Part shown: positions 1 through 64,000 of the stretch, piece after piece
Layout of the letters: every line of letters begins with the position of its first letter
Numbering within the stretch: position 1 is the stretch's first letter
Origin: an uncultured Gemmatimonadota bacterium
Lineage (GTDB): Bacteria > JAAXHH01
Assembly: GCA_951812955.1 (NCBI GenBank)
Contig: OX638340.1
Coordinates: forward strand, 1,024,001-1,088,000
Direction: 5' to 3'
Length of the DNA stretch: 64,000 nucleotides
Notes under the pieces: generated by a model
Databases searched by the model: none
What the model saw: only the letters and a program-made list of their open reading frames with translations
Told to the model about the DNA's origin: nothing
Position numbers and translations under genes: made by a program

Positions 1-60
1 TACCGCAACGTGAAGGTGGACGGCCACGTGGAGAAGGTGCTCGACGAAGTGTCCGGCTGA
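1..60 (+). CDS. 3' end of a CDS entering the window (partial, product unknown)
   Basis: Open frame from window edge ending ...EKVLDEVSG then TGA at 58-60; too short to assign. Confidence 0.3.
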   Translation, partial: YRNVKVDGHVEKVLDEVSG

Positions 61-94
61 AGCGCGCACGGCCCGGCGATCCGTCGCCCGACTG

Positions 95-961
95 TTAGAG
101 CATGAACCGTTTCAGGTGGGCCCGCGCGCGGACGAAACCCTCCTCTTCCAGATCCCACGAGCTATAATACCGGCCGTCCTCATGCTCGATGCTGAGTATG
201 CCGTCGTACCCGAAATCCTCGAGCCGTTTCATGATTTGCGCCCAGTCGGCCAGGCCCTCGCCGGGTATACAATACCGCCAGTAGCCTTCGCCGAAAGCGA
301 CCCGTGATTCGAAGGAAGGTTTGATTCTACCGTAAAGATAGAGCGCTTCCTCGTCGAACATGGTGTCCTTGGCGTGGACATGGTGTGCCCGGTGGCCGAA
401 TTCATTCAGGAAGCGCATCGGGTCCACACCCAGCCTGATCAGGTGCGAGGGATCGTAGTTGATCCCGAAGGCGGGCGATGGGCAGGCCTCGAACATGGCA
501 CGCAGCATCTCGGGCGTCGCGCCGATCCGCTCATGGTGGGTAGATCCACCGGGCCAGCCCTCTAAGGCGATGGTCGCCCCTCTGGATTCGGCAAAATCCG
601 CGATATCGGGCATGGTGCGCTTCCACTGTTCGAAAGTCGCATCGCGTCCCTGGGCGGGGTCCCCGGGTGCCGGCGCCACATAGAACATATTGGTCACGCC
701 ATGGTCCACCGCGCGCTGTATGGAATCCCTGGACTCGCCCAGCGCATGTTCCCGCTGTCCGGCGTCTTCACTCAACAGTTCCGTGCCGGCGACCAGGTCT
801 ACCTGGCCGATGGCCACGCCGTGTGTTTCGGCGGTCCGGACCTTGTCCCCGTCGATCCGGGAAATGTCGATCGTATCGAACCCCTTTTCGGCCATCCACG
901 CGCAGACCGACTCAAATGGCATTTCGTTCAATCGGCCCGTAGTGCGAATCCCCACTCTCAT
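95..961 (-). CDS. sugar phosphate isomerase/epimerase (xylose-isomerase-like TIM barrel)
   Basis: 288-aa ORF; TIM-barrel family pattern with conserved His/Glu/Asp metal ligands (HHVHAKD, SIEHED). Confidence 0.75.
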   Translation of the reverse strand: MRVGIRTTGRLNEMPFESVCAWMAEKGFDTIDISRIDGDKVRTAETHGVAIGQVDLVAGTELLSEDAGQREHALGESRDSIQRAVDHGVTNMFYVAPAPGDPAQGRDATFEQWKRTMPDIADFAESRGATIALEGWPGGSTHHERIGATPEMLRAMFEACPSPAFGINYDPSHLIRLGVDPMRFLNEFGHRAHHVHAKDTMFDEEALYLYGRIKPSFESRVAFGEGYWRYCIPGEGLADWAQIMKRLEDFGYDGILSIEHEDGRYYSSWDLEEEGFVRARAHLKRFML

Positions 962-1104
962 CGTGACTCTCCTTCAGATTTGAAAAAACGTCGTTGACAC
1001 AGTCGCCGGTCAATGTATATGAACCTGCATGGGGTCGCAAGGCAAAGCAGCCCTTTGAAACCGCAGACCATATGTGATTCGACTGGGACTGCAGAAAGGA
1101 CAAT

Positions 1105-1656
1105 TTGACCAGGAACACGCGACTGGCCACGGCCTCCCTGATGGCGGCGCTGACCGCGGTGAGCGCCTACGTAATCCTGCCCATTGGCCCGGTGCCGATC
1201 ACCATGCAGACCTGCTTCGTCCTGCTCTCCGGCGCGGTGCTCGGCAGCCGCTGGGGCGCCGGAAGCCAGATCGTCTACGTTTGTCTCGGCCTGGCGGGCA
1301 TCCCGGTATTCGCCGGCGGCATGAGCGGCCCCGGAGTCGTGATTTCGCCGACTTTCGGCTACATCGCAGGATTCGTGCTGGCCGCGTTTCTGACCGGAAA
1401 ATACCTGGAGCGTTTTTCCAGGAACAGCGTAACGCATCTCGCCGCGGGCATGCTGATCGGGCAGGCGGCCATCTGGGGATGCGGCCTGTTGTACCTCCAT
1501 GCCTATTTCAATCTGTACGCGGGCGTGGAGACCTCGTGGCGCGGCGCCATTGCCATGGGACTGCTTCCCTTCATCCCCTTCGACCTGGTCAAGCTCGTAC
1601 TCGCGTTGTCCGTCAGCCGCACGTTGTCCAGGTATACGCCTTGGGAAACTGCATGA
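1105..1656 (+). CDS. bioY: biotin transporter BioY (ECF-type S component)
   Basis: 183-aa polytopic membrane protein; N-terminal PIGPVPITMQTCFVLLSGAVLGSRWGA matches BioY signature region. Confidence 0.8.
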   Translation: MTRNTRLATASLMAALTAVSAYVILPIGPVPITMQTCFVLLSGAVLGSRWGAGSQIVYVCLGLAGIPVFAGGMSGPGVVISPTFGYIAGFVLAAFLTGKYLERFSRNSVTHLAAGMLIGQAAIWGCGLLYLHAYFNLYAGVETSWRGAIAMGLLPFIPFDLVKLVLALSVSRTLSRYTPWETA

Positions 1657-1779
1657 GGTCTTGAGACCGGCGACCGCTCCCCTGCGCGAAGCGGCGGCAG
1701 ACACCTCGCTGTTGACACGACAACGGCGGATCAGTATAGTCTTTACCTTCCGGGATCGCGCGACAGCGCCGGTCCCATC

Positions 1780-3534
1780 ATGTACACAACATCTTCAGGT
1801 AATCCCATGAAGGAATGGACACGATCGATCCGGGTTGCGTGTTCGCGCTTTCCGGCCTTATCCGCGCGCGGCCGTATAGCCGCCGTCTCGACATGTCTGC
1901 TCGGGTTCCTGCTCGGATTCCTGCCGGCCGGTACGCTGACCGGCGCCGTCCCAGTGGTCAATTCCATTGGAAAACCGATGCCGCCGGACGCGGCGCCCCT
2001 GGACCAGCAGGTGTTCCGCTACACGCTGGTCGAGCCTCTGACCTTCGACGTCAGTATCAACATTTACGAGGGCCAGGGAGCGCTTACGCTGTTCGAGCGC
2101 CTGGTCATGCTCGACAAGAACCTGGAGCTGGTCGGCGCGGCGGCTTCCTCGTGGGAGCAGTCGGCGGACGGGCTTCGCTGGACGTTCAAACTCCGTCCCG
2201 ATGGGAGATGGAGTGATGGACGCAGGGTCACGGCACACGACTACGAATACACCTACAAGCGGTTCCTCGATCCGGCCGTGGCAAGTCCCTACGCCTTCTT
2301 CTACTACGAAATCAAGGGCGCCCGCCCGTTCAACCAGGGCAGTGTTACCGATCCATCAACCGTGGGCGTGCGTGCCCTGGACGACCTCACGCTGGAGATC
2401 GAAACGGAGAAGCCCTGTCCCTATCTGCCCTTTATTGTGGCTTTCACCGGATCGGGACCGGTACCCCGGTGGCAGGTGGAAAAACACGGGGTACTTTGGA
2501 GCGAAGCCGGGAACCTGGTTTCCAATGCGAGCTACACCCTATCTGAATGGCAAAAGGGCAGGCAGGCCACGCTGACCCTCAATCCCTACTATACCGGTCC
2601 CCATAAGGGGTATCTCGAGAAAATCGTCCAGATATTCACCACGGGACACCCGGGTACCCCGCCGTACGAGAACGACGAAATCGACTATCTCAGGGTCCTG
2701 TTGACCGACCTGCCGTTTATTGAGAACCATCCAACCCTGAAATCCGAGCTTGTATACTACGCCTTTCCGGAAACGTGGTATCTTTTTTTCAAGACCCGCG
2801 AGCCGCCATTCGACGATGTACGGGTGCGGCGGGCGATCAGCCACGCCATCGACCGCGAGGCCTTGTGCACCGTCGTGCTGCGAAATACGGGCGTACCCGC
2901 ATACTCCATGTTGCCTCCCAGATTCCCAGGCAGCGCGGATTCGTCCATACAGGCAATCCAGGCTTACGACACCGAACGCGCCAAGGCCCTGCTTGCCGAA
3001 GCGGGCTATCCCGATGGAAAGGGGTTTCCGGTCATCGATTTCTGGATAGGCAAGACCAATCCCCAGATCAGTTACACCGCCCAGGCCGTGCAGGCGATGC
3101 TTGGAAATACCCTGGGGATGCGTATGCGGATGAGAGGTTCGGAGGACAAGGTGTACCGGGACAACATGTACAAGTGGAACATCCCCATGGGGCTTGGAGG
3201 ATTCAATGCGGACTATCCCGATCCGAACAACCTGCTCGGTATGGTATGGCGTTCGCAGCCGAGGGGATTCGGGCGGCAGGACTGGCGTAACGAGGGTTTC
3301 GACCAGCTGATCGACGCGGCGGCGGACGAGTTGGATCACAACAAGCGCATGAGCATGTACCAGGAAGCGGAACGGATCCTGGCGGAAGACGCCGGCGGCG
3401 CATTTCTGTACCATAACATGACGGTGGATCTGCGCAAACCCTATCTCAAAGGGCTCGAAGTCAACAAGTTCGGATACACGATGTTCTCCTGGATCGGCAT
3501 CATGCATACGAAAATGTACATCGCCCGGCATTAG
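1780..3534 (+). CDS. ABC transporter substrate-binding protein, family 5 (peptide/nickel/opine type)
   Basis: 584 aa; hydrophobic signal-like N-terminus, typical SBP_bac_5 core; true start may be the MKEW Met at 1807. Confidence 0.8.
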   Translation: MYTTSSGNPMKEWTRSIRVACSRFPALSARGRIAAVSTCLLGFLLGFLPAGTLTGAVPVVNSIGKPMPPDAAPLDQQVFRYTLVEPLTFDVSINIYEGQGALTLFERLVMLDKNLELVGAAASSWEQSADGLRWTFKLRPDGRWSDGRRVTAHDYEYTYKRFLDPAVASPYAFFYYEIKGARPFNQGSVTDPSTVGVRALDDLTLEIETEKPCPYLPFIVAFTGSGPVPRWQVEKHGVLWSEAGNLVSNASYTLSEWQKGRQATLTLNPYYTGPHKGYLEKIVQIFTTGHPGTPPYENDEIDYLRVLLTDLPFIENHPTLKSELVYYAFPETWYLFFKTREPPFDDVRVRRAISHAIDREALCTVVLRNTGVPAYSMLPPRFPGSADSSIQAIQAYDTERAKALLAEAGYPDGKGFPVIDFWIGKTNPQISYTAQAVQAMLGNTLGMRMRMRGSEDKVYRDNMYKWNIPMGLGGFNADYPDPNNLLGMVWRSQPRGFGRQDWRNEGFDQLIDAAADELDHNKRMSMYQEAERILAEDAGGAFLYHNMTVDLRKPYLKGLEVNKFGYTMFSWIGIMHTKMYIARH

Positions 3535-3569
3535 AATCGATTACCCGGAAGGAGCGCACGGAACTTGAT

Positions 3570-4436
3570 ATGCTCGGAAGGAGTGAACGGACCTTGAACG
3601 TGGAAGGGATCGTTACCGAAGACATCGTACGACAATACCGGGAAGACGGCGCGGTGTGCATCAGAAAGGCCTTCGATCCGCACTGGGTGTCCGTCGTGGA
3701 AGCCGGCGTGTCACGCAACGTGGCAGAGCCCAGCGACTATGCGGGCGTTCTGAAAGCGGGCGAGGAAGACAGGGGCGGGTTCTTCGACGACTACTGCAAC
3801 TGGCAGCGGATTCCCGAATACGGCGACTTCGTGTACGCGTCACCCGCGGGGGCCATGACGGCGCAGCTGATGGCATCGGGGAGCTCAGTATTCTATCACG
3901 AGCATCTGCTGATCAAGTGGCCCGGCACGCTCAAGCGGACGCCCTGGCACCACGACCAGCCCTATTACCCGGTGAACGGCCGGCAGAACGTATCCCTCTG
4001 GATGCCACTGGACCCGGTTTCGAAAGCGTCCTGCGTACAGTTCATCAGGGGTTCCCACAACTGGGACCGCTGGTTCGTCCCCCGCAAGTTCGCCAGCGAG
4101 ACCAATTACGCCCTCGCGGACGCCTCGGCGAAGCCGATGCTCGGTGACCGGCCCTTCGAGGACGTGCCGCCCATCGACGAACACCTGGAAGACTACGATA
4201 TCCTCGCGTGGGACATGGAACCCGGCGACGTCATCGCCTTTCACATGTGCACGCTGCACGGCGCGGCCGGCAACCAGTCCCTCTCCGATGCGCGGCGCGT
4301 CCTGGCCACGCGCTGGCTCGGTGACGACACCCGGTTTACCGACAGGCCCTGGGAGATTTCTCCTAAGGTGACGGGAGGTCTGGCCCCGGGAGATCCCATG
4401 GCCTGCGACCAGTTCCCGCTGGTCTGGTCAGCATAA
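3570..4436 (+). CDS. phytanoyl-CoA dioxygenase (PhyH) family Fe(II)/2-oxoglutarate oxygenase
   Basis: 288 aa; WHHDQPYYP and HMCTLHGAAGN give the His-x-Asp...His facial triad context typical of PhyH. Confidence 0.75.
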   Translation: MLGRSERTLNVEGIVTEDIVRQYREDGAVCIRKAFDPHWVSVVEAGVSRNVAEPSDYAGVLKAGEEDRGGFFDDYCNWQRIPEYGDFVYASPAGAMTAQLMASGSSVFYHEHLLIKWPGTLKRTPWHHDQPYYPVNGRQNVSLWMPLDPVSKASCVQFIRGSHNWDRWFVPRKFASETNYALADASAKPMLGDRPFEDVPPIDEHLEDYDILAWDMEPGDVIAFHMCTLHGAAGNQSLSDARRVLATRWLGDDTRFTDRPWEISPKVTGGLAPGDPMACDQFPLVWSA

Positions 4437-4449
4437 AGAAGGAACCCAC

Positions 4450-5283
4450 ATGAACCATCAGTTAACGACCGAGCAGATCGCGTCTTACAGGGAAAACGGC
4501 TTTCTGATCATAGAGGATTTCCTGAATGAATCCGAACTGGAGACCTGGCGGTCGGCAGTGGAGGAAGCGGTGGCGTTGCGGGACGAGAACCGGCTGCCGG
4601 AGGGATCCTACCACCTGGACAGGAAGGTAACGGCGGGGGATGAAGCCGTATTCCGGCAGCGGATCAACCTGTGGATGGATCATGCCGGCGTTCGCACGCT
4701 GATGCTGGACAGTAGGCTGGGCAGAATGGCGGCCGACCTGGAAGGCGTCGAAGGAATACGGATCTGGCACGACCAGGCCCTGATCAAGCTGCCGTGGGCG
4801 AATCCCACCACCTGGCATCAGGACAATACCAAGTGGTCCTTCGTGTCAGACCACTCCATCACGATCTGGGTCGCCCTCGACGAGGTAACCATCCAGAACG
4901 GCTGCATGTTTTTCATGCCCGGTTCCCAAAAGAAACGGCGCGACGATTACCCGGCGGCGGGGAATCACGTGGGCGCCATGTTCGAAGCTTATCCCGATCT
5001 CGGCGCGATGGAACCCGTGCCCGTCGTCATGCCGGCGGGGGGCTGTTCCTTTCACAACGGACTGATCGTGCACGCCGCCAATGCAAATATGACGCCCTAT
5101 CCGCGAAGGGCCTTTACCTGCGCCTACATGCCCGACCACAGCCGTTTCAACGGCATACCCAATGTCCTTCCCAAGCGGATCCTGAATACCATTCAAATTG
5201 GCGATCCGCTTGAAGATGGAGACCAGAACCCGCTGATCCACACCTACGACCCGAAACGCGAAGGCCTCACCGGCCCCGTGTGA
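4450..5283 (+). CDS. phytanoyl-CoA dioxygenase (PhyH) family protein (tandem paralog)
   Basis: 277 aa; WHQDNTKW ... CSFHNGLIVHAANAN; directly downstream of 3570-4436. Confidence 0.75.
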   Translation: MNHQLTTEQIASYRENGFLIIEDFLNESELETWRSAVEEAVALRDENRLPEGSYHLDRKVTAGDEAVFRQRINLWMDHAGVRTLMLDSRLGRMAADLEGVEGIRIWHDQALIKLPWANPTTWHQDNTKWSFVSDHSITIWVALDEVTIQNGCMFFMPGSQKKRRDDYPAAGNHVGAMFEAYPDLGAMEPVPVVMPAGGCSFHNGLIVHAANANMTPYPRRAFTCAYMPDHSRFNGIPNVLPKRILNTIQIGDPLEDGDQNPLIHTYDPKREGLTGPV

Positions 5284-5295
5284 GGAGGTACATCG

Positions 5296-8004
5296 ATGAA
5301 CCGGTTTACCGTCCTGCCACTGTTATGCCTGATTCTTCTCTGCGGAACGATCTCCGGCGTTTCAAAAGCGCAGGACTTCGAGTATTGGCCCGGCACCGAA
5401 TACGATGCTTCGGTACCCACCGCGGAGGAGATCCTGGGCTACCGGATCGGTGACCGCATCACGCCCCACGCGGGCCTGATGAAATACCTGGAAGCGCTCG
5501 AGTCGGCGATGCCCGACCAGGTGCATATTCTCGAATACGCACAGTCCTGGGAAAGGCGCAGACTCGTCTATGCTTTCGTGGGATCGGCGGAACACATCGG
5601 CGCACTGGCGGCCATCGGCGAAGGCATGGAACGGCTGGCGGACCCGAGAATAACGTCCCGCGCCAGCGCCGACAGCCTGATTGCCTCCATGCCGGTAATT
5701 GTGAATCTCAGCTACAGCGTGCACGGAAACGAGATCTCCCCTTCGGATGCGGCGCTGCTCACGGCCTACCACCTGCTGGCGGCCCGGAACGACCCTGTCG
5801 TCGACCGGATCCTCAAAGAGACGATCGTGATGATCGATCCGGTCCAGAATCCCGATGGGCGGGACCGGTTCGTCCATAATTTCGAGATCGCCGAAGGACT
5901 GGAGCCGAATGCCAGTCCGCTTGCGGCCGAGCACAACGAACCCTGGCCCGGGGGGCGGACCAACCATTACTACTTCGACCTGAACCGCGACTGGATTTCG
6001 TTGAACCATCCCGAGACCCTGGGGAGGGTGAAGGTTCTGCAGGAGTATTTCCCGCCGGTCTTCGTCGACCTCCACGAAATGGGATCCAATGCCACCTATT
6101 ACTTCGCGCCAGAGGCCATTCCCTACAATCCGCACCTGGCCAGGGACCAGCGGGAGAGTCTCCAGCTCTTCGGAAAAAACAACGCGAAGTGGTTCGACCA
6201 TTTCGGATTCTCGTACTTCACGAGGGAAGTGTTCGACGCCTTCTATCCGGGTTACGGCGCGAGTTGGCCGTCCTACTACGGCAGCGTGGCCATGACGTAT
6301 GAACAGGCGTCGGCCCGGGGACTCGTCGTCCGAAGAAGCGACGAGTCGGTCATGCATTTCCGGGACACGGTGCGGCATCACTTCGTCGCTTCCATCGCCA
6401 CCAGCGAAACGGCGGCGAGCAACCGGGAGCAGCTACTGGCGGACTTCTATGCCTACCGGCAGTCGGCGATTGAAGAAGGCCGCAGCGAAGATATCCGGTC
6501 CTACATCCTGCCGCGCAGGTTGGCCGGCAACACCTCGGGAGTGGACAAGCTGGCCTGGCTCATGGCTTATCACGGCGTGGAGGTCCAGCAGGCCGGTTCG
6601 GACTTCCGGGCGGGAGGGAAGAACTATCCCGCGGGCAGTTACGTCATATCTCTCGCCCAGCCCGCCAAGCGCCTGATTCGCACGCTCATGGATACGCACG
6701 TACCGATGAGCGAGGACTTTATCGCGGAACAGGAGCGGCGCAGGAGCAAGGGCTTAGGCGACCAGATATACGACGTGACCGCGTGGTCCTTTCCGCTGAT
6801 GTACAACGTCGAAACCGTGGCCGTGGACCGCCAGGTCGAGGGAAATCTCACCATGGTCGATCCCGCCCTGGTTCCGCCGGGATCGATCACGGGAGGCCGC
6901 GCGGAAGTAGCCTATCTGGTTCCCTGGGGCACCCAGGCCGCGGGTCGGCTGCTGGCCGCTTCGCTGAGGGCGGGACTCCGCGCATTCAGTACCGACCTGG
7001 CGTTCGCGCAGGGGGACCGGCGCTACCCGACCGGCACGCTGATCTTCAAGGTCAAGGACAACCCGGATCACATGCACGAAACGTTGGCGGAGATCGCCGT
7101 CTCATCCGGAGCGGAAGTCATCGCGACCGATACCGGGTGGGTGGATGAAGGGCCTAATTTCGGCAGCAACAACGTCGTGTATATGCGCAAGCCCCGCATC
7201 GCCCTGGCGTGGGACAGGCCGACCCGGGCCTACAACGCCGGCGCCACCCGTTTCGTCGTGGAACGCCAGATCGGGTACCCGGTGACGCCTATCCGGACGC
7301 GCCAGATTGCCACTGCCGACCTGAGGGACTTCGATGTACTGCTGCTGCCCGATCCCGGGTTCGGCGCCACTTATGAGGACGTACTCGGCGAACGGGGAAC
7401 CAGGCGGATAAGGGACTGGGTCCGTACCGGCGGCACGGTGGTTGGCCTGGGCAGCGGCGCCACGGCCTTCCTCGCGGGTGGTATGACCGGACTTCTTTCG
7501 ACGGCCAGAGAGGACCAGGCCAAAGAGGACGGCGAAGGCGACGGCGATACCGGTGACGGAGATGCTGCCGGCAGGATATTCCGTACGGAAGAAGAATACC
7601 TGAGGGCGTTGAAGTCCGATGACTCCGCGCCGCCGGCCACGCAGGGCGTCCTCCTCAAGGCCGGGCTCGATCCCGACCACTGGTTGGCCGCCGGCAGGGA
7701 CAGCACCGTGAACGCCCTGGTCAGCGGCAGCTCGATCTTTACTCCGCTCAAGCTGGACGAAGGAAATAACGTGGCCGTCTTTCTGGGTCCCGACGAAGTA
7801 CTCGCCAGTGGGTTCGCGTGGGAAGGCAGCACGAAACAGTTGGCCTACAAGCCTTTGCTCATGGAAGAACGACACGGCCGCGGCCTGGCCATCGGGTTTA
7901 CGGCCGACCCGAACTTCAGGGCGTACATGGACGGTCTGAACATCCTGTTCCTCAACGCGATATTTCGAGGCCCGGCCCATTCGGGAGCGGCCGTGACCGA
8001 GTAG
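5296..8004 (+). CDS. secreted M14-family zinc carboxypeptidase (large, multidomain)
   Basis: 902 aa; signal peptide MNRFTVLPLLCLILLCGTISGVSKA; SVHGNEISP Zn-binding HxxE motif region of peptidase M14; acidic G/D linker at aa ~735-760. Confidence 0.8.
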   Translation: MNRFTVLPLLCLILLCGTISGVSKAQDFEYWPGTEYDASVPTAEEILGYRIGDRITPHAGLMKYLEALESAMPDQVHILEYAQSWERRRLVYAFVGSAEHIGALAAIGEGMERLADPRITSRASADSLIASMPVIVNLSYSVHGNEISPSDAALLTAYHLLAARNDPVVDRILKETIVMIDPVQNPDGRDRFVHNFEIAEGLEPNASPLAAEHNEPWPGGRTNHYYFDLNRDWISLNHPETLGRVKVLQEYFPPVFVDLHEMGSNATYYFAPEAIPYNPHLARDQRESLQLFGKNNAKWFDHFGFSYFTREVFDAFYPGYGASWPSYYGSVAMTYEQASARGLVVRRSDESVMHFRDTVRHHFVASIATSETAASNREQLLADFYAYRQSAIEEGRSEDIRSYILPRRLAGNTSGVDKLAWLMAYHGVEVQQAGSDFRAGGKNYPAGSYVISLAQPAKRLIRTLMDTHVPMSEDFIAEQERRRSKGLGDQIYDVTAWSFPLMYNVETVAVDRQVEGNLTMVDPALVPPGSITGGRAEVAYLVPWGTQAAGRLLAASLRAGLRAFSTDLAFAQGDRRYPTGTLIFKVKDNPDHMHETLAEIAVSSGAEVIATDTGWVDEGPNFGSNNVVYMRKPRIALAWDRPTRAYNAGATRFVVERQIGYPVTPIRTRQIATADLRDFDVLLLPDPGFGATYEDVLGERGTRRIRDWVRTGGTVVGLGSGATAFLAGGMTGLLSTAREDQAKEDGEGDGDTGDGDAAGRIFRTEEEYLRALKSDDSAPPATQGVLLKAGLDPDHWLAAGRDSTVNALVSGSSIFTPLKLDEGNNVAVFLGPDEVLASGFAWEGSTKQLAYKPLLMEERHGRGLAIGFTADPNFRAYMDGLNILFLNAIFRGPAHSGAAVTE

Positions 8005-8125
8005 GCAAACCGAGCGCCCGAATCGACCTCGGTGAAGCCGGCGCATTATCGAAACGGCCGGGGAACAGATCCGCGACCCGGTGGCAGTCTGATAGAACAA
8101 CTCCCGAAGAAAGGCGGTCTGTGGC

Positions 8126-9133
8126 ATGTCCTCCATTCCCATGCGTAACACCCCGCCGGACCATGGTATCAGGGTGCCTTACGAAACCCATTCTGCATTT
8201 ATCGCGGAACTTTTCGCCGCGGCCGGCATGAGACGCGGTGAAGCCGGGTTGATGGCCAGGATCCTTGCCACGGCCGACAAACGCTGTGTGTACAGCCACG
8301 GCACACAGCAGGCGCTCGGGTATTTGCCGAAGCTTCGTGACGGCGAGGTGAATCCACGCCCAAACGTCACCGCGGTTCGCGAATCGGACACCGTCGTGGT
8401 CCTGGACGGAGACGGCGGCATGGGATACGGACCGTCCCACCGGGGTATGGAAACCGCCATCGAAAAAGCCCTGGCCCATGGCCTTGGCGCGGCCACCACG
8501 CGGAACCATTATCATTTCGGCGCGGCAGGGAACTACTCCCGCATGGCCCTGGAACATGGGTGCGTGGGATGGGCACTGTCCACCCACCGCGTCGCGCTCG
8601 ATCCTGACAGCGTGATCATGTCCGCAAGCGGCGGTTCGCCCATGAGCCTGGCCTTCCCGACGCGGAGCCAGCCTCCCCTGGTGCTCGACATGGCCGCGGT
8701 TTTCATGGGATACAAGGACGAACTGTTCCAGGAATTCTATGCCTTGTTCGCCAAGAGCCTGGGTCTCGCGGTCGCCTTGCAGGCGCTCGGGGGCATCCTG
8801 GCCGGCATCTGGAGGCCTGAATTCCAACCTCCCCGGACGAAATGGGAATCCAACCAGGGCGCTTTCCTGCTGGCCATGAAGATCGATCACTTCATGGATC
8901 TGGACGAGTTTGAGCGATCACTGGACGATTTCGTATCGAAGGCGAGGAACATGAGGCCGTTCCCTGGCATGCCATCGGCGGAACTGCCTGGTGGGATGGA
9001 GTGGCGGTGGGAAAAGGAAAATGATGAGACGGGGGTGCCGTTGAGCGACGAACACCGCGTGAGGCTGGAGGAGATCGCGGATACGTTCAACGTAGAGCCG
9101 CCCTACGAGTCGTTCGAATCCACGCGGTTCTGA
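8126..9133 (+). CDS. Ldh_2 family (malate/L-lactate/sulfolactate dehydrogenase type 2) oxidoreductase
   Basis: 335 aa; overall match to Ldh_2 fold family (HGTQQALGYLP, TRNHYHFGAAG). Confidence 0.7.
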   Translation: MSSIPMRNTPPDHGIRVPYETHSAFIAELFAAAGMRRGEAGLMARILATADKRCVYSHGTQQALGYLPKLRDGEVNPRPNVTAVRESDTVVVLDGDGGMGYGPSHRGMETAIEKALAHGLGAATTRNHYHFGAAGNYSRMALEHGCVGWALSTHRVALDPDSVIMSASGGSPMSLAFPTRSQPPLVLDMAAVFMGYKDELFQEFYALFAKSLGLAVALQALGGILAGIWRPEFQPPRTKWESNQGAFLLAMKIDHFMDLDEFERSLDDFVSKARNMRPFPGMPSAELPGGMEWRWEKENDETGVPLSDEHRVRLEEIADTFNVEPPYESFESTRF

Positions 9134-9187
9134 TACGGACTGCCTTTCCATTCCATACAGATTACCGGGGCGTTTAGCCGGCAGGGA

Positions 9188-9604
9188 TCAAGCGGTCGCC
9201 TCCTTGAACCAGGTTTCGTGCACGCGCAGCCATTCCAGTCCGTTCGGCATTGCATCATTGCGTCGGAATATCACGGTGCTGTGCCTGGAAGTGGTTTCTC
9301 CGCCTTCTTCCTGCCATTCTTCGTACTCCGCTATAACGAGTTCGTGATCTTCTGCCAGTATGCGGACGTTCTCGATCCAGATGCGTATACCCGGCCGGCC
9401 GGTGTGGGCTTCGTACAGGACTTTCAGCAGGGGTTCCCGCTCCACCTTTCCGCCATGCGGCATGACGATCACAAAGGCTCTAGCGAGCACGGTCCCCATT
9501 CGTTCGAACGCTTCGGTGGTCCTGGGGACACGACCGTTGAACCAGGATTCGAAACACTGGTGCAAGGCGTCGATTTCGTTTCGGCAGGAAGCGATCAGCT
9601 GCAT
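9188..9604 (-). CDS. SnoaL-like/NTF2-like (DUF4440-type) small protein
   Basis: 138 aa; alpha+beta cone-like small protein; AT-rich promoter region immediately upstream (9605-9697). Confidence 0.5.
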   Translation of the reverse strand: MQLIASCRNEIDALHQCFESWFNGRVPRTTEAFERMGTVLARAFVIVMPHGGKVEREPLLKVLYEAHTGRPGIRIWIENVRILAEDHELVIAEYEEWQEEGGETTSRHSTVIFRRNDAMPNGLEWLRVHETWFKEATA

Positions 9605-9697
9605 GGTTGATCCATTGTAAAGGCTATTAGGTTCGGGTGGTTAATTCTAGTTATCTTATTGAATTTATTGAAATAAGGTTTTATTCGATCGGAGGAT

Positions 9698-10240
9698 TCA
9701 CCGGCCTACCTTGAAGCCCACCATGGCGTAGACCGCGGTCGTGCTCACGCCCTTGTCCAGGTTGATGTATCTTCCCTCGATCCCCACGAACGCAATACCG
9801 AGCGAGGTCCCGACAAAAACGCCCGGCTGCGCGTAAAAGGTATTCGTCGTCCTGGTGATATCCGTCCTGGTATCATCCTCCAGGTTCATCGACTTCTCGG
9901 AATCCTGCGCCCGTCCCACTCCGATCATCGCGCGCACCAGAATGGGAGACGATACCAGCGTCACGCCCGCGTCCACCCCGTATAACAGCAGGGATTTCTC
10001 TCCGTCGTCCCCGGTTTTCGCAAGGTGATAGGTCGCTCTCGCACCGACGTGAACAGTTCTGATTCCGGTCGGCAGGCTAACGATTACACTGCCGCCCCCG
10101 CCTCTCTCGTATTTTTCCGTGGCCTGTCCGCCGTGAAAACCGAACTCGGCGCCCTGGGCGTGGGTCCGTTCCGGGGTGACGGCGGCCATGAGCCACATCA
10201 GGCAGACCGCGCGACAGATCAACTGCAAGAAAGTCATCAT
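9698..10240 (-). CDS. outer-membrane beta-barrel protein (OmpW/porin-like small OMP)
   Basis: 180 aa; signal peptide ending AQG; alternating amphipathic beta strands. Confidence 0.55.
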   Translation of the reverse strand: MMTFLQLICRAVCLMWLMAAVTPERTHAQGAEFGFHGGQATEKYERGGGGSVIVSLPTGIRTVHVGARATYHLAKTGDDGEKSLLLYGVDAGVTLVSSPILVRAMIGVGRAQDSEKSMNLEDDTRTDITRTTNTFYAQPGVFVGTSLGIAFVGIEGRYINLDKGVSTTAVYAMVGFKVGR

Positions 10241-10577
10241 TCGTTCCCGGGCAATCTCGAACTAGTCTTCGATGCCGCATCACGTTCCCGGACAATCCAG
10301 CCTGCGCCCTTCACTCCGCGTTACCATCTCGAGAGGATAGCAGGAGCTATGATACCCAAGTAATATGGTCCGCGTCCAATACTTTCCATTTATTCTCTCC
10401 CAGCCGCGACGCCAGGACGCTGAATTGAGCCTGCAAACCCCTACTGTTATCGTTTGTAATCGCGCATTCGTTTGACCCTCAATCTAAATTCCAGTATTTT
10501 GGGAACGAGACACGATCCCGGCATCGGTCTGCCTGAAGAGGCCACGATTACCATAGCAGTTTTCGGAACTCTTCACA

Positions 10578-12779
10578 TTGAATCCAACATCCAAATCGGT
10601 CATTCCCGCGCTCTCAGCCGGACTTACTTCGGGTCTGGGACTTCTGGTTGCCCAGGTTGCCTTCGGCAGCTTCATTTTCTCGGGGGCCCTGGCGCCCTAC
10701 GCTTCACAGGGCGTGGGCCTGGTGCTGTTCGGGAACTTCGCGGCGTGTCTGGTCATCGCTCTTTTGGGTGGTTTCCGCGGGGCTATCGCGGGGCTGTCGC
10801 CCGCGCTGGTCATCGGCATGGCCGTGATCGGCTCCTCCCTGGACGCCGAGGGTCACGCGCTGTTCGCGACCGCATCCGTCGCCCTGATATTCTGTGCGGC
10901 GACCACGGGCGTGTGCTGTCTCGCGGTCGGCCGGTTCCGGCTCGCCAACCTGTTGCGCTTTATACCGTATCCCGTGGCCGGGGGATTCGTGGCCGGAATT
11001 GGCGGGGCCGTGTGCCTGGCGGCCCTGTCCCTGATGGGCGCAGACCCGGATTGGCTGGCAATGCCCGCTCTGTTCGAACCCTCCGTTTTATGGAAGTGGG
11101 TGCCGGGAGTAGTCTTTGGCGTCTTGCTCTACCTCTCCATGAAGACCTGGCGCAACCCACTTATCCTTCCCATGGGTGTGTTACTGGCTGTAGGTGCATA
11201 TCATTTCGCACTCAACAACCTCGGCATTTCGGGAGAAGAGGCACGGACCGCGGGATTGCTACTTACGAGCACGGCGGAAGGCAGCCTGTGGCCGGCGTTA
11301 GGGCCTGCCGATCTGTCCAATGTCAACTGGGCTTCGCTGACCTCGCAGATCCCCAACATGCTGGCGCTGATGCTGGTGGCGTTTATAAGCATCATCATGA
11401 ATATCGCCGGACTCGAAATGGCGACGAACCAGGAACTGAACTGGGACCAGGAGTTCAGGGTGACGGGACTGGCAAGCGTGCTTGCGGGACTGGGCGGGGG
11501 GACCGTGGCGACGCTTGTCGTTCCCGCGTCGCTTCGAAGCAAGTTGTTCGGTGCGACAACCCGGATGACCGGGGTGGTCGCTGCACTCGTTATCGGCGTG
11601 GCCCTTGTACTGGGCGACGGCATGCTGGAGATCGTACCCGCGGCGCTCGTGGGCGGAATCCTGGTCTTCGCCGGCCTGGGCATGCTGGACGAAGGGCTTG
11701 TGAGAAGCCGAAGAAGGCTTCCGCGGATGGAGTATGGAATTGTTCTGGCGATGTTTGCGGTTGTCACGTCGCTCGGATTGATCGAGGGCGTAGCCGTCGG
11801 TATGCTGGCCACGCTGGTTTTCTTCGCCGTGCGGCTCAGCAGGGTTGACCCCATCGAATCAAGATTCACCGCGCAGGAACGAGAGAGCATAAAATCGAGA
11901 TCCATACCCGACCGGGCTATACTGCGCAGAGAAGGTGAGCGGATACAGGTATACAAGCTGCGTGGTTACATTTTCTTCGGCAGCGCCTACGCGCTCTCAG
12001 ATGAATTCAAGAACAGGTTAAGCGGCGATTCGAGACCGGTGTGCATCATGCTGGATTTCGCGGCCGTTTCAGGCCTCGACTTCTCGGCCGTGAACGCCAT
12101 GGGAAGGTTTCTGCAAGCGGCGAAAGCGTCCAGCGTACGTGTCGTGCTCAGCGCGTTGTCCGAGGGACTGAAAGACCGGTTCGAACGCAGCCTGCCGGCT
12201 TCGGTGTATGGCGAATTGCTGTGGGAACCCGACGCGGACCGCGGTCTCGAACGTTGCGAGGATATCCTGATCGAAACGTGGAACACCGAGTCCGGAGGGA
12301 CCGAAGAACGGCGAGAATCGCTGCTGAAACATTCCGCGGAAGAACTGGAACACTACCTCGATCGACAAATCGATTTCGAGAGCCTGACGGAATCACTGCA
12401 AGGGTGGCTGAACCCAAGCAAGTACGAAGCAGGCGAGGTCCTGGCCGGGCCGGGTGCTCCCACGGACCATCTGCAACTGATCCTTTCGGGCCGCGTATCC
12501 GGTTACGATACCAGGGCGACCCGCCTGTTCCAATGCGGGCCGGGTGACGCGATCTGGCCGAATGGCGCGCCGGGTCAGAAAGCACACCGCGTAGTGGCCA
12601 ATGTACACTGTCAAACGATGTTGCTATCGCCCGCGGTTCTTGGCCGGCTGGAGCAGAACGAACAGCAACTGGTACATGACCTTTACCGGTACTTGCTGGC
12701 CGGACGGCTTCGCAGCGAACGGGAAGCCGGAGCATCGTTTACGGATACTGACAGCAAGATGCAGGGAAAAGAACGATGA
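10578..12779 (+). CDS. SulP-family anion transporter fused to STAS and cyclic-nucleotide-binding domains
   Basis: 733 aa; many TM helices, STAS-like block (VYKLRGYIFFGSAYAL...CIMLDFAAVSGLDFSA), C-terminal cNMP-binding-like block (GEVLAGPGAPTDHLQLILSGRV); first codon in ORF is TTG so start uncertain. Confidence 0.7.
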   Translation: MNPTSKSVIPALSAGLTSGLGLLVAQVAFGSFIFSGALAPYASQGVGLVLFGNFAACLVIALLGGFRGAIAGLSPALVIGMAVIGSSLDAEGHALFATASVALIFCAATTGVCCLAVGRFRLANLLRFIPYPVAGGFVAGIGGAVCLAALSLMGADPDWLAMPALFEPSVLWKWVPGVVFGVLLYLSMKTWRNPLILPMGVLLAVGAYHFALNNLGISGEEARTAGLLLTSTAEGSLWPALGPADLSNVNWASLTSQIPNMLALMLVAFISIIMNIAGLEMATNQELNWDQEFRVTGLASVLAGLGGGTVATLVVPASLRSKLFGATTRMTGVVAALVIGVALVLGDGMLEIVPAALVGGILVFAGLGMLDEGLVRSRRRLPRMEYGIVLAMFAVVTSLGLIEGVAVGMLATLVFFAVRLSRVDPIESRFTAQERESIKSRSIPDRAILRREGERIQVYKLRGYIFFGSAYALSDEFKNRLSGDSRPVCIMLDFAAVSGLDFSAVNAMGRFLQAAKASSVRVVLSALSEGLKDRFERSLPASVYGELLWEPDADRGLERCEDILIETWNTESGGTEERRESLLKHSAEELEHYLDRQIDFESLTESLQGWLNPSKYEAGEVLAGPGAPTDHLQLILSGRVSGYDTRATRLFQCGPGDAIWPNGAPGQKAHRVVANVHCQTMLLSPAVLGRLEQNEQQLVHDLYRYLLAGRLRSEREAGASFTDTDSKMQGKER

Positions 12780-12885
12780 GCGGGTAATGCCGGCTGTCTT
12801 CTATACGTCCCATACCACATGGGTTCAGGAAATCAGTCTCCGCTATGAATTACACGGAGATTCTGACGAATCCGCCTTCGTGCAG

Positions 12886-13668
12886 CTAGAACCGATAGGC
12901 CGTCTCCAGCGGTTGCCCCTCCTCCAAGGCGCGTCGTGAAAAGTTCTCTTTTTCGCGCAACTCCCCGATCACGCGAATGACGTCCTCCAACGACTCACTG
13001 GGAAAGGCCATCACGCCGTTCACGTCCGCGGCGATAACGTCACCGGGGGCGACTTCGATTCCTCCGCAGACTATCGGCACGTTGGCGGCGACGGGGCGGA
13101 TCACCGAACCGGGACCATAGAGGCAGATTCCCCCCGCGTAAACAGGCAGGCCGATTTCCTCCATGCCCTCGATATCCCGGCAGCCGCCATCGGTCACCAG
13201 GCCCGCCATCCCCTTCTGACGACAGGCCAGCACGATCACGTCTCCGAACATGCTGAGCACCTCGCTGGTACCACTCGCCGTCACCCAGATCGATCCGGGC
13301 TCCGCTTCGTCCACCGGGCGAAAGACGAATGAACGAATGTCGTCCCGCGTGGTCGGGGTGTCGCTCTCCTCGTACTTCGTCGTCACGGCCGGCCCGGCGA
13401 TCGTACCCCTGGCGGGGATCATTGGTCGCACGCTTCGGGACATGGCCAGCCGCTCCCGGTCATGCCCCAGCCGGATCAACGCGTCCATGATCAGCGGCGT
13501 TGGTGCGTCTCTGAGCGCGCGGAAGGGATCACTGCTGGTACCGGTTTCCTGGTTCGTCTGAACCGCATGCGTTCTGGCGGGACTAGAGGCAAGGCTCGCG
13601 GCGGCCGTCGCGGCCATTCCGGATTTCAGGAACCCCCTGCGGGACAGGCTTCGATTGAATATCGTCAT
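12886..13668 (-). CDS. RraA/HMG-CoA-aldolase-like family protein with twin-arginine (Tat) signal peptide
   Basis: Start chosen at MTIFNRSLSRRGFLKSGMAATAAASLASS (SRRGFLK Tat motif); AGGAG RBS 8 nt upstream; RraA-like core (GDVIVLACRQKGMAGLVTDGGCRD). Confidence 0.7.
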   Translation of the reverse strand: MTIFNRSLSRRGFLKSGMAATAAASLASSPARTHAVQTNQETGTSSDPFRALRDAPTPLIMDALIRLGHDRERLAMSRSVRPMIPARGTIAGPAVTTKYEESDTPTTRDDIRSFVFRPVDEAEPGSIWVTASGTSEVLSMFGDVIVLACRQKGMAGLVTDGGCRDIEGMEEIGLPVYAGGICLYGPGSVIRPVAANVPIVCGGIEVAPGDVIAADVNGVMAFPSESLEDVIRVIGELREKENFSRRALEEGQPLETAYRF

Positions 13669-13757
13669 ATTGTGCTCCTGGAATGTGTGGATGAGGGTCG
13701 AAAACCAGCATCGTTCCTGCGCATACATCAACTCGGTTCCACGTTGCGATTAAACTG

Positions 13758-13786
13758 TTGATACCGTGGAAGACCACGTCTATTAT
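13758..13786 (+). promoter_or_regulatory. sigma70-like promoter (TTGATA-N17-TATTAT) for the larA-like gene
   Basis: TTGATA 13758-13763, 17-nt spacer, TATTAT 13781-13786 (TATAAT also at 13784-13789). Confidence 0.4.
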
Positions 13787-13816
13787 AATTGAACCTGCCG
13801 TCGGACCGGGCAGTTT

Positions 13817-13865
13817 ACCTGAAGTCTTTCGATCCTGGCAGATAACCTGAAGTCTTTCGATCCTG
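13817..13865 (+). repeat. 2 x 21-bp perfect direct repeat ACCTGAAGTCTTTCGATCCTG (7-bp spacer) in 5' leader of larA-like gene
   Basis: copies at 13817-13837 and 13845-13865. Confidence 0.9.
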
Positions 13866-13906
13866 TCCCCTTGTGCATCAAGTGGCCATCCCGAAAGTGG
13901 TTCGCG

Positions 13907-15463
13907 ATGAAATACCTGACCTATTCCGGTAACAACATCATCCACGCGGAACTGCCCGAAGAAGCGTCGGTCTTCTTCCCTCCGCCACCGCTCCCTGGAA
14001 TACCGAACAAGGATATACCGAACCGGGTCAGGGCGGCCTTCGAATCTCCCCTGGACATGCCGCCCCTGGAGGAACTGGTCGACGAGAAGAGCAGGATCCT
14101 CATCGCTTTCGACGACAATTGCCAGCCCTTTCCAGCTACCGCGCCGCCCGATATCCGCCAGCTCGCCATCGAGGCTCTGCTGGATATGCTCGACAGCTAC
14201 GGGGTGAAGCTGGAAAACATCGAGCTTATGTGTGCGGTCGCGCTGCATCGCAAGATGAAGGACTACGAATTGGCCGCCATGCTAGGCAAGCGCATCATGA
14301 AAACCTTCCACCCCCATCAACTGGTCAATTTCGACGCCGAGGACCCCGACGACATCGTCGTGCTGGGTACGACCGAAGAGGGAGAACCGGTGGAGACCAG
14401 CCGCAAGGTCATCGAAAGCGACCTGGTGATCTACGTGGACTCCATTCAGATTCCCCTGAACGGGGGACACAAATCCGTGGCCGTGGGTCTGGGAACGTAC
14501 AACAGCATCGCGCCGCACCACGCGCCCCAGATGACCTCTGAGAAGCCCCACGTCATGCAGCCCGAAGGTTCCGAAATGCACGGTTCAATCGAGCGCATTA
14601 GCCGCGTCATACTGAAACACACCCGCGTCATGGTCCTCGAGGCCGCCATGAACAACGCGTCCTATCCCCCGCTGATGCGCTATCTCAGCAAACCGGCGGA
14701 GCGTTGCAACCTGTTCGAGCGCGTGCTGAAGGCCACGACGCCGGCGTCCATGAAACTGTTGCCCGAATCGGTGCGATTCCAGGTATTCAAGGGCATTCAG
14801 AGCGCCTATCTTCCCGTCGAGATCAATGCCGGCTCAATCGACGCCGTCCACGAACCGACGCTGCAGACGCTGAAGGACCAGTTGCTGGTGACGACCGACC
14901 ACCAGCACGACACACTCGTATTCGGCCTGCCCGACCTCAGTCCCTACTCGGTCGGTGCGCGGATCAACCCGGTCCTGGTCCTGAGCGACGTCCTCGGATA
15001 CGTATTCAACTGGTTCTACAACAAGCCCTTCGTGAAGCCGGGAGGCGTGGTTATCATCATGAACCCGGTCTTCGAGTACTTCCATCCCGAGTACCACGTC
15101 GCCTACGAGAAGTTCTGGAACGAGGTGCTGCCCGAGACCCAGGATCCCTTCGAGATGCAATCGGCTTTCCAGGAGAAGTTCGCCCGGGATCCCCACATGA
15201 TCGACTGTTACCGGCACCGCTTCGCCCACCACGGCTTCCATCCCTTCACCGTGTGGTACTGGGCGACTTACCCGCTTAAATACCTGTCCAGGGTGATCCT
15301 GGCCGGCCCGAAAACAGACTTCGCCGCCAAGAGGCTGGGCGTTTCCTGGGCGCCGGACCTGGAGCACGCACTGGGTCAGGCCCGCGAAGTTACCGGCGGC
15401 GACGACGTGGTGGCCCTGACCATCCCGCCCTTCATGTACATGCAGGTGAATGACAAGGGTTAA
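13907..15463 (+). CDS. LarA-like (nickel-pincer-cofactor-dependent lactate racemase family, DUF2088) protein
   Basis: Start at MKYLTYSG; N-terminal region resembles LarA/DUF2088 topology; no larBCE nearby. Confidence 0.55.
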   Translation: MKYLTYSGNNIIHAELPEEASVFFPPPPLPGIPNKDIPNRVRAAFESPLDMPPLEELVDEKSRILIAFDDNCQPFPATAPPDIRQLAIEALLDMLDSYGVKLENIELMCAVALHRKMKDYELAAMLGKRIMKTFHPHQLVNFDAEDPDDIVVLGTTEEGEPVETSRKVIESDLVIYVDSIQIPLNGGHKSVAVGLGTYNSIAPHHAPQMTSEKPHVMQPEGSEMHGSIERISRVILKHTRVMVLEAAMNNASYPPLMRYLSKPAERCNLFERVLKATTPASMKLLPESVRFQVFKGIQSAYLPVEINAGSIDAVHEPTLQTLKDQLLVTTDHQHDTLVFGLPDLSPYSVGARINPVLVLSDVLGYVFNWFYNKPFVKPGGVVIIMNPVFEYFHPEYHVAYEKFWNEVLPETQDPFEMQSAFQEKFARDPHMIDCYRHRFAHHGFHPFTVWYWATYPLKYLSRVILAGPKTDFAAKRLGVSWAPDLEHALGQAREVTGGDDVVALTIPPFMYMQVNDKG

Positions 15464-15485
15464 TTAAGCGCGCTAATGACAAGGA

Positions 15486-16511
15486 TTAAGAGAGCGCGCC
15501 ACGGAGTTTCCCCACCAGGTCACGGGCCGGCGCAAAGGGCAGCGTAACGACCGCCCGGCGCAACGCGCTTTCGTAAATCCCCAGGATCACGCTGAAGTCG
15601 GACAGCGCCGAATCGATGTTCAACGGGTGGACGGCCGAGTCGTCTTCGATCCAGTCGATCATGGCTTCGGTCATCGCCGCCTGGCCGCGGATGTCTTCCT
15701 CGGCGTAGACATGTTCCCCGCTTTCGTATTTGTTGTCTATCCTGGATTCCCAACCGTGCATGGTCCAATGCACGTACCCCTTGTCCCCGTACACCGCAAT
15801 ACGCTTGTGGACGTTTACCGCTCCGGCGGCGATAACGCGAGGCGCGACGGCGCCGCAGCGCAGCAGGGCGCTCACGCCGTTGTCGTAGTTGATGACTCCG
15901 GTGCAATGGTCCGGCGCGTAGTGGTGCCTGGAGGTTTCGGCCAGTCCTTCCGGGCCCGATACCTGTCCGAAGACATCGACCGGCGTCGCGCCGGTGTTGA
16001 AAGCACCTACGGCCTGCAGCGCGTGCGTCCCCTGGTAGGCCAGGTTCATCCCCGCACTGGCCTCAATGAAGCGTAGATTCCCGATTGCGCCTTCCCGCAC
16101 CTTCCGCTGAAACAGGCTCCGTCGAGGGTGAAAGTGCAACTGGTGATTGACGGCTATTTTGACCCTGGCAGACCGCGCGAAGGCCTGCATCGCCAGGAAA
16201 TCCTCTCCCTGGATGGCAACGGGTTTCTCGACCAGCACGGCCGGTATCCCCGCCGACTCCGCCGCTTCGAAGATCTCCATGCGTACCGAGGGCGGCGTGT
16301 TAACATGGACCAGGTCCGGTTTCTCCCGCTCGAACATCTCGCGGTAGTCTGTGTACCTCGCGGACACATCGAACGCCGATCCGAAGGCATCGAGCTTATC
16401 CCGCTGACGGCTCGACACGGCGGCCAGGCTTCCGCGGCTTACGTGCCGGTAGGCCTCGGCCAGTCCACGAGCCCTCCCGCCGCTGACCCCGATGATTGCG
16501 CTTTTCATCAT
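15486..16511 (-). CDS. Gfo/Idh/MocA family NAD(P)-dependent oxidoreductase
   Basis: Start at MMKSAIIGVSGGRARGLA (Rossmann); ORF track extends to 16676 but that would overlap the adh gene and the repeat array. Confidence 0.8.
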   Translation of the reverse strand: MMKSAIIGVSGGRARGLAEAYRHVSRGSLAAVSSRQRDKLDAFGSAFDVSARYTDYREMFEREKPDLVHVNTPPSVRMEIFEAAESAGIPAVLVEKPVAIQGEDFLAMQAFARSARVKIAVNHQLHFHPRRSLFQRKVREGAIGNLRFIEASAGMNLAYQGTHALQAVGAFNTGATPVDVFGQVSGPEGLAETSRHHYAPDHCTGVINYDNGVSALLRCGAVAPRVIAAGAVNVHKRIAVYGDKGYVHWTMHGWESRIDNKYESGEHVYAEEDIRGQAAMTEAMIDWIEDDSAVHPLNIDSALSDFSVILGIYESALRRAVVTLPFAPARDLVGKLRGALS

Positions 16512-16542
16512 ATTGATATTTGCCTCGCCTGTTCGAAATGCT

Positions 16543-16625
16543 AGGCAATGCGAGACCGGTCCAGGTAATGCGGGACCCTTCCAGGTAATGCGAGACCTAC
16601 CTCGGTAATGCGGGACCCGTACCGT
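16543..16625. repeat. 4 x ~20-bp tandem direct repeat AGGYAATGCGRGACCnnnnCC between adh stop and Gfo/Idh/MocA start
   Basis: aggcaatgcgagaccggtcc / aggtaatgcgggacccttcc / aggtaatgcgagacctacctc / ggtaatgcgggacccgtaccgt. Confidence 0.85.
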
Positions 16626-16638
16626 ACCCGGCCGGCCG

Positions 16639-17658
16639 TCAGGTCCATGGCCGGATGACGACTTTCCCACATTCACCGGATACCTGCGTCTCCCATGCGC
16701 GCTGTATTTCGTCTATGGAAAATACGTGCGTAATGAGTCGATCCACTTTCTTCCTGTTTCGATCAATGATGCCCATGATATCGTGGGCACCCTTCATGTT
16801 GTAATGCCAGGAACCTTTCAGATCGATGCCCTTGCGAATCATGTCGTCGCTTACGACCAGCCGGGTGTCCGCACCGCTCTCACCGACGAAGGCGAGGCTC
16901 CCTCTCCTGCGAAGTGCATCGATGCAGAATCTGTGCGCGGTCGGAGAACCTGAACAGTCCACGGCCTTGTCGACGCCGGTGCCGCCGGTCAGCTCGCGTA
17001 TGCGTTCCGCCGCGTGTTCGTCCCGTGGACAGATGACGTGCGCGGCACCCAATTCCCTTGCCTTCGCCTTCCGGTAAGGATGGGATTCCACGGCGATGAC
17101 CTCGGCGCCCATGTGACTTGCGCAGATCACGCCGCCCAGGCCTACCGGTCCCATTCCGGTTATAAGGACGGTTTCACCGCCCCTCAACCGAAGACGGTCC
17201 AGTGCGCCGTAGGTCGGTCCCAGTCCGCAGCAGGCCATGGCCCCATGCTCATAGGACATGCCTTCGGGGATTGGCGTTAAAAGCCAGTCCTGTTTGAGCA
17301 TGTACTGGGCCAGGGTCGCCTTGCCTTCGTCGCTTCCCGTGAACGCTGCGAAATCCACGACGTTTTCACAATGTATGTAGTCTCCGGAACGACACAGCGC
17401 GCATCCGCCGCACGGATACTGCGGCATGACCGCGACCCGGTCTCCTGCCCTGACAAGACCGGGCTGCGCGACTTCGACCACCTCGCCCGCCGCTTCGTGA
17501 CCGAGAAAATCCGCCCTGTGGCCGGCCGCGAAACCCTTGTACTCGGTGCAGAGCGGCGCCGCGTGTATCTTGATCGGAACCCAGTCTTCCTTTGGTTTCG
17601 GTTCGTCGGCCTCGACGGTGCCTCCGTGGTTCTTTCCGAGGATTACGGCTCTCTTCAT
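16639..17658 (-). CDS. zinc-dependent alcohol dehydrogenase (MDR superfamily)
   Basis: Start at MKRAVILG; GHEAAGEVVEV, CGGCALCRSG structural-zinc motif, GxGxxG. Confidence 0.85.
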   Translation of the reverse strand: MKRAVILGKNHGGTVEADEPKPKEDWVPIKIHAAPLCTEYKGFAAGHRADFLGHEAAGEVVEVAQPGLVRAGDRVAVMPQYPCGGCALCRSGDYIHCENVVDFAAFTGSDEGKATLAQYMLKQDWLLTPIPEGMSYEHGAMACCGLGPTYGALDRLRLRGGETVLITGMGPVGLGGVICASHMGAEVIAVESHPYRKAKARELGAAHVICPRDEHAAERIRELTGGTGVDKAVDCSGSPTAHRFCIDALRRRGSLAFVGESGADTRLVVSDDMIRKGIDLKGSWHYNMKGAHDIMGIIDRNRKKVDRLITHVFSIDEIQRAWETQVSGECGKVVIRPWT

Positions 17659-17794
17659 CGGTAAACGTCCCCCCACGCGAAATCGGGTTACAAATCGTGG
17701 TCTGCGGCCGAACAGGTTGCGTGATGCGTAAGCCGCAATATAACGTCCGTCCGATCTTGACGCAACATACCGAAGACTGTTACTTGGTAAGTCA

Positions 17795-19042
17795 ATGAGC
17801 AGACTTTATCACAACGAATCCGGCCGTGTCATACCGGCGCTGTGCGAGGAACTTACGAGGTTCCGGCGTGCCCGCGTCATCCTGAACCTGCCGGCCACCG
17901 GTTCGGACGCGAACCTGTACGTGCTTGCCCGGCCCCATCGGACCGGCGACAACCCGCTGAACCTGTCCATCAACGGGATCCGTCAGGCTGCAATCCACGC
18001 TGGTGCGGATCTGCATTACAGATGGTATGAAGGGGTCGTAAAAGCCGGCGACCTGCGCGAAGGAGAGAACGTGGTGGCGTTATGGGCCGAGGACAGTGCG
18101 ATGACGGGTTGGTCGCTCGCGCTGGAACCCGGGGGCGCCTCATCCAGCAGTTTCCTTTCCGACGATGGGGGTACGGTCTGGCGCTCCGACCGGATGGGAT
18201 ATCTGAACGCGGTGCAGGGCAACTACTGCGTACGCATTCGCCTGATGGAAGGCCAAGACGATCCGCCTCCGGATATGGTGTGGGAGTCCCCCATTCATCC
18301 TAGGACACGGTCGCTCCACGAGCTGCTCCCGCGCCGTGCCGTTAACGCCACGGATCGGCTCACCCAGGTACGGGAACTGTCTTCCTGGCTGGCTTCGAGC
18401 TGGGAACATTCCGGGTCCCGTCGCGCGACGGTTTACGCGCCGTGGGACGCGGAGACCATACTCGCCTGGGGCGGCAGCCAGCGCGGTCACAACGACGAGC
18501 GTCCCATCGCCATGTGCGTACATTACGCGGTGGCCTTCGTCAGTGCCTGCCAGTCACTCGGCATCCCGGCGCGCTGCGCAGCGCTGACGGGCACGCCCAA
18601 CGGATATGACGGTCATTTCGTGGCGGAAGTCTGGTTCGAGGAACACCGGAAATGGGTGATGGTCGACCCGAACTGCGACGCGATCCTGTTCCGTAACGGG
18701 CAACCGCTGTCCATCGAGGAGATTCAGGAACTGGGAGGCGGACTGGAGCCTTACGTGGCATGGGGTGTCGGTACGCGGTACCAGCGGACTTTCTCCCATA
18801 TAAAAGACTTCATTCGCAACAATCTGACTAAAGGGGCGTGTTTCCGGAACAGAAGCGTCTGGCCGAGGACCGACTTCCTGTCCCGTCCCGAGTATACGCC
18901 TCCGGGCCACGGATCCGTCTCCTACTGTGAGACCGACCTGGTCTGGACGGAATCGGACGTGGAATCAGGCTTCGGAATGTTCAGGTATTTCGCGCAAAAC
19001 GACTACTTTGCCGCGCCACCCGACAGGACCGCCTATGCCTGA
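17795..19042 (+). CDS. transglutaminase-like cysteine protease superfamily protein
   Basis: 415 aa; Cys-His-Asp core MCVHYAVAFVSACQSLGIPARC ... DGHFVAEVWFEEHRKWVMVDPN. Confidence 0.65.
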   Translation: MSRLYHNESGRVIPALCEELTRFRRARVILNLPATGSDANLYVLARPHRTGDNPLNLSINGIRQAAIHAGADLHYRWYEGVVKAGDLREGENVVALWAEDSAMTGWSLALEPGGASSSSFLSDDGGTVWRSDRMGYLNAVQGNYCVRIRLMEGQDDPPPDMVWESPIHPRTRSLHELLPRRAVNATDRLTQVRELSSWLASSWEHSGSRRATVYAPWDAETILAWGGSQRGHNDERPIAMCVHYAVAFVSACQSLGIPARCAALTGTPNGYDGHFVAEVWFEEHRKWVMVDPNCDAILFRNGQPLSIEEIQELGGGLEPYVAWGVGTRYQRTFSHIKDFIRNNLTKGACFRNRSVWPRTDFLSRPEYTPPGHGSVSYCETDLVWTESDVESGFGMFRYFAQNDYFAAPPDRTAYA

Positions 19043-20048
19043 CGTGATCACGAGCGAAGAAGCGCTGATCGACCAGATGACGACCCCATCACGGCCGGTA
19101 GTCCAGGCGGTATCGGCACTGGATGGGGATGTGTTGATCCTGGGGGCCGGCGGTAAGATGGGGCCGACACTCGCGGAACTCCTCGTTAGGGCCGGCGCGC
19201 GGCGCGTGATCGGGATATCGCGGTTCAGCGACGCGAAGGTCAGGACATCCCTCGAGGAAGCGGGCGTGGAGACCATCCAGGCGGACCTGCTAAGCGAGCA
19301 AGACCTGGGCCGTCTCCCGGATGCGCCGTACGTCCTCTTACTAGCGGGATTCAAGTTCGGCGCCACGGGAAACTCGCCCATGACGTGGGCGATGAACACA
19401 TGGCTTCCCGGCCGTATCATGCAGCGGTATGCCGAATCCCGTGTAGTCTACGTCAGTTCCGGCAACGTATACGCCTATTCGCCGGTCATGGCAGGCGGTT
19501 CCGACGAGGAAGCCGAAATCGGGCCGGTGGGTGAATACGCCCAGTCCCGACTGGGTGGTGAACGCATTGCGGAGCACCTTAGCGTCGAGCAAGGCACTCC
19601 GCTGCTTATCGTGCGACTGTTTTACGCCACGGAGCTGCGCTACGGCATCATGCACGACCTGGGCCGGAAAATCCACGAAGACGTGCCGATCGACCTGGCC
19701 ATGGGTCATGTAAACCAGATCTGGCAGGGGGACGCGAACAGCTACCTTGCCCGCATGTTCCCGTTCTGCAGCAGTCCCGCCACGATCCTGAACCTGACGG
19801 GACCGGACATCCTCTCCGTTCGGTCGGTGTCCGAGATGCTTGGCCGTCGACTCGAAAGAAAGCCGCAGTTTACGGGCCACGAGAGCGAAACGGCGCTGCT
19901 TGGCGACGCCCGCAGACTTTTCGACAAGCTGGGCAAGCCTGAGATACCGGTGGAAAGGATCGCGGACTGGGTTGCCCACTGGCTCCGCACTGGTGGCCGA
20001 AGCCTGGATAAACCGACCGGCTACGAATCGCGCTCCGGACGTTTCTGA
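19035..20048 (+). CDS. NAD-dependent epimerase/dehydratase family protein
   Basis: Start MPDVITSEE overlaps upstream stop (ATGCCTGA); Rossmann LILGAGGKMG. Confidence 0.7.
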   Translation: MPDVITSEEALIDQMTTPSRPVVQAVSALDGDVLILGAGGKMGPTLAELLVRAGARRVIGISRFSDAKVRTSLEEAGVETIQADLLSEQDLGRLPDAPYVLLLAGFKFGATGNSPMTWAMNTWLPGRIMQRYAESRVVYVSSGNVYAYSPVMAGGSDEEAEIGPVGEYAQSRLGGERIAEHLSVEQGTPLLIVRLFYATELRYGIMHDLGRKIHEDVPIDLAMGHVNQIWQGDANSYLARMFPFCSSPATILNLTGPDILSVRSVSEMLGRRLERKPQFTGHESETALLGDARRLFDKLGKPEIPVERIADWVAHWLRTGGRSLDKPTGYESRSGRF

Positions 20049-20105
20049 GCGTGAGTGCCGTTTAACCAGGGAAGCGAATATGGGATCCGATTCCCCATAC
20101 CATAT

Positions 20106-20151
20106 GGATACTCGGCCGCGGACGCCTGGCCGCGGATGCTCGGCCGCGGGA
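20106..20151 (+). repeat. 3 x GGCCGCGG-core direct repeats at 14-bp spacing upstream of dapA-like gene, preceded by CCATATGG palindrome
   Basis: GGCCGCGG at 20114-20121, 20128-20135, 20142-20149; CCATATGG 20100-20107. Confidence 0.8.
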
Positions 20152-20184
20152 TGAATTGAAAACGTACGTTTCCGGAGATTACTC

Positions 20185-21246
20185 ATGCATGACGTTATGC
20201 CCCCGGCAGTCCGGGCTGCTTTGAAACAGGGCGTGGTTATCCCGGCCCATCCCCTGGCAGTCACGGCAGACAGAATGCTGGACGAGCGCCGCCAGCGTGC
20301 GCTCACGCGGTACTACCTCGCTGCCGGTGCCGGTGGCCTTGCCGTGGGCGTTCATACGACCCAGTTCGAGATCCGGGATCCGACGTACGGACTCTACGAT
20401 CCGGTGCTGGGGCTTACCGCGGAGATCATGGACCGGGAAGCACCGGCGGATTTCATCCGGATCGCCGGGATCTGTGGACGGACGGCGCAGGCGACCGGCG
20501 AGGCGGAAACGGCAAGATCCCTTGGCTACCATGCCGGCCTGCTCAGCCTGACCGCCATGGGCGGCGCCACGGACGACGAACTTATCGCGCACTGCCGGGC
20601 CGTGGCCGACGCCATACCCGTCATGGGGTTCTACCTGCAGCCGTCTGTCGGCGGCCTGGTGCTCCCCTTCCGTTTCTGGCGGCGATTCGTGGAACTGGAA
20701 GGGGTCGTGGCCATAAAGATCGCGGCGTTCAACCGGTATCACACGCTCGACGTGCTCAGGGCACTGGCGGAATCCGGCAGGCACGAGGAGATCGCGCTCT
20801 ACACCGGAAACGACGACAACATCGTGATGGATCTCCTGACGGAGCACGCATTCCAGTGCGGAGACGCGCGCCGGTCGGTACGGTTCAGGGGCGGGCTGCT
20901 TGGTCACTGGGCTGTATGGACCCGGGGAGCTGTGGAGTTGCTGCGGGCGTGTCAGGCCGTCTCGACATCCTGCGAGGCGGTACCCCAGAACCTGCTGACC
21001 CGATCGATCGAGGTCACGGACTGCAACGCGGCATTCTTCGATCCTGCCCATGGTTTTGCCGGGTGCATCCCCGGGATTCACGAGGTGCTGCGCAGGCAGG
21101 GACTGCTCGAAGGCAACTGGTGCTTAAATCCCGAAGAGACCCTTTCGCCCGGCCAGTACGAGGAGATAGACCGGGTTTACCGCGCTTATCCCCATCTGAA
21201 CGACGACGCGTTCGTCGCAGAACACCGGGACGACTGGCTCAGATGA
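20185..21246 (+). CDS. dihydrodipicolinate synthase/N-acetylneuraminate lyase-like class I aldolase family protein
   Basis: 353 aa; TIM-barrel DapA-like family pattern (VVIPAHPLAVTADRMLDERRQRALTRYY). Confidence 0.65.
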   Translation: MHDVMPPAVRAALKQGVVIPAHPLAVTADRMLDERRQRALTRYYLAAGAGGLAVGVHTTQFEIRDPTYGLYDPVLGLTAEIMDREAPADFIRIAGICGRTAQATGEAETARSLGYHAGLLSLTAMGGATDDELIAHCRAVADAIPVMGFYLQPSVGGLVLPFRFWRRFVELEGVVAIKIAAFNRYHTLDVLRALAESGRHEEIALYTGNDDNIVMDLLTEHAFQCGDARRSVRFRGGLLGHWAVWTRGAVELLRACQAVSTSCEAVPQNLLTRSIEVTDCNAAFFDPAHGFAGCIPGIHEVLRRQGLLEGNWCLNPEETLSPGQYEEIDRVYRAYPHLNDDAFVAEHRDDWLR

Positions 21247-21278
21247 ATGCACAGTAGAAAACCTCATCCGCATGACGG

Positions 21279-22427
21279 ATGCTTGAACCGCCGGAAACGG
21301 AGCAGAACATGAAGATAACCCGCATTGAAACCATTCCTGTCGAAGTGCCACTCAAGCAGGGCATGACCACGAAAACCGCTCACGGCGAACATATCGTCTC
21401 CCCTTACGTCATACTCAGGGTGCATACGGACGAGGGGCTGACCGGGTTGGGCGAAGCCACGGTCGCGCCGCGCTGGAGCGGAGAAACGTCCGCGTCCTGT
21501 ACAGCTGCGATCCGGGATCTGGTGGATCCCGCGCTGAAGGGGGAGGATCCGGCTGACGTGAACCGGCTTTGCGGAGTCATGGACGAGGTCGTCAAGCTGA
21601 ACCCCTTCACCAAGGCGGGCGTGGAGATGGCCCTTTGGGACCTGGCGGGCAAGCATGCGGGGAAGCCTCTCTATCAATTGCTGGGCGGAAAGGTCCGGCA
21701 AGAGATTCCAATGAAGATGGTGGTCGGCGCCTTTGACGTGCCGACTTCGGTTGCCCTGGCGGAGAAATTCCTGCAGTGGGGTGTGCAGTGTCTCAAGGTC
21801 AAAGTCGGGCTGGATCCCGGGGAGGATCTCGAACGCGTCCGCGCGGTCCGCGCGCTGGCCGGCCCCGACATCCGTATGAGCATCGACGCGAATTGCGGGT
21901 GGCCGCCGGCCGTTGCGCGACGCATGTTGCATCTCCTCGAGCCATTGGACATCCTGTTCGCAGAGCAGCCCATGGCACCGCAGTTCGACGATGAAGCGGC
22001 CCTGATCAGAACGGGCACGACCATCCCCATCATGGCCGACGAGAGCGTCTTCACCCCGCACGACGCCATGCAGACCGCACTGCGCCGATCGGCGGACATC
22101 ATCAGCGTATATCCGGGCAAGAACGGAGGGATCGGACAGACGCTGGGCATCTCGCACGTGGCCAGCGCGGCGGGACTGCGCTGTCACATGGGCAGCAATC
22201 TCGAGTTGGGGATCGCCACGGCGGCCATGCTCCACGTGGCGGCCAGCGTGGAACCCATCGACAGTGAGACCTATCCCGGCGACCTGCTCGGTCCGCTGTA
22301 CCACGAAGGCGATATGATCGAGACGCCGCTGGAACTCGGCCCCGTCCATGCGAGCGTACCCGAAGGACCCGGTCTCGGAGTCACCCTGGATGAAGCACAG
22401 ATCGAACGCTGGAAAGACGCGTCATGA
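21279..22427 (+). CDS. mandelate racemase/muconate lactonizing enzyme (enolase superfamily) protein
   Basis: 382 aa; MKITRIETIPV..., KVKVG, metal ligands D/E/D pattern (SIDANCGW, FAEQP, MADES). Confidence 0.8.
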   Translation: MLEPPETEQNMKITRIETIPVEVPLKQGMTTKTAHGEHIVSPYVILRVHTDEGLTGLGEATVAPRWSGETSASCTAAIRDLVDPALKGEDPADVNRLCGVMDEVVKLNPFTKAGVEMALWDLAGKHAGKPLYQLLGGKVRQEIPMKMVVGAFDVPTSVALAEKFLQWGVQCLKVKVGLDPGEDLERVRAVRALAGPDIRMSIDANCGWPPAVARRMLHLLEPLDILFAEQPMAPQFDDEAALIRTGTTIPIMADESVFTPHDAMQTALRRSADIISVYPGKNGGIGQTLGISHVASAAGLRCHMGSNLELGIATAAMLHVAASVEPIDSETYPGDLLGPLYHEGDMIETPLELGPVHASVPEGPGLGVTLDEAQIERWKDAS

Positions 22428-22441
22428 CCGGCTGTTCGAAC

Positions 22442-22513
22442 GGAATCCCACCCATGACCGGATCCGCATGCATGACCGGAATCCCACCTATGACCGGATC
22501 CACACGCATGACC
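22442..22513 (+). repeat. 4 x 18-bp tandem repeat (GGAATCCCACCCATGACC / GGATCCGCATGCATGACC / GGAATCCCACCTATGACC / GGATCCACACGCATGACC) between enolase-family gene and Gfo/Idh/MocA gene
   Basis: read directly; CATGACC core recurs 5 times from the stop codon of the upstream gene. Confidence 0.85.
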
Positions 22514-22589
22514 GTTACGCGCGGCACGATACACAGTTACGAGCATAGCGCCAACCTAGAAGCAGTACCAAACTACAGAAAGGACAGCC

Positions 22590-23648
22590 ATGGCTGACGA
22601 ACGGACCTACAAGGCTTGCGTGGTGGGCCTGAGCGGCATCGGGGCGGGGCAGCCCCCGGTCGACGGCGACCACGGAATGGGCCAAGAAATGCCTAACCGG
22701 CACGTACCGGCCTATGCCCTCCTGCCGTTTACGGAGGTGGTCGGTGTATGTGACCTGAAAGAAGACCTCCTGCAGGAAACCATGGATGATTGGTCGGGTA
22801 CCTTCCCGGGATTGCGGGGATTCGCGGACTACAGGGAGATGCTTGAAGCCTGCAAACCGGATATACTGAGCGTAGTAACATCGGACCACCGCCACGCGGA
22901 CATCGTCGTGGACGGAGTCGCGGCGGGCGTTCGGGGCATCTATTGCGAGAAACCGATTGCGACCTCACTTGCGGATGCCGACCGCATGATCGCCGCGGTG
23001 GAAAGCCGGAACGTGCCCATGAACATCAACCACACCCGCCGCTGGGGAGCGGTATACCGGGAAGTCAGGAAGCTGCTCGACGAAGGCGCGATCGGCGAGC
23101 TGAAACGCATCACGCTGAATTTCGGCGGCCCCCGGGCCATTCTTTTCCGCAACGGCACCCACATGATCGACATGGCCTGCTACCTCGCGGGATCGGAACC
23201 CGCGTGGGTTTTCGCCGAACTCGACGAAGGCTACGAGGACTACTGGCCCTACCAGGGCGATGGCGGAAGGAACGCGGACCTGGAGCCGGGCTGCTCCGGT
23301 TTCATCCATTTCAAGAACGGCGTGCGTGCATTTTACAACGGTTCCAAGGGAATGGAATGCCGTGGAGGTTACCAGCTGGACGGTACCGACGGATGGATGT
23401 TCGTTCACGAGGACTATTACGAGCTCGACACGGGTAAAGGTATCCAGACTGTCGCTCCCAAGGGTCCGACCCATTACTACTCCGTCGCGGCTATCCGGGA
23501 CCTCGTCCACGTCATGGAACACGGAGGTGAGACCATTTCACCTCCCCGCGCCGCCCGGAATACCCTGGAGATCATCCTGGGGTTTCTCGCATCACAGAAG
23601 CACGGCAACGTACGCATAGATTTCCCGCTGGACGAGAACACCGTATAG
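22590..23648 (+). CDS. Gfo/Idh/MocA family oxidoreductase
   Basis: 352 aa; N-terminal Rossmann CVVGLSGIGAG, EKP motif GIYCEKP. Confidence 0.8.
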   Translation: MADERTYKACVVGLSGIGAGQPPVDGDHGMGQEMPNRHVPAYALLPFTEVVGVCDLKEDLLQETMDDWSGTFPGLRGFADYREMLEACKPDILSVVTSDHRHADIVVDGVAAGVRGIYCEKPIATSLADADRMIAAVESRNVPMNINHTRRWGAVYREVRKLLDEGAIGELKRITLNFGGPRAILFRNGTHMIDMACYLAGSEPAWVFAELDEGYEDYWPYQGDGGRNADLEPGCSGFIHFKNGVRAFYNGSKGMECRGGYQLDGTDGWMFVHEDYYELDTGKGIQTVAPKGPTHYYSVAAIRDLVHVMEHGGETISPPRAARNTLEIILGFLASQKHGNVRIDFPLDENTV

Positions 23649-23671
23649 CCTTCCACGAGCGGTAACTTCCC

Positions 23672-25714
23672 ATGAGCGTTCGCATCGCCATCGACACGGG
23701 CGGCACGTTTACAGACCTTGTATTGTCCGACCCCGACACGGGCCGGCTGGTCTTTCACAAGGTGCCGAGTACGCCCGCCGATCCGAGCCGGGCACTGGTG
23801 GAAGGTGTCAAAGGGCTCGTCGACCGGGCCGGCGTCGGCACTGCCGAAATCCTGTTTCTGATTCACGGTACCACGGTGGCCACCAATACGATCCTTCAGC
23901 GGAAGGGGGCCCATACCGCCTTCATCACCACCGAAGGGTTCCGGGACGTGCTCCACATCCAGCGGCAGGACCGCCCCCACCTGTACAACATGCGCATCCG
24001 CCGGACCCCGGCCCTCGTACCCCGCTCACTGCGATATGAGCTGCCCGAACGGACCCTGCACGACGGGTCGGAAGCGGCGCCGATAGACCAAGATCGACTT
24101 GGCAGCCTCGTGGCGGCACTCAGGGAGGAAGGCATCGAAGCCGTCGGCGTCGGGTTTCTCCACAGTCACATCGATCCCGGTCACGAACAATCGGCAGGCG
24201 AAGTGCTGCGGCGGGCACTGCCCGAAACCACAGTCTGCCTCTCCTCCGACATGAGTCGTGAAGAAGGCGAATACGAACGGTTCAGTACTTGCGTCATGAA
24301 CGCCTACGTGCAGCCCATCATGACGAACTACCTGAAGAAGGTGGACGATGCCCTTTCCAAGGCATCCATCGAGGCGCCGCTGTATGTCATGAAATCCAAT
24401 GGCGGGGTCACCTCGGCCCGGGACGCAGCGGATCACTGCGTGCATACGATTCTTTCAGGTCCGGCCGGGGGTGTCGTGGCCGGCGAGGAAATCGGAAGGC
24501 GGCTCGACCGGCCAAACGTCATCACCGCCGACATGGGGGGAACAAGTTTCGACGTGGCGATGATATATGAACGCAACATAGCTTTCGCGAAGAACGCGGA
24601 GATCGACGGCCTGGCCCTCAAAGCCCCCATGATGGACATCCATACGATTGGCGCAGGCGGTGGCAGCATCGCATGGATCGATTCGGGCGGCGCCCTGAGG
24701 GTGGGCCCGCAATCGGCAGGGGCGGAGCCGGGTCCCGCCTGCTACGGCGCCGGCGGTTCCGAACCCACCGTGACAGACGCGAACCTGGTGCTGGGCCGGC
24801 TCTCCACGGACAGTCTGCTGGGCGGCGCGCTGTCGCTGGATTCCGAAACCGCGCGTCGGGTGATCGACGAGAAAATCGCGGCCAGTCTGCAATGCACGGT
24901 GGAGGAGGCCGCCGAAGGGATCATCCGGGTGATCAACGCCTCCATGACGGCGGCCATCCGGAAGCTCACCGTGGAACGGGGGTACGATCCCCGCCTCTTT
25001 ACGCTGGTTCCCTTCGGCGGCGCAGGACCGCTCCATGGTACCGCTCTTGCCCGGGAACTGGGCATACGCGACGTGGTGGTACCGCTCGCGCCCGGGGTCG
25101 CTTCGGCCGAGGGCCTCGTTTTTTCGAACCTGCGTTCGGACCGGATCCAGACCCACGTAGAACTGCTGGATCGACTCGGGGCTTCGGAATTCGAGAAGAT
25201 GCTGGAAGAACTGACCGTACAGGCGGAAGGGGATCTGTCTACTTCGTCGGCTACAGGCCATCCGGTCATCAGCCGGCGCGCGGGCCTGCGATACGCAGGT
25301 CAGGGGTACGATATTCCCATCGACCTGCCCGAGGGCGCCGCCGACCTCGCCTTGCTCGAATCGGCCTTTCACCTCGAGCACGAGCGCCAGTACGGATTCG
25401 CGCGGCGTGATCAACGGGTTCAACTCGTCAACCTGTGGGTGTCTGCGGAACTGGTGATTTCGGGCAGCCGGCGTGATACCGCCGAACGAGCCGTGCCGGA
25501 TCGACCCAAACCACCTACCATGCGGCCCGTGTATCTTTCAGGCAACTGGATCGAAACAGCCGTGTTTGACCGTACCGCACTGCGCAGCGGCCAACAGATC
25601 GACGGACCGGCCATCATCGAACAGCTTGATTCCACGACACTGATCTGGCCCGGTGAGCACGCAGGAATCGATGCCTGGGATCAGATCGTCATTGCCGGAC
25701 TGGAAAACCCATGA
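23672..25714 (+). CDS. hyuA: hydantoinase/oxoprolinase A subunit family (HyuA-like) ATP-dependent hydrolase/carboxylase component
   Basis: 680 aa; MSVRIAIDTGGTFTDLVL N-terminus characteristic of hydantoinase A. Confidence 0.85.
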   Translation: MSVRIAIDTGGTFTDLVLSDPDTGRLVFHKVPSTPADPSRALVEGVKGLVDRAGVGTAEILFLIHGTTVATNTILQRKGAHTAFITTEGFRDVLHIQRQDRPHLYNMRIRRTPALVPRSLRYELPERTLHDGSEAAPIDQDRLGSLVAALREEGIEAVGVGFLHSHIDPGHEQSAGEVLRRALPETTVCLSSDMSREEGEYERFSTCVMNAYVQPIMTNYLKKVDDALSKASIEAPLYVMKSNGGVTSARDAADHCVHTILSGPAGGVVAGEEIGRRLDRPNVITADMGGTSFDVAMIYERNIAFAKNAEIDGLALKAPMMDIHTIGAGGGSIAWIDSGGALRVGPQSAGAEPGPACYGAGGSEPTVTDANLVLGRLSTDSLLGGALSLDSETARRVIDEKIAASLQCTVEEAAEGIIRVINASMTAAIRKLTVERGYDPRLFTLVPFGGAGPLHGTALARELGIRDVVVPLAPGVASAEGLVFSNLRSDRIQTHVELLDRLGASEFEKMLEELTVQAEGDLSTSSATGHPVISRRAGLRYAGQGYDIPIDLPEGAADLALLESAFHLEHERQYGFARRDQRVQLVNLWVSAELVISGSRRDTAERAVPDRPKPPTMRPVYLSGNWIETAVFDRTALRSGQQIDGPAIIEQLDSTTLIWPGEHAGIDAWDQIVIAGLENP

Positions 25715-27390
25715 AGACCGACCCCATCACCCTGGAACTGATGCGCAACCGGTGGACCGGCATCGCGGAGGAAATGTGCGCCGCGCTGATCCGCACCAGT
25801 TACTCCACCAATATCAAGGACCGGCGCGACTGTTCCGCGGCCATCGTGCAGCCCACGGGGGAGATCCTGGCCCAGGCCGAGTCGGGCGTCCCCTTACACC
25901 TGGGCGTGATGCCAGGCGTGGTGAAGTCCATCCTGGAAGTCTATCCCGTGTCGGCCATGAAGCCTGGAGACGTCTACATCACGAACCTGCCGTATCCCGA
26001 AGGACCGGGCCATCTGCCGGATGTTTCCCTGGTATCCGCCATATTCTATGAAAACCGCGCGGTCGCACTGGCGGCATCCACCGCCCATCACGTGGACATG
26101 GGCGGGTTCGCACCGGGCAGCATGCCCTTCGGCGTGACGGAAATCTACCAGGAGGGCCTGCAGATCCCCCCGCTCCCCATTTTCAAGGGCGGACAGCTTG
26201 ACGAAGATATCTACAAGTTGATCAACCAGAACGTGCGGACGCAGTACGAGGTGCGGGGCGACCTGATGGCCCAGTACGCCTGCGCACAGATCGGCCAGCA
26301 GAGGGTAAGCGAACTCATGTCCAGGGAGTCGCCCGAAGAAGTAATCCACTACATGGACGAGATCCAGGACTACGCGGAACGACGGATGCGGGCGGGGATA
26401 GGGACCCTGCCCGACGGCGAGTACACCTTCGAGGACTACCTGGACGACGACGGCGTCACCGATACGCCAGTGAAGATCGCGGTCGCCCTGACCGTCTCGG
26501 GCGACGAACTGCGCGCGGACTTTTCGGGTTGCAGCGACCAGGTTCTGGGTCCGCTGAACGCGCGGCTGCCGGCGGCCGCTTCCTGCATAAGCTACGTGTG
26601 CAAGGCGGTGATCGATCCGGACCTGCCCGCGTGTGCCGGGGCGTACCGGCCCCTGGACATCTTCGCCCCCGAGGGATCCATCCTGCAGGCTACCTATCCG
26701 GCGGCCATCGGGAACGCCAACATCCTGACGGACCAGCGGGTCGTGGACGTGCTGATGGGCGCGCTGTACCAGGCCGCGCCCGACCGCGTATGCGCGGCCT
26801 GCAGCGGGGAGATGAACCTGGTAAATATCGGCGGAATCGATCCTGCTTCCGGGGAGTACTACAACTACGTGGAAACCTACGCCGGTGGGCAGGGCGCCAT
26901 GTTCGACATCGACGGAGAGGACGGCGTGCACACGCACCTCACCAACACACGGAACGCGCCGGTCGAAATCATGGAACGTACCTACCCGCTGCGGGTCGAG
27001 CGGTACGGCCTGATCCCGGATACGGAGGGGCCCGGCCGCCAGCGCGGAGGCTGCGGGATGATGCGGGAGCTGAAGTGCCTGGGTGAACGCACCATCATCA
27101 CCCTGGGTTCAGACCGCCGGAAGTTCACGCCCTGGGGGCTCGAAGGCGGCGGCAATGCGTCGGGCGCCCACTGTTACGTGATCGACAACGAAGGGCAGGT
27201 CAGGGAGATCCCTACCAAGGCCCATACCGAGCTTTACAGGGACGACGTCCTGCGGATCGAAACCCCCGGCGGCGGTGGCTGGGGAGACCCGGCCGAACGG
27301 GTCCGGGAGAAAGTGGAAGAGGATGTGCGAAACGAGCTCATTGGCCCGGAACGGGCGAGCGGACACTACAGATGGGGGAAGGATCAGTAA
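25711..27390 (+). CDS. hyuB: hydantoinase B/oxoprolinase family (HyuB-like)
   Basis: 559 aa; ATGA overlap with hyuA; MKTDPITLELMRNRW...IRTSYSTNIKDRRDCS characteristic. Confidence 0.85.
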   Translation: MKTDPITLELMRNRWTGIAEEMCAALIRTSYSTNIKDRRDCSAAIVQPTGEILAQAESGVPLHLGVMPGVVKSILEVYPVSAMKPGDVYITNLPYPEGPGHLPDVSLVSAIFYENRAVALAASTAHHVDMGGFAPGSMPFGVTEIYQEGLQIPPLPIFKGGQLDEDIYKLINQNVRTQYEVRGDLMAQYACAQIGQQRVSELMSRESPEEVIHYMDEIQDYAERRMRAGIGTLPDGEYTFEDYLDDDGVTDTPVKIAVALTVSGDELRADFSGCSDQVLGPLNARLPAAASCISYVCKAVIDPDLPACAGAYRPLDIFAPEGSILQATYPAAIGNANILTDQRVVDVLMGALYQAAPDRVCAACSGEMNLVNIGGIDPASGEYYNYVETYAGGQGAMFDIDGEDGVHTHLTNTRNAPVEIMERTYPLRVERYGLIPDTEGPGRQRGGCGMMRELKCLGERTIITLGSDRRKFTPWGLEGGGNASGAHCYVIDNEGQVREIPTKAHTELYRDDVLRIETPGGGGWGDPAERVREKVEEDVRNELIGPERASGHYRWGKDQ

Positions 27391-27465
27391 CCAGACGGAC
27401 GGTTCGAAACTGAAAGTATGGACCTCGATGAAACCGTCGTTTAGGCGGGACGGCACGGGACGGCC

Positions 27466-28845
27466 ATGGTTAATGGAACCATACCAAAACGTATAGCCAT
27501 TATCGGCGGTGGGATATCCGGGCTGGGCGCAGCGTGGGCGTTGAATCAACATCCAGACCGGTTCGATTTCCGTATTTACGAAGCCCGGGAGCAGGTGGGC
27601 GGAAACGCAATCACCGCCGACATGCCGCAGGATGACGGCGGTTCCATTCCCTTCGACATTTCCGTCACCGCACTGATCCCATCGGTCTATCACCACATCC
27701 TGTTGTTGATGCGGAAGTTCGGCATCGAACTGCTCGATACCCGGTTCAACTACAGCGTGAAATACCATGGGCAGGTATACGCCCACGATTTCGACTCCGC
27801 CATCAGAAGGCAGCTGCAACCGGAGATTGTCCGGTTTCAACGGCTCCTGAAGCGTCTTCACCGGCTCGGCTGGCTGACCCATTCCCGGTCGAGGCTCGTC
27901 AACGCGCTCAATCCCTTAAATTACGTCAGCATGGGGACCGTGCTCAACCTGGGCGGTTTTTCAGGGGACTTCAGGTTCAAGATCCTGAAGCCCATGTTCG
28001 TCAATTTCCTGATGGCGACGAACGTGTTCGATATGCCCGCGTCGCTTTTTGCGCGGTACCTGGAGTTCTTCGATATCGAATCTGCGACGCCCATGCAGAC
28101 GTGGGACCAGGGCACGCGTCGTATCTACGAGCACCTTTCAGCCGGTTTCCGGGACAGGATATACCTCGGCCGGCCCGTACGAAAAGTGTACCGACGGCCG
28201 AACTGTGTCGTGATCGAGGATCCGGACGGAGTAGAGGAGACGTTCGACGAGGTGATCTTCGCCTGCAACGCGAACCAGACGCTGATGCTGCTCGACCGGC
28301 CCACGTTTCTGGAGCGGTACATTCTGTCGTCGATCCGTTATGAAAGCGAACTCCACAACCACACGGTCGTGCATTCGGACGCCTCCGTCCTGCCGGAGAA
28401 CGAAGTGAAACCGCTGGAGACGCGGAGCAATCATATTGAACAGTACGGGGCCAGGCCGGACAACTATGAAATAACCTACATCATGCACAACCAGCAGCCA
28501 TGGGCCAACCGGTCCGACAAACCCTGCCTGGTGACCTATAACCCGGTCACGCCCATCGACGAACGGAAGATCGTCAAGAAGTGGTGGTTCCAGCACATCG
28601 TGCATGATGTGCGCCATGTCGCCTGGCTCATCCATCTGTTCCGTTTCATCCAGGGCAGACGGCGGACCTGGCACTGCGGTGCCCATACCCTGATGAACAG
28701 CCAGGAAACCTGCTTTGTAACGGGACTCGCCGCGGCCTCGCAGATCGGCGCTGAATATCCCTTCAAAGACCCCCTGGCCAGGCGCATGTTCAATTATTAC
28801 GGAAGAATTCTGCACGGCTGGCGTTTCCGGAAGGCGAGAGGTTGA
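27466..28845 (+). CDS. NAD(P)/FAD-dependent oxidoreductase (amine-oxidase-like; resembles the FAD proteins encoded next to cyclopropane-fatty-acid synthase genes)
   Basis: 459 aa; dinucleotide-binding RIAIIGGGISGLGAAW...YEAREQVGGN. Confidence 0.65.
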   Translation: MVNGTIPKRIAIIGGGISGLGAAWALNQHPDRFDFRIYEAREQVGGNAITADMPQDDGGSIPFDISVTALIPSVYHHILLLMRKFGIELLDTRFNYSVKYHGQVYAHDFDSAIRRQLQPEIVRFQRLLKRLHRLGWLTHSRSRLVNALNPLNYVSMGTVLNLGGFSGDFRFKILKPMFVNFLMATNVFDMPASLFARYLEFFDIESATPMQTWDQGTRRIYEHLSAGFRDRIYLGRPVRKVYRRPNCVVIEDPDGVEETFDEVIFACNANQTLMLLDRPTFLERYILSSIRYESELHNHTVVHSDASVLPENEVKPLETRSNHIEQYGARPDNYEITYIMHNQQPWANRSDKPCLVTYNPVTPIDERKIVKKWWFQHIVHDVRHVAWLIHLFRFIQGRRRTWHCGAHTLMNSQETCFVTGLAAASQIGAEYPFKDPLARRMFNYYGRILHGWRFRKARG

Positions 28846-29090
28846 AAACCGCACCGGGTGACAGGGCTTCTACTGTCCAGTCAACATGCACCGAACGACG
28901 GAAATCCCGCGCGTATCTGCGCCGCCGCATTCCCCGCTACACCTGTTCGGGCCAAATCCTGCTTGTCGCGTTAATGCCTTGTAGTTATCATACTTACAGT
29001 GTGGAACACTATAGCGTTTCTTGACCCCTGCGGCCCTTCGATACCCGGACGAATTCACCGGCGCCGAGGAGGATCACGGAAGGACTGGAT

Positions 29091-30167
29091 TTGCATACCT
29101 CCGAAACGATCGCAACCCCCATGGCCGACGCAGATACCGTACACCGTACCGGGCACGCTCCGGGTGGCCTACCCCCCTTCCCGGAAGGCTGGTACCTGGT
29201 AACCACGCGCGAAACCCTGTTGCGGGAAAAACTGATCGAGAAGATGTGGATGGGGGAGAACATCGTCGCATGGTGTGACGAGGAAGGCCGTATCTGCGTG
29301 GCCGACGCGGTTTGTCCGCACCTGGGTTCCGACCTGGGACCGCAGGTCGGCGGCAAGATTCACGGTGGCCGCCTGGTCTGTCCGTTCCACGGGTTCGAGT
29401 TCGATGCGACGGGTCAATGCGTCGCGACGCCCAACGCCCCGGCGCCGAAAGCCGCGAAACTGACCGTGTATGAAACCCGTGAGATCTCCGGCCTGGTCTT
29501 CGCGTGGTACGGAATCGACGGCCGTCCCGCGCACTGGCACCTGCCGGACGATCCTCCGACCGGTAACGAGTGGGGCGAACTGGGATTCAGAACCCTGCGT
29601 TTTCGCAGCCATCCACAGGAAACGGCGGAGAACTCCGTGGATATCGGACACCTGCGCTACGTACACGGCTATGACAATGTGGACCCGGTCGGCCCGGTGA
29701 CGGTGGACGGAGCCTACCTGAGGAGCTGTTTCAACTTCAAGCGCGTCCGCAGCATTATGGGCTTGAAGGACCTCACCTATGAAGTATCGGCCGTCGCCCA
29801 TATCCACGGTCTGGGATACTCCTATGTCGAAGTCCACGAAAAAACGATCGATATGCACTTGAGACTGTGGGTACTGCCCACGCCGATCGATGGCAGCCTG
29901 ATCGATCTCGTACTGGCGGGCCAATTGCAGGGAATCCGCAGACCCCGGCGTTTCATCTCGGGCCTGGGGTTCCTCCCCATGGCGTTGCGCAACCGCTTGA
30001 TGAAGCAAATCATGCTTTCACAGCAAAAACGGGACGTACTGCAGGACGTGGTGATCTGGGAACGAAAGCAGTTTCGCACGCCGCCCCGGCTGTGCAAGGC
30101 CGATGGGCCCATTGGCCTTTACCGGCGCTATTGCCTGCAGTTCTATCCTGAACAACCGAAAGCCTGA
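29091..30167 (+). CDS. Rieske [2Fe-2S] non-heme-iron oxygenase (KshA/Neverland/PaO-like)
   Basis: Rieske CPHLGSDL...CPFHGFEF and mononuclear iron motif ENSVDIGHLRYVH (Ex3Dx2Hx4H); alternative start MADAD at 29121. Confidence 0.8.
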   Translation: MHTSETIATPMADADTVHRTGHAPGGLPPFPEGWYLVTTRETLLREKLIEKMWMGENIVAWCDEEGRICVADAVCPHLGSDLGPQVGGKIHGGRLVCPFHGFEFDATGQCVATPNAPAPKAAKLTVYETREISGLVFAWYGIDGRPAHWHLPDDPPTGNEWGELGFRTLRFRSHPQETAENSVDIGHLRYVHGYDNVDPVGPVTVDGAYLRSCFNFKRVRSIMGLKDLTYEVSAVAHIHGLGYSYVEVHEKTIDMHLRLWVLPTPIDGSLIDLVLAGQLQGIRRPRRFISGLGFLPMALRNRLMKQIMLSQQKRDVLQDVVIWERKQFRTPPRLCKADGPIGLYRRYCLQFYPEQPKA

Positions 30168-30255
30168 CCAATGCGACCCTTATCGGAGACAGGTAGAAGG
30201 TGGTCCGGTCCTGGAGGAGACCGCTCAAGCCTGCTGATATCTGCCGCTCTATAAG

Positions 30256-31050
30256 CTATCCGCCGTCCTCCAGCTCAGCCAGAGTCTCCAGCACCCCCTG
30301 CTGGATGAACTCCTCGTAGGCGTCCCGTGTCGGTAGTTCGGCCGCCTTCGACAGCATTTTCGTGGCCCGCGCCCGGCCGTCCTCGCGATCAAGATATGGA
30401 AGCCTGAGCGCATATTCAAACAGCACGACCTTCGAGTCCGGAGCTAGCTCCAGAGCCCGCTCGTAATGGATGACGGCGTTTTTCCGATTCCCCTTGTACA
30501 AGAACCGTGCAACGCGCCCGGCACGTGCGATGTCGGCGTGCCAGCCCCCTAAGGCCATATGCGCCTCTGCGAAGTCGGGGGAGATGGTGAGCGCGGTCTC
30601 GAGCAAATCGCGTGCCCTGCCCGCCAGACCTCGGCGAAATGCAGTTAGTTTACCGATACTCTGTGCATATCGGCCAACAGCGTGCGCGGATTGGAAATAT
30701 GCTTCGGAATTGGTCGAATCGATGCGCACTGCTTCTTCCCCGTACTCTATCGCGCGTTCCAAAATACCGTTCCGGTCCTCCTCAGTCGCCACATGGTGGC
30801 CGTACACCGCGAGCGATTGCGCCGCAAGGGCGTAGCCTTCGGATGTACCGACGGCTGACGCGAGATCCGCCGCCTCGAGAAAACGGCCTTCCTCGAAATC
30901 GGTCCTTGCTTCATCGATCGACTGCGCGTTCGCGCCAGCCGGGTCGGCCAGGCTGGCCGCAATAATCACGAATCCCGCAACTGCCACGAAACGGACAACT
31001 GCCGCGAATCCCGCAACGACTGCGAAACGGTAAAACTGGGTAAGGGTCAT
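30256..31050 (-). CDS. membrane-anchored tetratricopeptide-like repeat protein
   Basis: 264 aa; N-terminal hydrophobic segment then Ala-rich helical repeats. Confidence 0.5.
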   Translation of the reverse strand: MTLTQFYRFAVVAGFAAVVRFVAVAGFVIIAASLADPAGANAQSIDEARTDFEEGRFLEAADLASAVGTSEGYALAAQSLAVYGHHVATEEDRNGILERAIEYGEEAVRIDSTNSEAYFQSAHAVGRYAQSIGKLTAFRRGLAGRARDLLETALTISPDFAEAHMALGGWHADIARAGRVARFLYKGNRKNAVIHYERALELAPDSKVVLFEYALRLPYLDREDGRARATKMLSKAAELPTRDAYEEFIQQGVLETLAELEDGG

Positions 31051-31208
31051 CTGATATCCCCAGTTCTATTCAGCGGACGGGTACTCGCATCTCGGCTCGA
31101 CGCTTTAGTGTCTTTCAGCGATCAGTCATGCGAATCCACACCATATGGACAAACGCGGTGCTGCCCGACGGCATCGGCTATGGACCGATTCGACTAGGTC
31201 AACGGGGT

Positions 31209-32252
31209 CTAAAGAGGTTTACGAGCCAGGAAACAGTACAGCGGCGTGAAGATACCCGACCTGCCGCCCTCGACATAAGCGTCAGCAGTTCGATCCAGGA
31301 GTCGGACCACTTCCGAATACCCCTTCGGAATCAGACTTAGCGCTTCGGCCATCTTCGATCCTGCGATCACGGCCTTGCGACCCCAAGGGAGCCTGTTCAG
31401 TGCGTTCCCCAAAGTCCCATGCCGACTCTCCATTGGCCGATACCAAGGCGTGGAGGGTTCATTCCGGACGTCTCGGTCCATCCCTTCGATGACGTGGAAT
31501 CCCGCCGCTTCAAGCCCGTGATTCACTTCCCTGAACGTCGCAATGTCGTTCAGCGCAATGCCGCGCATGAGGTCCTGCTCAATGGCCCGGTGCCGGTTGT
31601 CTTTCGGATCGAATTTCTCGGTCAGACACATTTCCTGACCCCAAAACAGGGCTCCTGGTTTGAGTACGCGGAAGATCTCCGCGAAAGCGCGTTCCTTGTC
31701 TGGCGCGTGGCACGTTGACTCGATGGCATAGGCTCGGTCAAACGTCTCGTCCTCAATGCCGCCCATATCCATGAAGCTACACGTCTCGTAATCGACCATG
31801 TGGCCGAGTCCCGCTTCAGCGTTCAACCGCTTTGCCTTATCCAATTGGAGTTCGTTGATGTTGATTCCGACAACCCGGACGCCGGCCTCCCGGACGACGC
31901 GACGCATCGGACCGCCGATTCCACAACCAACGTCGGCCACCGTCATACCCTGCTCCAACTCCAGCTTCGAGATCATCAACCGCTGATGCCGGATTATGGA
32001 TTCCTCCAGGCTTTCATCGGGCTTTAGTGGCGCGAAGTGGAGGGATTCGCTCCAACCCCACACCATTAACCCGCTGCAAAGATCATAGTACTCTTTCACT
32101 GTTTCTGTGTGGTCGTACTCATACGCGCCATCGGCCCCCGGGACCGCCCGGGCTGCCCGGGCGGTCCAGCCTTCAAGGCGCTGCGCGCGACTCTTGACGT
32201 CCGATCCCCGGCTCGCATCTTTCAGTTCTCTGGATAGTTTGCCCATCGCCAT
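31209..32252 (-). CDS. sterol 24-C-methyltransferase-like (SMT/ERG6 family) SAM-dependent methyltransferase
   Basis: 347 aa; SMT signature blocks MVWGWSESLHF (cf. YEYGWGSSFHF), VADVGCGIGGP, YAIESTCHAP (cf. YAIEATCHAP), C-terminal FTPLYCFLARKP (cf. FTPMMLFVARKP). Confidence 0.8.
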   Translation of the reverse strand: MAMGKLSRELKDASRGSDVKSRAQRLEGWTARAARAVPGADGAYEYDHTETVKEYYDLCSGLMVWGWSESLHFAPLKPDESLEESIIRHQRLMISKLELEQGMTVADVGCGIGGPMRRVVREAGVRVVGININELQLDKAKRLNAEAGLGHMVDYETCSFMDMGGIEDETFDRAYAIESTCHAPDKERAFAEIFRVLKPGALFWGQEMCLTEKFDPKDNRHRAIEQDLMRGIALNDIATFREVNHGLEAAGFHVIEGMDRDVRNEPSTPWYRPMESRHGTLGNALNRLPWGRKAVIAGSKMAEALSLIPKGYSEVVRLLDRTADAYVEGGRSGIFTPLYCFLARKPL

Positions 32253-32288
32253 TTCGTGGTATTCCCCTGGTTTTTCGTCTACAAGGCT

Positions 32289-34319
32289 TCAGACTTGCAG
32301 TTCGTGTCTTTGCTCGGAGATGACGAACTGCAGCTTCTTGGTCGGTTTCATAGACGGAAACGGATTGAACCGCAGCTTATAGTTTGCAGGCGACACATCG
32401 ATCTTGAAGTAGTGCGCCAGCATCAGCACGTTGACAGCCAATTGCAGTTCCATCCAACGGGTGCCGAGACACATGTGCGTGCCCAGCCCGTACGGAGCGT
32501 ACCCGGGGCTGCGATGCTCATTGCGCGACGGCAAGTAGCGGTCGATGTCGAAGGAGTGCGGGTCGGGGAAGATGTCACTCATGTAATGCGAGGCGGTCGG
32601 CGCGATGTGGATCCGTTCCCTCATGGGCAGTTCGTATCCCTCAAACACACACGTATTCATCACGTGTCGAACAGACATGGGAACGATCGGGTACATGCGC
32701 ATACACTCCATGAGGAAGCGGTGCGTGACGTCAATCGCGGATGGAGTGAAGGCCTCGATGTCCGGAACGCCGTTCCCGAATACGTCATCGGCTTCATTTC
32801 GGATTTTCTCGTAGAGTGCAGGCTGCGACGCCATGGCATAGACTACCAGACTGAACGTGTCACCAAGGTACACGCTGGCGATCAACGCCGCAGAAAAGGC
32901 AAACCGCAGGTTGGCCTCCGGGAGGAATTGCGGGTCGCTCGCGTGCAGGCTAAGGTAATCGTCCACCAGGTCCCGCGGTTTTCCGGCCCGTTGGGCGGGG
33001 GTGTGGCCCTCCTCGACTCTTTTCATCAGTGTATCAAGGGATTTCGCCCGGCGTTTCATGCCCGGGGTGTTCAGCGTGAACTCGGGCAGCATCCTGGCGA
33101 TATGCACGCTGAGCGCCCGTTCCTTGTACTGCATCAGATCGTCCATCAGGTCCTGCGTGTCGATGCCGATAAACAGGGGCGAGAGTTGGGCGTTTATCAT
33201 CTGCCGGCACATGGACGTAGCAGAATAGGAATCGCCGACATTCAAGCTTGCCATGTATTTCCAGGCATGATGGTAGAGCTTGTCCAGCTGCCCCGCAAGT
33301 CTCCCGCGTGAATACGCTGGAGACAAAGACTTGCGCAGGCGGAAATGGTCGGCGCCGTCCAGGGAAGGCAAGAGGCCGGAAGCGCCGTAGACTTTCTCGA
33401 AGTCTCTGAAATAGTCCTTGGCACTCAGGTACATGCGCCCGTGCTTATGCACCCAGCGGTTTGCCTCGGGTCCGACCAGGAAGACCATGGGCCGGGTGAA
33501 AGGAGGGCGGATCTCAAACACCGGACCGTAGTCCTGCGCAAGGTCCGCAAAGAGCGCGTGGAGGTTGCCGTCTCGAACATGCGGTTGCATCATCAGCTTG
33601 CGTAACGGTACCCTCGGAATCTTCTTTGTAAAACCGGGACGTCGAAGCGTCGGGCCGGCGAGTTTGTGGGAGACTGCTTCGGCGATGGACCGGCCGATCA
33701 CGTCCATCTTGCAGATCAACTCGATGCGTTGCTCCGTCTCGTCATCGAGTTGGAACATGAATCGAAACACATCGCACGTATTGACGAGGCAAATTACGAT
33801 AACGTCTCTCGGGTCGGGGATCTCGTTCATGAAGATCGCCCGGCTGATCCGCGTTCTGATGAACTGACTTGCAGTACTCGAATCGACATCGTTGTTCAAT
33901 TCCATCTTCCAGTCAGTACGGGCCAGCGTCCAGAACTCGCCATCGTGGTGTTCCAGGATCTTCATTTCTACCAGGCGATCCAGAACCGAATCTATAATGG
34001 TCTCCGCTCGGGGGGCCAGCCGTTCGATCCAGTACTGTGTATTGTGCTGATTTGGCTCATTTACGATTTCTTCCAGAATGAAATCGATGGTGGAATTGCC
34101 CGTTGGTGTCTGGTCGAGGACGAACAGAGACCCCGGGTCCGTGTCGATGCGAGATCTGATTGAAAGCTCCGCAAGTGCGGCACCGATTACGGCGCAGTTC
34201 AAATCCCAGCCAGGCACCTGGTGGAAGTAGCCAGTCTCCTCATTGAGGAGCATCAGGATGAGTTCCTGGGTCAAAGTAAGTGATTGGGGCTTCACGTCCT
34301 TTGCAGTATCAGCCATTAG
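32289..34319 (-). CDS. cytochrome P450 with N-terminal GPP34/GOLPH3-like domain
   Basis: Start MADTAKD (4-bp overlap with RND stop); N-terminal ~230 aa LTLTQELILMLLNEETG... resembles GPP34; C-terminal P450 with EXXR (ECMRMYP) and heme loop YGLGTHMCLGTRW. Confidence 0.75.
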   Translation of the reverse strand, partial: LMADTAKDVKPQSLTLTQELILMLLNEETGYFHQVPGWDLNCAVIGAALAELSIRSRIDTDPGSLFVLDQTPTGNSTIDFILEEIVNEPNQHNTQYWIERLAPRAETIIDSVLDRLVEMKILEHHDGEFWTLARTDWKMELNNDVDSSTASQFIRTRISRAIFMNEIPDPRDVIVICLVNTCDVFRFMFQLDDETEQRIELICKMDVIGRSIAEAVSHKLAGPTLRRPGFTKKIPRVPLRKLMMQPHVRDGNLHALFADLAQDYGPVFEIRPPFTRPMVFLVGPEANRWVHKHGRMYLSAKDYFRDFEKVYGASGLLPSLDGADHFRLRKSLSPAYSRGRLAGQLDKLYHHAWKYMASLNVGDSYSATSMCRQMINAQLSPLFIGIDTQDLMDDLMQYKERALSVHIARMLPEFTLNTPGMKRRAKSLDTLMKRVEEGHTPAQRAGKPRDLVDDYLSLHASDPQFLPEANLRFAFSAALIASVYLGDTFSLVVYAMASQPALYEKIRNEADDVFGNGVPDIEAFTPSAIDVTHRFLMECMRMYPIVPMSVRHVMNTCVFEGYELPMRERIHIAPTASHYMSDIFPDPHSFDIDRYLPSRNEHRSPGYAPYGLGTHMCLGTRWMELQLAVNVLMLAHYFKIDVSPANYKLRFNPFPSMKPTKKLQFVISEQRHELQV

Positions 34320-37300
34320 TGGCCTCCCTTCATCAGACGCAGATGAATGGTAGAAAGAGCGGGAACGACCATCATGAGTATGGCCGTGACGACGAGGATA
34401 CCGCAACCAAGCGATGCGGCAAAGGGAACCAGGAACTGAGCATGAATAGCGCGTTCCAGAATCAAGGGGGTGAAGCCGAGAAACGTAGTCAGAGAAGTAA
34501 GCATAATCGGACGAAAACGTCCCTTTGCGCCCTCTATGATCGCAGTTCGCGCCGGAGCGCCTTCCCTGAGTTTCTGATCGATGAAAACGATCATGACCAG
34601 TGAATCGTTCACAACCACGCCGCTCAGGCCGAATATACCCATGAAGGAGATTGCGCTCAGGGCTACTCCAAGGGCCCAGTGACCAAGGATCACTCCGATG
34701 AACCCGAACGGGATCACCGCCATGATGATGAACGGTTTGGTATAGGATCGTAAGGGGATGGCGAGCAGCACGAAGATCATGATCAGAGCGATCGCAAATC
34801 CGCGATACAGTGCATCCAGGGAATCGAGTTGTTGTTGTTGCTCACCTCCGAACGTGTAGGTCAGGTCCGGGTACACGGCGGTCAATTCCGCGAGGATTGA
34901 ATCCGCCAGGATGCTATTGGCCTGGTCACCGGAGATCACCGCGGCATCCACGTCCGCAGTGACCGTGACGACACGCTGACCATCCTTCCGCCGAATGGCC
35001 GGCGGCGACACGCCCGTGTTCAGCGCGGCCACACTGACGATCGGGACCTCGGCACCGGCCGGCGTACGGATCAGGTACCTTTCGATATCGGTGATGGAAC
35101 TTCGTTCATCGGCGGGCAGGCGCACGTAGACCCGAACCTCTTCACGGCCGCGCTGCACCCGGACGGCATCCGCACCGAAAAACGCGGCGCGCGTCTGTCC
35201 GGCCAACGCTTCCAGCGTGAGACCCAAAGTCCGCGCTTCCGGCCGGAGTTCAAGCTGTATTTCCGGGATACCCGGGGTGTGATCCGAACGGACATCGTAG
35301 ACGCCTGTCACTCCACGGAGACCATCGACCACCGAGTCCGCAATCCGGGCGAGTCGCACCGGATCCGGATGCGACAGCACGGCCTCGACCGGGTTGCCCA
35401 GGTCGAAGACCTCTCCGCTGAAGGTGACACCGCGCACGTAGGGCAGCACACCCACTTCCTCTCGCCATGCCTGCACAACCTCTCCGGTAGTGATCTGCCT
35501 TTGCTCCGCGCTCAGGAGTTTGAACTCGATGGTTGCAATGTTGGCCTGAGGATTAAGGGTGGGGGCTGGATTAAGCCCACCCTCGAGCCTCGAGCCCTGT
35601 CCGACGGTCACCATTACGCCGGTCAGCAGTGGTGGCGCATCCTCGGGGCGGCCGCGCGAAAGCCGATCGACGACCCGGTAACCTGCGGCCTCCAGTTCCT
35701 GTGCCACCTCGTATGTCCTTGGAGCGGTCGTCCCGTCGGGCATCTCCAGGATGACCGTCGCAAAATCCCCCTCCACGTCAGCAGCCAACGTGGTAGGTAC
35801 GATCCCCGCCGGTACCAGCGAGATACTAAGTACGAGTATTCCAACGGCCCCCCCCAGCGTGACCGCGGGCTGATCCGTCGCGAACCGTAACGCTCGGTCC
35901 AGGGGACCCTGCACGAACCGGTTCAGCGACTCGTTCACACGTCCCTGGATCCGCGCGAAGAACCGGTCGAAAGCACTTGTCGGCGTCCATTCCGGACCGT
36001 GCAAACGGGACAGGTGGTTGGGTAGTACCAGCAGTGATTCGATCAGGGAAACAAACAGTATGGCGATAAGGATGATCGGCAGTGCCCGCCATACGTCACC
36101 GACGCCTCCGGGTATGAACAGCAGCGGGACGAAAGCCACCACCGAAGTAAGGACCGCGAAGGTCAACGGCACTTTTATCCGTCGTACTCCGCGTATCGCA
36201 GCCACGACACCGGGCGTTCCCCGACTGCGTTCATATTGAATGTGCTCGGCTACGACGATGGCGTCATCGACGACAATCCCTATGGCGAGGACGAAAGAGA
36301 ACAGGCTGATGGTGTTAATAGCTACGTCGAGTACCATCATGACGGCCAATGTGCCTATACCCGAAACGGCGAGGCCGACGGCGACCCACAATGCAAGCCG
36401 GATTTCCAGAAACAGGCTGAGTGCGATCAACACCAGCAACAGACCCAGGATGCCATTCTTGACGAGAATATCGGCACGTTCCTCATAGGCTTGGGATTCG
36501 TCATTCCACATGGTGATGTGCACACCGTTCGGCAGAGCCGGGATCACCTCGTTTGCCATATGTTCCCGGACAGTCGTGGCGACGTCCATCACTTGTTCGC
36601 CGTTGGCTCGGTACACCTCGACGAATACAGCGGGATGGTTCTGATGCCGAACAATCAGGTCGGATTCCTGAAAACCATCGCGAACCCTGGCGATATCGCC
36701 AAGGCGCAAGGCAGTGCCGTCACTTCTGCTAAGCAGGATGATCTCTTCGAAATCCTGCTGGTCGTAGTTCTGGCCGAGGGTACGAACCCGCACCTGGGAT
36801 TCCCGGGTATCGATACTGCCGGCAGAAAGGTTCAGGGAACTGCGACGAATGGTATTGGCGACATCGGCGAGTGTCAGTCCAAGGGCTCTCAGCCGATGAA
36901 GCGGCACCTCGATGGAGATCTCGTATTTCCGAACACCACTGACCTCGACCTGGGACACGGACGGAAGCGCCGTGAGTCCATCCTCGATCTGATATGCCGT
37001 TTCCTTCAGCGAGCGTTCGGACACGTCGCCGTAGACGATGAACCGTATCATGCTCATACGGTTGTCCATCTCACGGAAACTGGGACGATCGGCACCGGCC
37101 GGGAAAGACTGGATGCGATTGACCGCGGACTCGATATCGTTGAGCGCCTGGACCATGTCCGTACCGAAATCCATTTGAATCCGCACGGATGCTATACCCG
37201 GGGCCGCTACAGACTTGACCGCCTTCACGTCATCCAACCCGCTGACCTGGTCCTCGATCTTGACGACGATCGACTCCTCGACCTCCTCCGGCGTGGCGCC

Positions 37301-37489
37301 GGGATAGGCCATCGACACTTCGATATGGTAGAAGGGAGTAGTGGGCCACGCTTCCCGATCGATGCCGGACAGCGAAATCAGCCCTGCGGCGACGATGGCC
37401 ATCATCAACAGATTGGCGGCCACGCTGTTGCCCGTCATGTAAGCGATCGGACCGGAAGGTTCGTTATGATTTCCGTTGTCCATACTCAT
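34316..37489 (-). CDS. RND-family efflux transporter permease (AcrB/HpnN-like, HAE)
   Basis: 1057 aa; 12-TM RND topology with two large periplasmic loops; ATGA overlap with upstream MFP gene. Confidence 0.85.
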   Translation of the reverse strand: MSMDNGNHNEPSGPIAYMTGNSVAANLLMMAIVAAGLISLSGIDREAWPTTPFYHIEVSMAYPGATPEEVEESIVVKIEDQVSGLDDVKAVKSVAAPGIASVRIQMDFGTDMVQALNDIESAVNRIQSFPAGADRPSFREMDNRMSMIRFIVYGDVSERSLKETAYQIEDGLTALPSVSQVEVSGVRKYEISIEVPLHRLRALGLTLADVANTIRRSSLNLSAGSIDTRESQVRVRTLGQNYDQQDFEEIILLSRSDGTALRLGDIARVRDGFQESDLIVRHQNHPAVFVEVYRANGEQVMDVATTVREHMANEVIPALPNGVHITMWNDESQAYEERADILVKNGILGLLLVLIALSLFLEIRLALWVAVGLAVSGIGTLAVMMVLDVAINTISLFSFVLAIGIVVDDAIVVAEHIQYERSRGTPGVVAAIRGVRRIKVPLTFAVLTSVVAFVPLLFIPGGVGDVWRALPIILIAILFVSLIESLLVLPNHLSRLHGPEWTPTSAFDRFFARIQGRVNESLNRFVQGPLDRALRFATDQPAVTLGGAVGILVLSISLVPAGIVPTTLAADVEGDFATVILEMPDGTTAPRTYEVAQELEAAGYRVVDRLSRGRPEDAPPLLTGVMVTVGQGSRLEGGLNPAPTLNPQANIATIEFKLLSAEQRQITTGEVVQAWREEVGVLPYVRGVTFSGEVFDLGNPVEAVLSHPDPVRLARIADSVVDGLRGVTGVYDVRSDHTPGIPEIQLELRPEARTLGLTLEALAGQTRAAFFGADAVRVQRGREEVRVYVRLPADERSSITDIERYLIRTPAGAEVPIVSVAALNTGVSPPAIRRKDGQRVVTVTADVDAAVISGDQANSILADSILAELTAVYPDLTYTFGGEQQQQLDSLDALYRGFAIALIMIFVLLAIPLRSYTKPFIIMAVIPFGFIGVILGHWALGVALSAISFMGIFGLSGVVVNDSLVMIVFIDQKLREGAPARTAIIEGAKGRFRPIMLTSLTTFLGFTPLILERAIHAQFLVPFAASLGCGILVVTAILMMVVPALSTIHLRLMKGGH

Positions 37490-38703
37490 GGGGTCTGGCC
37501 GACTTCCGTCTGGACGCGCATGCCTTCGGTGGTGAACCGGATCCCGCCGGTGACAACGGCCTGACCGCTTTCGAGGTCACCCGTCACATAGGCTACGTCG
37601 CCGGTTCGTTGCAGTACCTGTACCGGAACGATATGCACCACGCCGCCGTCCCGCACGATCCAGACCTCGTTGCCGGACTGCAGCGCCGCTCGCGGAACCA
37701 GGAAGTAATCATCCCGTTCAAGGCCGTCTATTTTCACTTCGACGTATTTGCCTACCAGCAGGGGAGGACTACTGCCGCCGATAGGAATCGTGCCGTCCGT
37801 GGGGCGTCCCGCTCGAAACGGATCCGGTACGCGCACAATGATGTCGATGGTACGCGTTTGCCGGTCAAGGGACGTCTCGCCGCGGTCCACATAACCTCTC
37901 CAGGCATAGGATCCTTCACCGAATCGGGCGACGACCTGCGCAGCGACTCTCCGGTTCCCGTCACCCGCCGAAAGCGACCACAACCCCGGAATCAGCGCTG
38001 CATCGGAATCGGACAGAGGCACCACGATTTCCACCGCATCTGAGGCGAAAACCCTCGCGACGGATTGACCGGCGGCGACGATCCGCCCCACGTCCACGGT
38101 TTCTTCCTGCACGTATCCGTCGAATGGCGCCGTAACTTCGGTTCTCCCCAGGGCGAGATTGGCGTCGGCAAGCCTGGCTTCGTCGCGATCCAGTGCGGCC
38201 TGGGCCGCTTTCAGTTGCGGTTCTCTAAGGGCAAGCGGGTTCGCGCCGTTTGGCGATGATACGTCCTCCTGACGGGAGGAATAAAGCGCGTGCTGCGCGC
38301 GGGCAATCGAAGCCCGTTCCTGCTCTTTGAGGAACGCCACCCGGCTGGCGGCGACGTTGGCCTCCGCTTCACGCACCCGGTGCCGGTAATCGATGTCTTC
38401 CAGCCGGAATAGCGTTTGGCCTGCGGTTATCCGTCCACCGCTCTGGAATCCCTGTTCAACCCAGACGACTTTGCCGCCGACCTGAGGAACGATATCTACT
38501 TCCGCGTCTGGCCGGACGGTACCGGATCCAAATACCGGTACGGGGCCAGACCCGGTGGCGACCGGGCCGGTCTGCACGAACGGAGTCTGGGGAGGCTGTT
38601 CCGTACGTGTCGGTTCGGGGGCCAGTGAAATCAACAGGGCGGCCAATGCCACGGAGACTCCGAGAACGCCTACTGTGACTAGAAGACTGGTAAGACGGGA
38701 CAT
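37486..38703 (-). CDS. RND efflux periplasmic adaptor (membrane fusion protein)
   Basis: 405 aa; N-terminal TM anchor, coiled-coil/lipoyl/beta-barrel MFP pattern. Confidence 0.8.
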   Translation of the reverse strand: MSRLTSLLVTVGVLGVSVALAALLISLAPEPTRTEQPPQTPFVQTGPVATGSGPVPVFGSGTVRPDAEVDIVPQVGGKVVWVEQGFQSGGRITAGQTLFRLEDIDYRHRVREAEANVAASRVAFLKEQERASIARAQHALYSSRQEDVSSPNGANPLALREPQLKAAQAALDRDEARLADANLALGRTEVTAPFDGYVQEETVDVGRIVAAGQSVARVFASDAVEIVVPLSDSDAALIPGLWSLSAGDGNRRVAAQVVARFGEGSYAWRGYVDRGETSLDRQTRTIDIIVRVPDPFRAGRPTDGTIPIGGSSPPLLVGKYVEVKIDGLERDDYFLVPRAALQSGNEVWIVRDGGVVHIVPVQVLQRTGDVAYVTGDLESGQAVVTGGIRFTTEGMRVQTEVGQTP

Positions 38704-38709
38704 GCGAAT

Positions 38710-40230
38710 TCACTCCGTTGGAAGGCGAGAGGAAGAGCGCCGACCTTGCTGATGCTGAAGGAGGCCCTCCCGGTCGGCTGCGGTCCAGGTACCGCCCAGC
38801 GCGCGATGGAGTGCCAGACGTGCGTAGCCCAGATCGCGCAATGCTGCCGAGTGTATCGATTGCGTGGCCAACCGGGACTGTTCAGCTGCCAGGAACGCTT
38901 CGTATTCCCCCACACCATACAGGTATTTTCGCTCCAGTAACGCGGATTGAGCCCGAGTTTCTTCGGTGAGGGAAACCAGCAGCGCGTGGCGCCTGCGGCT
39001 GGCTTCCAATGCCGTCAGGGCAATTTCAACCTCGTTAACCGCGGTTACCACGGCACGGCCGTATGCGGCCGCGGCCTCGTTCAACCTGGCCTCTGCCAGC
39101 GCGATGTTGCTTCGAATCCGGGAGCCCTGGAAAACGGGACCGAGCAGATTCGCAGTGAGGTTTCGGAACCATTGATCCGGATCGAACCATTCGCTTGAAT
39201 CCGTGCTCTGAAGTCCGATCGCGCCCTGCAGAGACAGCCTCGGAAGCAGGTCCGCCCGTCGCGCGCCCACCGAGAACCGTGCCGCCTCCACGCGCTGCAT
39301 GGCCGCAAGGACGTCGGGACGTTGGACCATGAGATCGGCAGGAATGCCGGCGGGAACGGGATCGAGTACGGGAGATGGAGCGGGCGCATCGGAGAGCAAG
39401 TGCGCCAGGTCGGCCCGGAAGCCACCCATGAGTATCCACAGCCGACCCTCGGCGTCCGCCCGCAGGGCTTCGATCCGCGGCAATTCCGCCTGGGCCTCAC
39501 GCAGACTTCGACGGGCGGCGTGCAGGCCGACCAGGTCGGCTAACCCGCTTTCATACCGGGACCCGGCCAGTGATTCCTGTTGTTCCAGGATCGCCACGAT
39601 TTCAAAGGCGAACCGCTGCTGCTGGCGCAGATTCACGATTTCCAGGTAGGTCCGTACGGTCTCCGCCAGCACGCCCAGGTTTGCACTCAGATAGTCCGCC
39701 TCCGTAGCCACCAACTCGGCAGCCGCGGCGCGCGTGTCGTTGCGGTTGCGGCCCCAGAAATCCAGCTCGTAGGCGAATTCAACGCTCAGGGCATAGGTCG
39801 TCAGTCCGAGCCTGTCCGGGATATCCACTCCGGCCGCGCCGAGTACGTCAGGATCCAGACCGACCTCTTCCAGTTGCGCTCCTATGCCGGCATTCGTCGG
39901 ACCGTCGGATTCGCTCACGTTCACCGTCGGCCGCAGCAACGGAAACACCGCCGACCCGGCTATGCCTTTCCGCATCCTGGCCTGATGAACTCTGGCGACC
40001 GCTCCGGCCAGGTCGAAATTAGAAGAAAGCACTTCTTCGATTACCCGGTCGAGGACCGGATCTTCGAATGACTTCCACCACTCCAGGGGTCGGTATACGC
40101 CGGAATCCTCGCTGGCAGTAAATGCGCCGGGTGTTTCCGGCACCGATTCGAGCACCGGTAGATTCCGGTTCGGAGCAAGGGAACATGCCGAGAGGAAAAG
40201 GAAAGCAAACAACGGTATTAATCGTCCCAT
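38710..40230 (-). CDS. outer-membrane efflux protein (TolC/NodT-family lipoprotein)
   Basis: 506 aa; lipobox LFLSACS; duplicated OEP repeats. Confidence 0.8.
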   Translation of the reverse strand: MGRLIPLFAFLFLSACSLAPNRNLPVLESVPETPGAFTASEDSGVYRPLEWWKSFEDPVLDRVIEEVLSSNFDLAGAVARVHQARMRKGIAGSAVFPLLRPTVNVSESDGPTNAGIGAQLEEVGLDPDVLGAAGVDIPDRLGLTTYALSVEFAYELDFWGRNRNDTRAAAAELVATEADYLSANLGVLAETVRTYLEIVNLRQQQRFAFEIVAILEQQESLAGSRYESGLADLVGLHAARRSLREAQAELPRIEALRADAEGRLWILMGGFRADLAHLLSDAPAPSPVLDPVPAGIPADLMVQRPDVLAAMQRVEAARFSVGARRADLLPRLSLQGAIGLQSTDSSEWFDPDQWFRNLTANLLGPVFQGSRIRSNIALAEARLNEAAAAYGRAVVTAVNEVEIALTALEASRRRHALLVSLTEETRAQSALLERKYLYGVGEYEAFLAAEQSRLATQSIHSAALRDLGYARLALHRALGGTWTAADREGLLQHQQGRRSSSRLPTE

Positions 40231-40457
40231 GATACAACTCCAGGATCGGTGCCGTATTCACCTGCCCCGTCCCTTTGAATCCCATCATCCGGTGGAGAAC
40301 GGGTCTCGTGGAAATCAGGGAACGTATGTCAGATTCCTATATATTACATTATGTTACATTCTTAAAAGGGTCAAGTTTCAAATGGCGTACACCAGGGGCT
40401 TGTATTACCGCCAGCGCCGTCGGAGAAACGGGTCTGAATGACAAGGACAGACGGGTA

Positions 40458-40486
40458 TTGACAAATGCATGCGCAACCGCTAACAT
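40458..40486 (+). promoter_or_regulatory. sigma70-like promoter TTGACA-N17-TAACAT for ECF ATPase operon
   Basis: TTGACA 40458-40463, 17-nt spacer, TAACAT 40481-40486; overlaps annotated ATG 40465. Confidence 0.4.
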
Positions 40487-42234
40487 CCCCGCGGTCTCCA
40501 TCCACTGCCGGAGAGAGTAAAACCCTCCATGCATCAAGTCCATTGAATCAGCCGATCCTCTCGCTCAGCGACCTCGCGTTCACCTACCGCGGCGCCTCGA
40601 AACCGGCGCTCGACCAGATCAGCTACGTTCATCGACGCGGCGAGTTTTCCGTCATCGTCGGCGAGACCGGCGCGGGCAAATCCACCCTGTGCCGATGCCT
40701 CAACGGACTTATCCCGTCCTTCATAAAAGGCAGGCTAGACGGCAGCCTGCAGGTAGCCGGCGGACCGGAGTCCGGCCATCCCCAGGTCTACGAACTGGCC
40801 CGGATAGTCGGCCTGGTCTTCCAGGACTTCGAGGCGCAGCTGTTCTCCACCAACGTGGAGCTGGAAACGGCTTTCGTCCTCGAGAACTTCGCCGTGAACC
40901 GCGACCGGATGCGGACCCGCGTCGAACAGGCCCTGCGCCGGGTGGGTCTGGCGGGCTTCGAACAACGGGATCCCTCCAGCCTGTCGGGCGGCGAGAAACA
41001 GCGGCTGGCCATCGCGTCGGTTCTCGCGGGCAGCCCAGCGCTGGTCGTTATGGATGAACCGACGACCGACCTGGATCCGGTGGGCAAAAGAGACATCTTC
41101 CGGCTTGCCCAGGTTCTGCGGAATGAAATCGAGGGGATCATACTGGTCGAGCACGAGACCGAGCACGTCCTGAGCGCGGACAGGATCCTGCTGATGCACG
41201 AAGGGCGCGTCGTCCTCGAGGGACCGCCCGGCGAGATCCTGGCTGATCCCCGGCGCGTGGAACGGCATGGCGTCCGTCCGCTCCAGACCACCGTGCTCCT
41301 GTCCATGCTGGGCCTTGAAACCGATGCTTTGACCATCCCGGACGCAGTATCCCGTATCAATACGGCCGGGTGGCGCGTCAAGGACGACGCCCAGGAGAGC
41401 CTGAATCGCGCTCGGCAACGAGTAACGGGCGAGCCGGTCGTTCAAATCGAGAACCTTGTTTTCAAATACGGGGAATCACCGCCGGCCGTGGACGGCGTAT
41501 CATTGGAAATCAGGGCGGGTGAATTCGTTGCGCTGGTCGGACAGAACGGTTGCGGTAAGACGACGCTCGCCAAACATCTCAACGGACTCCACGGTCCTAC
41601 GGCCGGCGAGGTCGTGGTCCTGGGCAAATCCACCACCGATTGGACCTTGCCCGAGCTGGGACGCCGCGTGGGCTACGTATTCCAGAATCCCGATCACCAG
41701 ATTTTCGCCAACACCGTGCGGGATGAAGTCGCCTTTGGCGCTCGTAACTACGGATTTTCGGAAGAGACGGTCAGGGTGAAGGTGGACACGGCCCTGGCAG
41801 AAACCGGCCTGTCCGGCCGCGATCTCGAAGACCCTTTCAACCTGACCCGGGGTGAACGGCAGCAACTTGCCGTGGCTTCGGTGCTGGTCACGGATCCCGA
41901 GATCCTGGTCCTGGATGAACCGACGACCGGGCTGGACTACCACGGGCAGGACGCCATTCTTAACCTGATACGGCGGCTCAATGAATCCGGCAGGACCGTG
42001 GTCATCATCACCCATTCCATGTGGGTCGTCGCCGAGTATGCCGACCGCTGCGTCATCATGTCGGGCGGCCGCGTCGTCCAGGATGGAGACGTCCGGTCGT
42101 GTTTCAGAAATCCCGAACTGCTCGAATCGCTTTACCTGGAAGCGCCCGAGGCCGTGCGCCTCGGGTATGAATTCGGACTCGTGGCACGCTCCGCCAGGGA
42201 GATCGCGGACTGCCTCGAGCGCCCGGATGGTTAA
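40465..42234 (+). CDS. ECF transporter fused ATPase (EcfA1-EcfA2, two ABC domains)
   Basis: 589 aa; two Walker A (GETGAGKST, GQNGCGKTT), two LSGGE signature motifs; annotated ATG overlaps a promoter-like element, real start may be TTG at 40546. Confidence 0.8.
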   Translation: MHAQPLTSPRSPSTAGESKTLHASSPLNQPILSLSDLAFTYRGASKPALDQISYVHRRGEFSVIVGETGAGKSTLCRCLNGLIPSFIKGRLDGSLQVAGGPESGHPQVYELARIVGLVFQDFEAQLFSTNVELETAFVLENFAVNRDRMRTRVEQALRRVGLAGFEQRDPSSLSGGEKQRLAIASVLAGSPALVVMDEPTTDLDPVGKRDIFRLAQVLRNEIEGIILVEHETEHVLSADRILLMHEGRVVLEGPPGEILADPRRVERHGVRPLQTTVLLSMLGLETDALTIPDAVSRINTAGWRVKDDAQESLNRARQRVTGEPVVQIENLVFKYGESPPAVDGVSLEIRAGEFVALVGQNGCGKTTLAKHLNGLHGPTAGEVVVLGKSTTDWTLPELGRRVGYVFQNPDHQIFANTVRDEVAFGARNYGFSEETVRVKVDTALAETGLSGRDLEDPFNLTRGERQQLAVASVLVTDPEILVLDEPTTGLDYHGQDAILNLIRRLNESGRTVVIITHSMWVVAEYADRCVIMSGGRVVQDGDVRSCFRNPELLESLYLEAPEAVRLGYEFGLVARSAREIADCLERPDG

Positions 42235-42329
42235 GCGCTGACCGAAAAGGACTGCGGCAGGCCAGTCGGAACGGCTGTCGAACCACGGCGGATCGTTCGG
42301 ATCGCCGTTCTGGATCAATCGGACCGCAT

Positions 42330-43085
42330 ATGGTACTGTACATACCTTCGGATACCCTGTTGCACCGGCTCCATCCCTCGACCAAAATCGTGGGCCTGGC
42401 GCTGTTGCTGATCCTCACGGTGGCGTTCCAGTCGCCCTGGTACCAGTTGGCTATCCTGTCCGGTGTGCTGTTTCTGGCATGGGCGTCCGGTGCGTTCAGA
42501 AACCTCCGGCGGATTCTTCCGCTCATGATCACCGTGCTGGTATTCAGCGTCGTCTCCTGGTCGCTGTTCAGACGCGTCGGAGAACCGTTCTGGGCCTTTG
42601 GTCCGTTTACCCTCTCCGTGGAGTCCATCCGGTTCGGGTTCGCCATGGGGCTGCGACTCGAGGCCATGCTCGTCTCCGGCATGATCTTCGTATCCTGCAC
42701 GAAAGTGGAGGAGTTCGCCTACGGCTTAAGGTCCATCGGGCTGCCTTTCGCCGTGAGTTTCGCGCTGTCTCTTGCATTTCGGCTCGTCCCCCTGTTTTTT
42801 ACCCGTATAGGCACGGTCGTCCAGGCCCAGCAGGCAAGGGGACTCGATCTCAAGAGCGGAAACGTACTGCAGCGGGCCCGCAAGTACGTGCCGCTGCTGG
42901 TGCCGATTTTCGTCTATGCGATCCGGGATACCGACCTGCTGTCCATGGCGCTCGAATCAAGGGGCTTCGGGATGCGGGGCAAGAGAACGGAATTCCTTTC
43001 TTTTCCCTTCCTCTGGCGCGATTATGCCATATTGGGCACACTGCTGATCCTGAACCTTGCGGGCTGGCTGATTCAAGTTCCGTGA
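42330..43085 (+). CDS. ecfT: ECF transporter transmembrane component EcfT (CbiQ family)
   Basis: 251 aa polytopic; conserved EcfT C-terminal ARxxR-type region (AQQARGLD). Confidence 0.75.
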   Translation: MVLYIPSDTLLHRLHPSTKIVGLALLLILTVAFQSPWYQLAILSGVLFLAWASGAFRNLRRILPLMITVLVFSVVSWSLFRRVGEPFWAFGPFTLSVESIRFGFAMGLRLEAMLVSGMIFVSCTKVEEFAYGLRSIGLPFAVSFALSLAFRLVPLFFTRIGTVVQAQQARGLDLKSGNVLQRARKYVPLLVPIFVYAIRDTDLLSMALESRGFGMRGKRTEFLSFPFLWRDYAILGTLLILNLAGWLIQVP

Positions 43086-43121
43086 GCGATCCATCGCGAG
43101 AAGCTACCGGAAAGGAAAACG

Positions 43122-44240
43122 ATGGACAGACGATACAGGGCAGGGGTTATCGGGCGCACCGGCAAGGGTAATTACGGCCATGGCCTGGATACGGTCTACC
43201 TCGGCATGGAACACGTAGACATCATCGCCGTGGCCGACGACGATCCGGATGGCCTGCGGGACGCGGGCCGTCGGCTGGGCGTGCAGAACCTGTACACCGA
43301 CTACAGGGAGATGCTGCGAAACGAGTGGTTCGACATCGTCAGCATCTGTCCCCGATGGCTCGACCAACACGCCGCAATGACCCTGGCCGTCGCGGAAGCG
43401 GGCGCGAGCATCTTCCTCGAAAAGCCCATCGCCCGAACGCTGTCCGAAGCTGACGCCATGATAGAAGCCTGCGAGAAGGCGGGTGTGGTGATGGGCATCG
43501 CCCACCAGGGCCGCATGCACGCGGCCGCGTGGCGTGCCCGGCAATTACTCGCCGAAGGCGCAATCGGAGACATTCTCCACGTACGGATGAATGGCAAGGA
43601 GGACCATCGCGGTGGCGGGGAGGACCTCATGGTGCTGGGTACCCACCTTTTCGACATGCTCCGGTTTCTCCTGGGCAGAAACCCCGCCTGGGTGCAGGCG
43701 GCGGTAACCGTGGACGGCGGCCGTTCCGCGACCCTGGAGGACGCCGGGGAGGGTCCGGAAGAACTGGGACTGATCGCGGGAGACGCCATCCACGCGATGT
43801 ACGGTTTCGGGCACGGTGTGACGGCCACTTTCGAAACGCGCCGCAACCAATCGAGCCATCCTCAACGGTACGGCATGTGGGTTTTCGGGTCGGAGGGCAT
43901 CATGACCGTCCACGAGTCCTCCCAGCAGATCCGGATTTATGAATCCCCGGTCTGGCATCCGGATGAAGGCGCGGCCATTCGCGACGTCACCGCGGAAACT
44001 CTCGAACTCGCGCCTTCTGCGCAGCCCTCCATGGGCGCGCTCCAGGCGGCGGCCAATGTCGCCATCGTCCGCGACGTGTTCGAGGCGGTACGGGATGGAC
44101 GCAGGCCGGTAAACAGCGGTTATGACGGGCGCTGGGCACTGGAAATGATACACGGCGTCTACGCCGCCCACCTGACGGGAAGCCGAATCGCCCTGCCGCT
44201 GGAAAACCGGGACCACCCGCTGTTGCCGAACCTCATCTAG
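43122..44240 (+). CDS. Gfo/Idh/MocA family oxidoreductase
   Basis: 372 aa; Rossmann YRAGVIGRTGKGNYG, EKP. Confidence 0.8.
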   Translation: MDRRYRAGVIGRTGKGNYGHGLDTVYLGMEHVDIIAVADDDPDGLRDAGRRLGVQNLYTDYREMLRNEWFDIVSICPRWLDQHAAMTLAVAEAGASIFLEKPIARTLSEADAMIEACEKAGVVMGIAHQGRMHAAAWRARQLLAEGAIGDILHVRMNGKEDHRGGGEDLMVLGTHLFDMLRFLLGRNPAWVQAAVTVDGGRSATLEDAGEGPEELGLIAGDAIHAMYGFGHGVTATFETRRNQSSHPQRYGMWVFGSEGIMTVHESSQQIRIYESPVWHPDEGAAIRDVTAETLELAPSAQPSMGALQAAANVAIVRDVFEAVRDGRRPVNSGYDGRWALEMIHGVYAAHLTGSRIALPLENRDHPLLPNLI

Positions 44241-44264
44241 GCAGGCCTCCGTGCAGGATTCACC

Positions 44265-45461
44265 ATGAAGATCACCCGTATCCGAATCACGCCGGTCAAG
44301 ACACCCGGTCCGGAATCACGCCCTTTCGTCATCCATTCCATCAATCCGATCTACCATTACCCCGACCTCAAATACGACGCACCGCCGGAAACCAGGCCGA
44401 AGCAGCCAGACGGCCCCGGATCGCTCGTCATCGAAATCGAAACGGACGAGGGCGTGACCGGCGTCTCGCAGAAGGGCTATGGCCTGCCCGGCGTATATTC
44501 CGTCCTGGAAAATGTCCTCGCTCCCCTGCTGATCGGAGAGGACCCCATGCGCACGGACTGGCTGTGGGAAAAAATGCACCGGTACTGCATATCCCAGGCG
44601 CGGGAAGGGATTACCAGCAGCGCCATCAGCGCCGTCGATACAGCCCTTTGGGACCTGAAGGGGCGGTATCTGAACCAGCCGGTATACAACCTGCTCGGAG
44701 GGAAGACGAAAGACCGCCTGCGCGCTTACGCGAGCCGGCTGTACGTATACGCCAGCGACCGGGGCGACCCGGACCTGGGACTCCTGAGGGAAGAGGCGTC
44801 GATGTACGTTGAACAGGGCTTTACGGCCGTGAAACAACGGTTCGGATTCAATCAGGACGACGGCGTGGAAGGCATGCGCAAGAACCGGCGCGTAGTCGAG
44901 GCACTTCGCGAAACAATCGGGGCGGACGTCGAACAGATGGTGGACTGCTGCCGTTCCTTCACTGCCGATTACGCGATCAGGATGATCCGCATGGTAGAGG
45001 AATTCGACCTCGCCTGGGTGGAAGAACCGGTCCATCCCCACGACTGGCCCGGTTACGTGAAGGTACGGCAGGCCGTGTCCATGCCGATATCGGGAGGAGA
45101 AAACGAGTTCGGCAAGCACGCCTTCGCACGGTGGCTCGAGATGGGTTGCGCCGACATCTGGCAGCCCGACACGGACCGTTGCGCGGGCATAACGGAGGTA
45201 CAGAAAATAGTCCATCTTGCCGCGGCGAACGATATCCCGGTCATCGCGCACGGCGGGTGGATGGCCAACTTCCACCTCGCCATGGCCAACATGAACATGC
45301 CCATGATCGAGTATTTCCCGGACCACAACCTGGATCCGGAAACGCAGATTCTCACCGGACAACCCCGTCCCGAGGACGGATACATCACGCTATCCGATGC
45401 GCCGGGCCTGGGATTGGAACTGAACAGGGACGCGCTGAATCGATTTACCTGGAACGGGTGA
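44265..45461 (+). CDS. enolase-superfamily sugar-acid dehydratase (mandelate racemase subgroup, L-rhamnonate dehydratase-like)
   Basis: 398 aa; MKITRIRITPV, metal ligand blocks (VDCCRSF, VEEPVHP, ISGGENE). Confidence 0.8.
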   Translation: MKITRIRITPVKTPGPESRPFVIHSINPIYHYPDLKYDAPPETRPKQPDGPGSLVIEIETDEGVTGVSQKGYGLPGVYSVLENVLAPLLIGEDPMRTDWLWEKMHRYCISQAREGITSSAISAVDTALWDLKGRYLNQPVYNLLGGKTKDRLRAYASRLYVYASDRGDPDLGLLREEASMYVEQGFTAVKQRFGFNQDDGVEGMRKNRRVVEALRETIGADVEQMVDCCRSFTADYAIRMIRMVEEFDLAWVEEPVHPHDWPGYVKVRQAVSMPISGGENEFGKHAFARWLEMGCADIWQPDTDRCAGITEVQKIVHLAAANDIPVIAHGGWMANFHLAMANMNMPMIEYFPDHNLDPETQILTGQPRPEDGYITLSDAPGLGLELNRDALNRFTWNG

Positions 45462-47128
45462 TGGATGGGATCGGTATCACAGAAGGGATCAGCATGACTG
45501 AGCATCCGAGACAAAGTCCACTCGCTTCGGACGGTCTATCCGGTGCATCCTGCCGCGACGCGCTGGGCCGCATCGGCCTGCCGGAGTCGGTATCGTCGCT
45601 CGCGAATCGCACGTGGGACGTGATCGTGGTGGGCGCCGGTCACAACGGCCTGACCTGCGCGGCCTACCTGGCCCGCGCGGGCAAGCGGGTGCTGGTCCTG
45701 GAAGCGCGCGAACGTGTGGGAGGCGCCTGCACGCTCGAGGAAACCTGGCCGGGATACCGCATGTCACCCTGCGCCTACCTCGCAGGCCTGCTGCACCCGC
45801 TGGTGATCGACGAACTTGAACTCGCCCGGTATGGCTATCGCTGGACGCCGGCGGCGGCGGGCATGTTCGTCCCCTTCGAGGATGGATCGAGCGTCCAATT
45901 GTGGGAGGACGACGAACGCTGCCGGGAAGAGATCCGCCGCCTTTCGCCACGCGACGTGGAAGGCTTCGAAGCCATGTACGCGCCGATGAAACGCATACGC
46001 GAGGCCCTGCGTCCGCCTGGAAAAGACGATATATGGATCGGGCGCGCGCCGACCCGGGAGCAGATCGAAACGCGTCTTCGAGGTGACCGGGAAGCGATCG
46101 ATCTGCTCTTTGAATGGTCCATGGTCGAGTACGTCGAGCGGTACCTCGAAGACGAAAGGCTGCGCATGGCGTTGATCGGCCAGGGTGTGATCGGGACGAA
46201 CGCCAGCCCCTTCGAACCAGGAACCGCATCGGTACACGTTTTTCACTCCACGGGAACCATGGGAGGCATGCCTGGCATGTGGGGGTACGTGGAAGGCGGC
46301 ATGGGCATGGTGTCGTTTATATTGTGCGACATTGCCCGGGACGCGGGGGCCGTGGTTGCCGCGGGCGTGCCCGTCGGCCGCATTCTGCCGGGTGAGGGGG
46401 TGGAATTGGAGGGCGGCGAACGCCTCCGCGCGCCCGCCGTCGTGTCGAACGCCGATCCCAGGGTGACGTCGTGCCTTCTGGGAGACCAGGCCGATGTGAC
46501 CTGGAAGGCCCGTGTGGAATCCATACCCCAGACCGGTGCGACCGTCAAGATCAACTTGGGCCTGAGCGAGTTGCCGGACTTTACCAGCAGGCCTGGCACG
46601 GACGAAGATCATCACCGCGGGCAGGTAAATATCCCCTTGACTGCGCAACAGTGGCATGCGAATCACGCTTTGGCGGGGGAGGGTCGGCTGCCCCCGCGCC
46701 TATGGGAAGAACTGTACTTTCACACCGCCCACGACGGCAGCGTGGCGCCACCCGGCCGTCAAACCATGAGCATATTCGCCCAGTTCGTTCCTTACGAATT
46801 CGCGGTGGGCGACTGGGATACCCGGCGGGACGAAGTGGGCAGGCTGGCGCTGGACTCGCTCGGTCGCTTCTGCAGCAACATTCCCGACGCCGTACTGTAC
46901 ATGGACGTCATGGGTCCGCCGGACATCGAGAAGAAGGTGGGGCTGACCGGAGGCCATATCTTCCAGGGCGAGATACTTCCTGCCTACATGTGGGAAAGAC
47001 GGCTCGAGCCCCGAACCCCTATGCCCGGGGTCTATCTCTGTGGGGCGTGCACCCATCCGGGGGGCAGCGTAATCGCCATCAACGGACGAAACGCCGCGAT
47101 GGAAGTGCTGGGGATGTACGAAGGTTAG
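45461..47128 (+). CDS. NAD(P)/FAD-dependent oxidoreductase (phytoene-desaturase/COG1233 family)
   Basis: Start MDGIGITEG overlapping upstream stop (TGATG); DVIVVGAGHNGLTCAAYLARAGKRVLVLEARERVGG. Confidence 0.7.
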   Translation: MDGIGITEGISMTEHPRQSPLASDGLSGASCRDALGRIGLPESVSSLANRTWDVIVVGAGHNGLTCAAYLARAGKRVLVLEARERVGGACTLEETWPGYRMSPCAYLAGLLHPLVIDELELARYGYRWTPAAAGMFVPFEDGSSVQLWEDDERCREEIRRLSPRDVEGFEAMYAPMKRIREALRPPGKDDIWIGRAPTREQIETRLRGDREAIDLLFEWSMVEYVERYLEDERLRMALIGQGVIGTNASPFEPGTASVHVFHSTGTMGGMPGMWGYVEGGMGMVSFILCDIARDAGAVVAAGVPVGRILPGEGVELEGGERLRAPAVVSNADPRVTSCLLGDQADVTWKARVESIPQTGATVKINLGLSELPDFTSRPGTDEDHHRGQVNIPLTAQQWHANHALAGEGRLPPRLWEELYFHTAHDGSVAPPGRQTMSIFAQFVPYEFAVGDWDTRRDEVGRLALDSLGRFCSNIPDAVLYMDVMGPPDIEKKVGLTGGHIFQGEILPAYMWERRLEPRTPMPGVYLCGACTHPGGSVIAINGRNAAMEVLGMYEG

Positions 47129-47156
47129 GTAACGGGATCAGTAGGCCTGGGCGTAA

Positions 47157-48584
47157 TCAGTAGGCCTGGGCGTAGGCGACCATGCGCTCCGAAGGACCAC
47201 CGCAATACGCGCAGGCACCCGTAACGGCATCCCAGTGCATGGGGACGCACCGGATCGTGTTCCGGGTCTCCTCTTTAATCGCGGCTTCGCAAGCCGGATC
47301 GCCGCACCAGTGGGCATGGATGAATCCGCCGTCGCCGTTCGCGGCTGTCACAAATGAATCGCGTTCCTGGATCTCCTGGGAACGTGATTCGCGGAAAGTC
47401 AGGGCGCGCTGGAACATGTCCCGCTGCACCGTCTGCAGCAAGTCTCCGACCCGGCCTCCCAGAGACTCGAGGGGTACAAACTCCTTCTCGCCCGTGTCCC
47501 TGCGTACGACTACGGCCTGGCCGGACGCGATATCACGCGGACCGAGTTCCACGCGCAGCGGAACGCCCTTCGTTTCCCACTCGGTGAACTTCCAGCCCAG
47601 GCCGAACTGCTCGCGGTCGTCGACCTTCACCCGCACGCCTTCCAGCGTTTCGAGCAGCCGGTCGACGGCTTCCCGGACGACGGCCTGCTCCTCGTCGGAT
47701 TTCGCGATGGGAATGACCACGACCTGGTGAGGCGCCAGGCGGGGCGGCAGCACCAGCCCCCTGTCGTCGCCATGGGCCATGATGATCGCGCCGACGGTCC
47801 GGGTGCTCATCCCCCAACTCGTCTGGTACACGTACTCTCGCGAACCGTCCCGCGTCTGAAAATCGATATTGAAGGCGCGGGAGAAGTTCTGCCCCAGGTT
47901 GTGCGACGTGCCCATCTGAAGGGCCTTGCCATCCTTCATCATGCCTTCGATGGCGTAGGTCTGCAGCGCGCCTGGGAATTTCTCGGCGTCTGTTTTCGGA
48001 CCGTATAGCACCGGAATCGCCATGTAGTCTTCGGCGAAGGTGCGGTATATGTCCAGGATGCGCAGGGTTTCCTCTTCTGCCTCTTCCGCCGTGGCGTGTG
48101 CCGTGTGTCCTTCCTGCCAGAGGAATTCCGTCGTGCGCAGGAAGGCCCTGGGACGGAGTTCCCACCGGAAGACGTTGGCCCACTGGTTGATGAGCAGGGG
48201 CAGGTCGCGATAGGACTGGATCCACCTGGCGTACATGTCCGCTATGATGGTCTCTGAAGTCGGGCGGACCATGAGGTTTTCTTCGAGCTTCTTGCCCCCG
48301 CCGTGCGTAACCACGGCGCATTCGGGAGAAAACCCCTCCACGTGTTCGGCTTCTTTCTGGAAGAAACTGTCGGGGATCAACAGAGGGAAATAGGCGTTCA
48401 CGTGACCGGTGTCCTTGAACATCCGGTCCAGTTCCGCCACCATGTTTTCCCAAAGTGCGAATCCGTATGGCCGGATGACCATGCAGCCGCGGGTCGGCGC
48501 GTTGTCGGCCAGTTCGGCTTTCGCGATCACTTCATTGTACCAGGCTGAGAAATCGTCCGCCTGCGCGGTCAACTTTTTTGCCAT
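47157..48584 (-). CDS. proS: proline--tRNA ligase (archaeal/eukaryote-like class II ProRS with C-terminal zinc-binding domain)
   Basis: 475 aa; class II aaRS motifs, C-terminal HWCGDPACE...CAYCG. Confidence 0.9.
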   Translation of the reverse strand: MAKKLTAQADDFSAWYNEVIAKAELADNAPTRGCMVIRPYGFALWENMVAELDRMFKDTGHVNAYFPLLIPDSFFQKEAEHVEGFSPECAVVTHGGGKKLEENLMVRPTSETIIADMYARWIQSYRDLPLLINQWANVFRWELRPRAFLRTTEFLWQEGHTAHATAEEAEEETLRILDIYRTFAEDYMAIPVLYGPKTDAEKFPGALQTYAIEGMMKDGKALQMGTSHNLGQNFSRAFNIDFQTRDGSREYVYQTSWGMSTRTVGAIIMAHGDDRGLVLPPRLAPHQVVVIPIAKSDEEQAVVREAVDRLLETLEGVRVKVDDREQFGLGWKFTEWETKGVPLRVELGPRDIASGQAVVVRRDTGEKEFVPLESLGGRVGDLLQTVQRDMFQRALTFRESRSQEIQERDSFVTAANGDGGFIHAHWCGDPACEAAIKEETRNTIRCVPMHWDAVTGACAYCGGPSERMVAYAQAY

Positions 48585-48692
48585 TTTTCCGCTCCGGTAT
48601 CCTTGAGCTGTCTTACGTTACACGCTGTAACCCGCACCGCGCCGCACCACCACCTATAACCCGGTTCGTCACGATCCGCCGGGACGGCAAGT

Positions 48693-49103
48693 CTACCCCG
48701 ATTCCACCTTTTCGTCCGAGGTCATCGCGAGATAGAACCGCCCGATCTCCACTTCGAAATTCCGGCCGTCCGCATCCTGCATTTCATATTCGCCTTCCAT
48801 GGTGCCCCACTCCGTGTCCAGGGGGCAAAGGCTCTGGTATTCGTGGCTTTCCCCCGGTTCGAACTCGGGCTGCAACCCCACAACGCCCGGGCCTCTGATT
48901 TCGCTGCGTTTTCCGTCGGCATTGATGATGACCCAGTGACGGTTGATCAGTTTCACCCACTGCTCGCTGCCATTGGTGATGACGATACGGTACGCGAACA
49001 CATACTGGTCCCGCCCGGGATCGGAATGGTCGGGAAGGTAGCCAGGATAAACCTGGACACGTATACCATGGGTGATCGTGTCGGAATCCAGTGGTGTCGC
49101 CAT
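48693..49103 (-). CDS. apaG: ApaG domain protein
   Basis: Start MATPLDS; ApaG pattern GIRVQVYPGYLPDHSDPGRDQYVFAYRIVITN. Confidence 0.7.
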   Translation of the reverse strand: MATPLDSDTITHGIRVQVYPGYLPDHSDPGRDQYVFAYRIVITNGSEQWVKLINRHWVIINADGKRSEIRGPGVVGLQPEFEPGESHEYQSLCPLDTEWGTMEGEYEMQDADGRNFEVEIGRFYLAMTSDEKVESG

Positions 49104-49297
49104 CGAACCGCTCCGCGGAAATGACCTTGAAAATCGAAGATGCATAAGATAAATACCGGGGGATGAAACGACAAATAAAATCCGACTCGGAAATCGATCC
49201 CGGCTTCAGAGGCCGTGCCAAAAACACCTTGACACTACAGGGTCGTATCTCTATTCTGTCCACGGCATAAAACAGTATCACGCGGGGAAGAATCGGA

Positions 49298-50419
49298 ATG
49301 GTCAATCAAGGCCTGGAAGGCGTCGTAGCCGCACAGTCGGCCATCTGTTTTATCGATGGCCAGCAGGGCAGAATGCTCTACCGGGGCCACGACATTCACG
49401 ACCTGGCCACCCATTCGAGTTTCGAGGAAACCGCCTACCTGCTGTGGCACGGCATCCTGCCCGGTCCAGGCCGGTTGGCGGAACTCGAAGAGCAGCTTCT
49501 AACCGGTAGAACCCTGCCTTTCGAAGTCATGGAACTGCTGCGGGCGATTCCGCGGGACACGGCGCCCATGGACGTGCTCCGTTCCGCGGTCTCGTTCCTT
49601 GCCGCGTACGACCCGGACGTGGCGAACCATTCCCGCGAAGCGAACCTGCGCAAAGCCGTCCGCCTGACCGCCCAACTCGCATCCATAACCACGGCCTGGC
49701 ACCGGATCTCGAACGACGAACCTCCTGTGGATCCGAATCCCGGTCTCGGCCACGCGGCGAATTTCCTTTACATGCTGAGCGGTGCGGAACCGGAACCCGA
49801 GCATGCGAGGGCCTTTGACGTCGCCATGATACTGCACGCCGACCATGAGTTGAACGCGTCCACCTTCTCCGCCCGGGTAACCGCGGCCACGCTTTCGGAC
49901 ATGCATTCTGCGGTCACGTCGGCCATCGGCACGCTCAAGGGCCCACTGCACGGAGGCGCCAACAAGGACGTGATGGATATGCTTTACGAGATCCGGGAGA
50001 TCTCCCGTGCCGAGGATTACGTCAGAGAGAAACTGGCCGCGAGAGAAAAAATCCCCGGTTTCGGTCACCGTGTCTACAAGACGGAAGATCCCCGGGCGAC
50101 GCACCTGCGACGACTTTCCAAGGACCTGGGCAGGAGTGCGGGCGACCTGAAGTGGTTTGAAATGTCCCGTGTGATCGAGAAAACGATGATGGAAGTGAAG
50201 GGCATTGCCTGCAACGTGGACTTCTATTCCGGTTCGGTATACACCACCATGGGCATTCCGGCTCGGTTGTTCACGCCCGTTTTCGCCTGCGGCCGCATCA
50301 CCGGTTGGACCGCCCATCTCCTCGAACAGTACGCCGATAACCGGATCATCCGTCCCGTGGGAGAGTACACGGGGCCGACCGAAGCCCGGTATATACCCAT
50401 GGATGGGCGCCCCGCCTGA
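49298..50419 (+). CDS. citrate synthase / 2-methylcitrate synthase family
   Basis: 373 aa; catalytic His/Asp blocks (GPLHGGAN, GFGHRVYK, D in NVDFYSG). Confidence 0.85.
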   Translation: MVNQGLEGVVAAQSAICFIDGQQGRMLYRGHDIHDLATHSSFEETAYLLWHGILPGPGRLAELEEQLLTGRTLPFEVMELLRAIPRDTAPMDVLRSAVSFLAAYDPDVANHSREANLRKAVRLTAQLASITTAWHRISNDEPPVDPNPGLGHAANFLYMLSGAEPEPEHARAFDVAMILHADHELNASTFSARVTAATLSDMHSAVTSAIGTLKGPLHGGANKDVMDMLYEIREISRAEDYVREKLAAREKIPGFGHRVYKTEDPRATHLRRLSKDLGRSAGDLKWFEMSRVIEKTMMEVKGIACNVDFYSGSVYTTMGIPARLFTPVFACGRITGWTAHLLEQYADNRIIRPVGEYTGPTEARYIPMDGRPA

Positions 50420-50450
50420 GAAGCGGAACGCCCGATCGGTGACATGTCAT

Positions 50451-51038
50451 ATGATACAGGCTTTCCGCGCGCTGGTCTTCGCGACAACCGTCAGTGTATT
50501 TGCATTGCCGGCGTCCGGCCAGTTCAATTTCAACCTGGGCGGCGAAATAGCCCGCCCCACGTCGGGTCTTGCCAAACTGGTCGAAGAAGACTATGGTTAC
50601 GGCGCCCATGCCGCCCTGACTTACTGGTTGAGTTATCGAGTCCAGTTCGTCTGCTCGGGCGGCTACATCACATACGGTAGCGAAGCGTTCGCCTCCCGCA
50701 CCGAAGTGGAGGACCTGGTAGACCGGAATCTGGACGAAATAGTCGACCGGATCGAAGGCAATTACTCCAGCATACCGGTGACCACCGGGCTGCGATTCTA
50801 CCCTCTGGAACGACTCTTCGTGCAGGGCTCTGCCGGCGTGGTGTACAAGAGAACGCGGCAGAAAGGCGACGCAGCCACGAATTCGGAAGAGGGCTTCGTC
50901 ACTGAAAGAGAACTCATCGTGTCGCCGGGGGTCGGGCTGCTGATCGGCCGTTTCAGCCTGCAGGCGCAGTACAACGTGTCCAAGGACGACTGGAAGTGGT
51001 TGAGCCTGGGGGTGTCGATGATCTTCGGGAAGCTGTAA
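50451..51038 (+). CDS. outer-membrane beta-barrel protein (small OMP)
   Basis: Start MIQAFRALVFATTVSVFALPASGQ signal peptide; ORF-track start 50205 would overlap citrate synthase. Confidence 0.55.
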   Translation: MIQAFRALVFATTVSVFALPASGQFNFNLGGEIARPTSGLAKLVEEDYGYGAHAALTYWLSYRVQFVCSGGYITYGSEAFASRTEVEDLVDRNLDEIVDRIEGNYSSIPVTTGLRFYPLERLFVQGSAGVVYKRTRQKGDAATNSEEGFVTERELIVSPGVGLLIGRFSLQAQYNVSKDDWKWLSLGVSMIFGKL

Positions 51039-51146
51039 GGCTTCTGCTGTAAAATGCTTTCAGAATGTCGTCCTTGGAAGAAAACTCTAAACTACGCATT
51101 TGCAGACATCCGATTTTAACAGGCCCCTCCATTTACGGTAATTGCT

Positions 51147-53255
51147 ATGCCAGTCAATAGCGAGCCATCCTTCAACGAAGCACTGGCACGTGTCCTCCGG
51201 TCGAAGAATCCTCGCTGGCGGGACACGCTTGCCGCAGAACAACACCAAACGCTAAAGGGTGGCGGTAGACCTGACGTAATACTGCGGAATCCGCGCGGTT
51301 CGGTGGTTGTCGTCGAGACCGAGTACGTTCCAGCCCGTACGGTTGAGACGGAAGCCAATGATCGCATCGGTCGAGAACTCAGTGATTCAGGCGTGGCTAT
51401 TGAGCAGTGTGTCGCCGTCCGAGTACCTGATTACTTAAAAACGGTCCCTCAGCACGATCTCGACACCCGTACGGCGGTGGCGACCTACGAATTCTGCCTC
51501 TTCAGCGAAACGGACAATGCCGAGGATCCTTTGCGCTGGCCTGCGGATGGTTGGATCACAGGCGCGATCAACGATCTCGCGCTCCTGATCGAAACCGCGT
51601 CGATTTCAGAACGGATCGTCGCCCAAAGCCTGGACATTCTGGAAGATGGGATAAGCGAAACTGCCGTCCAGTTGCGCGAAGCCACTAAGGACAGACCAAA
51701 CGTAAGTTCCCGCATTGCGAAAACGCTCCTGCAAGAAGACGGCGTGCAGACTTCCCGAATGGCTATGGCCATCATCGCAAATGCGCTCACTTTTCAGAGC
51801 ATGCTCGCCGGGGTCTTTCACGTAAAGACGATCGACGATCTACGCCGGAACGGAGTCATCCCAAAGTCGGCGGTCCTGCGAGAATGGAAGCGCATCCTTC
51901 GAATAAACTACTGGCCCATATTCCACATTGCGAGCGAGGTCCTCAGTCCGATTCCGGATGGCATCTCCGCTCGTTTGCTGGAAAAGTTGTCGAATGTGTC
52001 GAGCGAGTTAGAAGCACACGGCATCACCCAGTCACACGACATCTATGGGCGAATGTTCCAGCGGATGATCAGCGACAGGAAGTTCCTCGCGACGTTTTAC
52101 ACCTTGCCCACGTCGGCGACGTTGCTCGCGGAGTTGGCAGTTGAGATGATAGACGTTGAGTGGAGCGATCCTGATGAGGTGACGAAGCTTCGCACCGCAG
52201 ACTTTGCATGCGGTACGGGTACGTTGATCACGGCGCTCTATCAGGCAATGCTGGGTCGCCATCGACGTGCTGGCGGCAACGATGAGGCGATTCACAAGAG
52301 CATGATGGAGACTTCTATCTTCGCGGCCGATATCATGCCGGCGGCTACCCATCTGACCACTTCGATGTTGTCCAGTACCCATCCAACAACCCCTTTCGAG
52401 CAGACCCGTGTCCATCTCTTGCCCTACGGCCAGCAGGAGGACGACGTAGGGGCCATTACCTTCGCGCTGGGCGCGCTTGACCTGATACGAGCGCAGCACG
52501 GTACCGGACTATTCGAGAACACGGGGATCATGGTACAAAGCGGTACAGAAAGCACGCAGGACGTCATTAGAGAAGCAGGTAGATTGACGGACACATTCCT
52601 GCTTCAGCACCACTCGATGGACGTGGTTATCATGAATCCGCCCTTTACTCGCCCGACCAACCACGAAGCGACCGATGTCCCTGTACCTTCTTTTGCCGGC
52701 ATGGGAAATAATGAGGCAGAGCAGGCAGCCATGTCCCAACTTCTGAGAGATATCCGGAGGGAAATTGACGATCCCGCCGGTCACGGAAACGCCGGACTCG
52801 CGTCCAATTTCCTTGACCTCGCTGACGCCAAGATCCGTCCCGGCGGCTTGCTTGCGCTCGTGATGCCACTCAGCCTTCTTCAAGGCAACGCGTGGAAGGC
52901 AAGCCGCGACCTACTGCAGGCAAAGTATGAGAGCGCAGTGGTCGTCAGCCTAGCATCCGTAGTTCGAGACAGTGCGGTATCATTCTCGGCCGATACCGGA
53001 ATGGGAGAGGTGTTGTTGATCGCACGACGCAGAACCGTACCAGACAGTCCAGAGCACACGAAAACTGAAGAGACAGTCGATACGGTTACCTATTCGCGCT
53101 GCGAAAGCCGCCGGCATCGGGAACCGAGGCAACAGGGATCGCATCGGCGATTCGTGACGCGATCCAGCAGGGCACCTCGCGAATCGCCATTGGAAACGCC
53201 CGTTACGGTATTCTCACACGAGGTACCTGGGACGAGGGCCACTGCGCGTCAGTGA
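51147..53255 (+). CDS. Type IIG-like restriction-modification enzyme, N-terminal nuclease-like region + N6-adenine methyltransferase domain (apparently frameshifted; continues in 53252-54103)
   Basis: Motif I DFACGTGT, motif IV MNPPF (MmeI-like NPPF); last ~55 aa are Arg-rich wrong-frame read-through; the -1 frame from ~53069 reads as good protein into the next ORF. Confidence 0.6.
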   Translation: MPVNSEPSFNEALARVLRSKNPRWRDTLAAEQHQTLKGGGRPDVILRNPRGSVVVVETEYVPARTVETEANDRIGRELSDSGVAIEQCVAVRVPDYLKTVPQHDLDTRTAVATYEFCLFSETDNAEDPLRWPADGWITGAINDLALLIETASISERIVAQSLDILEDGISETAVQLREATKDRPNVSSRIAKTLLQEDGVQTSRMAMAIIANALTFQSMLAGVFHVKTIDDLRRNGVIPKSAVLREWKRILRINYWPIFHIASEVLSPIPDGISARLLEKLSNVSSELEAHGITQSHDIYGRMFQRMISDRKFLATFYTLPTSATLLAELAVEMIDVEWSDPDEVTKLRTADFACGTGTLITALYQAMLGRHRRAGGNDEAIHKSMMETSIFAADIMPAATHLTTSMLSSTHPTTPFEQTRVHLLPYGQQEDDVGAITFALGALDLIRAQHGTGLFENTGIMVQSGTESTQDVIREAGRLTDTFLLQHHSMDVVIMNPPFTRPTNHEATDVPVPSFAGMGNNEAEQAAMSQLLRDIRREIDDPAGHGNAGLASNFLDLADAKIRPGGLLALVMPLSLLQGNAWKASRDLLQAKYESAVVVSLASVVRDSAVSFSADTGMGEVLLIARRRTVPDSPEHTKTEETVDTVTYSRCESRRHREPRQQGSHRRFVTRSSRAPRESPLETPVTVFSHEVPGTRATARQ

Positions 53256-54103
53256 TAAATGCTGAACTCGTAGATACCGTGAGAAACCTGCAAGATAGCA
53301 AACTGAAATTGCCTCGAATGGCTCAAGCGTATTCGGTTCCAACAACGATGCTGGGCGAGTTGGGAAAACGGGGCTTGGTTCACCGAGATATCAATGGGAT
53401 TGAAAGAAAATCCGTTCAAGATCAACAGGAATCAAAACGGTATTTTCGCGGTCCGTTCGATATCGTACATACGACAGACGAACCGACCTTTCCGGTTCTC
53501 TGGGGACATGCCACTGACCGCGAACGTTGCATCGTGGTTCAGCCTGACAGTGCAGGAATAATTCGCGAAGACTGTGAAGACGGCGCGCACGATGCCTGGA
53601 GAACGGCGACCAGGCTCCACTTCAGTCTCGACTTTCGCCTCAACTCACAATGCCTCGCCGCGTGCCTTACTCCAACCGAAACACTGGGAGGAAGAGCATG
53701 GCCCAATTTCCAGATGGACAGCCGTAGGAATGAGACTGTTACCGCGCTGTGGGCTAACACAACGCTGGGACTGATACTGTTCTGGTGGGCAGGTACCGTT
53801 CAGCAAGCAGGACGAGCCAACCTTACCATCAGCAGGTTGCCCGAACTGCTCACGCTGGATGCGCGTACGCTGACAGACGCGCAGCACAAGCAGGTAGATC
53901 TGATCTTCAAAGAGTTTGAGAAACGCCCACTGTTGCCAGGAAACGAGGCGTATCGGGACGCGAGCCGACAGGCGCTGGATGAGGCCGTGCTCATTGGCCT
54001 CATTGGACTGCCTGAATCAATTCTCGATCCTCTCGCGGTGCTTCGCCGGCAGTGGTGCAGTGAGCCGACCGTGCATGGTGGGAAAAGTACGCGACCCAAT
54101 TGA
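53252..54103 (+). CDS. C-terminal (target-recognition-like) part of the frameshifted methyltransferase gene
   Basis: 283-aa ORF beginning with GTG; same frame is open upstream to 53069 (RDSRYGYLFALRKPPASGTEATGIASAIRD...). Confidence 0.5.
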   Translation: MINAELVDTVRNLQDSKLKLPRMAQAYSVPTTMLGELGKRGLVHRDINGIERKSVQDQQESKRYFRGPFDIVHTTDEPTFPVLWGHATDRERCIVVQPDSAGIIREDCEDGAHDAWRTATRLHFSLDFRLNSQCLAACLTPTETLGGRAWPNFQMDSRRNETVTALWANTTLGLILFWWAGTVQQAGRANLTISRLPELLTLDARTLTDAQHKQVDLIFKEFEKRPLLPGNEAYRDASRQALDEAVLIGLIGLPESILDPLAVLRRQWCSEPTVHGGKSTRPN

Positions 54104-54167
54104 ATAGTTTTACGATAGTACTCAAACCCCAAAATGCAGTTGGCTTCCATATAGCACCGCATTCTAA

Positions 54168-56870
54168 TTGATCATGAATTGCGATGGTAATATGAGTTCA
54201 TCTAAAATCAGACCTGCTGAAAAACCGCTCGCAATGTTTGTAAGTAGTGTGATGGATGATGACCTTCAACCATATCGAGATACAGCAGAATCCCTGATCA
54301 ATTCCAGGTTCCTCACGTCTTGGGTTTTCGAATACACCCCCGCGAGTTCTGAATCATTAGACGAGTCCTATTTACGACACGTAAGAAATGCGGATTTCGT
54401 AATATGGATAGGTGGTGAAAAAACATCGAATCCTGTGAAGCGGGAGGTAAATGAAGCAATCATTCATCAAAAACGCCTGTTGGTTTTTCTACTACCTGCT
54501 AACACTAGAAATGCTGGTACTGAGGAGATAATTGAGACTATCAGTTCAAACAAAGGTCCAAAGTGGTGTAAACTGGACGATCGAAATATCGAAACATTTG
54601 AGGAAGCACTTGACTATACGATACAGGACGAATTTGCTCGGGCGATTAGAAATGATCATAGTTGGCAACGAATCGGCACATTGGAACGACTAAACCGCGA
54701 CTCTCGAGCAAGGTCTTTGTCCAGATTCATGGCATCCGGCCTTTCACGAAATCAAGCAAATCGTATGTTTAAGAAGGTTTCCGATCTTCCTGTCTTAGCA
54801 TCGCCTGAGTTACCGAAAGAAGGCGAGGTGAGTTTACTTGTTGGGACGCTGGGATCCGGAAAGTCATTCACGGCTGAAAAAGTGTATCAGGAGGTCCTTG
54901 ATCAATCTAGATCTCCGTTGGCTCCTGTACCTTTCTACATAACTGCACGTCATGTTAGAAATGGTTTGGATTCTTACATCAAACAACTCAATCCTGAGTT
55001 AGGTGACGTCACTTCAATTGGCGCCTCCATAGTAATTGATCAAATTGACGATCTTCCCAATTCCGATTCACGCCGACTGTATGAAGAAGCGCTTGCTCTC
55101 ACGTTATCGTGGCCCAAGACGAGGGTTCTACTCGTTAGTCGTCCTCAGCCGTGGAGCCGAGACTGTGTTGCTACTACACATGTAAGGGAGATGTCGTTAG
55201 AGGAAGTTGAAACTGTGGTAGAACTCGTGTCGGATTCAATTCGTTCCCAGCTTCTTTGGATAATGCCTCATGCTTTACGTCGATCCGTTCAACGCCCTCT
55301 TTTCGCGATCCTGCTTGCCAAGTATCTCGAATCTAATGAAGATCAAGTTCCAATTTCTATGGCTAAGTTACTCGACCGGATGGTACGCGAAGCTGTCGAG
55401 AACGCTGGCACTGAAAGCAATCAGTCGATAGAAAAGATGCTGAGGTCTTTGGCTGTAAAACTGACAGACGGCCATGCCGATGTGAAACTGACGGATCTTA
55501 CTATACCAATATCCGATAGAAACAGACTCTTAAATACACATTTGGTATATGAGGAATCTGAACGTCTGGATTTTGCCTTGCCTATCTTGCGGCAATGGTT
55601 CGCATTTGATGCCATATGTCAAAAAGAAGTAGATATCGTAGAATTATCACTTGATGCGGGACGACTCGATAAGTGGGAAGATGTATTAACCACTGCAGTT
55701 GAACTCGCCACTAATCAGATTGATGACATAGTAGAACCCATTGTCGTCAATAACCCATCTGTAGCGTCAGTCATTCTCGACAGTGCATTCGGCCATCTGT
55801 GGTATAGTAGTCCTGATTCTGATCTATCTGCCGACACGTTCGGGAAACATATTCGAAGGGCAATGACGGCATTTGCCAAAGGCATAGGCCCTCTAAGTGG
55901 GCTAATTGCTCCTGTGAATGAACAAGGAGAAGTAAAACCGCTCGGTGTAGCCAAATTGAACGAAGGCTATTACAAGACGAGTTGGTATGAGGGATCATCT
56001 GACATAGAAAACGTAGTCGGGGTTTCTTCGGAAGATGATTTGGCGATTTCTGATTGGCCCCACATTTTCTCGCGAACAAGGATAGACTCACCTGCGTGGG
56101 CTTGGCTGGATGTCAAGCACCAGTTGAGGGAGCGTTTGGAAAAACTACTAAATTGTTACGGTTTTCCTATTCGAAATACCTTCTTCTTGCATGAATCAGC
56201 TTGGGAATTAGCATCCTCGGCATTGAACCGACATTCGCAGTTAGAACCCCAAGTCTCTAGTGATGAAATGAATGACGTGCTCCGATGGATCCAGAAAAGA
56301 CCTTCGACCATGCTTCGACAATTTAGTCCAGAGACCGTAGTGTTAGCAGCAACGTACCTACAAGGACTCATTGACAAAAACAGGCCACTCCGAGCACCGT
56401 GGCCTGGGCCTGATCAGGCTTTGTCTAGTAGTAAGTGGGTGTGGGAACTGTATTCTCCTGAGAGGCTTCGCAAAAGGCTTCAACGCGTCTTAAGTGCATC
56501 TTTAGAAATGTATCAGGAAATCGTATCCAAATGGTTTATCACTATGTCCAACAGATTCGAGTTATTTTCACTAAATCCAGTACGTCTTGTTGGTTACTTA
56601 TACGTGCCTGAAGGAAAAACTTCCGACTTGAGAAGTGAACCATCCGTAACGTTCTATTTTGAACCGATTCGGGGACATGTGTCGTCAAGTGTGGATATCT
56701 TTCTCGGTTCAATTCCGTTAGCAGAATTAGAGTCAACTGTACTTAAAGTCAATCCAAATGCTATCACAATATGTACGTCTATGGTTGTCAGTATTTTCGG
56801 CAGACGTCCAGCAACTGATCAGGCTTACGATTGGCTGAAAGACGGTTTACGTTCCGCCAAGTGGGACTAA
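54168..56870 (+). CDS. DUF4062-like N-terminal domain + P-loop (STAND/NACHT-like) NTPase + long C-terminal domain; candidate antiphage sensor
   Basis: 900 aa; markedly AT-richer than flanks; N-term MFVSSVMDDDL...ADFVIWIGGEK (DUF4062-like); Walker A GTLGSGKS, Walker B IVIDQIDD. Confidence 0.6.
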   Translation: MIMNCDGNMSSSKIRPAEKPLAMFVSSVMDDDLQPYRDTAESLINSRFLTSWVFEYTPASSESLDESYLRHVRNADFVIWIGGEKTSNPVKREVNEAIIHQKRLLVFLLPANTRNAGTEEIIETISSNKGPKWCKLDDRNIETFEEALDYTIQDEFARAIRNDHSWQRIGTLERLNRDSRARSLSRFMASGLSRNQANRMFKKVSDLPVLASPELPKEGEVSLLVGTLGSGKSFTAEKVYQEVLDQSRSPLAPVPFYITARHVRNGLDSYIKQLNPELGDVTSIGASIVIDQIDDLPNSDSRRLYEEALALTLSWPKTRVLLVSRPQPWSRDCVATTHVREMSLEEVETVVELVSDSIRSQLLWIMPHALRRSVQRPLFAILLAKYLESNEDQVPISMAKLLDRMVREAVENAGTESNQSIEKMLRSLAVKLTDGHADVKLTDLTIPISDRNRLLNTHLVYEESERLDFALPILRQWFAFDAICQKEVDIVELSLDAGRLDKWEDVLTTAVELATNQIDDIVEPIVVNNPSVASVILDSAFGHLWYSSPDSDLSADTFGKHIRRAMTAFAKGIGPLSGLIAPVNEQGEVKPLGVAKLNEGYYKTSWYEGSSDIENVVGVSSEDDLAISDWPHIFSRTRIDSPAWAWLDVKHQLRERLEKLLNCYGFPIRNTFFLHESAWELASSALNRHSQLEPQVSSDEMNDVLRWIQKRPSTMLRQFSPETVVLAATYLQGLIDKNRPLRAPWPGPDQALSSSKWVWELYSPERLRKRLQRVLSASLEMYQEIVSKWFITMSNRFELFSLNPVRLVGYLYVPEGKTSDLRSEPSVTFYFEPIRGHVSSSVDIFLGSIPLAELESTVLKVNPNAITICTSMVVSIFGRRPATDQAYDWLKDGLRSAKWD

Positions 56871-56898
56871 TTCATTCAGTTTCAGATACCTTTGATTC

Positions 56899-57900
56899 AT
56901 GGCTTACGAATCCCGTATGACCGAATTCAGGAAAGCGAGAGACCGCGGTGCCAAATACCTGCTTCGCCAGGTACACGCGGACGGCAGTTTCGGCAATCCC
57001 GTTCTCGGCGTAACCGAATACTACAAGGCGCCGGCCGCGTTTCTCGTGTGTGGACTGTCCCATGCCGCGAATCGACAGCTAAACTGGATCAGGCACAACG
57101 GCTTCCTGCCGAACGGTGATTTCGGTCCAAGACCCGCCAGCGAACGCAACAGTTACTATTACACCTACCACAATGCCTGGGTGATCAAGGCGGCCCACCG
57201 CATGGGCGCTTTCGACCTCGCCCGGCGCGGCATGGACTTCCTCCTCGGATTCCGCGACCCGGCCAGCGGCGGTTTCTACTCCCACCCGATGGCGCGCGAC
57301 GATACGACCGAGCAGGACCTGTGGGTCGTGAGCGGCATAGGCTGGTGCGCCGTTTACACCGGAAAGCTGGACGTGGCCAGGGGCATCGGCCGCTGGATGC
57401 GTCGCCTGATGGAGGATCAGCCCGATTACCCCAGTGCGTTGTGGACGGTCTACAGCCGCGACCGCGGACTGATCACCGAGGTGCTGGACGGCGACGATTT
57501 CAGGTACGTGCTGACTCGGGACGAGTCGCGCGACCAATCCTTCTACCACCCAGGCATCGCGGCTGGCTTCCTGTGCCGCCTCTACATGGCCACGGGCGAG
57601 GAGGAATGGCTGGATCTCGCGAGGGAGTACATGCGGTTCTGCGAAAACGTGGGGGACTATCACTTCAAGTTGCTGCGCGCGGGCAAGGTCGGTTGGGCTG
57701 GCGCGATGCTCTACACGCTCACGGGGGAAGTAAAGTACCGCGACATGGCGGTCAGGGTAGGAAACAACCTGGTCCAGGCCCAGTTGGCAAACGGCGCATG
57801 GGCCTGGCCGGAGATGGGGCTGACCGGACCGCACAACGACATCACGGCCGAAATGGTCGTATGGCTCGACGAGATCCACCAGGCGGTTGGCGACGGCTAG
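56899..57900 (+). CDS. prenyltransferase/squalene-oxidase-repeat (alpha/alpha-toroid) protein
   Basis: 333 aa; repeated DGSFG / SGGFY / NGAWAW motifs. Confidence 0.45.
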   Translation: MAYESRMTEFRKARDRGAKYLLRQVHADGSFGNPVLGVTEYYKAPAAFLVCGLSHAANRQLNWIRHNGFLPNGDFGPRPASERNSYYYTYHNAWVIKAAHRMGAFDLARRGMDFLLGFRDPASGGFYSHPMARDDTTEQDLWVVSGIGWCAVYTGKLDVARGIGRWMRRLMEDQPDYPSALWTVYSRDRGLITEVLDGDDFRYVLTRDESRDQSFYHPGIAAGFLCRLYMATGEEEWLDLAREYMRFCENVGDYHFKLLRAGKVGWAGAMLYTLTGEVKYRDMAVRVGNNLVQAQLANGAWAWPEMGLTGPHNDITAEMVVWLDEIHQAVGDG

Positions 57901-58661
57901 GCCGCGTTACCTGGATGCTCCCGAACGACCACGGCCCTGGCGTGCCGGTCCTCCACCGATAAACGGCGGGCAACGCCCGCCCTGAGCAGCGCGATATCCC
58001 CCGGTTCGAGCGAAAAGTCCCGTCCATCCAGTGCTAGTCGCACGACCCCGTTCAGTACCATCCAGTGCTCTTGCCGGTCCGTTGCGGTATCTCCAAGGTT
58101 ATTCAACTCATCGTATCCCTGCAACCGCCATTCGGAGATGGGACACCTCGGACCGGGATCTGAAATGGGGCCGGTATTCATGTTGCCGGGAACGACGAAT
58201 CCGGGCACGGTTGGCTCGGGCGGGCCATATTCTTCTACGGTCAGGTGAAGCGGTCGCTGTGCTCTTTCCAGCCGCGTCACGATGGCGTTGTTCTCGTAGG
58301 GCGTGAACATCTGGAACTGGTGCACGCACCCCATGGGCGTATAGACCAGGGTATTGGGCGTGATTTCGTATCGGACGCCGTCCAGCCGGACCTCCCCGTA
58401 GCCCGTTGTGAACAGCCAGATTTCGTCGTTGTCGTGGTAGTGGGGCTCGACACCGGTCCCGGCTCCGCCGTCCGGAAAGTGCCGGTAGCAGTTCAGGGCG
58501 GTCCATTCCGGGAACACGCCCTGTTCCCAGTAAGTCTGGTTCGAGTTGAGCGAACGTATCATGTATCGGGGGGCGTCTATGACCATGCTGCCTCGACTTT
58601 CGACGGGTTGAAGCCACCAAACTTCCGAATGTCTGCGATTCATCAGGCGATCAGGCGACAT
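57897..58661 (-). CDS. cupin-domain protein (bicupin-like)
   Basis: EPHYHDNDEIWLFTTGYGEV cupin metal motif; start may be internal Met (58586). Confidence 0.6.
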   Translation of the reverse strand: MSPDRLMNRRHSEVWWLQPVESRGSMVIDAPRYMIRSLNSNQTYWEQGVFPEWTALNCYRHFPDGGAGTGVEPHYHDNDEIWLFTTGYGEVRLDGVRYEITPNTLVYTPMGCVHQFQMFTPYENNAIVTRLERAQRPLHLTVEEYGPPEPTVPGFVVPGNMNTGPISDPGPRCPISEWRLQGYDELNNLGDTATDRQEHWMVLNGVVRLALDGRDFSLEPGDIALLRAGVARRLSVEDRHARAVVVREHPGNAA

Positions 58662-58900
58662 CGCCTGTCTGCTCGAGATCGTAACCAGACTAATGAAGAC
58701 TGCGCCTTGAATTTACCGGTTCAATCTGTGTAAATTACGCCCCATCGTCTGACATATGGCAAGCACAACTTCGCTGATTCAGCGAATGGGTGCTGAAGGG
58801 AATCCGTTTAGCCAGTCCGGACTCACCTTAAAAAAAGTAACTTCAATCACTTGTCTGCCCGCTGCCTTGAATACCGGGCAGCCAACCTGCGAGCGCACCC

Positions 58901-60427
58901 ATGACAGCCGACAATCCAATTGAACGGATGGAAGCGCGAATCCGGGAGGCTGGCGACCTTGCCGCCGCATTCGCCCGCGACCCGCACCGCCCCGCCTACC
59001 ACTTCACGCCACCAGCGGCGTGGATGAACGATATCAACGGAGCCCTGTTCTGGAAGGGGAGGTACCACATCTTCTACCAGTATAATCCGCACGGCGCGTA
59101 CTGGCATCTCATCCAGTGGGGCCATGCCTCCAGCGCCGATCTCGTGCACTGGGTCCACCATCCGGTGGCGTTGACCCCGGATGCGGATGGACCGGACCGG
59201 AAGGGCTGCTACAGCGGGGGCGCACTGGTCAGCCGTGAAGGTGTTCCGGTCCTGATCTACTATGGCAACCCCGATGGCCTCTGCATTGCCCGCAGCAACG
59301 ACGACCTGCTGATCGAGTGGACGAAAGACCCGGACAATCCAGTCATTCCCCAACCCGCCGAAGGGAGTGCCGACTTCGGCCGTTACACCATCCACGACCC
59401 CTGCGGGTGGCTGGCAGACGACCAGTATTACGCCGCCGTCAACAAGAGCGACCCGCAAGACCAGGGGGACGCGGCATACCTTTTCAAGTCACCTGACCTG
59501 CGCACATGGGAGTACGTGGATTTGTTCTATCGGTCGCGGCGGGAGTGGACCGAAGGGGGCGAAGACTGCGCCGTGCCGGATTTCTTCCCGCTCGGTGACC
59601 GTCACATGCTGCTCTTCTGCAGCCATCTGCAGGGAAGCCAGTATTACATCGGCCAGGTCCGGGACGAACGGTTTTATCCCGAGATACACGGGCGCATGAG
59701 CTGGGAGGGGGGTCATCTCGGCGGACCGCGGACCCTGCTCGACGCAACCGGCAGGCGCATCTTCTTCGACTGGGTCCGCGAACTGCGCGGAAACGAGCGT
59801 GAGCGCGCCTCGGGATGGTCAGGCGTAATGACTGTTCCACGGATGTTGTCGCTGGATTCTGGCGGCCGGCTGCAAATCGATCCAGTCCCGGAGCTGGAAG
59901 TGTTGCGGATGGATGCCCACCGGCTTGAATCCATGGACGTGGCCGCCGATTCCGAAACGGCGGTCGAGGGAATCGGCGGCGACTGCCTGGAATTGGCCGT
60001 TGAGATTGATCCGTTGAAAGCGCGGGAAGTAGGGCTGAAAGTGCGGCGCTCCCCTGGGGGCGAGGAGGAAACCGCGGTCTCATTTAACTCAGATGCCGCC
60101 GTGCTTCGGGTCGAAGTCGGCCGGTCGTCGCTCGACCGCGAAATACGTTACACGCGATACCGCCGACACCAGCCGCATCTTTCGGAGCGCGAGCGGTATG
60201 TCACCGCCCAGGAAGGGCCGTTCGAGTTGGCGCCGGGTGAACCACTGACGCTGCGCATCTTCCTCGACCGTTCGATCCTCGAGGTCTTTGCCAACCGAAG
60301 GCAATGCATTACTCAGCGCATCTATCCGACGCGGGCCGACAGCACAGGCATCAGCCTGTTTGCACGCGGTGGCGCGGCCAGATTAAGGTCACTGCAGGCC
60401 TGGACCCTCGCCCCGATACACATATGA
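58901..60427 (+). CDS. glycoside hydrolase family 32 (beta-fructofuranosidase/levanase-like)
   Basis: 508 aa; WMNDINGALFWKGRYHIFYQYNP (WMNDPNG block), RDP, EC motifs. Confidence 0.85.
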   Translation: MTADNPIERMEARIREAGDLAAAFARDPHRPAYHFTPPAAWMNDINGALFWKGRYHIFYQYNPHGAYWHLIQWGHASSADLVHWVHHPVALTPDADGPDRKGCYSGGALVSREGVPVLIYYGNPDGLCIARSNDDLLIEWTKDPDNPVIPQPAEGSADFGRYTIHDPCGWLADDQYYAAVNKSDPQDQGDAAYLFKSPDLRTWEYVDLFYRSRREWTEGGEDCAVPDFFPLGDRHMLLFCSHLQGSQYYIGQVRDERFYPEIHGRMSWEGGHLGGPRTLLDATGRRIFFDWVRELRGNERERASGWSGVMTVPRMLSLDSGGRLQIDPVPELEVLRMDAHRLESMDVAADSETAVEGIGGDCLELAVEIDPLKAREVGLKVRRSPGGEEETAVSFNSDAAVLRVEVGRSSLDREIRYTRYRRHQPHLSERERYVTAQEGPFELAPGEPLTLRIFLDRSILEVFANRRQCITQRIYPTRADSTGISLFARGGAARLRSLQAWTLAPIHI

Positions 60428-60614
60428 CCTCTGCCGCCCCCAGCACACCCAGGCACCGCCCACAGGGCATGAAATCTCAATTGACAAAAACTCCTGCGAA
60501 CGACTACTTGTTCAGGCTTAAATCCACTTGTTTATTGACCCTTTGGGCGTGTCGAAACCCGTCGGCCCACTGGACGTGTAGTTTGGCACCGGATCCTCGT
60601 TCAAGGAAACACCT

Positions 60615-61385
60615 ATGTCCATATCGGATGCATTCAGACTGGATGGCAGAACCGCTCTCGTAACCGGCTGTCGCAGAGGGATCGGAAGGGGACTTGCAGA
60701 GGGGCTGGCCGAAGCCGGCGCGGATATCGTGGGCGTGAGCGCGTCGATGGAGCCGTCCGGAAGCGAAATAGAAGGAGCGGTCACGGCCCTTGGCCGGAAG
60801 TTTACCGGGTATAGCGCGGACCTCAACGACCGGGACGCGCTGTATGATTTCATTCGCAAGGTCAAGCGCGATTTTCCGGCCATCGACATCCTCGTCAACA
60901 ACGCCGGCCTCACGCTGAGGGCGCCGGCCGCGGAGCATTCCGACGAGTACTGGGACACGGTCATGAATGTGAACCTGCATGCGCCGTTCATTCTCAGCCG
61001 GGAAATCGGCCGGGACATGGTAGCCCGCGGCAAAGGCAAGATCGTGTTTACCGCTTCCGTGCTTTCCTTCCAGGGCGGCATCACCGTGCCCAGTTACGCG
61101 GCCTCCAAGGGGGCGATCGGCCAACTGGCCATGGCATTGTCCAACGAATGGGCCTCGAAGGGTGTCAACGTCAACGCCATCGCGCCCGGTTATATCGCAA
61201 CGGACCTCACGTCGGCCCTGCAGACCGACCCGGAGCGGTCCCGGTCCATTTCCGAACGGATCCCTGCGGGCCGCTGGGGCACGCCGGAAGACCTGAAGGG
61301 CGCCGTGGTATACCTGTGCTCGGACGCGTCCAACTACGTCAATGGGACGATCCTGACTGTAGACGGCGGCTGGATGGGCCGCTGA
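60615..61385 (+). CDS. SDR-family oxidoreductase (2-deoxy-D-gluconate 3-dehydrogenase KduD-like)
   Basis: 256 aa; TGCRRGIGRG, NNAG, YxxxK (YAASKGA); AAGGAAA RBS. Confidence 0.85.
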   Translation: MSISDAFRLDGRTALVTGCRRGIGRGLAEGLAEAGADIVGVSASMEPSGSEIEGAVTALGRKFTGYSADLNDRDALYDFIRKVKRDFPAIDILVNNAGLTLRAPAAEHSDEYWDTVMNVNLHAPFILSREIGRDMVARGKGKIVFTASVLSFQGGITVPSYAASKGAIGQLAMALSNEWASKGVNVNAIAPGYIATDLTSALQTDPERSRSISERIPAGRWGTPEDLKGAVVYLCSDASNYVNGTILTVDGGWMGR

Positions 61386-61506
61386 CCTCCCGTCAAAGCC
61401 GATGAATCGGCCGGCGTTTATGATGCCCGCCGGGTCGACGCCCCGGATGCTTCGAAACTACGCCACGTCCAACGACGACAGGACGACAGAAGGACGATAG
61501 GTTCAG

Positions 61507-62337
61507 ATGGGCCAATGCGTATTCTGTAACCAGCCAGCCGGATTTCTCAGGAAACAGCACAGCGCGTGCAGGGATCGCCACGAATCCGGCAAAAGAGAAA
61601 TCGTCGCGCTGGTCAGCGAAATCGGCACACCGGAACGTGATCTGGCCCGGCTGGAGACGCAGGTCGGAGAAATCGCCGCGGGGTGTTTCGTGGACAACTT
61701 CATGCTGCGCGATCTCGTGGTCAGAGGTTGGGAAAGCGCCGTGGATGTCGCCTTCGAAGACCACGTGATATCGGAGGAAGAAGAACGGCTGCTCGCGGAG
61801 TTGAAGCGCCACTTCGGGCTCTCCGACGAGGTGGTGGACCGGAATGGCGCCCTGAGCAGAATGAGGAAAGGAAAGGTAATCCGGGAACTGCTGGAGGGCA
61901 ACTTCCCGGACCAGTTCGCCACCTCTGGTCCCCTGCCCTTCAATCTGCAAAAGACGGAACAACTCGCCTGGGTGTTCGAGGGCGTCAAATACCACGAGCA
62001 CAAGAAACGCACCGAATATGTCGGCGGTTCCAGCGGGGTGAGCTTCCGCGTCGCGAAAGGCGTCTATTACCGTACGGGAGCGTTCAAGGGGCGCCGGGTC
62101 GAGACCATGGAGCAGGTCCACGTGGATTCCGGCCTCCTCGGCATGACCAGCAAGCATCTCTACTTCGTCGGCGAGCATAAGCGATTCAGGATCCGGTTCG
62201 ACAAGATCATCTCGTTCGAACCGCTGGAAGACGGGATCAGCGTGCAGCGTGACGCCATGACCGCGACGCCGCAGACTTTCATAACCGGTGATGGCTGGTT
62301 TACGTACAACCTCGTCGCGAACCTGGCGCAGATGTAA
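61507..62337 (+). CDS. hypothetical protein with N-terminal CxxC...C...H cluster
   Basis: 276 aa; MGQCVFCNQPAGFLRKQHSACRDRH; no family recognised. Confidence 0.4.
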   Translation: MGQCVFCNQPAGFLRKQHSACRDRHESGKREIVALVSEIGTPERDLARLETQVGEIAAGCFVDNFMLRDLVVRGWESAVDVAFEDHVISEEEERLLAELKRHFGLSDEVVDRNGALSRMRKGKVIRELLEGNFPDQFATSGPLPFNLQKTEQLAWVFEGVKYHEHKKRTEYVGGSSGVSFRVAKGVYYRTGAFKGRRVETMEQVHVDSGLLGMTSKHLYFVGEHKRFRIRFDKIISFEPLEDGISVQRDAMTATPQTFITGDGWFTYNLVANLAQM

Positions 62338-62369
62338 CCTGCGCCGGCAAATTTCTGAGAAGACCGTTT

Positions 62370-63218
62370 ATGGCGTCGCCTTACGCACATCTGTTGACCG
62401 ATAACGAAAAGTGGCATTTCGACCTTCAGGGATACCTTCACCTGCGCGGCGTGATCGCGCCGGAGCGCCTGGGCCGTATCCTGGAGGTGGTCGATCACTG
62501 GCTGTCCGCCGACGAATACGAGATCCCCGCGCCGGTTTTAAGGCATCGACAGGAGCCCTACAAGACACACCTGGACCACATCCAGTACGGGCACAGGCTG
62601 TTCCAGGAACTGAACGCCGATCCGGAGATCATCCGCGTGGTCGCGGGACTGACCATGGGCATGCCACGGCTGTTTCACTGCAACTTCACGAAAATGGACC
62701 GCGCCGCGCCGGGCGACGCGGACGTTCAGGCCTATCACAGGGATGACAGCGGCTTCAAGTTCCCCCCGGGCTTCAGGAATCCCCACAACGATTACCAGGC
62801 GGCGGGCGGGGAGATCTACTGCAGCCACCTGGCCACGTGGATCGCGCTGGCGGATGTACCGGCGGGCACCGGGTTCAGCCTGGTGCCGGGCAGCCACAAG
62901 TCGGCCTTCGGCACGCCGGACGCACTGAAAGTCGGCGACTATCTGCCCGTATCGATCACCGTGCCCATGGACGCGGGCGACGTCCTCATTTTCTCGACCC
63001 ACTTGTTGCACGATGCCGCGGCCTGGACCCAGGACTATCCCAGGATGAACATCTTCCAGCGCTATCAGTTCAGCGCCTATTTCAACGAAAGCGGCAAAGG
63101 CGGACTGCCCATCGACGAATACCGGGATCAGATCACCGAAGAGGAGTACGAACTGGAATCGCTCAGCAAAGACGAAAAGGCCGCCGTAACCCGGATGCGG
63201 CGTCACTTCGGACTGTAG
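62370..63218 (+). CDS. phytanoyl-CoA dioxygenase (PhyH) family protein (third paralog in window)
   Basis: 282 aa; YHRDDSGF... HxD, distal LLHDAA His. Confidence 0.7.
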   Translation: MASPYAHLLTDNEKWHFDLQGYLHLRGVIAPERLGRILEVVDHWLSADEYEIPAPVLRHRQEPYKTHLDHIQYGHRLFQELNADPEIIRVVAGLTMGMPRLFHCNFTKMDRAAPGDADVQAYHRDDSGFKFPPGFRNPHNDYQAAGGEIYCSHLATWIALADVPAGTGFSLVPGSHKSAFGTPDALKVGDYLPVSITVPMDAGDVLIFSTHLLHDAAAWTQDYPRMNIFQRYQFSAYFNESGKGGLPIDEYRDQITEEEYELESLSKDEKAAVTRMRRHFGL

Positions 63219-63238
63219 TCAACCCACAGGAGACGGCC

Positions 63239-63802
63239 ATGGCGTGGATACGCACCATTGACGAATCGGAAGCGGAAGGTCAACTGGAAAGAATATACCA
63301 AGGATCGATGCGATCCTGGGGAGGCGTGGACAACATCATCAAGGTCCACAGCCTGAACGTGCAGGCGCTGAGAGCGCTTATGACCTTCTACAAGGGCCTC
63401 ATGCACGGGGACTGCGACCTCACGCTGGGGCAGCGGGAGATGATCGCGACGACCGTCTCGGTTCTGAACGAGTGCGAGTACTGAATCCGCCATCATGGGG
63501 AGGGGCTCCTCAGAGAGATCGACGACAGGGAACTGGTGGATGCGATCAAGAGAGACTACCGCGAAGCGAACCTGGACGACGGCGACCGCGCCATGCTGGA
63601 CTACGTCCGGAAACTCACCCTGGCGCCCGCTTCCACTTCCGAATCGGATATCGAGCAGTTGAGGCAGGCGGGTTTCGGAGACAAGGCGATCCTGGAGATC
63701 AACCAGATCACGGGTTTCTTCGCCTGGTGCAACCGGACGGTGGACGGCCTGGGCGTGGAACTTGAGGCATTCTGGGACGAACCGAACGCGACGAATGTTT
63801 GA
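63239..63802 (+). CDS. AhpD-like/carboxymuconolactone-decarboxylase-family peroxidase-related protein with in-frame UGA (candidate selenocysteine) in the CxxC motif
   Basis: Two same-frame ORFs (63239-63484, 63536-63802) separated only by TGA 63482-63484; read-through gives ...VLNECEY-U-IRHHGEG... i.e. C-x-x-U-x-x-H-H at the AhpD CxxC...H position. Confidence 0.55.
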
Positions 63803-63812
63803 CGGATGTGTA

Positions 63813-63842
63813 GCTGCGTGGAAACCTGGAAAGTCACGCAGC
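63813..63842 (+). terminator. GC-rich hairpin (GCTGCGTG-N14-CACGCAGC) followed by T-run, possible terminator
   Basis: 8-bp perfect inverted repeat 11 nt after the AhpD-like stop; ATCGATTTT 7 nt downstream. Confidence 0.3.
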
Positions 63843-63883
63843 CGCAATCGATTTTGAATGTAGATCAGCGATTTCGGGGAATA

Positions 63884-64000
63884 ATGAGTACTTTCGAAGT
63901 CATACCGACCGGACGCGCGCTAGGCGCGGAAGTTATAGGCTTGGATCTGCGCCGCGAATTGGACGAGTATACCGTTGGCAGGCTTCGTGCGGCATTCCTC
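63884..64000 (+). CDS. TauD/TfdA-family 2-oxoglutarate dioxygenase (5' fragment, runs off window)
   Basis: MSTFEVIPTGRALGAEVIGLDLRRELDEYTVGRLRAAFL typical TauD N-terminus. Confidence 0.45.
   Translation, partial: MSTFEVIPTGRALGAEVIGLDLRRELDEYTVGRLRAAFL

Follow-up and report, generated by a model that had tools for sequence, protein, structure and literature searches.

The window analysed here, a stretch of 64,000 nucleotides of DNA from an uncultured Gemmatimonadota bacterium, carries on its minus strand a run of five co-directional genes, recognized from the list of open reading frames and from Pfam/NCBIfam scans. They encode an outer-membrane factor (OMF), a membrane fusion protein (MFP), an RND permease, a GPP34::cytochrome P450 fusion and a sterol methyltransferase (SMT) homologue. 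These genes, three neighbours and the upstream intergenic region are as follows:

27466–28845, plus strand: FAD-dependent oxidoreductase of amine-oxidase fold, 459 aa (PF01593)
29091–30167, plus strand: KshA-like Rieske non-heme iron oxygenase, 358 aa from a TTG start (Rieske and KshA_C domains)
30256–31050, minus strand: secreted TPR-like protein, 264 aa, with a BstC/TatT-type lipid-carrier fold (fold similarity)
31209–32252, minus strand: ERG6-family sterol C-methyltransferase homologue, 347 aa, with a non-canonical Region I (Sterol_MT_C)
32289–34316, minus strand: GPP34::cytochrome P450 fusion of "GPP34_L" architecture, 675 aa (PF05719 and PF00067)
34316–37489, minus strand: RND permease of the AcrB/ACR_tran family, 1057 aa (PF00873)
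37486–38703, minus strand: periplasmic adaptor (membrane fusion protein), 405 aa (TIGR01730 RND_mfp)
38710–40230, minus strand: outer-membrane factor, a NodT/TolC-like lipoprotein of 506 aa and the first gene of the unit (OEP, NodT, lipobox)
40231–40464, no strand: divergent intergenic region upstream of the OMF gene, 234 bp, with a conserved AT-rich promoter-like block

The tightly packed five-gene run proposed in the initial annotation is real and lies where it was placed. The OMF and MFP genes are separated by 6 bp, the MFP and RND genes overlap by 4 bp (ATGA, from the coordinates), and the coordinates bear out the claimed 36-bp gap between the P450 and SMT genes. A second ATGA overlap, claimed between the RND and P450 genes, is ruled out by the junction sequence (...GGGAGGCCACTAATGGCT): the RND stop codon TAA occupies 34318–34316 and the P450 ATG 34316–34314, and the overlap is therefore a 1-bp TAATG. 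This ATG lies 6 nt downstream of a GGGAGG ribosome-binding site and gives a protein of 675 aa, in line with most full-length homologues (672–697 aa), more than 120 of which were found at 70% identity or higher; it was preferred to the TTG at 34406, which opens the longest P450 reading frame and was rejected as the gene start. The region 40231–40464 adjoins an ECF-type ABC ATPase gene, divergent from the OMF gene, and had been described as a shared divergent promoter. It contains an AT-rich block at approximately 40340–40400 (TTGACC-17 nt-TAATGT), conserved in position in an alignment with eight close relatives; promoter and terminator consensus scans gave no score above shuffled background, and the block is a putative promoter only.

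The fusion P450 was found in 77 genome loci from eight phyla, at 55–94% identity, and every bin with a traceable isolate name is from sponge or coral. A metagenome scan for the fusion returned only five loci; two MKWU01 contigs are presumably from an Aplysina metagenome. Three of the five metagenome loci (Ga0209021, LXNI01, LXNJ01) are sponge metagenomes listed in PMC10070321. For synteny we counted the 60 loci in which the fusion P450 has 8 kb or more of sequence on either side. Of these, 57 have an RND-superfamily transporter, which in 39 lies no further than 300 bp from the P450; 57 have one or more of the SMT, Rieske and FAD genes, 38 an SMT (median gap 49 bp; 21–73 bp from the P450 in most loci) and 17 an OMF. 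The order OMF-MFP-RND-P450-SMT recurs in Gemmatimonadota and Latescibacterota, and an Opitutae MAG has the same genes, rearranged, at 64–84% identity; conservation as a unit, for which a synteny search had been suggested, is strong. Because the same gene set recurs across phyla, the five-gene arrangement is far beyond chance. The Rieske, FAD and TPR genes, which had been thought possible members, occur in 50, 25 and 10 of the 60 full-flank loci, respectively, and can be counted in. In L008, the nearest relative for which a complete chromosome exists (93% identical), neither a Rieske nor an FAD gene lies closer than 10 kb to the P450.

The OMF matches PF02321 (OEP) in two stretches (3.3e-37) and TIGR01845 outer_NodT (241 bits, cut-off 210), and its N-terminus carries a lipobox, LSAC; the MFP has an N-terminal membrane anchor and matches TIGR01730 RND_mfp (166 bits, cut-off 95). 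The permease scores 533 bits with PF00873 (ACR_tran) and is 82–95% identical across Gemmatimonadota, Latescibacterota, Opitutae and Rhodothermales, its gene lying immediately upstream of the P450 in these lineages except in the Opitutae and Rhodothermales loci. All 30 orthologues examined have the TM4 motif DDAIV; the canonical TM10 Lys-Asn motif was not found by a simple pattern search, which is not a rigorous alignment. The resemblance to HpnN and BstA first suggested for this protein is not retained (21 bits against an HpnN cut-off of 1100; no BstA match in the NCBIfam scan). HpnN, an HAE3/MMPL RND protein, offers the same concept of a triterpenoid locus with a dedicated RND-superfamily exporter supplying the outer membrane, but it works without an adaptor and outer-membrane channel, whereas the window permease uses both. 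Grouping with ordinary HAE-1 multidrug pumps, which had been set against a lipid-export role, applies by half, because these are the nearest curated or solved relatives (best PDB matches OqxB, 4e-72, MdtB, MexB and AcrB) but with the top NCBIfam model, RND_permease_2, the protein reaches only 412 of the 1250 bits that the family cut-off demands. The window pump shares with AcrAB-TolC, MexAB-OprM, OqxAB and MdtABC a three-component architecture, a Pfam family and the TM4 Asp-Asp pair; it differs in being translationally coupled to a lipid-modifying enzyme and in co-travelling between phyla at the high identity given above. Judged from its sequence, the permease is a divergent AcrB-like subfamily specific to the cassette.

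The type of transporter varies with lineage and cell envelope, being AcrB-like in diderms and MMPL/HAE3 elsewhere. The tripartite ACR_tran pump is found in Gemmatimonadota, Latescibacterota, Opitutae and Rhodothermales. Its place is taken in Chloroflexota and Actinomycetota by an MMPL/HAE3 protein that matches the Pfam models Sterol-sensing and Patched SSD, accompanied in some Dehalococcoidia by an MFS protein and an LppX_LprAFG lipoprotein. A second MMPL type, usually adjoining an unannotated protein with a sub-threshold DUF1302 match, occurs in most loci of Pseudomonadota (Alphaproteobacteria, an unclassified gammaproteobacterium, Poriferihabitaceae). The MMPL variants match HpnN and HAE3 models weakly. 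Different lineages appear to have recruited different lipid exporters independently, which suggests that the product is a lipid and has to be moved out of the inner membrane.

The fusion matches PF05719 (GPP34, 1.9e-28) and PF00067 (p450, 6.4e-37). Its P450 part has the heme Cys loop (YGLGTHMCLG), the ExxR motif and the I-helix GDT, and its closest matches of solved structure have terpenoid or sterol substrates (taxadiene hydroxylase, CYP51, CYP120). An AF2 model of the fusion was poor (pLDDT 60.7), and the membrane-binding surface is not readable from it. The GPP34 domain is a real GPP34/GOLPH3 homologue (GOLPH3 profile match, 9e-6) in which W37, equivalent to GOLPH3 W81, and six further arginines are invariant (22-sequence alignment); the arginines could bind an anionic head group. 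One of the four residues of the GOLPH3 pocket for phosphatidylinositol-4-phosphate (PI4P) is kept and three are lost, R90 aligning with V/I and R171 and R174 lying in a segment absent from the fusion; the pocket residues are those reportedly identified in Wood 2009 and Dippold 2009.

The GPP34+P450 fusion is already a published hallmark of sponge symbionts, reported to be exclusive to them and expressed in Aplysina metatranscriptomes (PMC11706023), and the window protein belongs to the GPP34_L group of that study (Microbiome 2025), with the same architecture, length and phyla, within the identity range given above. There the protein is read as a possible secreted PI4P-binding effector: GPP34 proteins, including GPP34+P450, would bind host PI4P and block phagosome maturation, the symbionts would persist in sponge cells, and the gene neighbours would be incidental. 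The published distribution and expression, the true homology to GOLPH3, the invariant tryptophan and the arginines all fit an effector, but no signal peptide was found in the fusion, and this, with the loss of most PI4P residues, argues against a secreted effector. Moreover, the gene is translationally coupled to that of an inner-membrane RND permease, RND pumps export small molecules and not folded proteins, and a secreted P450 would probably lack the heme, ferredoxin and NAD(P)H on which it depends. A lipid transporter, and likewise an SMT, Rieske or FAD gene, accompanies the fusion in 57 of 60 loci; PMC11706023 does not report linkage to SMT, Rieske, FAD, RND/MMPL genes or OSC clusters, and sterol, methyltransferase, RND and efflux go unmentioned in it. 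We therefore hold the effector explanation to be improbable. The missing signal peptide and the overlap of the fusion start with the permease stop suggest instead that GPP34 is a membrane-side module, and the GPP34-Rieske fusions of two symbiont genomes (PMC11706023) fit a module that is joined to lipid oxygenases.

The SMT call stands: the protein scores 56.7 bits with Sterol_MT_C (Pfam cut-off 21.7), is 35% identical to yeast ERG6 (E=2e-64), and conserves Region II (DVGCGIGGP, the SAM motif), Region III (YAIESTCHAP) and the C-terminal IFTPLYCFLARKP. Region I, however, is LMVWGWSESLHF instead of the canonical FYEYGWGSSFHF; the clade has FMV(W/F/Y)GW in place of FYE(Y/F)GWG, the canonical form in Brown et al. 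2023 (PMC10070321), and has lost the canonical Y-E, which suggests a substrate or regiochemistry other than that of canonical 24-SMTs. Bacterial SMTs of sponge-symbiont and environmental sterol clusters lie in the same range of identity to ERG6 (34.5–35.6% for the "second" copies), and 4 of 24 metagenomic SMT homologues were inactive on desmosterol and 24-methylenecholesterol (PMC10070321).

Genes for OSC, squalene synthase/epoxidase, CYP51 and ERG24 were not found among the roughly 45 ORFs scanned in the 64-kb window, nor within 10 kb of the cassette in loci of Gemmatimonadota, Latescibacterota, Chloroflexota or Actinomycetota. Four loci (L084, L045, L048, L065) have a gene for a squalene-epoxidase/OSC fusion no more than 10 kb away, beside a CYP51-like P450 gene in three of them. 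In L084, the Nitrospira MAG GCA_009840285.1, the order is fusion P450, SMT of the window clade (76% identical to the window SMT), Rieske, OMP, canonical SMT, squalene-epoxidase/OSC fusion, CYP51-like P450 and ERG4_ERG24, which reproduces the cluster type of Brown et al. 2023 (SE-OSC, CYP51-like, ERG24, two SMTs). Those clusters are de novo pathways, whereas the cassette itself has no OSC, CYP51, ERG24 or SdmB and is mostly found without them; the text of PMC10070321 mentions no P450, Rieske gene or transporter.

The Rieske gene is convergent with the pump operon and may truly start at the ATG of codon 10 rather than at the TTG. Its product matches Rieske (8e-16) and KshA_C (2.8e-22), and across 43 orthologues the conservation of C75-x-H77...C97-x-x-H100 and D184/H187/H192 is 95% or higher; like those of the P450, its catalytic motifs are intact and conserved. 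Assignment to SdmA was rejected (NF052579, 31.8 bits against a cut-off of 600). The FAD enzyme (PF01593, 1.4e-14; best PDB matches LkcE, 6e-26, and the P. acnes "putative aminooxidase" 2b9w, 2e-10) is 74–96% identical in the 25 loci that have it, and its gene is immediately downstream of the P450 in Opitutae and in two of three Nitrospirota genome loci. The TPR protein, encoded directly after the RND gene in the Opitutae locus, has a BstC-like fold, a similarity that is structural only (15% identity), and the closest of its structural matches with a defined function binds sterol. With the OSC fusion in four loci, the CYP51-like gene in three and ERG4_ERG24 in L084, this carrier strengthens the sterol link drawn initially. 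No redox partner gene for the P450 or the Rieske protein was found in the cluster. The sterol demethylation and transport locus of Methylococcus capsulatus, sdmAB-bstABC (PMC10942540), is a related system, but BstA is MMPL/HpnN-like whereas the window permease resembles AcrB and is paired with an adaptor of the classical kind and a TolC-like channel; the cassette has neither SdmB nor BstB, and its fusion P450, SMT and FAD enzyme are additions.

The best solved match of the Rieske protein is KshA, the 3-ketosteroid 9α-hydroxylase oxygenase (1.2e-22, the alignment covering residues 14–192 only), with which it shares both domains and intact metal ligands. Divergent and apparently horizontally transferred KshA homologues form a sponge-only cluster from A. 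aerophoba, P. ficiformis and S. foetidus metagenomes (PMC5790920), and the window protein may be a member of this cluster IV. For such sponge-specific clusters Holert et al. 2018 (PMC5790920) proposed steroid catabolism, in which the KshA-like Rieske protein and the P450, in the manner of CYP125, would begin the breakdown of host sterols for carbon. Yet no KshB reductase or catabolic genes lie near the window Rieske gene, and the conserved neighbour families that were inspected include no HsaC, KstD or β-oxidation family recurring from lineage to lineage, an acyl-CoA-dehydrogenase-like family being confined to six Acidimicrobiales-type loci. What recurs are SMT, transporter, FAD and TPR genes; a methyltransferase and an exporter are anabolic and export functions, and four cassettes lie beside a biosynthetic OSC, some with CYP51-like or ERG24 genes. 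Catabolism is therefore highly improbable.

The same tailoring and export could act on a non-sterol isoprenoid (squalene, a botryococcene-like triterpene, a hopanoid or a carotenoid). In Botryococcus, SMT-like enzymes methylate squalene and botryococcene; the sterol-binding Region I of the SMT is altered in the whole clade, no OSC lies near the cassette in most host lineages, and the fold family of the FAD enzyme includes carotenoid and squalene desaturases, HpnE and CrtD models matching it weakly. However, the only linked isoprenoid cyclase is the OSC–squalene epoxidase fusion, with CYP51-like and ERG24 genes as described, the MMPL variants match sterol-sensing-domain models, the TPR carrier points to sterol binding, and carotenoid or hopanoid genes are not recurrent in the flanks; this alternative is rather unlikely. 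A detoxification module, in which a multidrug-type RND pump with the P450, Rieske and FAD enzymes would neutralize and expel toxic metabolites of the host or neighbours, such as brominated alkaloids or terpenoids, would suit the HAE-1 affinity of the permease, the common pairing of P450s with efflux and the restriction to chemically rich sponge and coral holobionts. It leaves no place for an ERG6-family SMT with Sterol_MT_C so close to the P450 in most loci, nor for the adjoining OSC, CYP51-like and ERG24 genes or the BstC-like carrier; monoderm lineages have MMPL/HAE3 proteins with sterol-sensing-domain matches instead of drug pumps, and the permease reaches only a third of the multidrug-family cut-off. 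We give detoxification little credence.

Gene content, motifs, synteny, fold similarity and distribution together make it reasonably probable that a horizontally mobile cassette, peculiar to symbionts of sponges and corals, has one of its copies here and would tailor a sterol or very sterol-like triterpenoid at the cytoplasmic membrane and hand the product to an RND-superfamily exporter; the tailoring and export of a sterol-like lipid first proposed for this locus is supported, as a reading, by gene content, synteny and motifs. The pathway would begin with a sterol with an unsaturated side chain in the inner membrane, the bacterium's own where an OSC cluster is adjacent and probably the host's in loci such as this one, which have no OSC close by. 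The cytoplasmic ERG6-family SMT would methylate the side chain, and the P450 would oxidize the lipid, its N-terminal GPP34 domain not being a secreted host effector but docking it to the membrane surface or to the lipid, much like the membrane anchor of eukaryotic sterol P450s. The KshA-like Rieske protein and the FAD enzyme may then add further hydroxylation or desaturation and double-bond redox or isomerization, and the AcrB-like permease, adaptor and outer-membrane channel would move the product to the outer membrane or outside, assisted by the BstC-like periplasmic carrier.

The joining of sterol-modifying enzymes to a lipid export pump, in a cassette exchanged among bacteria that live in sponges and belong to at least eight phyla, therefore suggests that these symbionts probably remodel and export sterols. 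If true, symbiont sterol remodelling would bear on how "sponge" sterol fossils are read.

The window carries a minus-strand operon in which a tripartite exporter is encoded together with a P450 and an ERG6-family sterol methyltransferase (SMT) homologue. As the initial annotation had it, the five genes are co-directional, and their family assignments are clear from the ORF list and from Pfam and NCBIfam scans; three further genes adjoin them.

Genes of the cassette, with model scores in bits
38710–40230, minus strand: outer-membrane factor (OMF), NodT-type (241, cut-off 210), lipobox LSAC
37486–38703, minus strand: periplasmic adaptor (MFP), RND_mfp (166, cut-off 95)
34316–37489, minus strand: RND permease, 1057 aa, ACR_tran (533)
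32289–34316, minus strand: GPP34::P450 fusion, 675 aa, Pfam matches to both domains
31209–32252, minus strand: SMT homologue, Sterol_MT_C (56.7, cut-off 21.7)
30256–31050, minus strand: TPR protein, 264 aa, downstream of the SMT gene after a 158-bp gap
29091–30167, plus strand: Rieske/KshA_C oxygenase, converging on the TPR gene
27466–28845, plus strand: FAD amine-oxidase-fold protein, converging on the TPR gene

The OMF and MFP genes are separated by 6 bp, and the 4-bp ATGA overlap between the MFP and RND genes and the 36-bp gap before the SMT gene are as first described. A second ATGA overlap, claimed for the RND/P450 junction, proved to be a 1-bp overlap (GGGAGGCCACTAATGG), with the RND stop codon TAA at 34318–34316, the P450 ATG at 34316–34314 and a strong ribosome-binding site upstream. 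Because the start at ATG 34316 yields a fusion of 675 aa, the length of most of the more than 120 full-length homologues, the gene was placed at 32289–34316. On the other side of the operon, the region at 40231–40464 is indeed a divergent intergenic region, 234 bp long, and adjoins an ECF-type ABC ATPase gene. Searches for promoter and terminator consensus sequences gave no signal above shuffled background and were uninformative, and neither the Rfam nor the tRNA scan of the window returned a match. An AT-rich block (TTGACC-17 nt-TAATGT) occupies a conserved position among close relatives; in the window the AT-rich element upstream of the OMF gene (40340–40400; AATGTAACATAATGTAATATATAGG) includes a short direct repeat (AATGTAA, twice), and a similar block (TATTCACAGTATAGTAAGTATAC) is found at the equivalent position in five more distant relatives. 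The element could be a promoter or operator.

The fusion P450 was found at 77 genomic loci (55–94% identity) in eight phyla, spanning Gemmatimonadota (including Ca. Palauibacter), Latescibacterota, Opitutae, Rhodothermales, Chloroflexota/Dehalococcoidia, Acidimicrobiales (including Ca. Aldehydirespirator), Nitrospirota, and Alpha- and Gammaproteobacteria (Arenicellales, Ca. Poriferihabitaceae). All traceable isolate prefixes denote sponge bins (APA, SB06xx, RHO, IRC, COS) or a coral bin (Plut), and many titles of metagenome-assembled genomes (MAGs) name no host. A scan of JGI metagenomes returned five loci only; one match is a 98%-identical fragment from Petrosia ficiformis, and two MKWU01 contigs presumably derive from an Aplysina metagenome. 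Three of the five come from listed sponge metagenomes (A. aerophoba, S. foetidus and P. ficiformis; PMC10070321). The corresponding published architecture, GPP34_L, comprises 656 proteins that are monophyletic, exclusive to sponge symbionts and expressed in Aplysina (PMC11706023).

Synteny was assessed by tblastn with the window proteins and by clustering of all flanking ORFs, using the 60 loci in which the P450 gene has 8 kb or more of sequence on each side. The same gene set recurs in these loci across phyla, so that the proposed unit is conserved in related genomes: an RND-superfamily transporter is encoded in 57 of the 60 (within 300 bp of the P450 in 39), a Rieske oxygenase in 50, an SMT in 38 (at a median distance of 49 bp), the FAD enzyme in 25 and the TPR protein in 10. 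The invariant core of the cassette is the fusion P450 with a lipid-type exporter, and the type of exporter tracks lineage and envelope type. The ACR_tran RND permease of the window and its adaptor, usually with an OMF, are found in Gemmatimonadota, Latescibacterota, Opitutae and Rhodothermales; Chloroflexota and Actinomycetota encode an MMPL/HAE3 protein of 828 aa that matches the Sterol-sensing and Patched SSD Pfam models and, weakly, HpnN and BstA; and most Pseudomonadota loci (Alphaproteobacteria, an unclassified gammaproteobacterium and Poriferihabitaceae) have a second MMPL type, usually beside an unannotated protein with a sub-threshold DUF1302 match. Six Dehalococcoidia loci (L024, L026–L029 and L040), with MMPL and Rieske genes alongside and an SMT in five, add an MFS transporter and an LppX_LprAFG lipoprotein about 4–9 kb downstream of the P450, a pairing that recalls the mycobacterial lipid export pair LprG-Rv1410.

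In an Opitutae MAG the set is rearranged, with P450 and FAD genes on one strand and OMF-MFP-RND-TPR and Rieske genes on the other; this locus has 64–84% identity to the window, no SMT and unrelated flanks, and we therefore regard the cassette as horizontally mobile. The closest complete relative (L008, 93%) has the order OMF-MFP-RND-P450-SMT-TPR with neither Rieske nor FAD gene within 10 kb of the P450, which makes these two genes accessory. At 13171–16760 of L008/L001 their place is taken by a Transglut_core2 gene and two ORFs without annotation, between flanks that are syntenic on both sides (hydantoinase, ECF ABC), a sign that the Rieske and FAD genes were gained or lost recently. We rejected the divergent ECF-type ABC/CbiQ and hydantoinase genes as cassette members, since their synteny extends only to the closest relatives (8–9 loci), and regard them as flanking genes.

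Several other features of the window were recorded. Two pairs of genes for an MR_MLE enolase-superfamily protein and a GFO_IDH_MocA oxidoreductase (21279–23648 and 43122–45461) flank the eight cassette genes (27466–40230), one per side, about 4 kb and 3 kb outside, and three PhyH (phytanoyl-CoA dioxygenase family) genes lie at 3570–4436, 4450–5283 and 62370–63218. Four co-directional plus-strand ORFs at 51147–57900 (702, 283, 900 and 333 aa) have no Pfam match at E ≤ 1e-5; GC content, about 0.60 elsewhere, falls to 0.45 at 54–56 kb, and only the first ORF has PADLOC DNA-methyltransferase matches, which are weak (MTase_II, 2.5e-8; mad2, 9e-5). This segment is a candidate for a restriction-modification or defence island acquired by horizontal transfer.

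The fusion protein has the GPP34_L architecture, with an N-terminal GPP34 and a C-terminal P450 domain in about 675 aa, which is shared in length and order by more than 120 homologues. In the top 120 clusters these are full-length and 70–93% identical, and the few that are named come from MAGs of Gemmatimonadota, Opitutae and Nitrospira. The P450 retains intact heme-Cys, ExxR and I-helix motifs, and its nearest solved relatives are terpenoid/sterol oxidases (taxadiene 5α-hydroxylase, CYP51 and CYP120, all at about 1e-15 to 1e-16). Identity as a CYP51 was rejected, the match to CYP51 structures (E about 1e-15) being no better than those to taxadiene hydroxylase or CYP120; the CYP51-like gene product of L084, a Nitrospira locus, is 25% identical to the fusion P450 over 152 aa. 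An AlphaFold2 model of the whole fusion, built on a shallow alignment of 44 sequences at 70–93% identity, reached a pLDDT of 60.7 and a pTM of 0.46, with the P450 half poorly modeled. Four loci (L043, L046, L058 and L063) hold two GPP34::P450 paralogues each within 20 kb, with an MMPL gene near either copy in L043 and L046; these pairs fit the multi-copy, non-recent paralogy reported for GPP34_L (PMC11706023).

The GPP34 domain is strongly conserved across phyla (73% mean column identity). Searched alone against the PDB with phmmer it found nothing, and a 22-sequence profile reaches GOLPH3 at 9e-6 and Vps74 at 7e-4. The PI4P pocket of GOLPH3 we take to consist of W81, R90, R171 and R174 in human numbering, residues reportedly listed by Wood and by Dippold in 2009. 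In a weak alignment of the profile to GOLPH3 (9qpq/3kn1, E about 1e-5), which gives the comparison moderate strength, one of the four is kept: W81 aligns to the invariant W37 and R90 to V/I44, and the R171/R174 segment has no counterpart in the fusion. Six further arginines are invariant in the 22-sequence alignment and leave room for anionic-lipid binding. GPP34 proteins have been proposed to be secreted PI4P-binding effectors that act against phagocytosis (PMC11706023). For the fusion such a role appears improbable, however, as the protein lacks a signal peptide, its start codon shares a base with the stop codon of an inner-membrane permease gene and, within the limits of that weak alignment, only one pocket residue is retained. 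Rare GPP34-Rieske and GPP34-ABC fusions are also on record (PMC11706023), and together with the P450 fusion they imply that GPP34 behaves as a module on membrane-lipid enzymes and transporters; given this behavior, we prefer to read the domain as a putative module for docking at the bacterial membrane or for lipid presentation.

ACR_tran, MFP and OMF components, each with family-level HMM matches, are encoded together, as in a tripartite RND system. The permease has the TM4 acidic pair and the Arg motif RFRPIMLT, and its TM4 motif DDAIV is present in 30 of 30 orthologues. Its best PDB match is OqxB (4e-72), followed by MdtB, MexB and AcrB, and it stays below the HAE-1 cut-off (NCBIfam RND_permease_1/2, 1250 bits), with 412 bits for RND_permease_2 and 345 for the other model. 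It is 82–95% identical across phyla, above the identity of the cassette enzymes. By these comparisons the permease is AcrB-like by family and belongs to a divergent subfamily that travels with the cassette. A detoxification pump, the role that the multidrug-type matches would bring to mind, is a reading to which we give little credence. A simple pattern search found the AcrB TM10 Lys-Asn motif neither in the window protein nor in any of 30 orthologues (the segment near residue 955 reads GLSGVVVNDSLVMIVF), and on this pattern the proton relay may differ from that of AcrB. Identity with HpnN or BstA was rejected for this ACR_tran protein of 1057 aa (HpnN, 21.5 bits against a cut-off of 1100; BstA, no match), so that the likeness to HpnN and BstABC noted at the outset does not hold for the pump. 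The MMPL proteins of the monoderm cassettes also score below the cut-offs (HAE3, 205 against 352; HpnN, 98 against 752; BstA, 45 against 1400 bits).

The SMT matches Sterol_MT_C (PF08498) over residues 289–346, its C-terminal segment IFTPLYCFLARKP aligning to LFTPMMLFVARKP of ERG6. Compared with what we take to be the yeast ERG6 sequence, it is 35% identical over 306 residues (E = 2e-64). Region II (VADVGCGIGGP; canonical LDVGCGVGGP) and Region III (YAIESTCHAP; canonical YAIEATCHAP) are present and conserved across 46 orthologues. The canonical Region I, F-Y-E-(Y/F)-G-W-G, is absent from the window SMT, which has L-M-V-W-G-W-S (LMVWGWSESLHF), and across the clade (46 sequences) the region takes the form (F/L)-M-(V/L)-(W/F/Y)-G-W-(G/N/S). 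Retention of Regions II and III and of the C-terminal signature, which is likewise conserved across the clade, together with the change in Region I, points to this 'MV-type' SMT being an active enzyme with altered substrate or regiochemistry. Two SMT paralogues occur within one sterol locus in L084 (9538–13951; Nitrospira MAG GCA_009840285.1) and also in L047. In L084 the copy near the oxidosqualene cyclase (OSC) has a canonical Region I (FYEFGWG; FYEFGWGQSFHF) and is 42% identical to the window SMT, and the copy near the fusion P450 has FMVYGWG (FMVYGWGESLHF) and is 76% identical; the paired sequences suggest two different methylation steps. SMTs of sponge-symbiont and environmental sterol gene clusters fall in the same range of identity to ERG6, with 'second copies' at 34.5–35.6% (PMC10070321). 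Second copies of about 35% identity are among the 24 enzymes assayed in that paper, and gene IDs and ERG6 identities given there suggest that they belong to the clade of the window SMT. One SMT of this clade (P0180, 477 aa) carries an extra KshA_C domain in its precomputed Pfam annotation, and may be a Rosetta-stone fusion of an SMT with a Rieske C-terminal domain or a gene-calling artefact.

The cassette is linked to sterol synthesis by its neighbors in other genomes. The L084 locus encodes, in order, the fusion P450, an 'MV-type' SMT, a Rieske/KshA_C oxygenase, an OMP, the second SMT, a 1156-aa fusion of squalene epoxidase (SE) and OSC, the CYP51-like P450 and ERG4_ERG24. Apart from L084, the fusion P450 has an SE-OSC gene within 10 kb only in L045 and L048 (Nitrospirota) and in L065 (Arenicellales). 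No OSC, squalene synthase, squalene epoxidase, CYP51 or ERG24 turned up among the roughly 45 ORFs scanned in the 64-kb window, and a de novo sterol cluster there was rejected on that ground. That the substrate is some non-sterol isoprenoid is unlikely beside the cyclase adjacency of those four loci.

The best solved match of the Rieske protein is KshA (1.2e-22), and the residues that bind its [2Fe-2S] cluster and its mononuclear iron show conservation of at least 95% among 43 orthologues; identity as SdmA was rejected, since NF052579 gave 31.8 bits against a cut-off of 600 and covered the Rieske domain only. A sponge-only KshA cluster has been described (PMC5790920), and steroid catabolism could be read from the KshA likeness, a role that we consider very improbable for genes coupled to an SMT and an exporter. 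The FAD enzyme matches LkcE (6e-26) and 2b9w (2e-10), the latter of which we take to be the P. acnes polyenoic fatty-acid isomerase, and this likeness would suit a redox or isomerase step at a double bond. The TPR protein has the characteristic all-helical fold of BstC/TatT (the TPAT T-component), with Foldseek TM scores of 0.63/0.71 against BstC; in sequence-family searches for TatT (PF16811) and BstC it gave generic TPR Pfam matches only, and its relatives carry RMD1-3 (PF21033). Because the fold is BstC-like without membership of the sequence family, we say that the protein probably works like BstC/TatT, not that it is a member of that family.

These components are probably best read as a system for sterol tailoring and export. 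A sterol in the inner membrane would be C-methylated on its side chain by the cytoplasmic SMT and then oxidized by the membrane-docked P450, with optional further oxidation by the Rieske oxygenase and the FAD enzyme; the RND permease would extract the product and pass it, helped by the BstC-like carrier, by way of adaptor and OMF to the outer membrane or out of the cell. The sterol would be the bacterium's own where an OSC cluster adjoins, and may come from the host in lineages like that of the window; redox partners for the P450 and Rieske enzymes are not encoded locally. Sterol tailoring and export accounts for the combination of SMT, lineage-matched exporters, OSC adjacency and BstC-like carrier better than any of the rivals (host effector, detoxification pump, steroid catabolism, non-sterol isoprenoid). 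A narrower version, in which symbionts take host or own sterols, alkylate the side chain non-canonically with the 'MV-type' SMT (at C-26/C-27, or by an extra methylation outside the repertoire of canonical 24-SMTs), oxidize them and export them to the holobiont, with GPP34 as a docking module for the bacterial inner membrane or the sterol and not as host effector, is speculative and on balance doubtful. If it were true, part of the unusual sterols of sponges would be bacterial, including precursors of the disputed 26-methyl and 24-isopropyl steranes.

The component families were known already, two of them as published sponge-symbiont features (the GPP34 + P450 fusion and bacterial SMTs). In the literature searched we came across no account of their being physically linked, of the RND/MMPL coupling, of the 'MV-type' SMT clade or of the BstC-like carrier, and the words sterol, methyltransferase, RND and efflux do not occur in the text on GPP34_L (PMC11706023). 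In logic the cassette comes nearest to sdmAB-bstABC of Methylococcus, of which it is a variant built from other transporter and enzyme families.

Two hallmarks of sponge symbionts that had been published separately are thus neighbors in one mobile cassette, with a steroid-type Rieske oxygenase and a dedicated lipid exporter, and different transporter classes have been recruited to one enzyme set by lineage and envelope type. GPP34_L, so far read as a phagocytosis-evasion effector, gains a concrete, testable biochemical role, and a distinct clade is identified among the bacterial SMTs, on which much of the argument turns as to whether steranes of the 24-isopropyl and 26-methyl types are a record of early animals. 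The distribution suggests that sterol remodeling is common among sponge symbionts of at least eight phyla, most of them without a cyclase beside the cassette. Should the products be alkylated sterols that are passed to the host, the cassette would provide the first case of an AcrB-type tripartite pump dedicated to sterol export, and the reading of sponge sterol biomarkers and of animal–microbe sterol exchange would change.

Follow-up and report, generated by a model that had tools for sequence, protein, structure and literature searches.

What does a bacterium do with a protein that joins a GOLPH3-like GPP34 domain to a cytochrome P450, and why is its gene set between an envelope pump and a sterol methyltransferase? 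Such a gene lies in a 64,000-nucleotide stretch of DNA (the window) from an uncultured Gemmatimonadota bacterium. The architecture itself is known. Ferreira et al. (2025, Microbiome; PMC11706023) described GPP34-P450 fusions as GPP34_L, a group of 656 proteins found in sponge symbionts only, and proposed them to be secreted effectors that bind phosphatidylinositol 4-phosphate (PI4P); in other fusions reported by the same paper, GPP34 is joined with a Rieske domain or an ABC ATPase. The novelty implied by a first-pass annotation of the window therefore stands only in that no fusion of this type has been characterised biochemically, and our contribution is a functional reinterpretation. With moderate confidence, we read the fusion as the cytoplasmic monooxygenase of a horizontally spread module with which sponge and coral symbionts tailor sterol-like lipids and move them through the envelope. 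We found no literature report that links a GPP34-P450 fusion to sterols.

The fusion is encoded by one unbroken open reading frame on the minus strand (32289-34316), which gives 675 amino acids plus a stop codon at 32289-32291. Translation most plausibly begins at the ATG at 34316-34314, which follows a GGAGG and whose first base is also the last base of the TAA stop (34318-34316) that closes the upstream RND pump gene. This TAATG overlap bears out the translational coupling to the pump that had been claimed. The gene was correctly recognised in the first-pass annotation at 32289-34319, although that end lies 3 nt too far. An alternative in-frame TTG start at 34406 was rejected, as it falls within the RND gene and finds no support in the lengths of homologues, nearly all of which have 673-677 amino acids. 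Both Pfam domains of the single reading frame score above their cut-offs, and full-length two-domain proteins at least 70% identical to the window protein form more than 120 clusters (at 90% identity) in other genomes, which refutes the possibility of two separate genes. Dozens more full-length fusions are 24-39% identical to it. Its nearest relatives, at 81-94% identity, include proteins of the metagenome-assembled genomes (MAGs) APA_bin_41 (Aplysina), SB0665_bin_8, IRC1_bin_16 and Plut_88884 (Porites). Close orthologues are also encoded on complete chromosomes, among them OY762445.1 (93%) and OZ247580.1 (85%). The protein sequence shows neither a signal peptide nor a transmembrane anchor.

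The C-terminal part (aa 235-675; 32292-33614, minus strand) was described as a complete P450, and all catalytic motifs are indeed present. The match to PF00067 (E 5.5e-37; 128 bits against a curated cut-off of 22.8) and the predicted P450 fold place it in the superfamily. The EXXR motif is E537-C-M-R540, with E537 and R540 invariant among paralogues, and the haem loop reads Y609-GLGTHMC616LG, with C616, G610 and H614 likewise invariant; the codon of the haem-ligand Cys616 occupies 32469-32471. The acid-alcohol pair of the I-helix is G485-D486-T487. In full-length structure prediction, P450 pLDDT was an unusable 61 when the alignment held 60 homologues at least 70% identical and rose to 83.7 once paralogues of 32-34% identity were added, alongside a GPP34 domain at about 85-90. 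By both sequence and fold searches, the nearest solved structures are P450s of lipids, sterols and terpenoids (CYP46A1, CYP184A1, CYP51, CYP120A1 and CYP90B1), and no one P450 family stood out in the fold searches. P450 families are delimited by a rule of 40% identity. An identity as CYP51 was considered and rejected, since the domain is 15-20% identical to solved CYP51s, lacks the I-helix GQHTS, and is 29% identical to the genuine CYP51 of one orthologue locus (L039, described below) over a stretch confined to the C-terminal 150 residues. It is an enzyme separate from the CYP51 of the sterol pathway.

The N-terminal domain (aa 15-215; 33672-34274, minus strand) is a GPP34 domain, as proposed. 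It matches PF05719 (E 1.7e-28; 100.5 bits against a cut-off of 29.1) over profile positions 1-198 of 201, and a profile of the domain finds the solved structures of GOLPH3 (3KN1, E 2.5e-14) and Vps74 (E 1.4e-12). A phmmer search of PDB with the full-length fusion returned P450s only; GOLPH3 was recovered solely with the N-terminal-domain profile. In the structure model, strands 121-124 and 128-131 are predicted at the position equivalent to the beta3/beta4 hairpin of GOLPH3. What the domain does not retain is the ligand site. In GOLPH3 and Vps74, mutagenesis has shown that the PI4P pocket formed by W81, R90, R171 and R174 is needed for PI4P binding and function (PMC2806290), and these residues align with P35, I44, E105 and I108 of the fusion, with W37 two positions from P35. 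None of 120 close homologues has a basic residue at any of the three arginine positions (R90 is replaced by V/I/A/T, R171 by E/D and R174 by I/V), and the domain has a net charge of -18 compared with +2 for the GOLPH3 core. The earlier description of the domain as a phosphoinositide-binding module is thus not supported. The two domains are joined by a basic linker (aa 219-232; 33621-33662, minus strand) within LAGPTLRRPGFTKKIPRVPL, in which residues 219-228 have a pLDDT below 50 and residues 219-245 a net charge of +7. It ends in the conserved I233-P234, with which the Pro/Gly-rich hinge at the N-terminus of the P450 domain begins; P234 is invariant among fusion paralogues.

The genes around the fusion were as claimed: upstream lies an RND pump of the AcrB type, downstream a methyltransferase that carries a Sterol_MT_C domain. 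On the minus strand, a putative operon begins with an OEP/TolC-like outer-membrane efflux protein (38710-40230; OEP, E 3.3e-37) and continues with the HlyD-type membrane-fusion adaptor of the pump (37486-38703; HlyD_3), which overlaps the gene for the AcrB-type inner-membrane pump (34316-37489; ACR_tran, E 1.4e-159) by 4 nt. The fusion gene follows, and then a homologue of sterol C-24 methyltransferase (SMT; 31209-32252), which matches Sterol_MT_C (E 2.6e-15), Methyltransf_11 and CMAS and carries the region I motif WGWSESLHF and the SAM motif VADVGCGIGGP. The successive junctions from the outer-membrane protein to the SMT measure 6, -4, -1 and 36 nt. No terminator was predicted between the fusion gene and the SMT, and the promoter and terminator scan gave hits at background level only. 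A gene for a TPR protein with a signal-like N-terminus (30256-31050, minus strand; Pfam TPR), restricted among orthologue loci to the closest lineage, may be the last of the operon.

Two further enzymes are encoded on the plus strand. A KshA-like Rieske non-haem-iron oxygenase (29091-30167; Rieske and KshA_C, with the expected motifs; start codon uncertain) is convergent with the operon and has KshA as its best solved relatives (PDB, E 1.2e-22). It was also compared with SdmA and is not that enzyme (31.8 bits against an equivalog cut-off of 600). An FAD-dependent oxidoreductase of the amine-oxidase fold (27466-28845; Amino_oxidase) is LkcE-like, matching LkcE at E 6e-26 and 2b9w at E 2e-10 among PDB entries, and its identity between phyla is 74-96%. 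No ferredoxin or reductase gene occurs in the cluster, and a crude motif scan of all orthologue loci found no ferredoxin-like reading frame near the fusion. The fusion itself has no flavodoxin, FAD-binding or ferredoxin matches, GPP34 being its sole non-P450 domain, and as no flavin or iron-sulphur motifs are recognisable its electrons must come from separate proteins. The 64-kb window holds no oxidosqualene cyclase.

Gene neighbourhoods were compared across 77 orthologue loci, 55-94% identical and drawn from about eight phyla or classes; all are from MAGs, and where isolate names reveal the host it is a sponge or Porites. An SMT lies within 10 kb of the fusion in 51 of the 77 and directly beside it in about 40. 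This adjacency comes in three arrangements (co-directional downstream, convergent and upstream), which argues for selected linkage rather than inherited synteny alone. A KshA-like Rieske protein is present in 60 loci, the FAD oxidoreductase in 29, and at least one of these three enzymes in 71. Transporters of the RND superfamily were found in 65 of the loci and are of two types, AcrB-type in 29 and MMPL-type in 36. The tripartite AcrB-type pump belongs to Gemmatimonadota, Latescibacterota and Rhodothermales loci; the MMPL proteins, which also match the Sterol-sensing and Patched SSD models, belong to those of Chloroflexota, Acidimicrobiia and Proteobacteria. In several Acidimicrobiales loci, a nearby reading frame resembles acyl-CoA dehydrogenase by eye.

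Sterol synthesis genes were found next to some of these loci. In three loci, L039 and L042 (both Nitrospira) and L059 (Arenicellales), a squalene-epoxidase/oxidosqualene-cyclase fusion stands 2.4-6 kb from the orthologue and the FAD oxidoreductase. Behind the cyclase fusion of L039 come a bona fide CYP51 (E 5e-103 to that of M. capsulatus), ERG4/ERG24 and a Rieske/VanA_C gene, and behind that of L042 a P450-like reading frame. The remaining 74 loci, which include 60 of the 63 that measure at least 20 kb, showed no oxidosqualene cyclase within 10 kb. When the best 120 cyclase matches were compared, at least four contigs, matched by identical length, appeared to carry both a cyclase and a fusion homologue, in every case from the tier of about 62-72% identity; one is the Nitrospirales contig of L042. 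The suggestion that fusion and SMT share a lipid substrate is therefore strengthened, both by the recurrence of SMT, KshA-like Rieske protein and RND-superfamily transporter in several phyla and by the three loci beside a cyclase. Much of the gene linkage could nevertheless stem from recent block transfer. Other paralogues of the fusion adjoin different genes, such as Acyl_transf_3, so the family as a whole is not tied to SMTs.

How does this compare with the published proposal that GPP34 proteins, the long form included, are secreted effectors that bind host PI4P on the phagosome, block its maturation and let symbionts persist in sponge cells? The fusion is confined to sponge and coral symbionts and absent from free-living relatives, and the hosts revealed for the 77 loci are sponges or Porites; its domain shares ancestry with a PI4P effector of eukaryotes, and effectors of type III, IV and VI secretion systems need no Sec signal, so that secretion by such a route is conceivable. 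We nonetheless regard the proposal as highly improbable for this protein. The sequence features of Sec-type secretion and PI4P binding are missing, as the pocket reads P/I/E/I with its arginine positions non-basic in every close homologue, the domain is strongly acidic in comparison with the GOLPH3 core, and neither a Sec-type signal nor an anchor is visible. A P450 moreover requires haem and a cytoplasmic electron supply, and translation of the gene is coupled to that of an envelope pump, in a neighbourhood of lipid enzymes. The flanking-gene analysis behind the proposal covers the short GPP34 form only, and sterols are never mentioned (PMC11706023).

Two other readings take the neighbouring genes into account. 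Under one of them, the P450 and the Rieske protein would oxidise toxic lipophilic metabolites of the sponge or its microbes for the RND pump to expel, with the methyltransferase as an accessory modifier. Bioactive lipophilic compounds abound in sponge tissue; AcrB-type pumps are usually drug exporters, which counts against a sterol function, and both the tight coupling to a tripartite pump and the symbiont-specific distribution agree with a resistance or detoxification unit. Such a unit appears unlikely to us all the same, because the methyltransferase has the SMT-specific C-terminal domain and region I motif, lipid transporters of the MMPL/sterol-sensing type replace the pump in Chloroflexota, Acidimicrobiia and Proteobacteria loci, and an oxidosqualene cyclase lies near the fusion gene in three loci, with CYP51 and ERG24 confirmed in L039. 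Breakdown of host sterols for carbon, by analogy with side-chain oxidation by CYP125/CYP142 and ring opening by KshA in actinobacteria, we consider very unlikely. None of KstD, KshB, Mce4 or the genes of side-chain beta-oxidation was found in the 64-kb window, even though the Rieske protein has KshA as its best solved relatives and a KshA_C domain, a P450 and a flavoprotein accompany it, and the frames resembling acyl-CoA dehydrogenase in Acidimicrobiales loci would suit a catabolic role.

In the sterol-tailoring module that we favour, the fusion P450 would hydroxylate or desaturate a sterol or triterpenoid that the bacterium either synthesises itself or obtains from its host. Its likeliest target would be the side chain, given that the most constant neighbour is a C-24 sterol methyltransferase. 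The KshA-like Rieske oxygenase and the FAD oxidoreductase would work alongside it, and the RND-superfamily transporter, AcrB-type or MMPL/sterol-sensing type by lineage, would then handle the sterol. Instead of binding a phosphoinositide, the GPP34 domain may dock the P450 either to the substrate or to a transporter or enzyme embedded in the membrane, as is suggested by its place where microsomal P450s have their anchor, its lost PI4P pocket and its strong acidity. The published fusions of GPP34 to a Rieske domain and an ABC ATPase would fit a docking module for oxygenases and transporters. We infer this docking role from charge, position and analogy; substrate and regiochemistry are guesses for the module enzymes.

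The "sponge biomarker" argument for the earliest animals rests on sponge sterols whose side chains bear extra carbons (24-isopropyl, 26-methyl), and SMTs of symbionts are able to make side chains of this kind in vitro (Brown et al. 2023). Across phyla, these SMTs are accompanied by a P450, a Rieske oxygenase, a flavoenzyme and a lipid transporter, which, if active on sterols, would be an untested part of the bacterial sterol chemistry of the holobiont. The module, if real, provides a concrete gene set to express together and would redirect work on GPP34, now presented as a phagocytosis-evasion factor. More tentatively, and as a possibility that we would not call probable, the GPP34-P450 fusions in most sponge-symbiont genomes may be the oxygenase arm of a mobile module for sterol methylation, oxidation and export rather than effectors. 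Symbionts of many phyla would then make sterols, or remodel those of the host, with unusual side chains, and the GOLPH3-like domain would be an adaptor that works without PI4P and docks a soluble enzyme to transporters or enzymes in the membrane. Enzyme scaffolding, not phosphoinositide sensing, would in that event be suggested as the older function of the GOLPH3 fold.

Among known systems, GPP34_L is identical in architecture, with an N-terminal GPP34 domain, a C-terminal P450 and no structural difference, and its host range is the same. The closest homologues of the window protein come from Aplysina, Ircinia, Rhopaloeides, Petrosia-type and Porites MAGs, to whose proteins it is 93-94% identical (94% for APA_bin_41). 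It is the functional reading that differs, since the window protein lacks the PI4P pocket and has an SMT, a Rieske protein, an FAD enzyme and an RND transporter as neighbours. Horizontally transferred sterol clusters, and SMTs active in vitro, have been described in sponge symbionts (PMC9531527, PMC10070321). In M. capsulatus, sdmAB and the gene for BstA, a sterol transporter of the MMPL type, are part of one operon (PMC10942540), and this sdmAB-bstABC system of sterol C-4 demethylation and transport likewise places oxygenases and an RND-superfamily transporter beside sterol synthesis genes. Its operon has neither a P450 nor GPP34, whereas in the window the Rieske protein is KshA-like and not an SdmA equivalog, the pump is a tripartite AcrB-type, and no homologues of BstB or BstC were identified. 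The steroid catabolic system (CYP125/142, KshAB, KstD, Mce4) differs in the partner genes that the 64-kb window lacks and in the LkcE-like nature of the flavoprotein.

The microsomal-type P450s CYP51, CYP46A1, CYP90B1, CYP120A1 and CYP184A1 are the best matches to the P450 domain in both sequence and fold, at an identity of only 15-20%, far below the 40% that defines a family. Where microsomal P450s have a transmembrane anchor, the fusion has its GPP34 domain, directly followed by a Pro/Gly-rich hinge and "YGPVF", an order that we take to be that of the microsomal enzymes. P450 BM3, CYP116B and the CYP51-ferredoxin of M. capsulatus likewise combine a bacterial P450 and a second domain in one polypeptide, and the window protein differs from these fusions with redox partners in that its second domain is N-terminal and has the fold of a GOLPH3-like adaptor. 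To GOLPH3 and Vps74 (PDB 3KN1, 2ZIH), that domain is similar as a homologous helical domain of about 200 residues, with a predicted pair of strands at the position of the beta-hairpin. It lacks the 10-residue insertion of GOLPH3 (residues 160-169) and has I/E/I in place of R90/R171/R174. GOLPH3/Vps74 is a PI4P effector of the eukaryotic Golgi and an adaptor for COPI, whereas the GPP34 domain of the fusion is bacterial, cytoplasmic and joined to an enzyme.

The minus-strand gene at 32289-34316 encodes a protein in which a GPP34 (GOLPH3-like) domain is joined to a cytochrome P450. It lies in a single open frame (32289-34406), and its probable start is the ATG at 34316-34314, preceded by GGAGG, which gives a product of 675 aa; the first-pass annotation had located the gene correctly but placed its end 3 nt too far, at 34319. 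A Pfam scan found both proposed domains far over their curated cut-offs, PF05719 at aa 15-215 and over nearly the whole profile (E = 1.7e-28) and PF00067 (E = 5.5e-37). The P450 is complete, as had been claimed, with EXXR (E537-R540), the haem loop YGLGTHMC616LG and the I-helix G-D-T. When a profile derived from 26 diverse N-terminal domains was run against solved structures, GOLPH3 (3KN1, E = 2.5e-14) and Vps74 (E = 1.4e-12) were the only significant matches. The same fused architecture occurs in other genomes: full-length proteins with both domains and at least 70% identity to the fusion make up over 120 clusters, nearly all of 673-677 aa, and dozens of additional full-length fusions at 24-39% identity, which constitute paralogous subfamilies, emerged when 1.84 billion representatives were searched exhaustively. 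The fusion is therefore real and not an annotation artefact.

The gene is the fourth in a minus-strand series that comprises an outer-membrane efflux protein (OEP; 38710-40230), a HlyD-type adaptor (37486-38703), an AcrB-type RND transporter (34316-37489), the fusion, and a homologue of sterol C-24 methyltransferase (SMT; 31209-32252), with successive junctions of 6, -4, -1 and 36 nt. The ATG of the fusion overlaps the TAA stop of the transporter gene by one base (…GGAGGCCACTAATGGCT…), and the earlier proposals of translational coupling to an RND pump and of an adjacent SMT were thus both borne out. The SMT homologue carries a Sterol_MT_C domain, a region I motif (WGWSESLHF) and a SAM motif (VADVGCGIGGP). 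Converging on these genes from the plus strand are a FAD amine-oxidase-fold protein (27466-28845) and a Rieske/KshA_C oxygenase (29091-30167). The closest solved relatives of the former are LkcE (E = 6e-26) and PDB 2b9w (E = 2e-10), which was deposited as a "putative aminooxidase" and which we take to be the fatty-acid double-bond isomerase of Propionibacterium acnes. The oxygenase matches KshA (E = 1.2e-22); an identity as SdmA was rejected at 31.8 bits against an equivalog cut-off of 600. The rest of the 64-kb window contains no oxidosqualene cyclase, CYP51 or ERG24. In a fully syntenic relative at 93% identity (L002, OY762445.1) the FAD-oxidoreductase and Rieske pair (window 27466-30167) is missing, so closely related genomes differ by gain or loss of both genes together. 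The SMT is followed directly, after 158 nt, by a minus-strand gene for a TPR protein (30256-31050), which is kept in the closest lineage only and whose hydrophobic N-terminus is signal-like. This protein could be a periplasmic lipid-handling partner, since a TPR-like substructure is also present in BstC, a sterol carrier of Methylococcus (PMC10942540).

Flanks were compared by tblastn and clustering of all ORFs at 77 orthologue loci (fusion 55-94% identical) from Gemmatimonadota, Latescibacterota, Chloroflexota, Acidimicrobiia, Nitrospirota, Rhodothermales, and Alpha- and Gammaproteobacteria. Linkage of the fusion to an SMT, a Rieske oxygenase, the FAD enzyme and RND-superfamily transporters is recurrent. 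Within 10 kb, an SMT is found at 51 of the 77 loci, a KshA-like Rieske oxygenase at 60, the FAD enzyme at 29 and at least one of the three at 71, and these counts, like those for transporters, are lower bounds because contig ends shorten 14 loci. At about 40 loci the SMT immediately adjoins the fusion, and it does so in one of three arrangements: downstream and co-directional (Gemmatimonadota, Latescibacterota), convergent (Chloroflexota) or upstream (L024 and L060). Some RND-superfamily transporter is present within the same 10 kb at 65 loci. An AcrB-type pump (29 loci) stands beside the fusion in Gemmatimonadota, Latescibacterota, Rhodothermales and unclassified MAGs, whereas Chloroflexota, Acidimicrobiia and Proteobacteria have an MMPL-family transporter there instead (36 loci). 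We read this switch as one lipid-capable RND class replacing another. The MMPL-family transporter of a Dehalococcoidia locus (L054, 17938-20424) also matches the Sterol-sensing and Patched SSD models, and that of a gammaproteobacterial locus (L053, 1797-4112) matches neither. An MFS transporter and a lipoprotein with weak similarity to LppX_LprAFG are also encoded at some Dehalococcoidia loci. Identities across phyla (74-96% for the FAD enzyme, 55-94% for the fusion) fit the horizontal spread reported for symbiont sterol genes (Kelly et al. 2022, PMC9531527).

At three loci the fusion adjoins genes of sterol synthesis itself. DCTAE, the motif of oxidosqualene cyclases, turned up in a motif scan of all locus ORFs at L039, L042 (Nitrospira) and L059 (Arenicellales), where squalene epoxidase and oxidosqualene cyclase are fused in one gene of 1135-1163 aa, 2.4-6 kb from the GPP34-P450 orthologue (regions 14613-19447 in L042 and 17842-21333 in L059). 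In L039 the fusion (10001-12031) and the FAD enzyme (12142-13521), both on the plus strand, are followed by a short ORF and a minus-strand series (14439-21510) consisting of the cyclase fusion, a P450, ERG4/ERG24 and a Rieske/VanA_C gene. The P450 of this series is a true CYP51, matching the M. capsulatus enzyme at E = 5e-103. The best 120 database matches to the cyclase fusion are all related cyclase fusions at least 71% identical, and at least four contigs, judging by identical length, are common to the fusion and cyclase matches listed. Brown et al. (2023, PMC10070321) described clusters of the L039 type from sponge metagenomes and a Nitrospira MAG, and some of the SMTs concerned can methylate sterols in vitro.

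The P450 domain of the fusion clearly belongs to no solved family. Sequence searches placed it nearest to the CYP725/85 clan, CYP51, CYP120 and CYP46 (E ~1e-16, ~20% identity); Foldseek gave a similar list, with a spread of scores too small for a reaction to be assigned. An identity as CYP51 was rejected, as a motif check did not find the CYP51 signature and identity to the L039 CYP51 is 29% and confined to the last 150 residues. No redox partner genes were found among the window ORFs or in the motif scan of locus ORFs.

The first-pass annotation had cast GPP34 as a phosphoinositide- or membrane-binding module; the pocket residues and the charge of the domain do not support the phosphoinositide part of that proposal. 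In GOLPH3 the PI4P pocket is formed by W81, R90, R171 and R174, and the W81A/R90A and R171A/R174A substitutions abolish binding and function (Wood et al. 2009, PMC2806290). Aligned to the bacterial-domain profile without gaps around the anchors G91/G45, E96-L97/E50-L51 and L181/L115, R90, R171 and R174 correspond to I44, E105 and I108 of the fusion, and W81 to P35, with a Trp two positions further on. The three arginine positions are V/I/A/T, E/D and I/V in 120 of 120 close homologues, and the 10-residue insertion of GOLPH3 (residues 160-169) is missing. The alignment thus indicates that the PI4P pocket has been lost. Moreover, the domain has a net charge of -18 (median -16 over 54 homologues), whereas the GOLPH3 core has +2; electrostatic binding to anionic membranes is therefore disfavoured, and the acidity would better fit substrate binding, or docking to a membrane protein through its basic cytoplasmic segments. 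The fusion sequence contains no N-terminal signal peptide or transmembrane anchor, and its sole strongly hydrophobic 19-mer falls inside a predicted helix of the GPP34 domain (aa 169-180). In the predicted structure a low-confidence linker (aa 219-232) closes the domain; it is basic (+7) and is directly followed by a conserved I-P…G…P…G-N…Y-G-P-V-F stretch, presumably the counterpart of the proline-rich hinge after the membrane anchor of microsomal P450s. Because the pocket is lost, the domain acidic and the following stretch hinge-like, we read GPP34 as probably occupying the position of a membrane anchor and not as a phosphoinositide binder.

The architecture itself is already known and is no discovery, since it has been published and the closest relatives of the fusion occur in sponge and coral MAGs, with APA_bin_41 (94%) first. 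Next come SB06xx, IRC, RHO and Plut bins, along with numerous chromosomes from long-read MAGs; a look-up of the identical sequence found no record. Ferreira et al. (Microbiome 2025, PMC11706023) described as GPP34_L a monophyletic group of 656 proteins with GPP34 coupled to a cytochrome P450, in 14 of 20 bacterial phyla analysed; it occurs, for example, in 92.6% of symbiotic Gemmatimonadota genomes and in none of the free-living relatives examined. The fusion belongs to this group, and the earlier statement that no characterised GPP34-P450 fusion was known holds biochemically but not for the architecture. In the proposal of those authors, secreted GPP34 proteins would bind PI4P of the host and prevent phagosomes from maturing; flanking genes were analysed for the short form only, and the words sterol, methyltransferase, efflux and RND do not occur in the full text. 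Our literature search found no paper linking GPP34 with sterols in symbionts. The functional context of the fusion appears to be unreported, and it contradicts the sole published hypothesis for the GPP34-P450 form. The reinterpretation is directly testable and relevant to what bacteria contribute to the sterols of sponges.

Paralogues probably extend the family to several lipid-directed reactions. The Gemmatimonadetes contig VXML01000014.1, which carries the orthologue of locus L063, also encodes a paralogous GPP34-P450 (P0271, 32% identical; L079 6147-8135, loci L078/L079). Next after this paralogue come a 275-aa protein that has no Pfam match and a membrane Acyl_transf_3 enzyme. These neighbours differ from those of the orthologue, and different paralogues therefore have different lipid-enzyme partners. 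Elsewhere in the window, other enzyme genes lie at 3570-5283, at 62370-63218 and at several places between 15486 and 45461; the window holds three PhyH-family dioxygenases, repeated GFO_IDH_MocA oxidoreductase and mandelate-racemase/enolase-type genes, a hydantoinase A/B pair and a GH32 hydrolase. Four consecutive plus-strand ORFs at 51147-57900 (702, 283, 900 and 333 aa) lack Pfam matches, the first having weak PADLOC matches to DNA methyltransferases only, and the GC content, ~0.60 elsewhere, drops to 0.45 at 54-56 kb. The region may represent a restriction or defence island of foreign origin.

We infer that the substrate of the fusion would be a sterol or triterpenoid, on which the P450 would act together with the SMT, while GPP34 would dock the enzyme and the transporter would move the product. 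The rare GPP34-Rieske and GPP34-ABC-ATPase fusions already reported (PMC11706023) are consistent with GPP34 serving generally to dock oxygenases and transporters. Product transport in this module would resemble the role proposed for BstA in Methylococcus (PMC10942540).

Follow-up and report, generated by a model that had tools for sequence, protein, structure and literature searches.

The closest described counterparts of the gene considered here are the R-M (restriction-modification) enzyme RM.BpuSI (Type IIG/IIS; PDB code 3S1S) and the MmeI family (Type IIL; MmeI, PDB code 5HR4; DrdV, PDB code 7LO5). Members of the latter methylate a single strand and cleave DNA about 20/18 nt away. In BpuSI and MmeI, a shared target-recognition domain (TRD) directs both activities of the enzyme, and both proteins also have a helical connector (PMC3185434, PMC4833311). 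The published domain map of MmeI runs over residues 1-155, 156-300, 301-620, 621-825, and 826-919, and its methyltransferase motif IV reads NPPF (PMC4833311). Besides these, single-chain Type IIG enzymes that are phase variable are known, as exemplified by cj0031 of Campylobacter jejuni, which is switched by frameshifts (PMC4889913). A further parallel is offered by PglX/BrxX, which is without an N-terminal nuclease domain and requires the six-gene BREX operon.

Against this background, we studied a gene at positions 51147 to 54103 of a 64,000-nucleotide stretch (hereafter, the window) of contig OX638340.1 from an uncultured Gemmatimonadota bacterium. The ORF listing gives two overlapping reading frames on the forward strand, namely, ORF1 (51147-53255; frame 0; 702 aa) and ORF2 (53252-54103; frame 2, that is, -1 relative to ORF1; 283 aa; GTG start). 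A first-pass annotation had read these as one MmeI-type enzyme of about 985 aa that was split by a frameshift, and both ORFs were confirmed. Searching 5.8 billion proteins with a 984-aa trial fusion of ORF1 and ORF2 recovered 4,140 matches, of which the best 120 are nearly all 960 to 1050 aa long and cover 100% of the query; more than 100 are full-length homologues, and those at 100% coverage span 964 to 1053 aa. The top score of 2066 bits places the match far beyond chance. P0001 (989 aa), the closest homologue, shares 92% identity. Colinearity over the full length also holds for most of the top 150 cluster representatives from a profile search. Homologues thus run to about 985 aa instead of stopping near aa 650 with the downstream ORF belonging to an independent family. 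ORF1 and ORF2 are the two halves of one gene. A candidate for an independent TRD-only family, a match on plasmid pDSHI04 of Dinoroseobacter shibae (L011 5001-5687), was rejected, as it is what remains of a family member (36% identical to aa 729-955), with an IS110 and an IS3 transposase on either side.

The lesion can be placed to the nucleotide. In a syntenic DNA alignment, the window reads CCTAT-TCGCG where four related loci (L001, L002, L007, and L008) read CCTATGTCGCG; a fifth, L009, reads CCTACGTAGCA and carries the G likewise. L001 and L002 align with the window at 93.7% DNA identity over 10 kb. The single missing G belongs to the Val650 codon GTC and falls between 53093 and 53094, and restoring it yields an uninterrupted protein of the anticipated 985 aa. 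Close homologues read ...EETVDTVTYVALRKPPASGTEA... across the junction, for which the window has EETVDTVTY (frame 0) and ALRKPPASGTEA (frame 2). The break hence lies within the range proposed earlier (53066-53095) but at its 3' end; similarly, the frame does degenerate as had been described, although genuine sequence extends to aa 649 (EETVDTVTY being residues 641 to 649) and not merely to about aa 640. Frame 2 is open from 53069, following a TGA at 53066, and the frame-2 residues RDSRYGYLF, formerly taken as protein, are not genuine, the real junction being ...TVTY(V)ALRKPP.... The gene thereby falls into a 5' part in the original frame (51147..53093, + strand; aa 1-649), which is colinear without gaps with P0001 and L001 and comprises the nuclease, helical connector, methyltransferase, and variable linker; an Arg-rich, out-of-frame ORF1 tail of 53 aa (53094..53255, + strand) that ends at the TGA at 53253-53255 and whose translation is absent from homologues; and a 3' part in frame 2 (53094..54103, + strand; aa 650-985 once the frame is repaired) that encodes the TRD and a C-terminal helical bundle. 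Of this 3' part, ORF2 as called takes in only what follows from the GTG at 53252. Programmed -1 frameshifting was considered and rejected, since ACC TAT TCG is without an X XXY YYZ slippery heptamer.

With respect to the origin of the deletion, we lean slightly toward a genuine, very recent inactivating mutation, as read from sequence comparisons, rather than a switch. Over about 15 kb aligned to L001, it is the sole uncompensated indel in conserved coding sequence. Further, ten other large genes of the window (e.g., AcrB and hydantoinases A and B) match Pfam models end to end, so the window assembly is without a general indel problem. Disrupted alleles also recur in the clade, since an 83% identical relative (P0068) bears an independent frameshift near its C terminus, with a tail that corresponds to the alternative frame of window positions 53916-54107. 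The sequence downstream of the break shows no relaxed selection by either of two measures: dN/dS versus L001 (Nei-Gojobori) is 0.11 before and 0.10 after the break, the same values that intact gene pairs give, and of the family columns conserved at 95% or more, the window retains 78/79 downstream and 178/179 upstream. The lesion is therefore either very recent or artefactual.

A sequencing or assembly error, under which the organism's gene would be intact and encode an active 985-aa enzyme, is accordingly a serious alternative, which we consider plausible but short of an even chance. The undecayed downstream kilobase fits it equally well, and the G is present in each of the five related loci. 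ORF2 (P0323) is recorded in the public collection on one contig only, of 3,813,436 bp, which also carries the neighboring NTPase (P0268), so no second assembly confirms the deletion; among GTDB representative genomes, a scan recovered the intact allele alone, in OY762445.1, and a scan of JGI metagenomes returned no match to either allele. Arguing against an error are the position of the deletion outside any homopolymer, the lack of any further coding frameshift in the 15-kb synteny or the ten large genes, and the frameshifted allele of P0068.

To understand what the repaired gene would encode, we used AF2 with 48 homologues to model P0001; the model is of good quality (pLDDT 81; pTM 0.85). Its N-terminal domain (aa 1-152; 51147..51602, + strand) is modeled with a pLDDT of 93 and adopts the PD-(D/E)xK nuclease fold, with invariant residues E6, E31, P42-D43 (51270-51275), and E57-x-E59 (51315-51323), the latter two pairs being retained in 48/48 sequences. 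The canonical Lys position is occupied by Glu; BamHI is a precedent for an active enzyme with such an ExE site, having Glu instead of Lys. From this fold and the invariant acidic residues, the domain is predicted to be a nuclease. It is followed in the model by an all-helical connector (about aa 155-345; 51609..52181, + strand), a methyltransferase (about aa 346-640; 52182..53066, + strand), an S-subunit-like TRD (about aa 645-905), and a helical bundle (aa 911-977). All the motifs singled out by the first-pass annotation are found in ORF1, i.e., RPDV (aa 41-44), ETEY (aa 57-60), the motif I sequence DFACGTG (aa 352-358; 52200-52220), and the motif IV sequence NPPF (aa 497-500; 52635-52646); the last two are invariant among the aligned family members. 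Structural matches of the methyltransferase include TaqI, M.BseCI, CamA, and Type I M subunits, and those of the C-terminal part include S-subunit and MTase+TRD structures.

The family thus combines a PD-(D/E)xK-fold domain with a gamma-class N6-adenine methyltransferase, as in Type IIG enzymes; the TRD lies in the same polypeptide in the homologues but not in the window product, which is out of frame after 53093. In a Foldseek search of PDB with the whole model, BpuSI ranks first (E value of 5e-17 over 1111 columns), followed by DrdV, PglX/BrxX, CamA, and LlaBIII. Sequence identity of the family to BpuSI is only 7 to 11%, but the spacing of the nuclease residues E21/D60/E76/K78 of BpuSI (PMC3185434) matches that of the family's acidic residues, with Glu here where BpuSI has Lys. 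The family thereby differs from BpuSI in having ExE rather than ExK in the nuclease and NPPF rather than NPPY in motif IV; furthermore, the TRD of BpuSI is interrupted by an additional domain, and separate methyltransferases accompany that enzyme. The MmeI family shares the same five-domain order, the C-terminal helical bundle, and NPPF, yet its identity to the present family is 11 to 17%, its motif I reads FDPACGCG versus ADFACGTG here, and its catalytic Lys is replaced here by Glu. None of the Pfam MmeI models (N, hel, Mtase, TRD, and C) matches the window ORFs or five homologues at an E value of ≤0.1. The label "MmeI-type" is therefore apt for the domain architecture but not as a statement of family membership. 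Taking the model and these comparisons together, we propose that these proteins are probably single-chain Type IIG/IIL-like R-M enzymes for phage defense, constituting a large family that is as yet unnamed.

At the sequence level, curated libraries recognize no more than a weak gamma-class N6-adenine methyltransferase. Searches of the window ORFs against Pfam, NCBIfam, and PADLOC gave sub-threshold methyltransferase matches only, and none at all for ORF2; in a single-sequence search, P0001 retrieved no PDB chain at an E value of ≤1. The methyltransferase matches of the window protein include Alw26I (E value of 9e-6) and MAD2 (E value of 0.003), while the Pfam models Eco57I, N6_Mtase, and MTS stay below threshold for it and exceed threshold in some other members. 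The PADLOC MTase_II model matches 48/48 aligned members, and the Type IIG models match the motif I-IV stretch only. The family profile has one marginal match in PDB, to motif I of BrxX/PglX (E value of 0.02). These findings might be taken to mean that the family is a methyltransferase-only protein or a BREX/MADS-type component with no nuclease in its N-terminal domain: the top sequence-level matches are to methyltransferase models (MTase_II, MAD2, and PglX), the best PDB sequence match is BrxX motif I, the canonical ExK Lys is missing, and PglX/BrxX aligns in Foldseek with a TM score of 0.43 to 0.46 over about 1050 columns. We regard this as very improbable, given that the N-terminal restriction-endonuclease fold is clear, with its acidic residues spaced as in BpuSI, and that the partner genes are absent. 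Neither the window nor the six homologue contexts examined contain BREX operon genes (BrxA, BrxB, BrxC, PglZ, and BrxL) or MADS genes, and the homologues in those contexts have no separate S or M genes beside them.

Those contexts show the homologues as single genes in unrelated neighborhoods. One (L004) adjoins toxin-antitoxin-like genes, another (L005) lies within an integrated plasmid that also encodes a relaxase, ParA, and RepA, and in the Gemmatimonadota relatives the gene occupies a syntenic site with proS, apaG, and citrate synthase. L006 has tandem paralogues at 333-3224 and 3268-6156 (963 and 962 aa), perhaps a duplicated system in which the copies differ in specificity. Plasmid-borne homologues are annotated as "N-6 DNA methylase" or "hypothetical protein." The profile search, against 1.84 billion representatives of clusters at 50% identity, retrieved 4,940 proteins at an E value of ≤1e-3 and 1,824 at ≤1e-30. 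Two of the named matches to the fusion come from Gemmatimonadetes metagenome-assembled genomes (MAGs). The sample naming of L001, L009, L012, and L016 (labels KARI17 and PANK22) and of the Gemmatimonadetes MAGs suggests that the clade may be associated with marine sponges. An enrichment of R-M systems in sponge symbionts has been reported (PMC8163846).

By analogy with BpuSI and MmeI, the TRD of the intact enzyme would read a short asymmetric site, the methyltransferase would mark host DNA using S-adenosylmethionine (SAM), and the nuclease would cleave unmarked DNA at a distance. The single-G deletion shifts the frame just past the methyltransferase domain, in the strand of residues 647-652 with which the recognition module begins. 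The predicted ORF1 product would then consist of the nuclease, connector, methyltransferase, and 53 nonsense residues. With the TRD missing, this product is expected, on the same analogy, to have lost both methylation and restriction.

Two other readings of the split are likewise very improbable. Under the first, which was among the options raised by the first-pass annotation, phase variation would switch the window gene reversibly ON and OFF. It draws on the precedent of cj0031 and on other lineages of the family, which carry G11 or (CA)17 tracts and in which near-identical proteins sit in different frames at G11 tracts. In the window gene, a repeat search turned up neither a homopolymer of ≥6 nor any repeat exceeding (XY)3; the site reads TAT|TCG, the lost G being a lone G with T on both sides, and close relatives are likewise free of tracts there. 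Unlike cj0031, the window gene is thus tract free, with a frameshift that is a plain point deletion, and the option is not supported for it. The second, that ORF1 and ORF2 form a two-subunit enzyme with a nuclease-methyltransferase and a separate specificity subunit, like the Type IIB enzymes BcgI and BsaXI, can point to the overlap of the ORF1 stop with the ORF2 GTG (GTGA, 53252-55) and to known RM+S architectures (BsaXI), but homologues are nearly all single chains, that GTG is an ordinary Val codon of the intact protein, and as a start at 53252, the first in frame 2, omits a conserved stretch of about 52 residues (aa 651-702, modeled as a strand, a helix, and a sheet), no complete TRD would be supplied in trans.

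Frame polymorphism at repeats is nonetheless seen elsewhere in the family. Nonsense tails occur at profile positions 624-677 in about 10 of the top 150 representatives, and in the three that we examined (L012, L014, and L016) the gene is out of frame at a tract. In L012 and L014, the tract is a G11 in the methyltransferase-TRD linker (5864-5874 and 4885-4895, respectively), followed in L012 by an overlapping 318-aa TRD ORF; in L016, it is a (CA)17 (5066-5099) about 50 codons further on, just past the first conserved TRD block. The poly-G tracts of L012 and L014 are comparable to that of cj0031. A second poly-G tract of L012 (G9, 72-80) lies in another gene for an Eco57I-like methyltransferase, at its 3' end, with 4 kb between it and the downstream gene that bears the G11. 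Among mates of 90% identity clusters on different contigs and from different samples, both the Gly count and the frame differ: P0224, P0325, and P0326 share a frame that differs from that of P0324, and P0256 and P0328 show two different OFF frames, with P0330 being full length (947 aa). These differences are a candidate signature of repeat-mediated switching, as known for cj0031, and make these members candidate phase-variable Type IIG-like genes of metagenomic bacteria, the alternative being poly-G assembly noise.

The TRD-coding third of the window gene (53100-54100) has a distinct history. Here, DNA identity to the near-identical relatives drops from about 96% to between 80 and 85%, and dS is about 4 times higher (0.63 versus 0.16). 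The window is closest to L001 and L007 until about 53190 and thereafter to L008. This pattern indicates apparent recombinational mosaicism of the recognition domain. A placement of the deletion on the recombination breakpoint was rejected; the mosaic switch lies about 100 nt downstream, and the two are unlinked.

The neighbors of the gene in the window are citrate synthase, a secreted protein of 195 aa, and a STAND NTPase. The last, a DUF4062 + NACHT-like STAND NTPase of 892 to 900 aa, is encoded directly downstream (54192-56870, + strand) within an insertion spanning 54097-56916. Its GC content is 43 to 47%, versus about 62% for the host and 54 to 58% for the R-M gene, and its nearest homologues are 70% identical. 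It is missing in L001-L003, where the slot is instead occupied by a 0.8-kb segment with a 154-aa ORF; in L009, the same slot holds HEPN_AbiU2 and an amidase. The slot downstream of the R-M gene hence looks like a small hotspot of defense-gene turnover. Elsewhere in the window, on the minus strand, a 705-aa ORF (32289-34406) joins a GPP34 domain (aa 45-245) to the C-terminal half of a cytochrome P450 (aa 454-693), which points either to a fusion of an unusual kind or to read-through across two genes.

A broader synthesis would hold that the family is an undescribed Type IIG/IIL-like branch with an ExE nuclease, comprising about 4,900 cluster representatives at 50% identity and lacking a curated model, in which ON/OFF switching arises repeatedly at the methyltransferase-TRD linker in bacteria that are uncultured and probably host associated. 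Some lineages would have evolved G11 or (CA)17 tracts there whose length differs between samples, the hypervariable, recombining TRD behind it would diversify specificity, and the window allele would be an OFF variant at this junction that arose without a repeat. As a whole, this proposal is possible but rather unlikely, and we offer it only tentatively.

The window allele is by itself of little import, as frameshifts in R-M genes are routine, and its novelty is limited to membership in a large, unannotated, and divergent branch of a known kind of enzyme. The wider implication is that several thousand proteins, of which few are named, can be read as single-chain R-M enzymes with Glu for Lys in the nuclease. 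This family shows TRD mosaicism, a slot for defense-gene turnover, and, in some lineages, repeat-associated frame polymorphism, in metagenomic bacteria in which the dynamics of R-M systems are seldom examined.

Follow-up and report, generated by a model that had tools for sequence, protein, structure and literature searches.

The gene at positions 63239 to 63802 of the window (the whole 64-kb stretch of DNA that was analysed in this study) most probably encodes a selenocysteine-containing AhpD-like protein, with selenocysteine (Sec) predicted at an in-frame UGA, codon 82. Judging from sequence comparisons, we put the probability of this reading at about 0.9. UGA-82 would then be decoded as Sec within one 187-residue AhpD-like thiol/selenol oxidoreductase (TIGR01926/COG2128, "peroxidase-related"). 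The biology is a routine confirmation: AhpD-like CxxU proteins have been listed as selenoproteins for two decades and rank with the most abundant ones of the sea. Of practical use is the correction of annotations, with gene callers still routinely splitting this gene in two. The features discussed below are collected in Table 1.

Table 1. Positions of the AhpD-like gene, its active-site codons, the hairpin and the adjacent genes, numbered from the first nucleotide of the window
Feature	Position	Strand	Remarks
PhyH-family Fe(II)/2OG dioxygenase gene	62370..63218	+	Pfam PhyH; 20 nt before the AhpD-like start
Shine-Dalgarno-like GGAGA	63229..63233	+	5 nt 5' of the ATG; read from the sequence
AhpD-like (TIGR01926) predicted selenoprotein ORF	63239..63802	+	187 codons including UGA-82, terminal TGA; orthologues full-length in 41 species
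Start codon ATG	63239..63241	+	
Glu67 codon, proton-relay Glu	63437..63439	+	Corresponds to Mtb AhpD Glu118 and PA0269 Glu36; 12 residues before the first Cys; invariant, 42/42
Cys79 codon, first residue of CxxU (first Cys of AhpD CxxC)	63473..63475	+	42/42
Tyr81 codon, relay position	63479..63481	+	PA0269 Tyr50, Mtb AhpD His132; 42/42
In-frame UGA (codon 82), predicted Sec82	63482..63484	+	Corresponds to Mtb AhpD Cys133; TGA in 42/42; Cys in 62 homologues and 5 PDB entries
His86 codon, catalytic His	63494..63496	+	4 residues after Sec; third base opens the hairpin stem; 42/42
SECIS-like hairpin	63496..63512	+	5' arm UGGGGAG 63496-63502, loop GGG 63503-63505, 3' arm CUCCUCA 63506-63512
Terminal stop TGA	63800..63802	+	Read from the sequence
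TauD/TfdA-family dioxygenase gene, start	63884..64000	+	About 80 nt 3' of the AhpD-like gene; cut by the window end

The initial annotation had described two ORFs in the same frame that are split by a single TGA, and this is what is seen in both the nucleotide sequence and its translation: the TGA at codon 82 is the sole interruption of the frame. Reading through it gives a product of 187 aa with ...LNECEY-U-IRHHGEG... around the interrupted position, and the GC content by codon position within the read-through ORF (0.60/0.39/0.79) is of the coding type. TGA had also been said to serve otherwise as a normal stop in this DNA. Indeed, it ends 25 of the 47 GC3-supported ORFs of the window, and the genome must therefore use a code in which TGA is not a sense codon. 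As about half of the window genes stop at TGA, the AhpD-like gene at its own terminus among them, a genome-wide reassignment of this codon is excluded. The codon right after TGA-82 is ATC, which is not a start, and the ORF table of the window has no start codon of any kind in the 17 codons 3' of TGA-82. The next in-frame start, GTG at 63536, opens an ORF of 88 aa. Since there is no start for 17 codons past the TGA, initiation within the gene could not yield residues 83 to 99, to which the catalytic His belongs. When the window and the flanks of related loci were scanned for other genes with an in-frame TGA, only adjacent same-frame genes and antisense shadow ORFs were returned. Read-through of the terminal TGA into the TauD gene, which lies in the same frame, was considered and rejected, as close relatives have an extra stop or other terminal stops at this place.

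With Cys put at codon 82, the product scored 138.4 bits with TIGR01926 ("peroxidase-related enzyme", peroxid_rel), against a curated cutoff of 81.8, over residues 2-173 and positions 1-173 of the 178 in the model. It scored 41.3 bits with Pfam CMD (PF02627, carboxymuconolactone decarboxylase family), against a gathering threshold of 23, over residues 43-97, and the AhpD core domain TIGR00778 was also matched. With the Pfam and TIGR01926 models both above their cutoffs, the read-through product is one protein of the CMD family, as had been proposed. Five PDB entries, 2pfx (E=8e-29), 6k40, 3c1l, 2oyo and 2prr, were matched over nearly the whole protein, with E values from 8e-29 to 5e-21. They are of the same family and length (183-197 aa) as the window protein, but all five are Cys forms, and the C-x-Y-C motif of each (5/5) aligns to the C-x-Y-U of the window gene. 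Entries 2pfx, 2oyo, 2prr and 3c1l were deposited without a function, while 6k40 was deposited as AhpD. Membership in two (seleno)protein families was tried and rejected: NF041238 (AhpD_rel_CFYUT) gave 44.6 bits against a cutoff of 175 and aligned only at model positions 151-341 of 357, and NF053654 (GroundWater_YciW (seleno)protein) gave 31.3 bits against a cutoff of 310. Both of these families are related through a CMD/AhpD-type domain and carry Sec in a motif of the C-x-Y-U type, but the NF041238 members are about 357 aa long with an extra N-terminal region, unlike the window protein.

The proton relay has been described as Glu118/Cys130/His132/Cys133/His137 in Mycobacterium tuberculosis (Mtb) AhpD and as Glu36/Cys48/Tyr50/Cys51/His55 in Pseudomonas aeruginosa PA0269 (PMC3141380). 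By sequence, the spacing of this relay, E-12-C-x-[HY]-C-x3-H, is identical in the window protein (E67/C79/Y81/U82/H86), which has the two-helix catalytic motif and the five-residue relay in common with both known proteins. This agrees with the initial annotation, according to which the UGA falls on the second Cys of CxxC (C..C in 62 of the 120 homologues listed, in addition to the PDB relatives) and is followed by the catalytic His, which is His86. However, both known proteins are of the Cys type whereas the window gene has a predicted Sec in place of the second Cys; there is no adjacent ahpC in the window; and phmmer at E<0.01 does not find Mtb AhpD, the overall sequence similarity being too low.

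One genome per species was scanned; 41 loci had a full-length match, and these were aligned together with the window, giving 42 sequences. The Sec column is TGA in 42/42, with TAA, TAG or a frameshift in 0/42, while the terminal stops of the same 42 orthologues are mixed (TAG, TAA and TGA). As one column is always TGA while the terminal stops vary, the feature is more than chance. Protein identity ranges from 49 to 98% across the 41 species, which belong to at least 6 phyla. The hosts are labelled Latescibacterota/Gemmatimonadota (mostly sponge or coral MAGs), Chloroflexota, Acidimicrobiales/Actinomycetota, Cellvibrionaceae, Thermoanaerobaculia, Myxococcales and Planctomycetota, and the window is syntenic to two of the loci (L001 and L002) at 91-96% nucleotide identity. 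The complete chromosome OY762445.1 encodes a protein with 97% identity to that of the window, in a region that is syntenic at 91-94% nucleotide identity. For 15 codons to either side of the TGA the alignment is free of indels, and the dN/dS values of the parts before and after it lie at 0.03-0.40; by this measure, both halves of the gene are under purifying selection. Two further metagenomic contigs (L042 and L043) also carry the TGA. Sense codons one nucleotide away from TGA occupy this position in L044 (AGA, Arg) and in L045/L046 (TTA, Leu).

Neither a pseudogene nor a split gene nor a faulty assembly can account for the conserved TGA, the absence of indels and the dN/dS values. A sequencing or assembly error at the TGA of the window, which the initial annotation had allowed for, is a general possibility for any single sequence, but here its probability is negligible: the same TGA is present in 41 independent assemblies from different projects and species, as well as in the two metagenomic contigs, so that with the window 42 independent assemblies agree.

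The closest matches in the protein database, at 61-75% identity, are only about 105 aa long and start one residue past the UGA column, with MRHHGEG, MQHHGEG or VQHHGEG, and one N-terminal fragment ends in ...NHCEY. At the DNA level, these 105-aa "genes" begin exactly one codon after a TGA. Among the 120 homologues listed, the Sec column is occupied by Cys (CxxC) in 62, by "W" in 17, by G in 3, by R in 2 and by L in 1, and the remaining 35 are fragments broken there (34 C-terminal clusters of about 105 aa plus the N-terminal one). Both of the two "W" proteins that were checked at the DNA level have TGA at this codon. About 29% of the listed homologue clusters are therefore truncated halves of the gene and another 14% are mistranslated with Trp, which means that MAG annotations of these lineages systematically miss a selenoprotein.

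Taken at face value, such automated annotations (the 34 clusters starting right after the TGA and the single N-terminal fragment) would speak for a pseudogene or a truly split gene, in which translation stops at 63484 and the rest is either untranslated or made from an internal start, such as the GTG that opens the 88-aa ORF. We consider this to be exceedingly unlikely. The break falls at the identical column in 42 species and is always TGA; dN/dS is 0.03-0.4 in both halves; and Cys79 and His86, which belong to one catalytic helix, would be parted. In the DNA of the 41 other species, the frame runs on continuously with the TGA within it, and the C-terminal half is not a separate gene there.

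It might also be asked whether the residue at codon 82 is Sec at all. A suppressor or near-cognate tRNA could read UGA as a standard amino acid (Trp, Cys or Gly), with the hairpin as a generic stimulator of read-through. In line with this notion, some gene callers render the codon as W, the Arg and Leu codons mentioned above are one nucleotide from TGA, and no Sec machinery was found in the window or flanks. ARAGORN detected no tRNA-Sec in the 64-kb window, which has no tRNA of any kind, or in the 41 flanks; no SelA, SelB or SelD domains (Pfam) were found among the 47 window ORFs; and tblastn with E. coli SelA, SelB and SelD gave no match in the 810 kb of window plus related flanks. As the window and flanks are a small fraction of each genome, this absence does not constitute a negative result. 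On the other hand, the codon lies exactly at the redox-active Cys of CxxC, the position that characterises Sec/Cys pairs, and selenoprotein catalogues include the family. Moreover, if the product carried Cys, TGT or TGC would be expected frequently, yet TGA is found in 42/42 across phyla. Decoding by such a tRNA is thus very unlikely, and Sec at codon 82 is the preferred reading.

As for the RNA, a small hairpin, GGGGAG (63497-63502), GGG (63503-63505) and CUCCUC (63506-63511), had been noticed downstream of the UGA and suggested as a possible part of a SECIS element. It is present and can be extended by one more U-A pair to 63496-63512, resulting in 7 bp within 17 nt, coded by H86-G-E-G-L-L-R92. 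The stem opens 11-12 nt past the UGA and the distance from UGA to loop is 18 nt, inside the 16-37 nt that the bSECIS consensus model of Zhang and Gladyshev from 2005 is said to allow. The E. coli fdhF SECIS element is about 40 nt long; compared with it, the window hairpin is much shorter, and it has no conserved bulged U. Like the bacterial SECIS elements of E. coli fdhF and fdnG, it is situated in the coding region immediately 3' of the UGA and has a small G-containing loop. More generally, the hairpin fits the published description of bacterial SECIS elements as stem-loops that directly follow the UGA and have G in a small apical loop (PMC1088965).

Across the 42 sequences, a hairpin of 6-8 bp with a G-rich loop follows the UGA at 11-12 nt; its stem has 6 bp or more in 41/42 and 7 bp or more in 35/42. 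The expectation was derived by exact enumeration of the synonymous codings of H-G-E-G-L-L-R, weighted by the codon usage of the genes themselves, and only 10% of the codings would pair over 6 bp or more and 0.9% over 7 bp or more. The stem is made of codons that these genes seldom use elsewhere (GGG 16%, CUC 19%, AGA 4% and CAU 18%). As a control, synonymous entropy was compared over 93 amino-acid-conserved degenerate codon columns of the same alignment, which hence share the same phylogeny. Nowhere in the gene is synonymous entropy lower than at the stem codons (Mann-Whitney p=0.005 versus the 86 other conserved columns). For example, Leu91 is CUC in 40/40 while other conserved Leu columns are dominated by CUG and use 5-6 different codons, and Gly87 is coded by GGG or GGA only while Gly89, in the loop, uses all four Gly codons. 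An alternative hairpin, GGAGAA-GGUC-UUCUCC, occupies the same place in 7 genomes with its register shifted by 1 nt, and in the L043/L044 sub-clade this place is taken by ACGGAG-CGGGU-CUCCGU. In every case the loop contains G. Cys forms (n=4) have only 3-5 bp at the equivalent codons; this control is suggestive, not clean, as P0005, one of the four, forms a strong hairpin of an unrelated kind slightly further downstream.

Other measures did not single out the hairpin. Its folding energy is not exceptional, with z=-0.22 against dinucleotide shuffles for the window and a mean z=-0.63 against synonymous recoding for the 42 sequences; as these z-scores are not significant, we have dropped folding energy as evidence for a SECIS element. 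Covariation on one fixed 15-pair structure was not significant either (60 of 500 shuffles reached the observed score), and the RNAalifold consensus has 4 bp only. The outer helix of the 15-pair structure is paired in a minority of the sequences and is weak in the window's own clade, and it is for this reason not claimed as part of the element in the window. A search of the whole window against Rfam at the gathering threshold found nothing relevant, and one of positions 63400-63620 at E<=10 returned only a chance snoRNA match. Part of the hairpin conservation could stem from the conserved G-E-G-L-L peptide.

Sec might be inserted with the help of some other element that recruits SelB, with the hairpin at 63496-63512 being a by-product of H-G-E-G-L-L and codon bias and not a functional SECIS. 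The non-significant folding-energy z-scores and single-structure covariation fit this possibility, as do the shortness of the stem (7 bp) and the restriction of the outer helix to some lineages. Nevertheless, it appears improbable to us, because stems of at least 7 bp occur in 35/42 against 0.9% of codings and are built from codons that are rare in the same genes; because the stem codons are the least free in synonymous choice while the loop codon is free; because the distance between UGA and hairpin is the same in three different sequence solutions; and because the loop always has a G, as described for bacterial SECIS elements (PMC1088965). From these codon patterns we conclude that the hairpin is under selection at the RNA level. 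What had been suggested as part of a SECIS element is thus conserved at a fixed distance from the UGA and kept there by codon choice, with folding energy and covariation not significant. The 42-species alignment illustrates how a minimal SECIS hairpin would sit in, and constrain, the codons beside a catalytic His.

We propose that, during translation, the mRNA stem-loop at 63496-63512 would act as a bacterial SECIS and recruit SelB-GTP-Sec-tRNA(Sec) to the ribosome, leading to insertion of Sec instead of termination. SelB binding to this hairpin and actual incorporation of selenium at UGA-82 are inferred, as is the physiological substrate or partner. Sec82 would take the place of the second Cys of the AhpD CxxC, within the relay Glu67-Cys79-Tyr81-Sec82-His86, and would cycle between a selenolate and a Cys79-Sec82 selenenylsulfide. 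The substrate may be a peroxide, although an oxidised partner protein, e.g. a peroxiredoxin, is more likely. By analogy to Mtb AhpD and PA0269, the expected chemistry is alike, namely a dithiol/disulfide-type cycle that would reduce peroxiredoxin or, weakly, peroxide, and the role that we favour is to reduce an oxidised thiol protein, a peroxiredoxin or one like it. A more radical possibility is that some lineages decode the UGA outside the canonical SelA/SelB/SelD/tRNA-Sec pathway, in that a non-canonical tRNA inserts some other residue, e.g. Cys, and the hairpin serves as a minimal, lineage-portable recoding signal, or, in a milder form, that the hairpin has reshaped the protein; we regard either version as a long shot. 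With respect to the milder form, it can be observed that the G-[EA]-G-L peptide directly following the catalytic His goes with the TGA forms, and that the hairpin appears to have been re-invented in at least three sequence registers.

AhpD-like proteins with Sec in the redox motif are an established family, as the initial annotation had held. The family (COG2128, CxxU) was first reported in 2005 by Zhang, Fomenko and Gladyshev as a new selenoprotein family from the Sargasso Sea with 27 sequences (PMC1088965); "AhpD-like 1" then ranked as the fourth most abundant selenoprotein family of the GOS data, with 299 sequences and 902 Cys homologues (PMC2398784); and the 2026 catalogue of prokaryotic selenoproteins has the entry "AhpD-like protein, TIGR01926, CxxU" (PMC13188914). 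Members also occur in sequenced genomes and in Olavius symbionts, and published examples include AACY01418594 and MCB9421940.1. The published criteria for such families ask for a conserved in-frame TGA in two or more different sequences and for two or more Cys homologues (PMC1976440, PMC1088965). For the present gene there are 42 TGA sequences plus L042 and L043, and 62 Cys homologues among the 120 listed. The gene also agrees with the family (COG2128/YciW, TIGR01926) in matching the same HMM, in the CxxU motif, in having one Sec, in the stem-loop with G in its loop and in the widespread Cys homologues. No difference was found in this comparison, which was made by model, motif and published criteria. 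As every sequence-level property by which the family is recognised is present, the window gene is an ordinary member of it, and the finding is in this sense already known. The names of the host lineage (Gemmatimonadetes, Latescibacterota) were not found in two 2026 papers when these were searched by taxon name. The gene marks this sponge-associated host, which is labelled as one or the other, as probably selenium-using.

With regard to the neighbourhood, no redox partner is conserved next to the gene across phyla, and a gene for AhpC/Redoxin is adjacent only in L045/L046. The PhyH-family gene upstream is probably in the same operon as the AhpD-like gene. The order PhyH, AhpD-like, TauD is retained within the window's own clade only, and orthologues in other phyla have unrelated neighbours. 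The TauD gene, cut short in the window, has an orthologue in L001 that scores 229 bits on Pfam TauD. On the opposite strand, an antisense ORF of 214 aa at 63203-63847 is a shadow of the AhpD-like gene.

Among the homologues that carry TGA at the Sec position, the peptide directly after the catalytic HH, corresponding to residues 87-90 of the protein encoded in the window (63497-63508), reads G-[EA]-G-L in most cases and A-E-G-L or G-E-A-L in a few. The Cys forms mostly have AEAL, GEAL or SEAL at these residues, and only a few of them carry a similar x-x-G-L. As judged from the homologue alignment, the protein sequence itself appears to be constrained by the need to encode the SECIS-type hairpin (dual coding).

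Three homologous contigs have neither TGA nor Cys at the Sec position: L044 carries AGA (Arg), while L045 and L046, which may come from the same sample, both carry TTA (Leu). It is odd that Leu or Arg should occupy the catalytic redox position. All three codons differ from TGA by a single nucleotide, and the codons forming the downstream hairpin are retained despite the sense codon. These look like either recent Sec-to-sense mutations or variants of hosts that can no longer decode Sec. A different hairpin is present in P0005 (locus L051), the closest Cys-containing homologue, in which a strong 7-bp stem-loop (GAGCCUC-CGGA-GAGGCUC) lies approximately 19 nt past the Cys codon. A Sec-to-Cys conversion could have left this stem-loop behind as a relic SECIS, or it could have arisen by chance given the GC-rich sequence.

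The public annotation of this AhpD-like selenoprotein family contains a systematic error. Thirty-five of the 120 homologue clusters are gene halves broken at the TGA, one of which (P0026, present on 158 contigs) is labelled 'peroxidase', and in a further 17 of the 120 the Sec codon is given as Trp. In the window, an ORF on the opposite strand covers the entire AhpD-like gene. Its GC content by codon position (0.77/0.40/0.59) identifies it as a shadow ORF. Gene callers that go by length would favour this spurious ORF, since the TGA cuts the real gene in two.

The terminal stop of the AhpD-like gene is TGA too (window 63800-63886 region). From there, 27 in-frame sense codons lead directly to the ATG (63884) of the downstream TauD-like gene, and a perfect inverted repeat begins 10 nt past the TGA. 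As an additional stop occurs three codons further on in the close relatives L001 and L002, and most other relatives end in TAG, the open frame and inverted repeat are probably a coincidence or a terminator-like hairpin.

Table. Coordinates of features (window positions unless a locus is named)
Feature	Coordinates	Strand	Remarks
Flavin amine oxidase	27466-28845		close to the methyltransferase
Rieske/KshA_C oxygenase	29091-30167		close to the methyltransferase
Methyltransferase	31209-32252	minus	Sterol_MT_C domain (PF08498, 56.7 bits) and CMAS
TolC/AcrB/HlyD efflux system	34316-40230		
ORF, 702 aa	51147-53255		no match in Pfam
Low-GC stretch, ~3.6 kb	53255-56899		directly after the 702-aa ORF
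Antisense ORF, 214 aa	63203-63847	minus	
Perfect 8-bp inverted repeat	63813-63820 / 63835-63842		
P0005	L051:451-1065		Cys; 50% identity
AGA homologue	L044:99-647		
TTA homologue	L045:2154-2699		
TTA homologue	L046:1388-1933		

Public records are inconsistent on the phylum of this sponge/coral-associated lineage: near-identical syntenic loci (L001-L020, L022 and L031), deposited as separate MAG submissions, appear as 'Gemmatimonadetes', 'Gemmatimonadota', 'Candidatus Latescibacterota' or plain 'bacterium'. The efflux system encoded in the window is consistent with a diderm host.

Elsewhere in the window, the low-GC stretch has a GC content of 0.51 versus about 0.60, and no ORF within it passed the GC3 coding criterion; it may be foreign or non-coding DNA. 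The oxidase, oxygenase and methyltransferase genes (27466-32252) may constitute a bacterial sterol- or lipid-modifying cluster of a sponge-associated bacterium.
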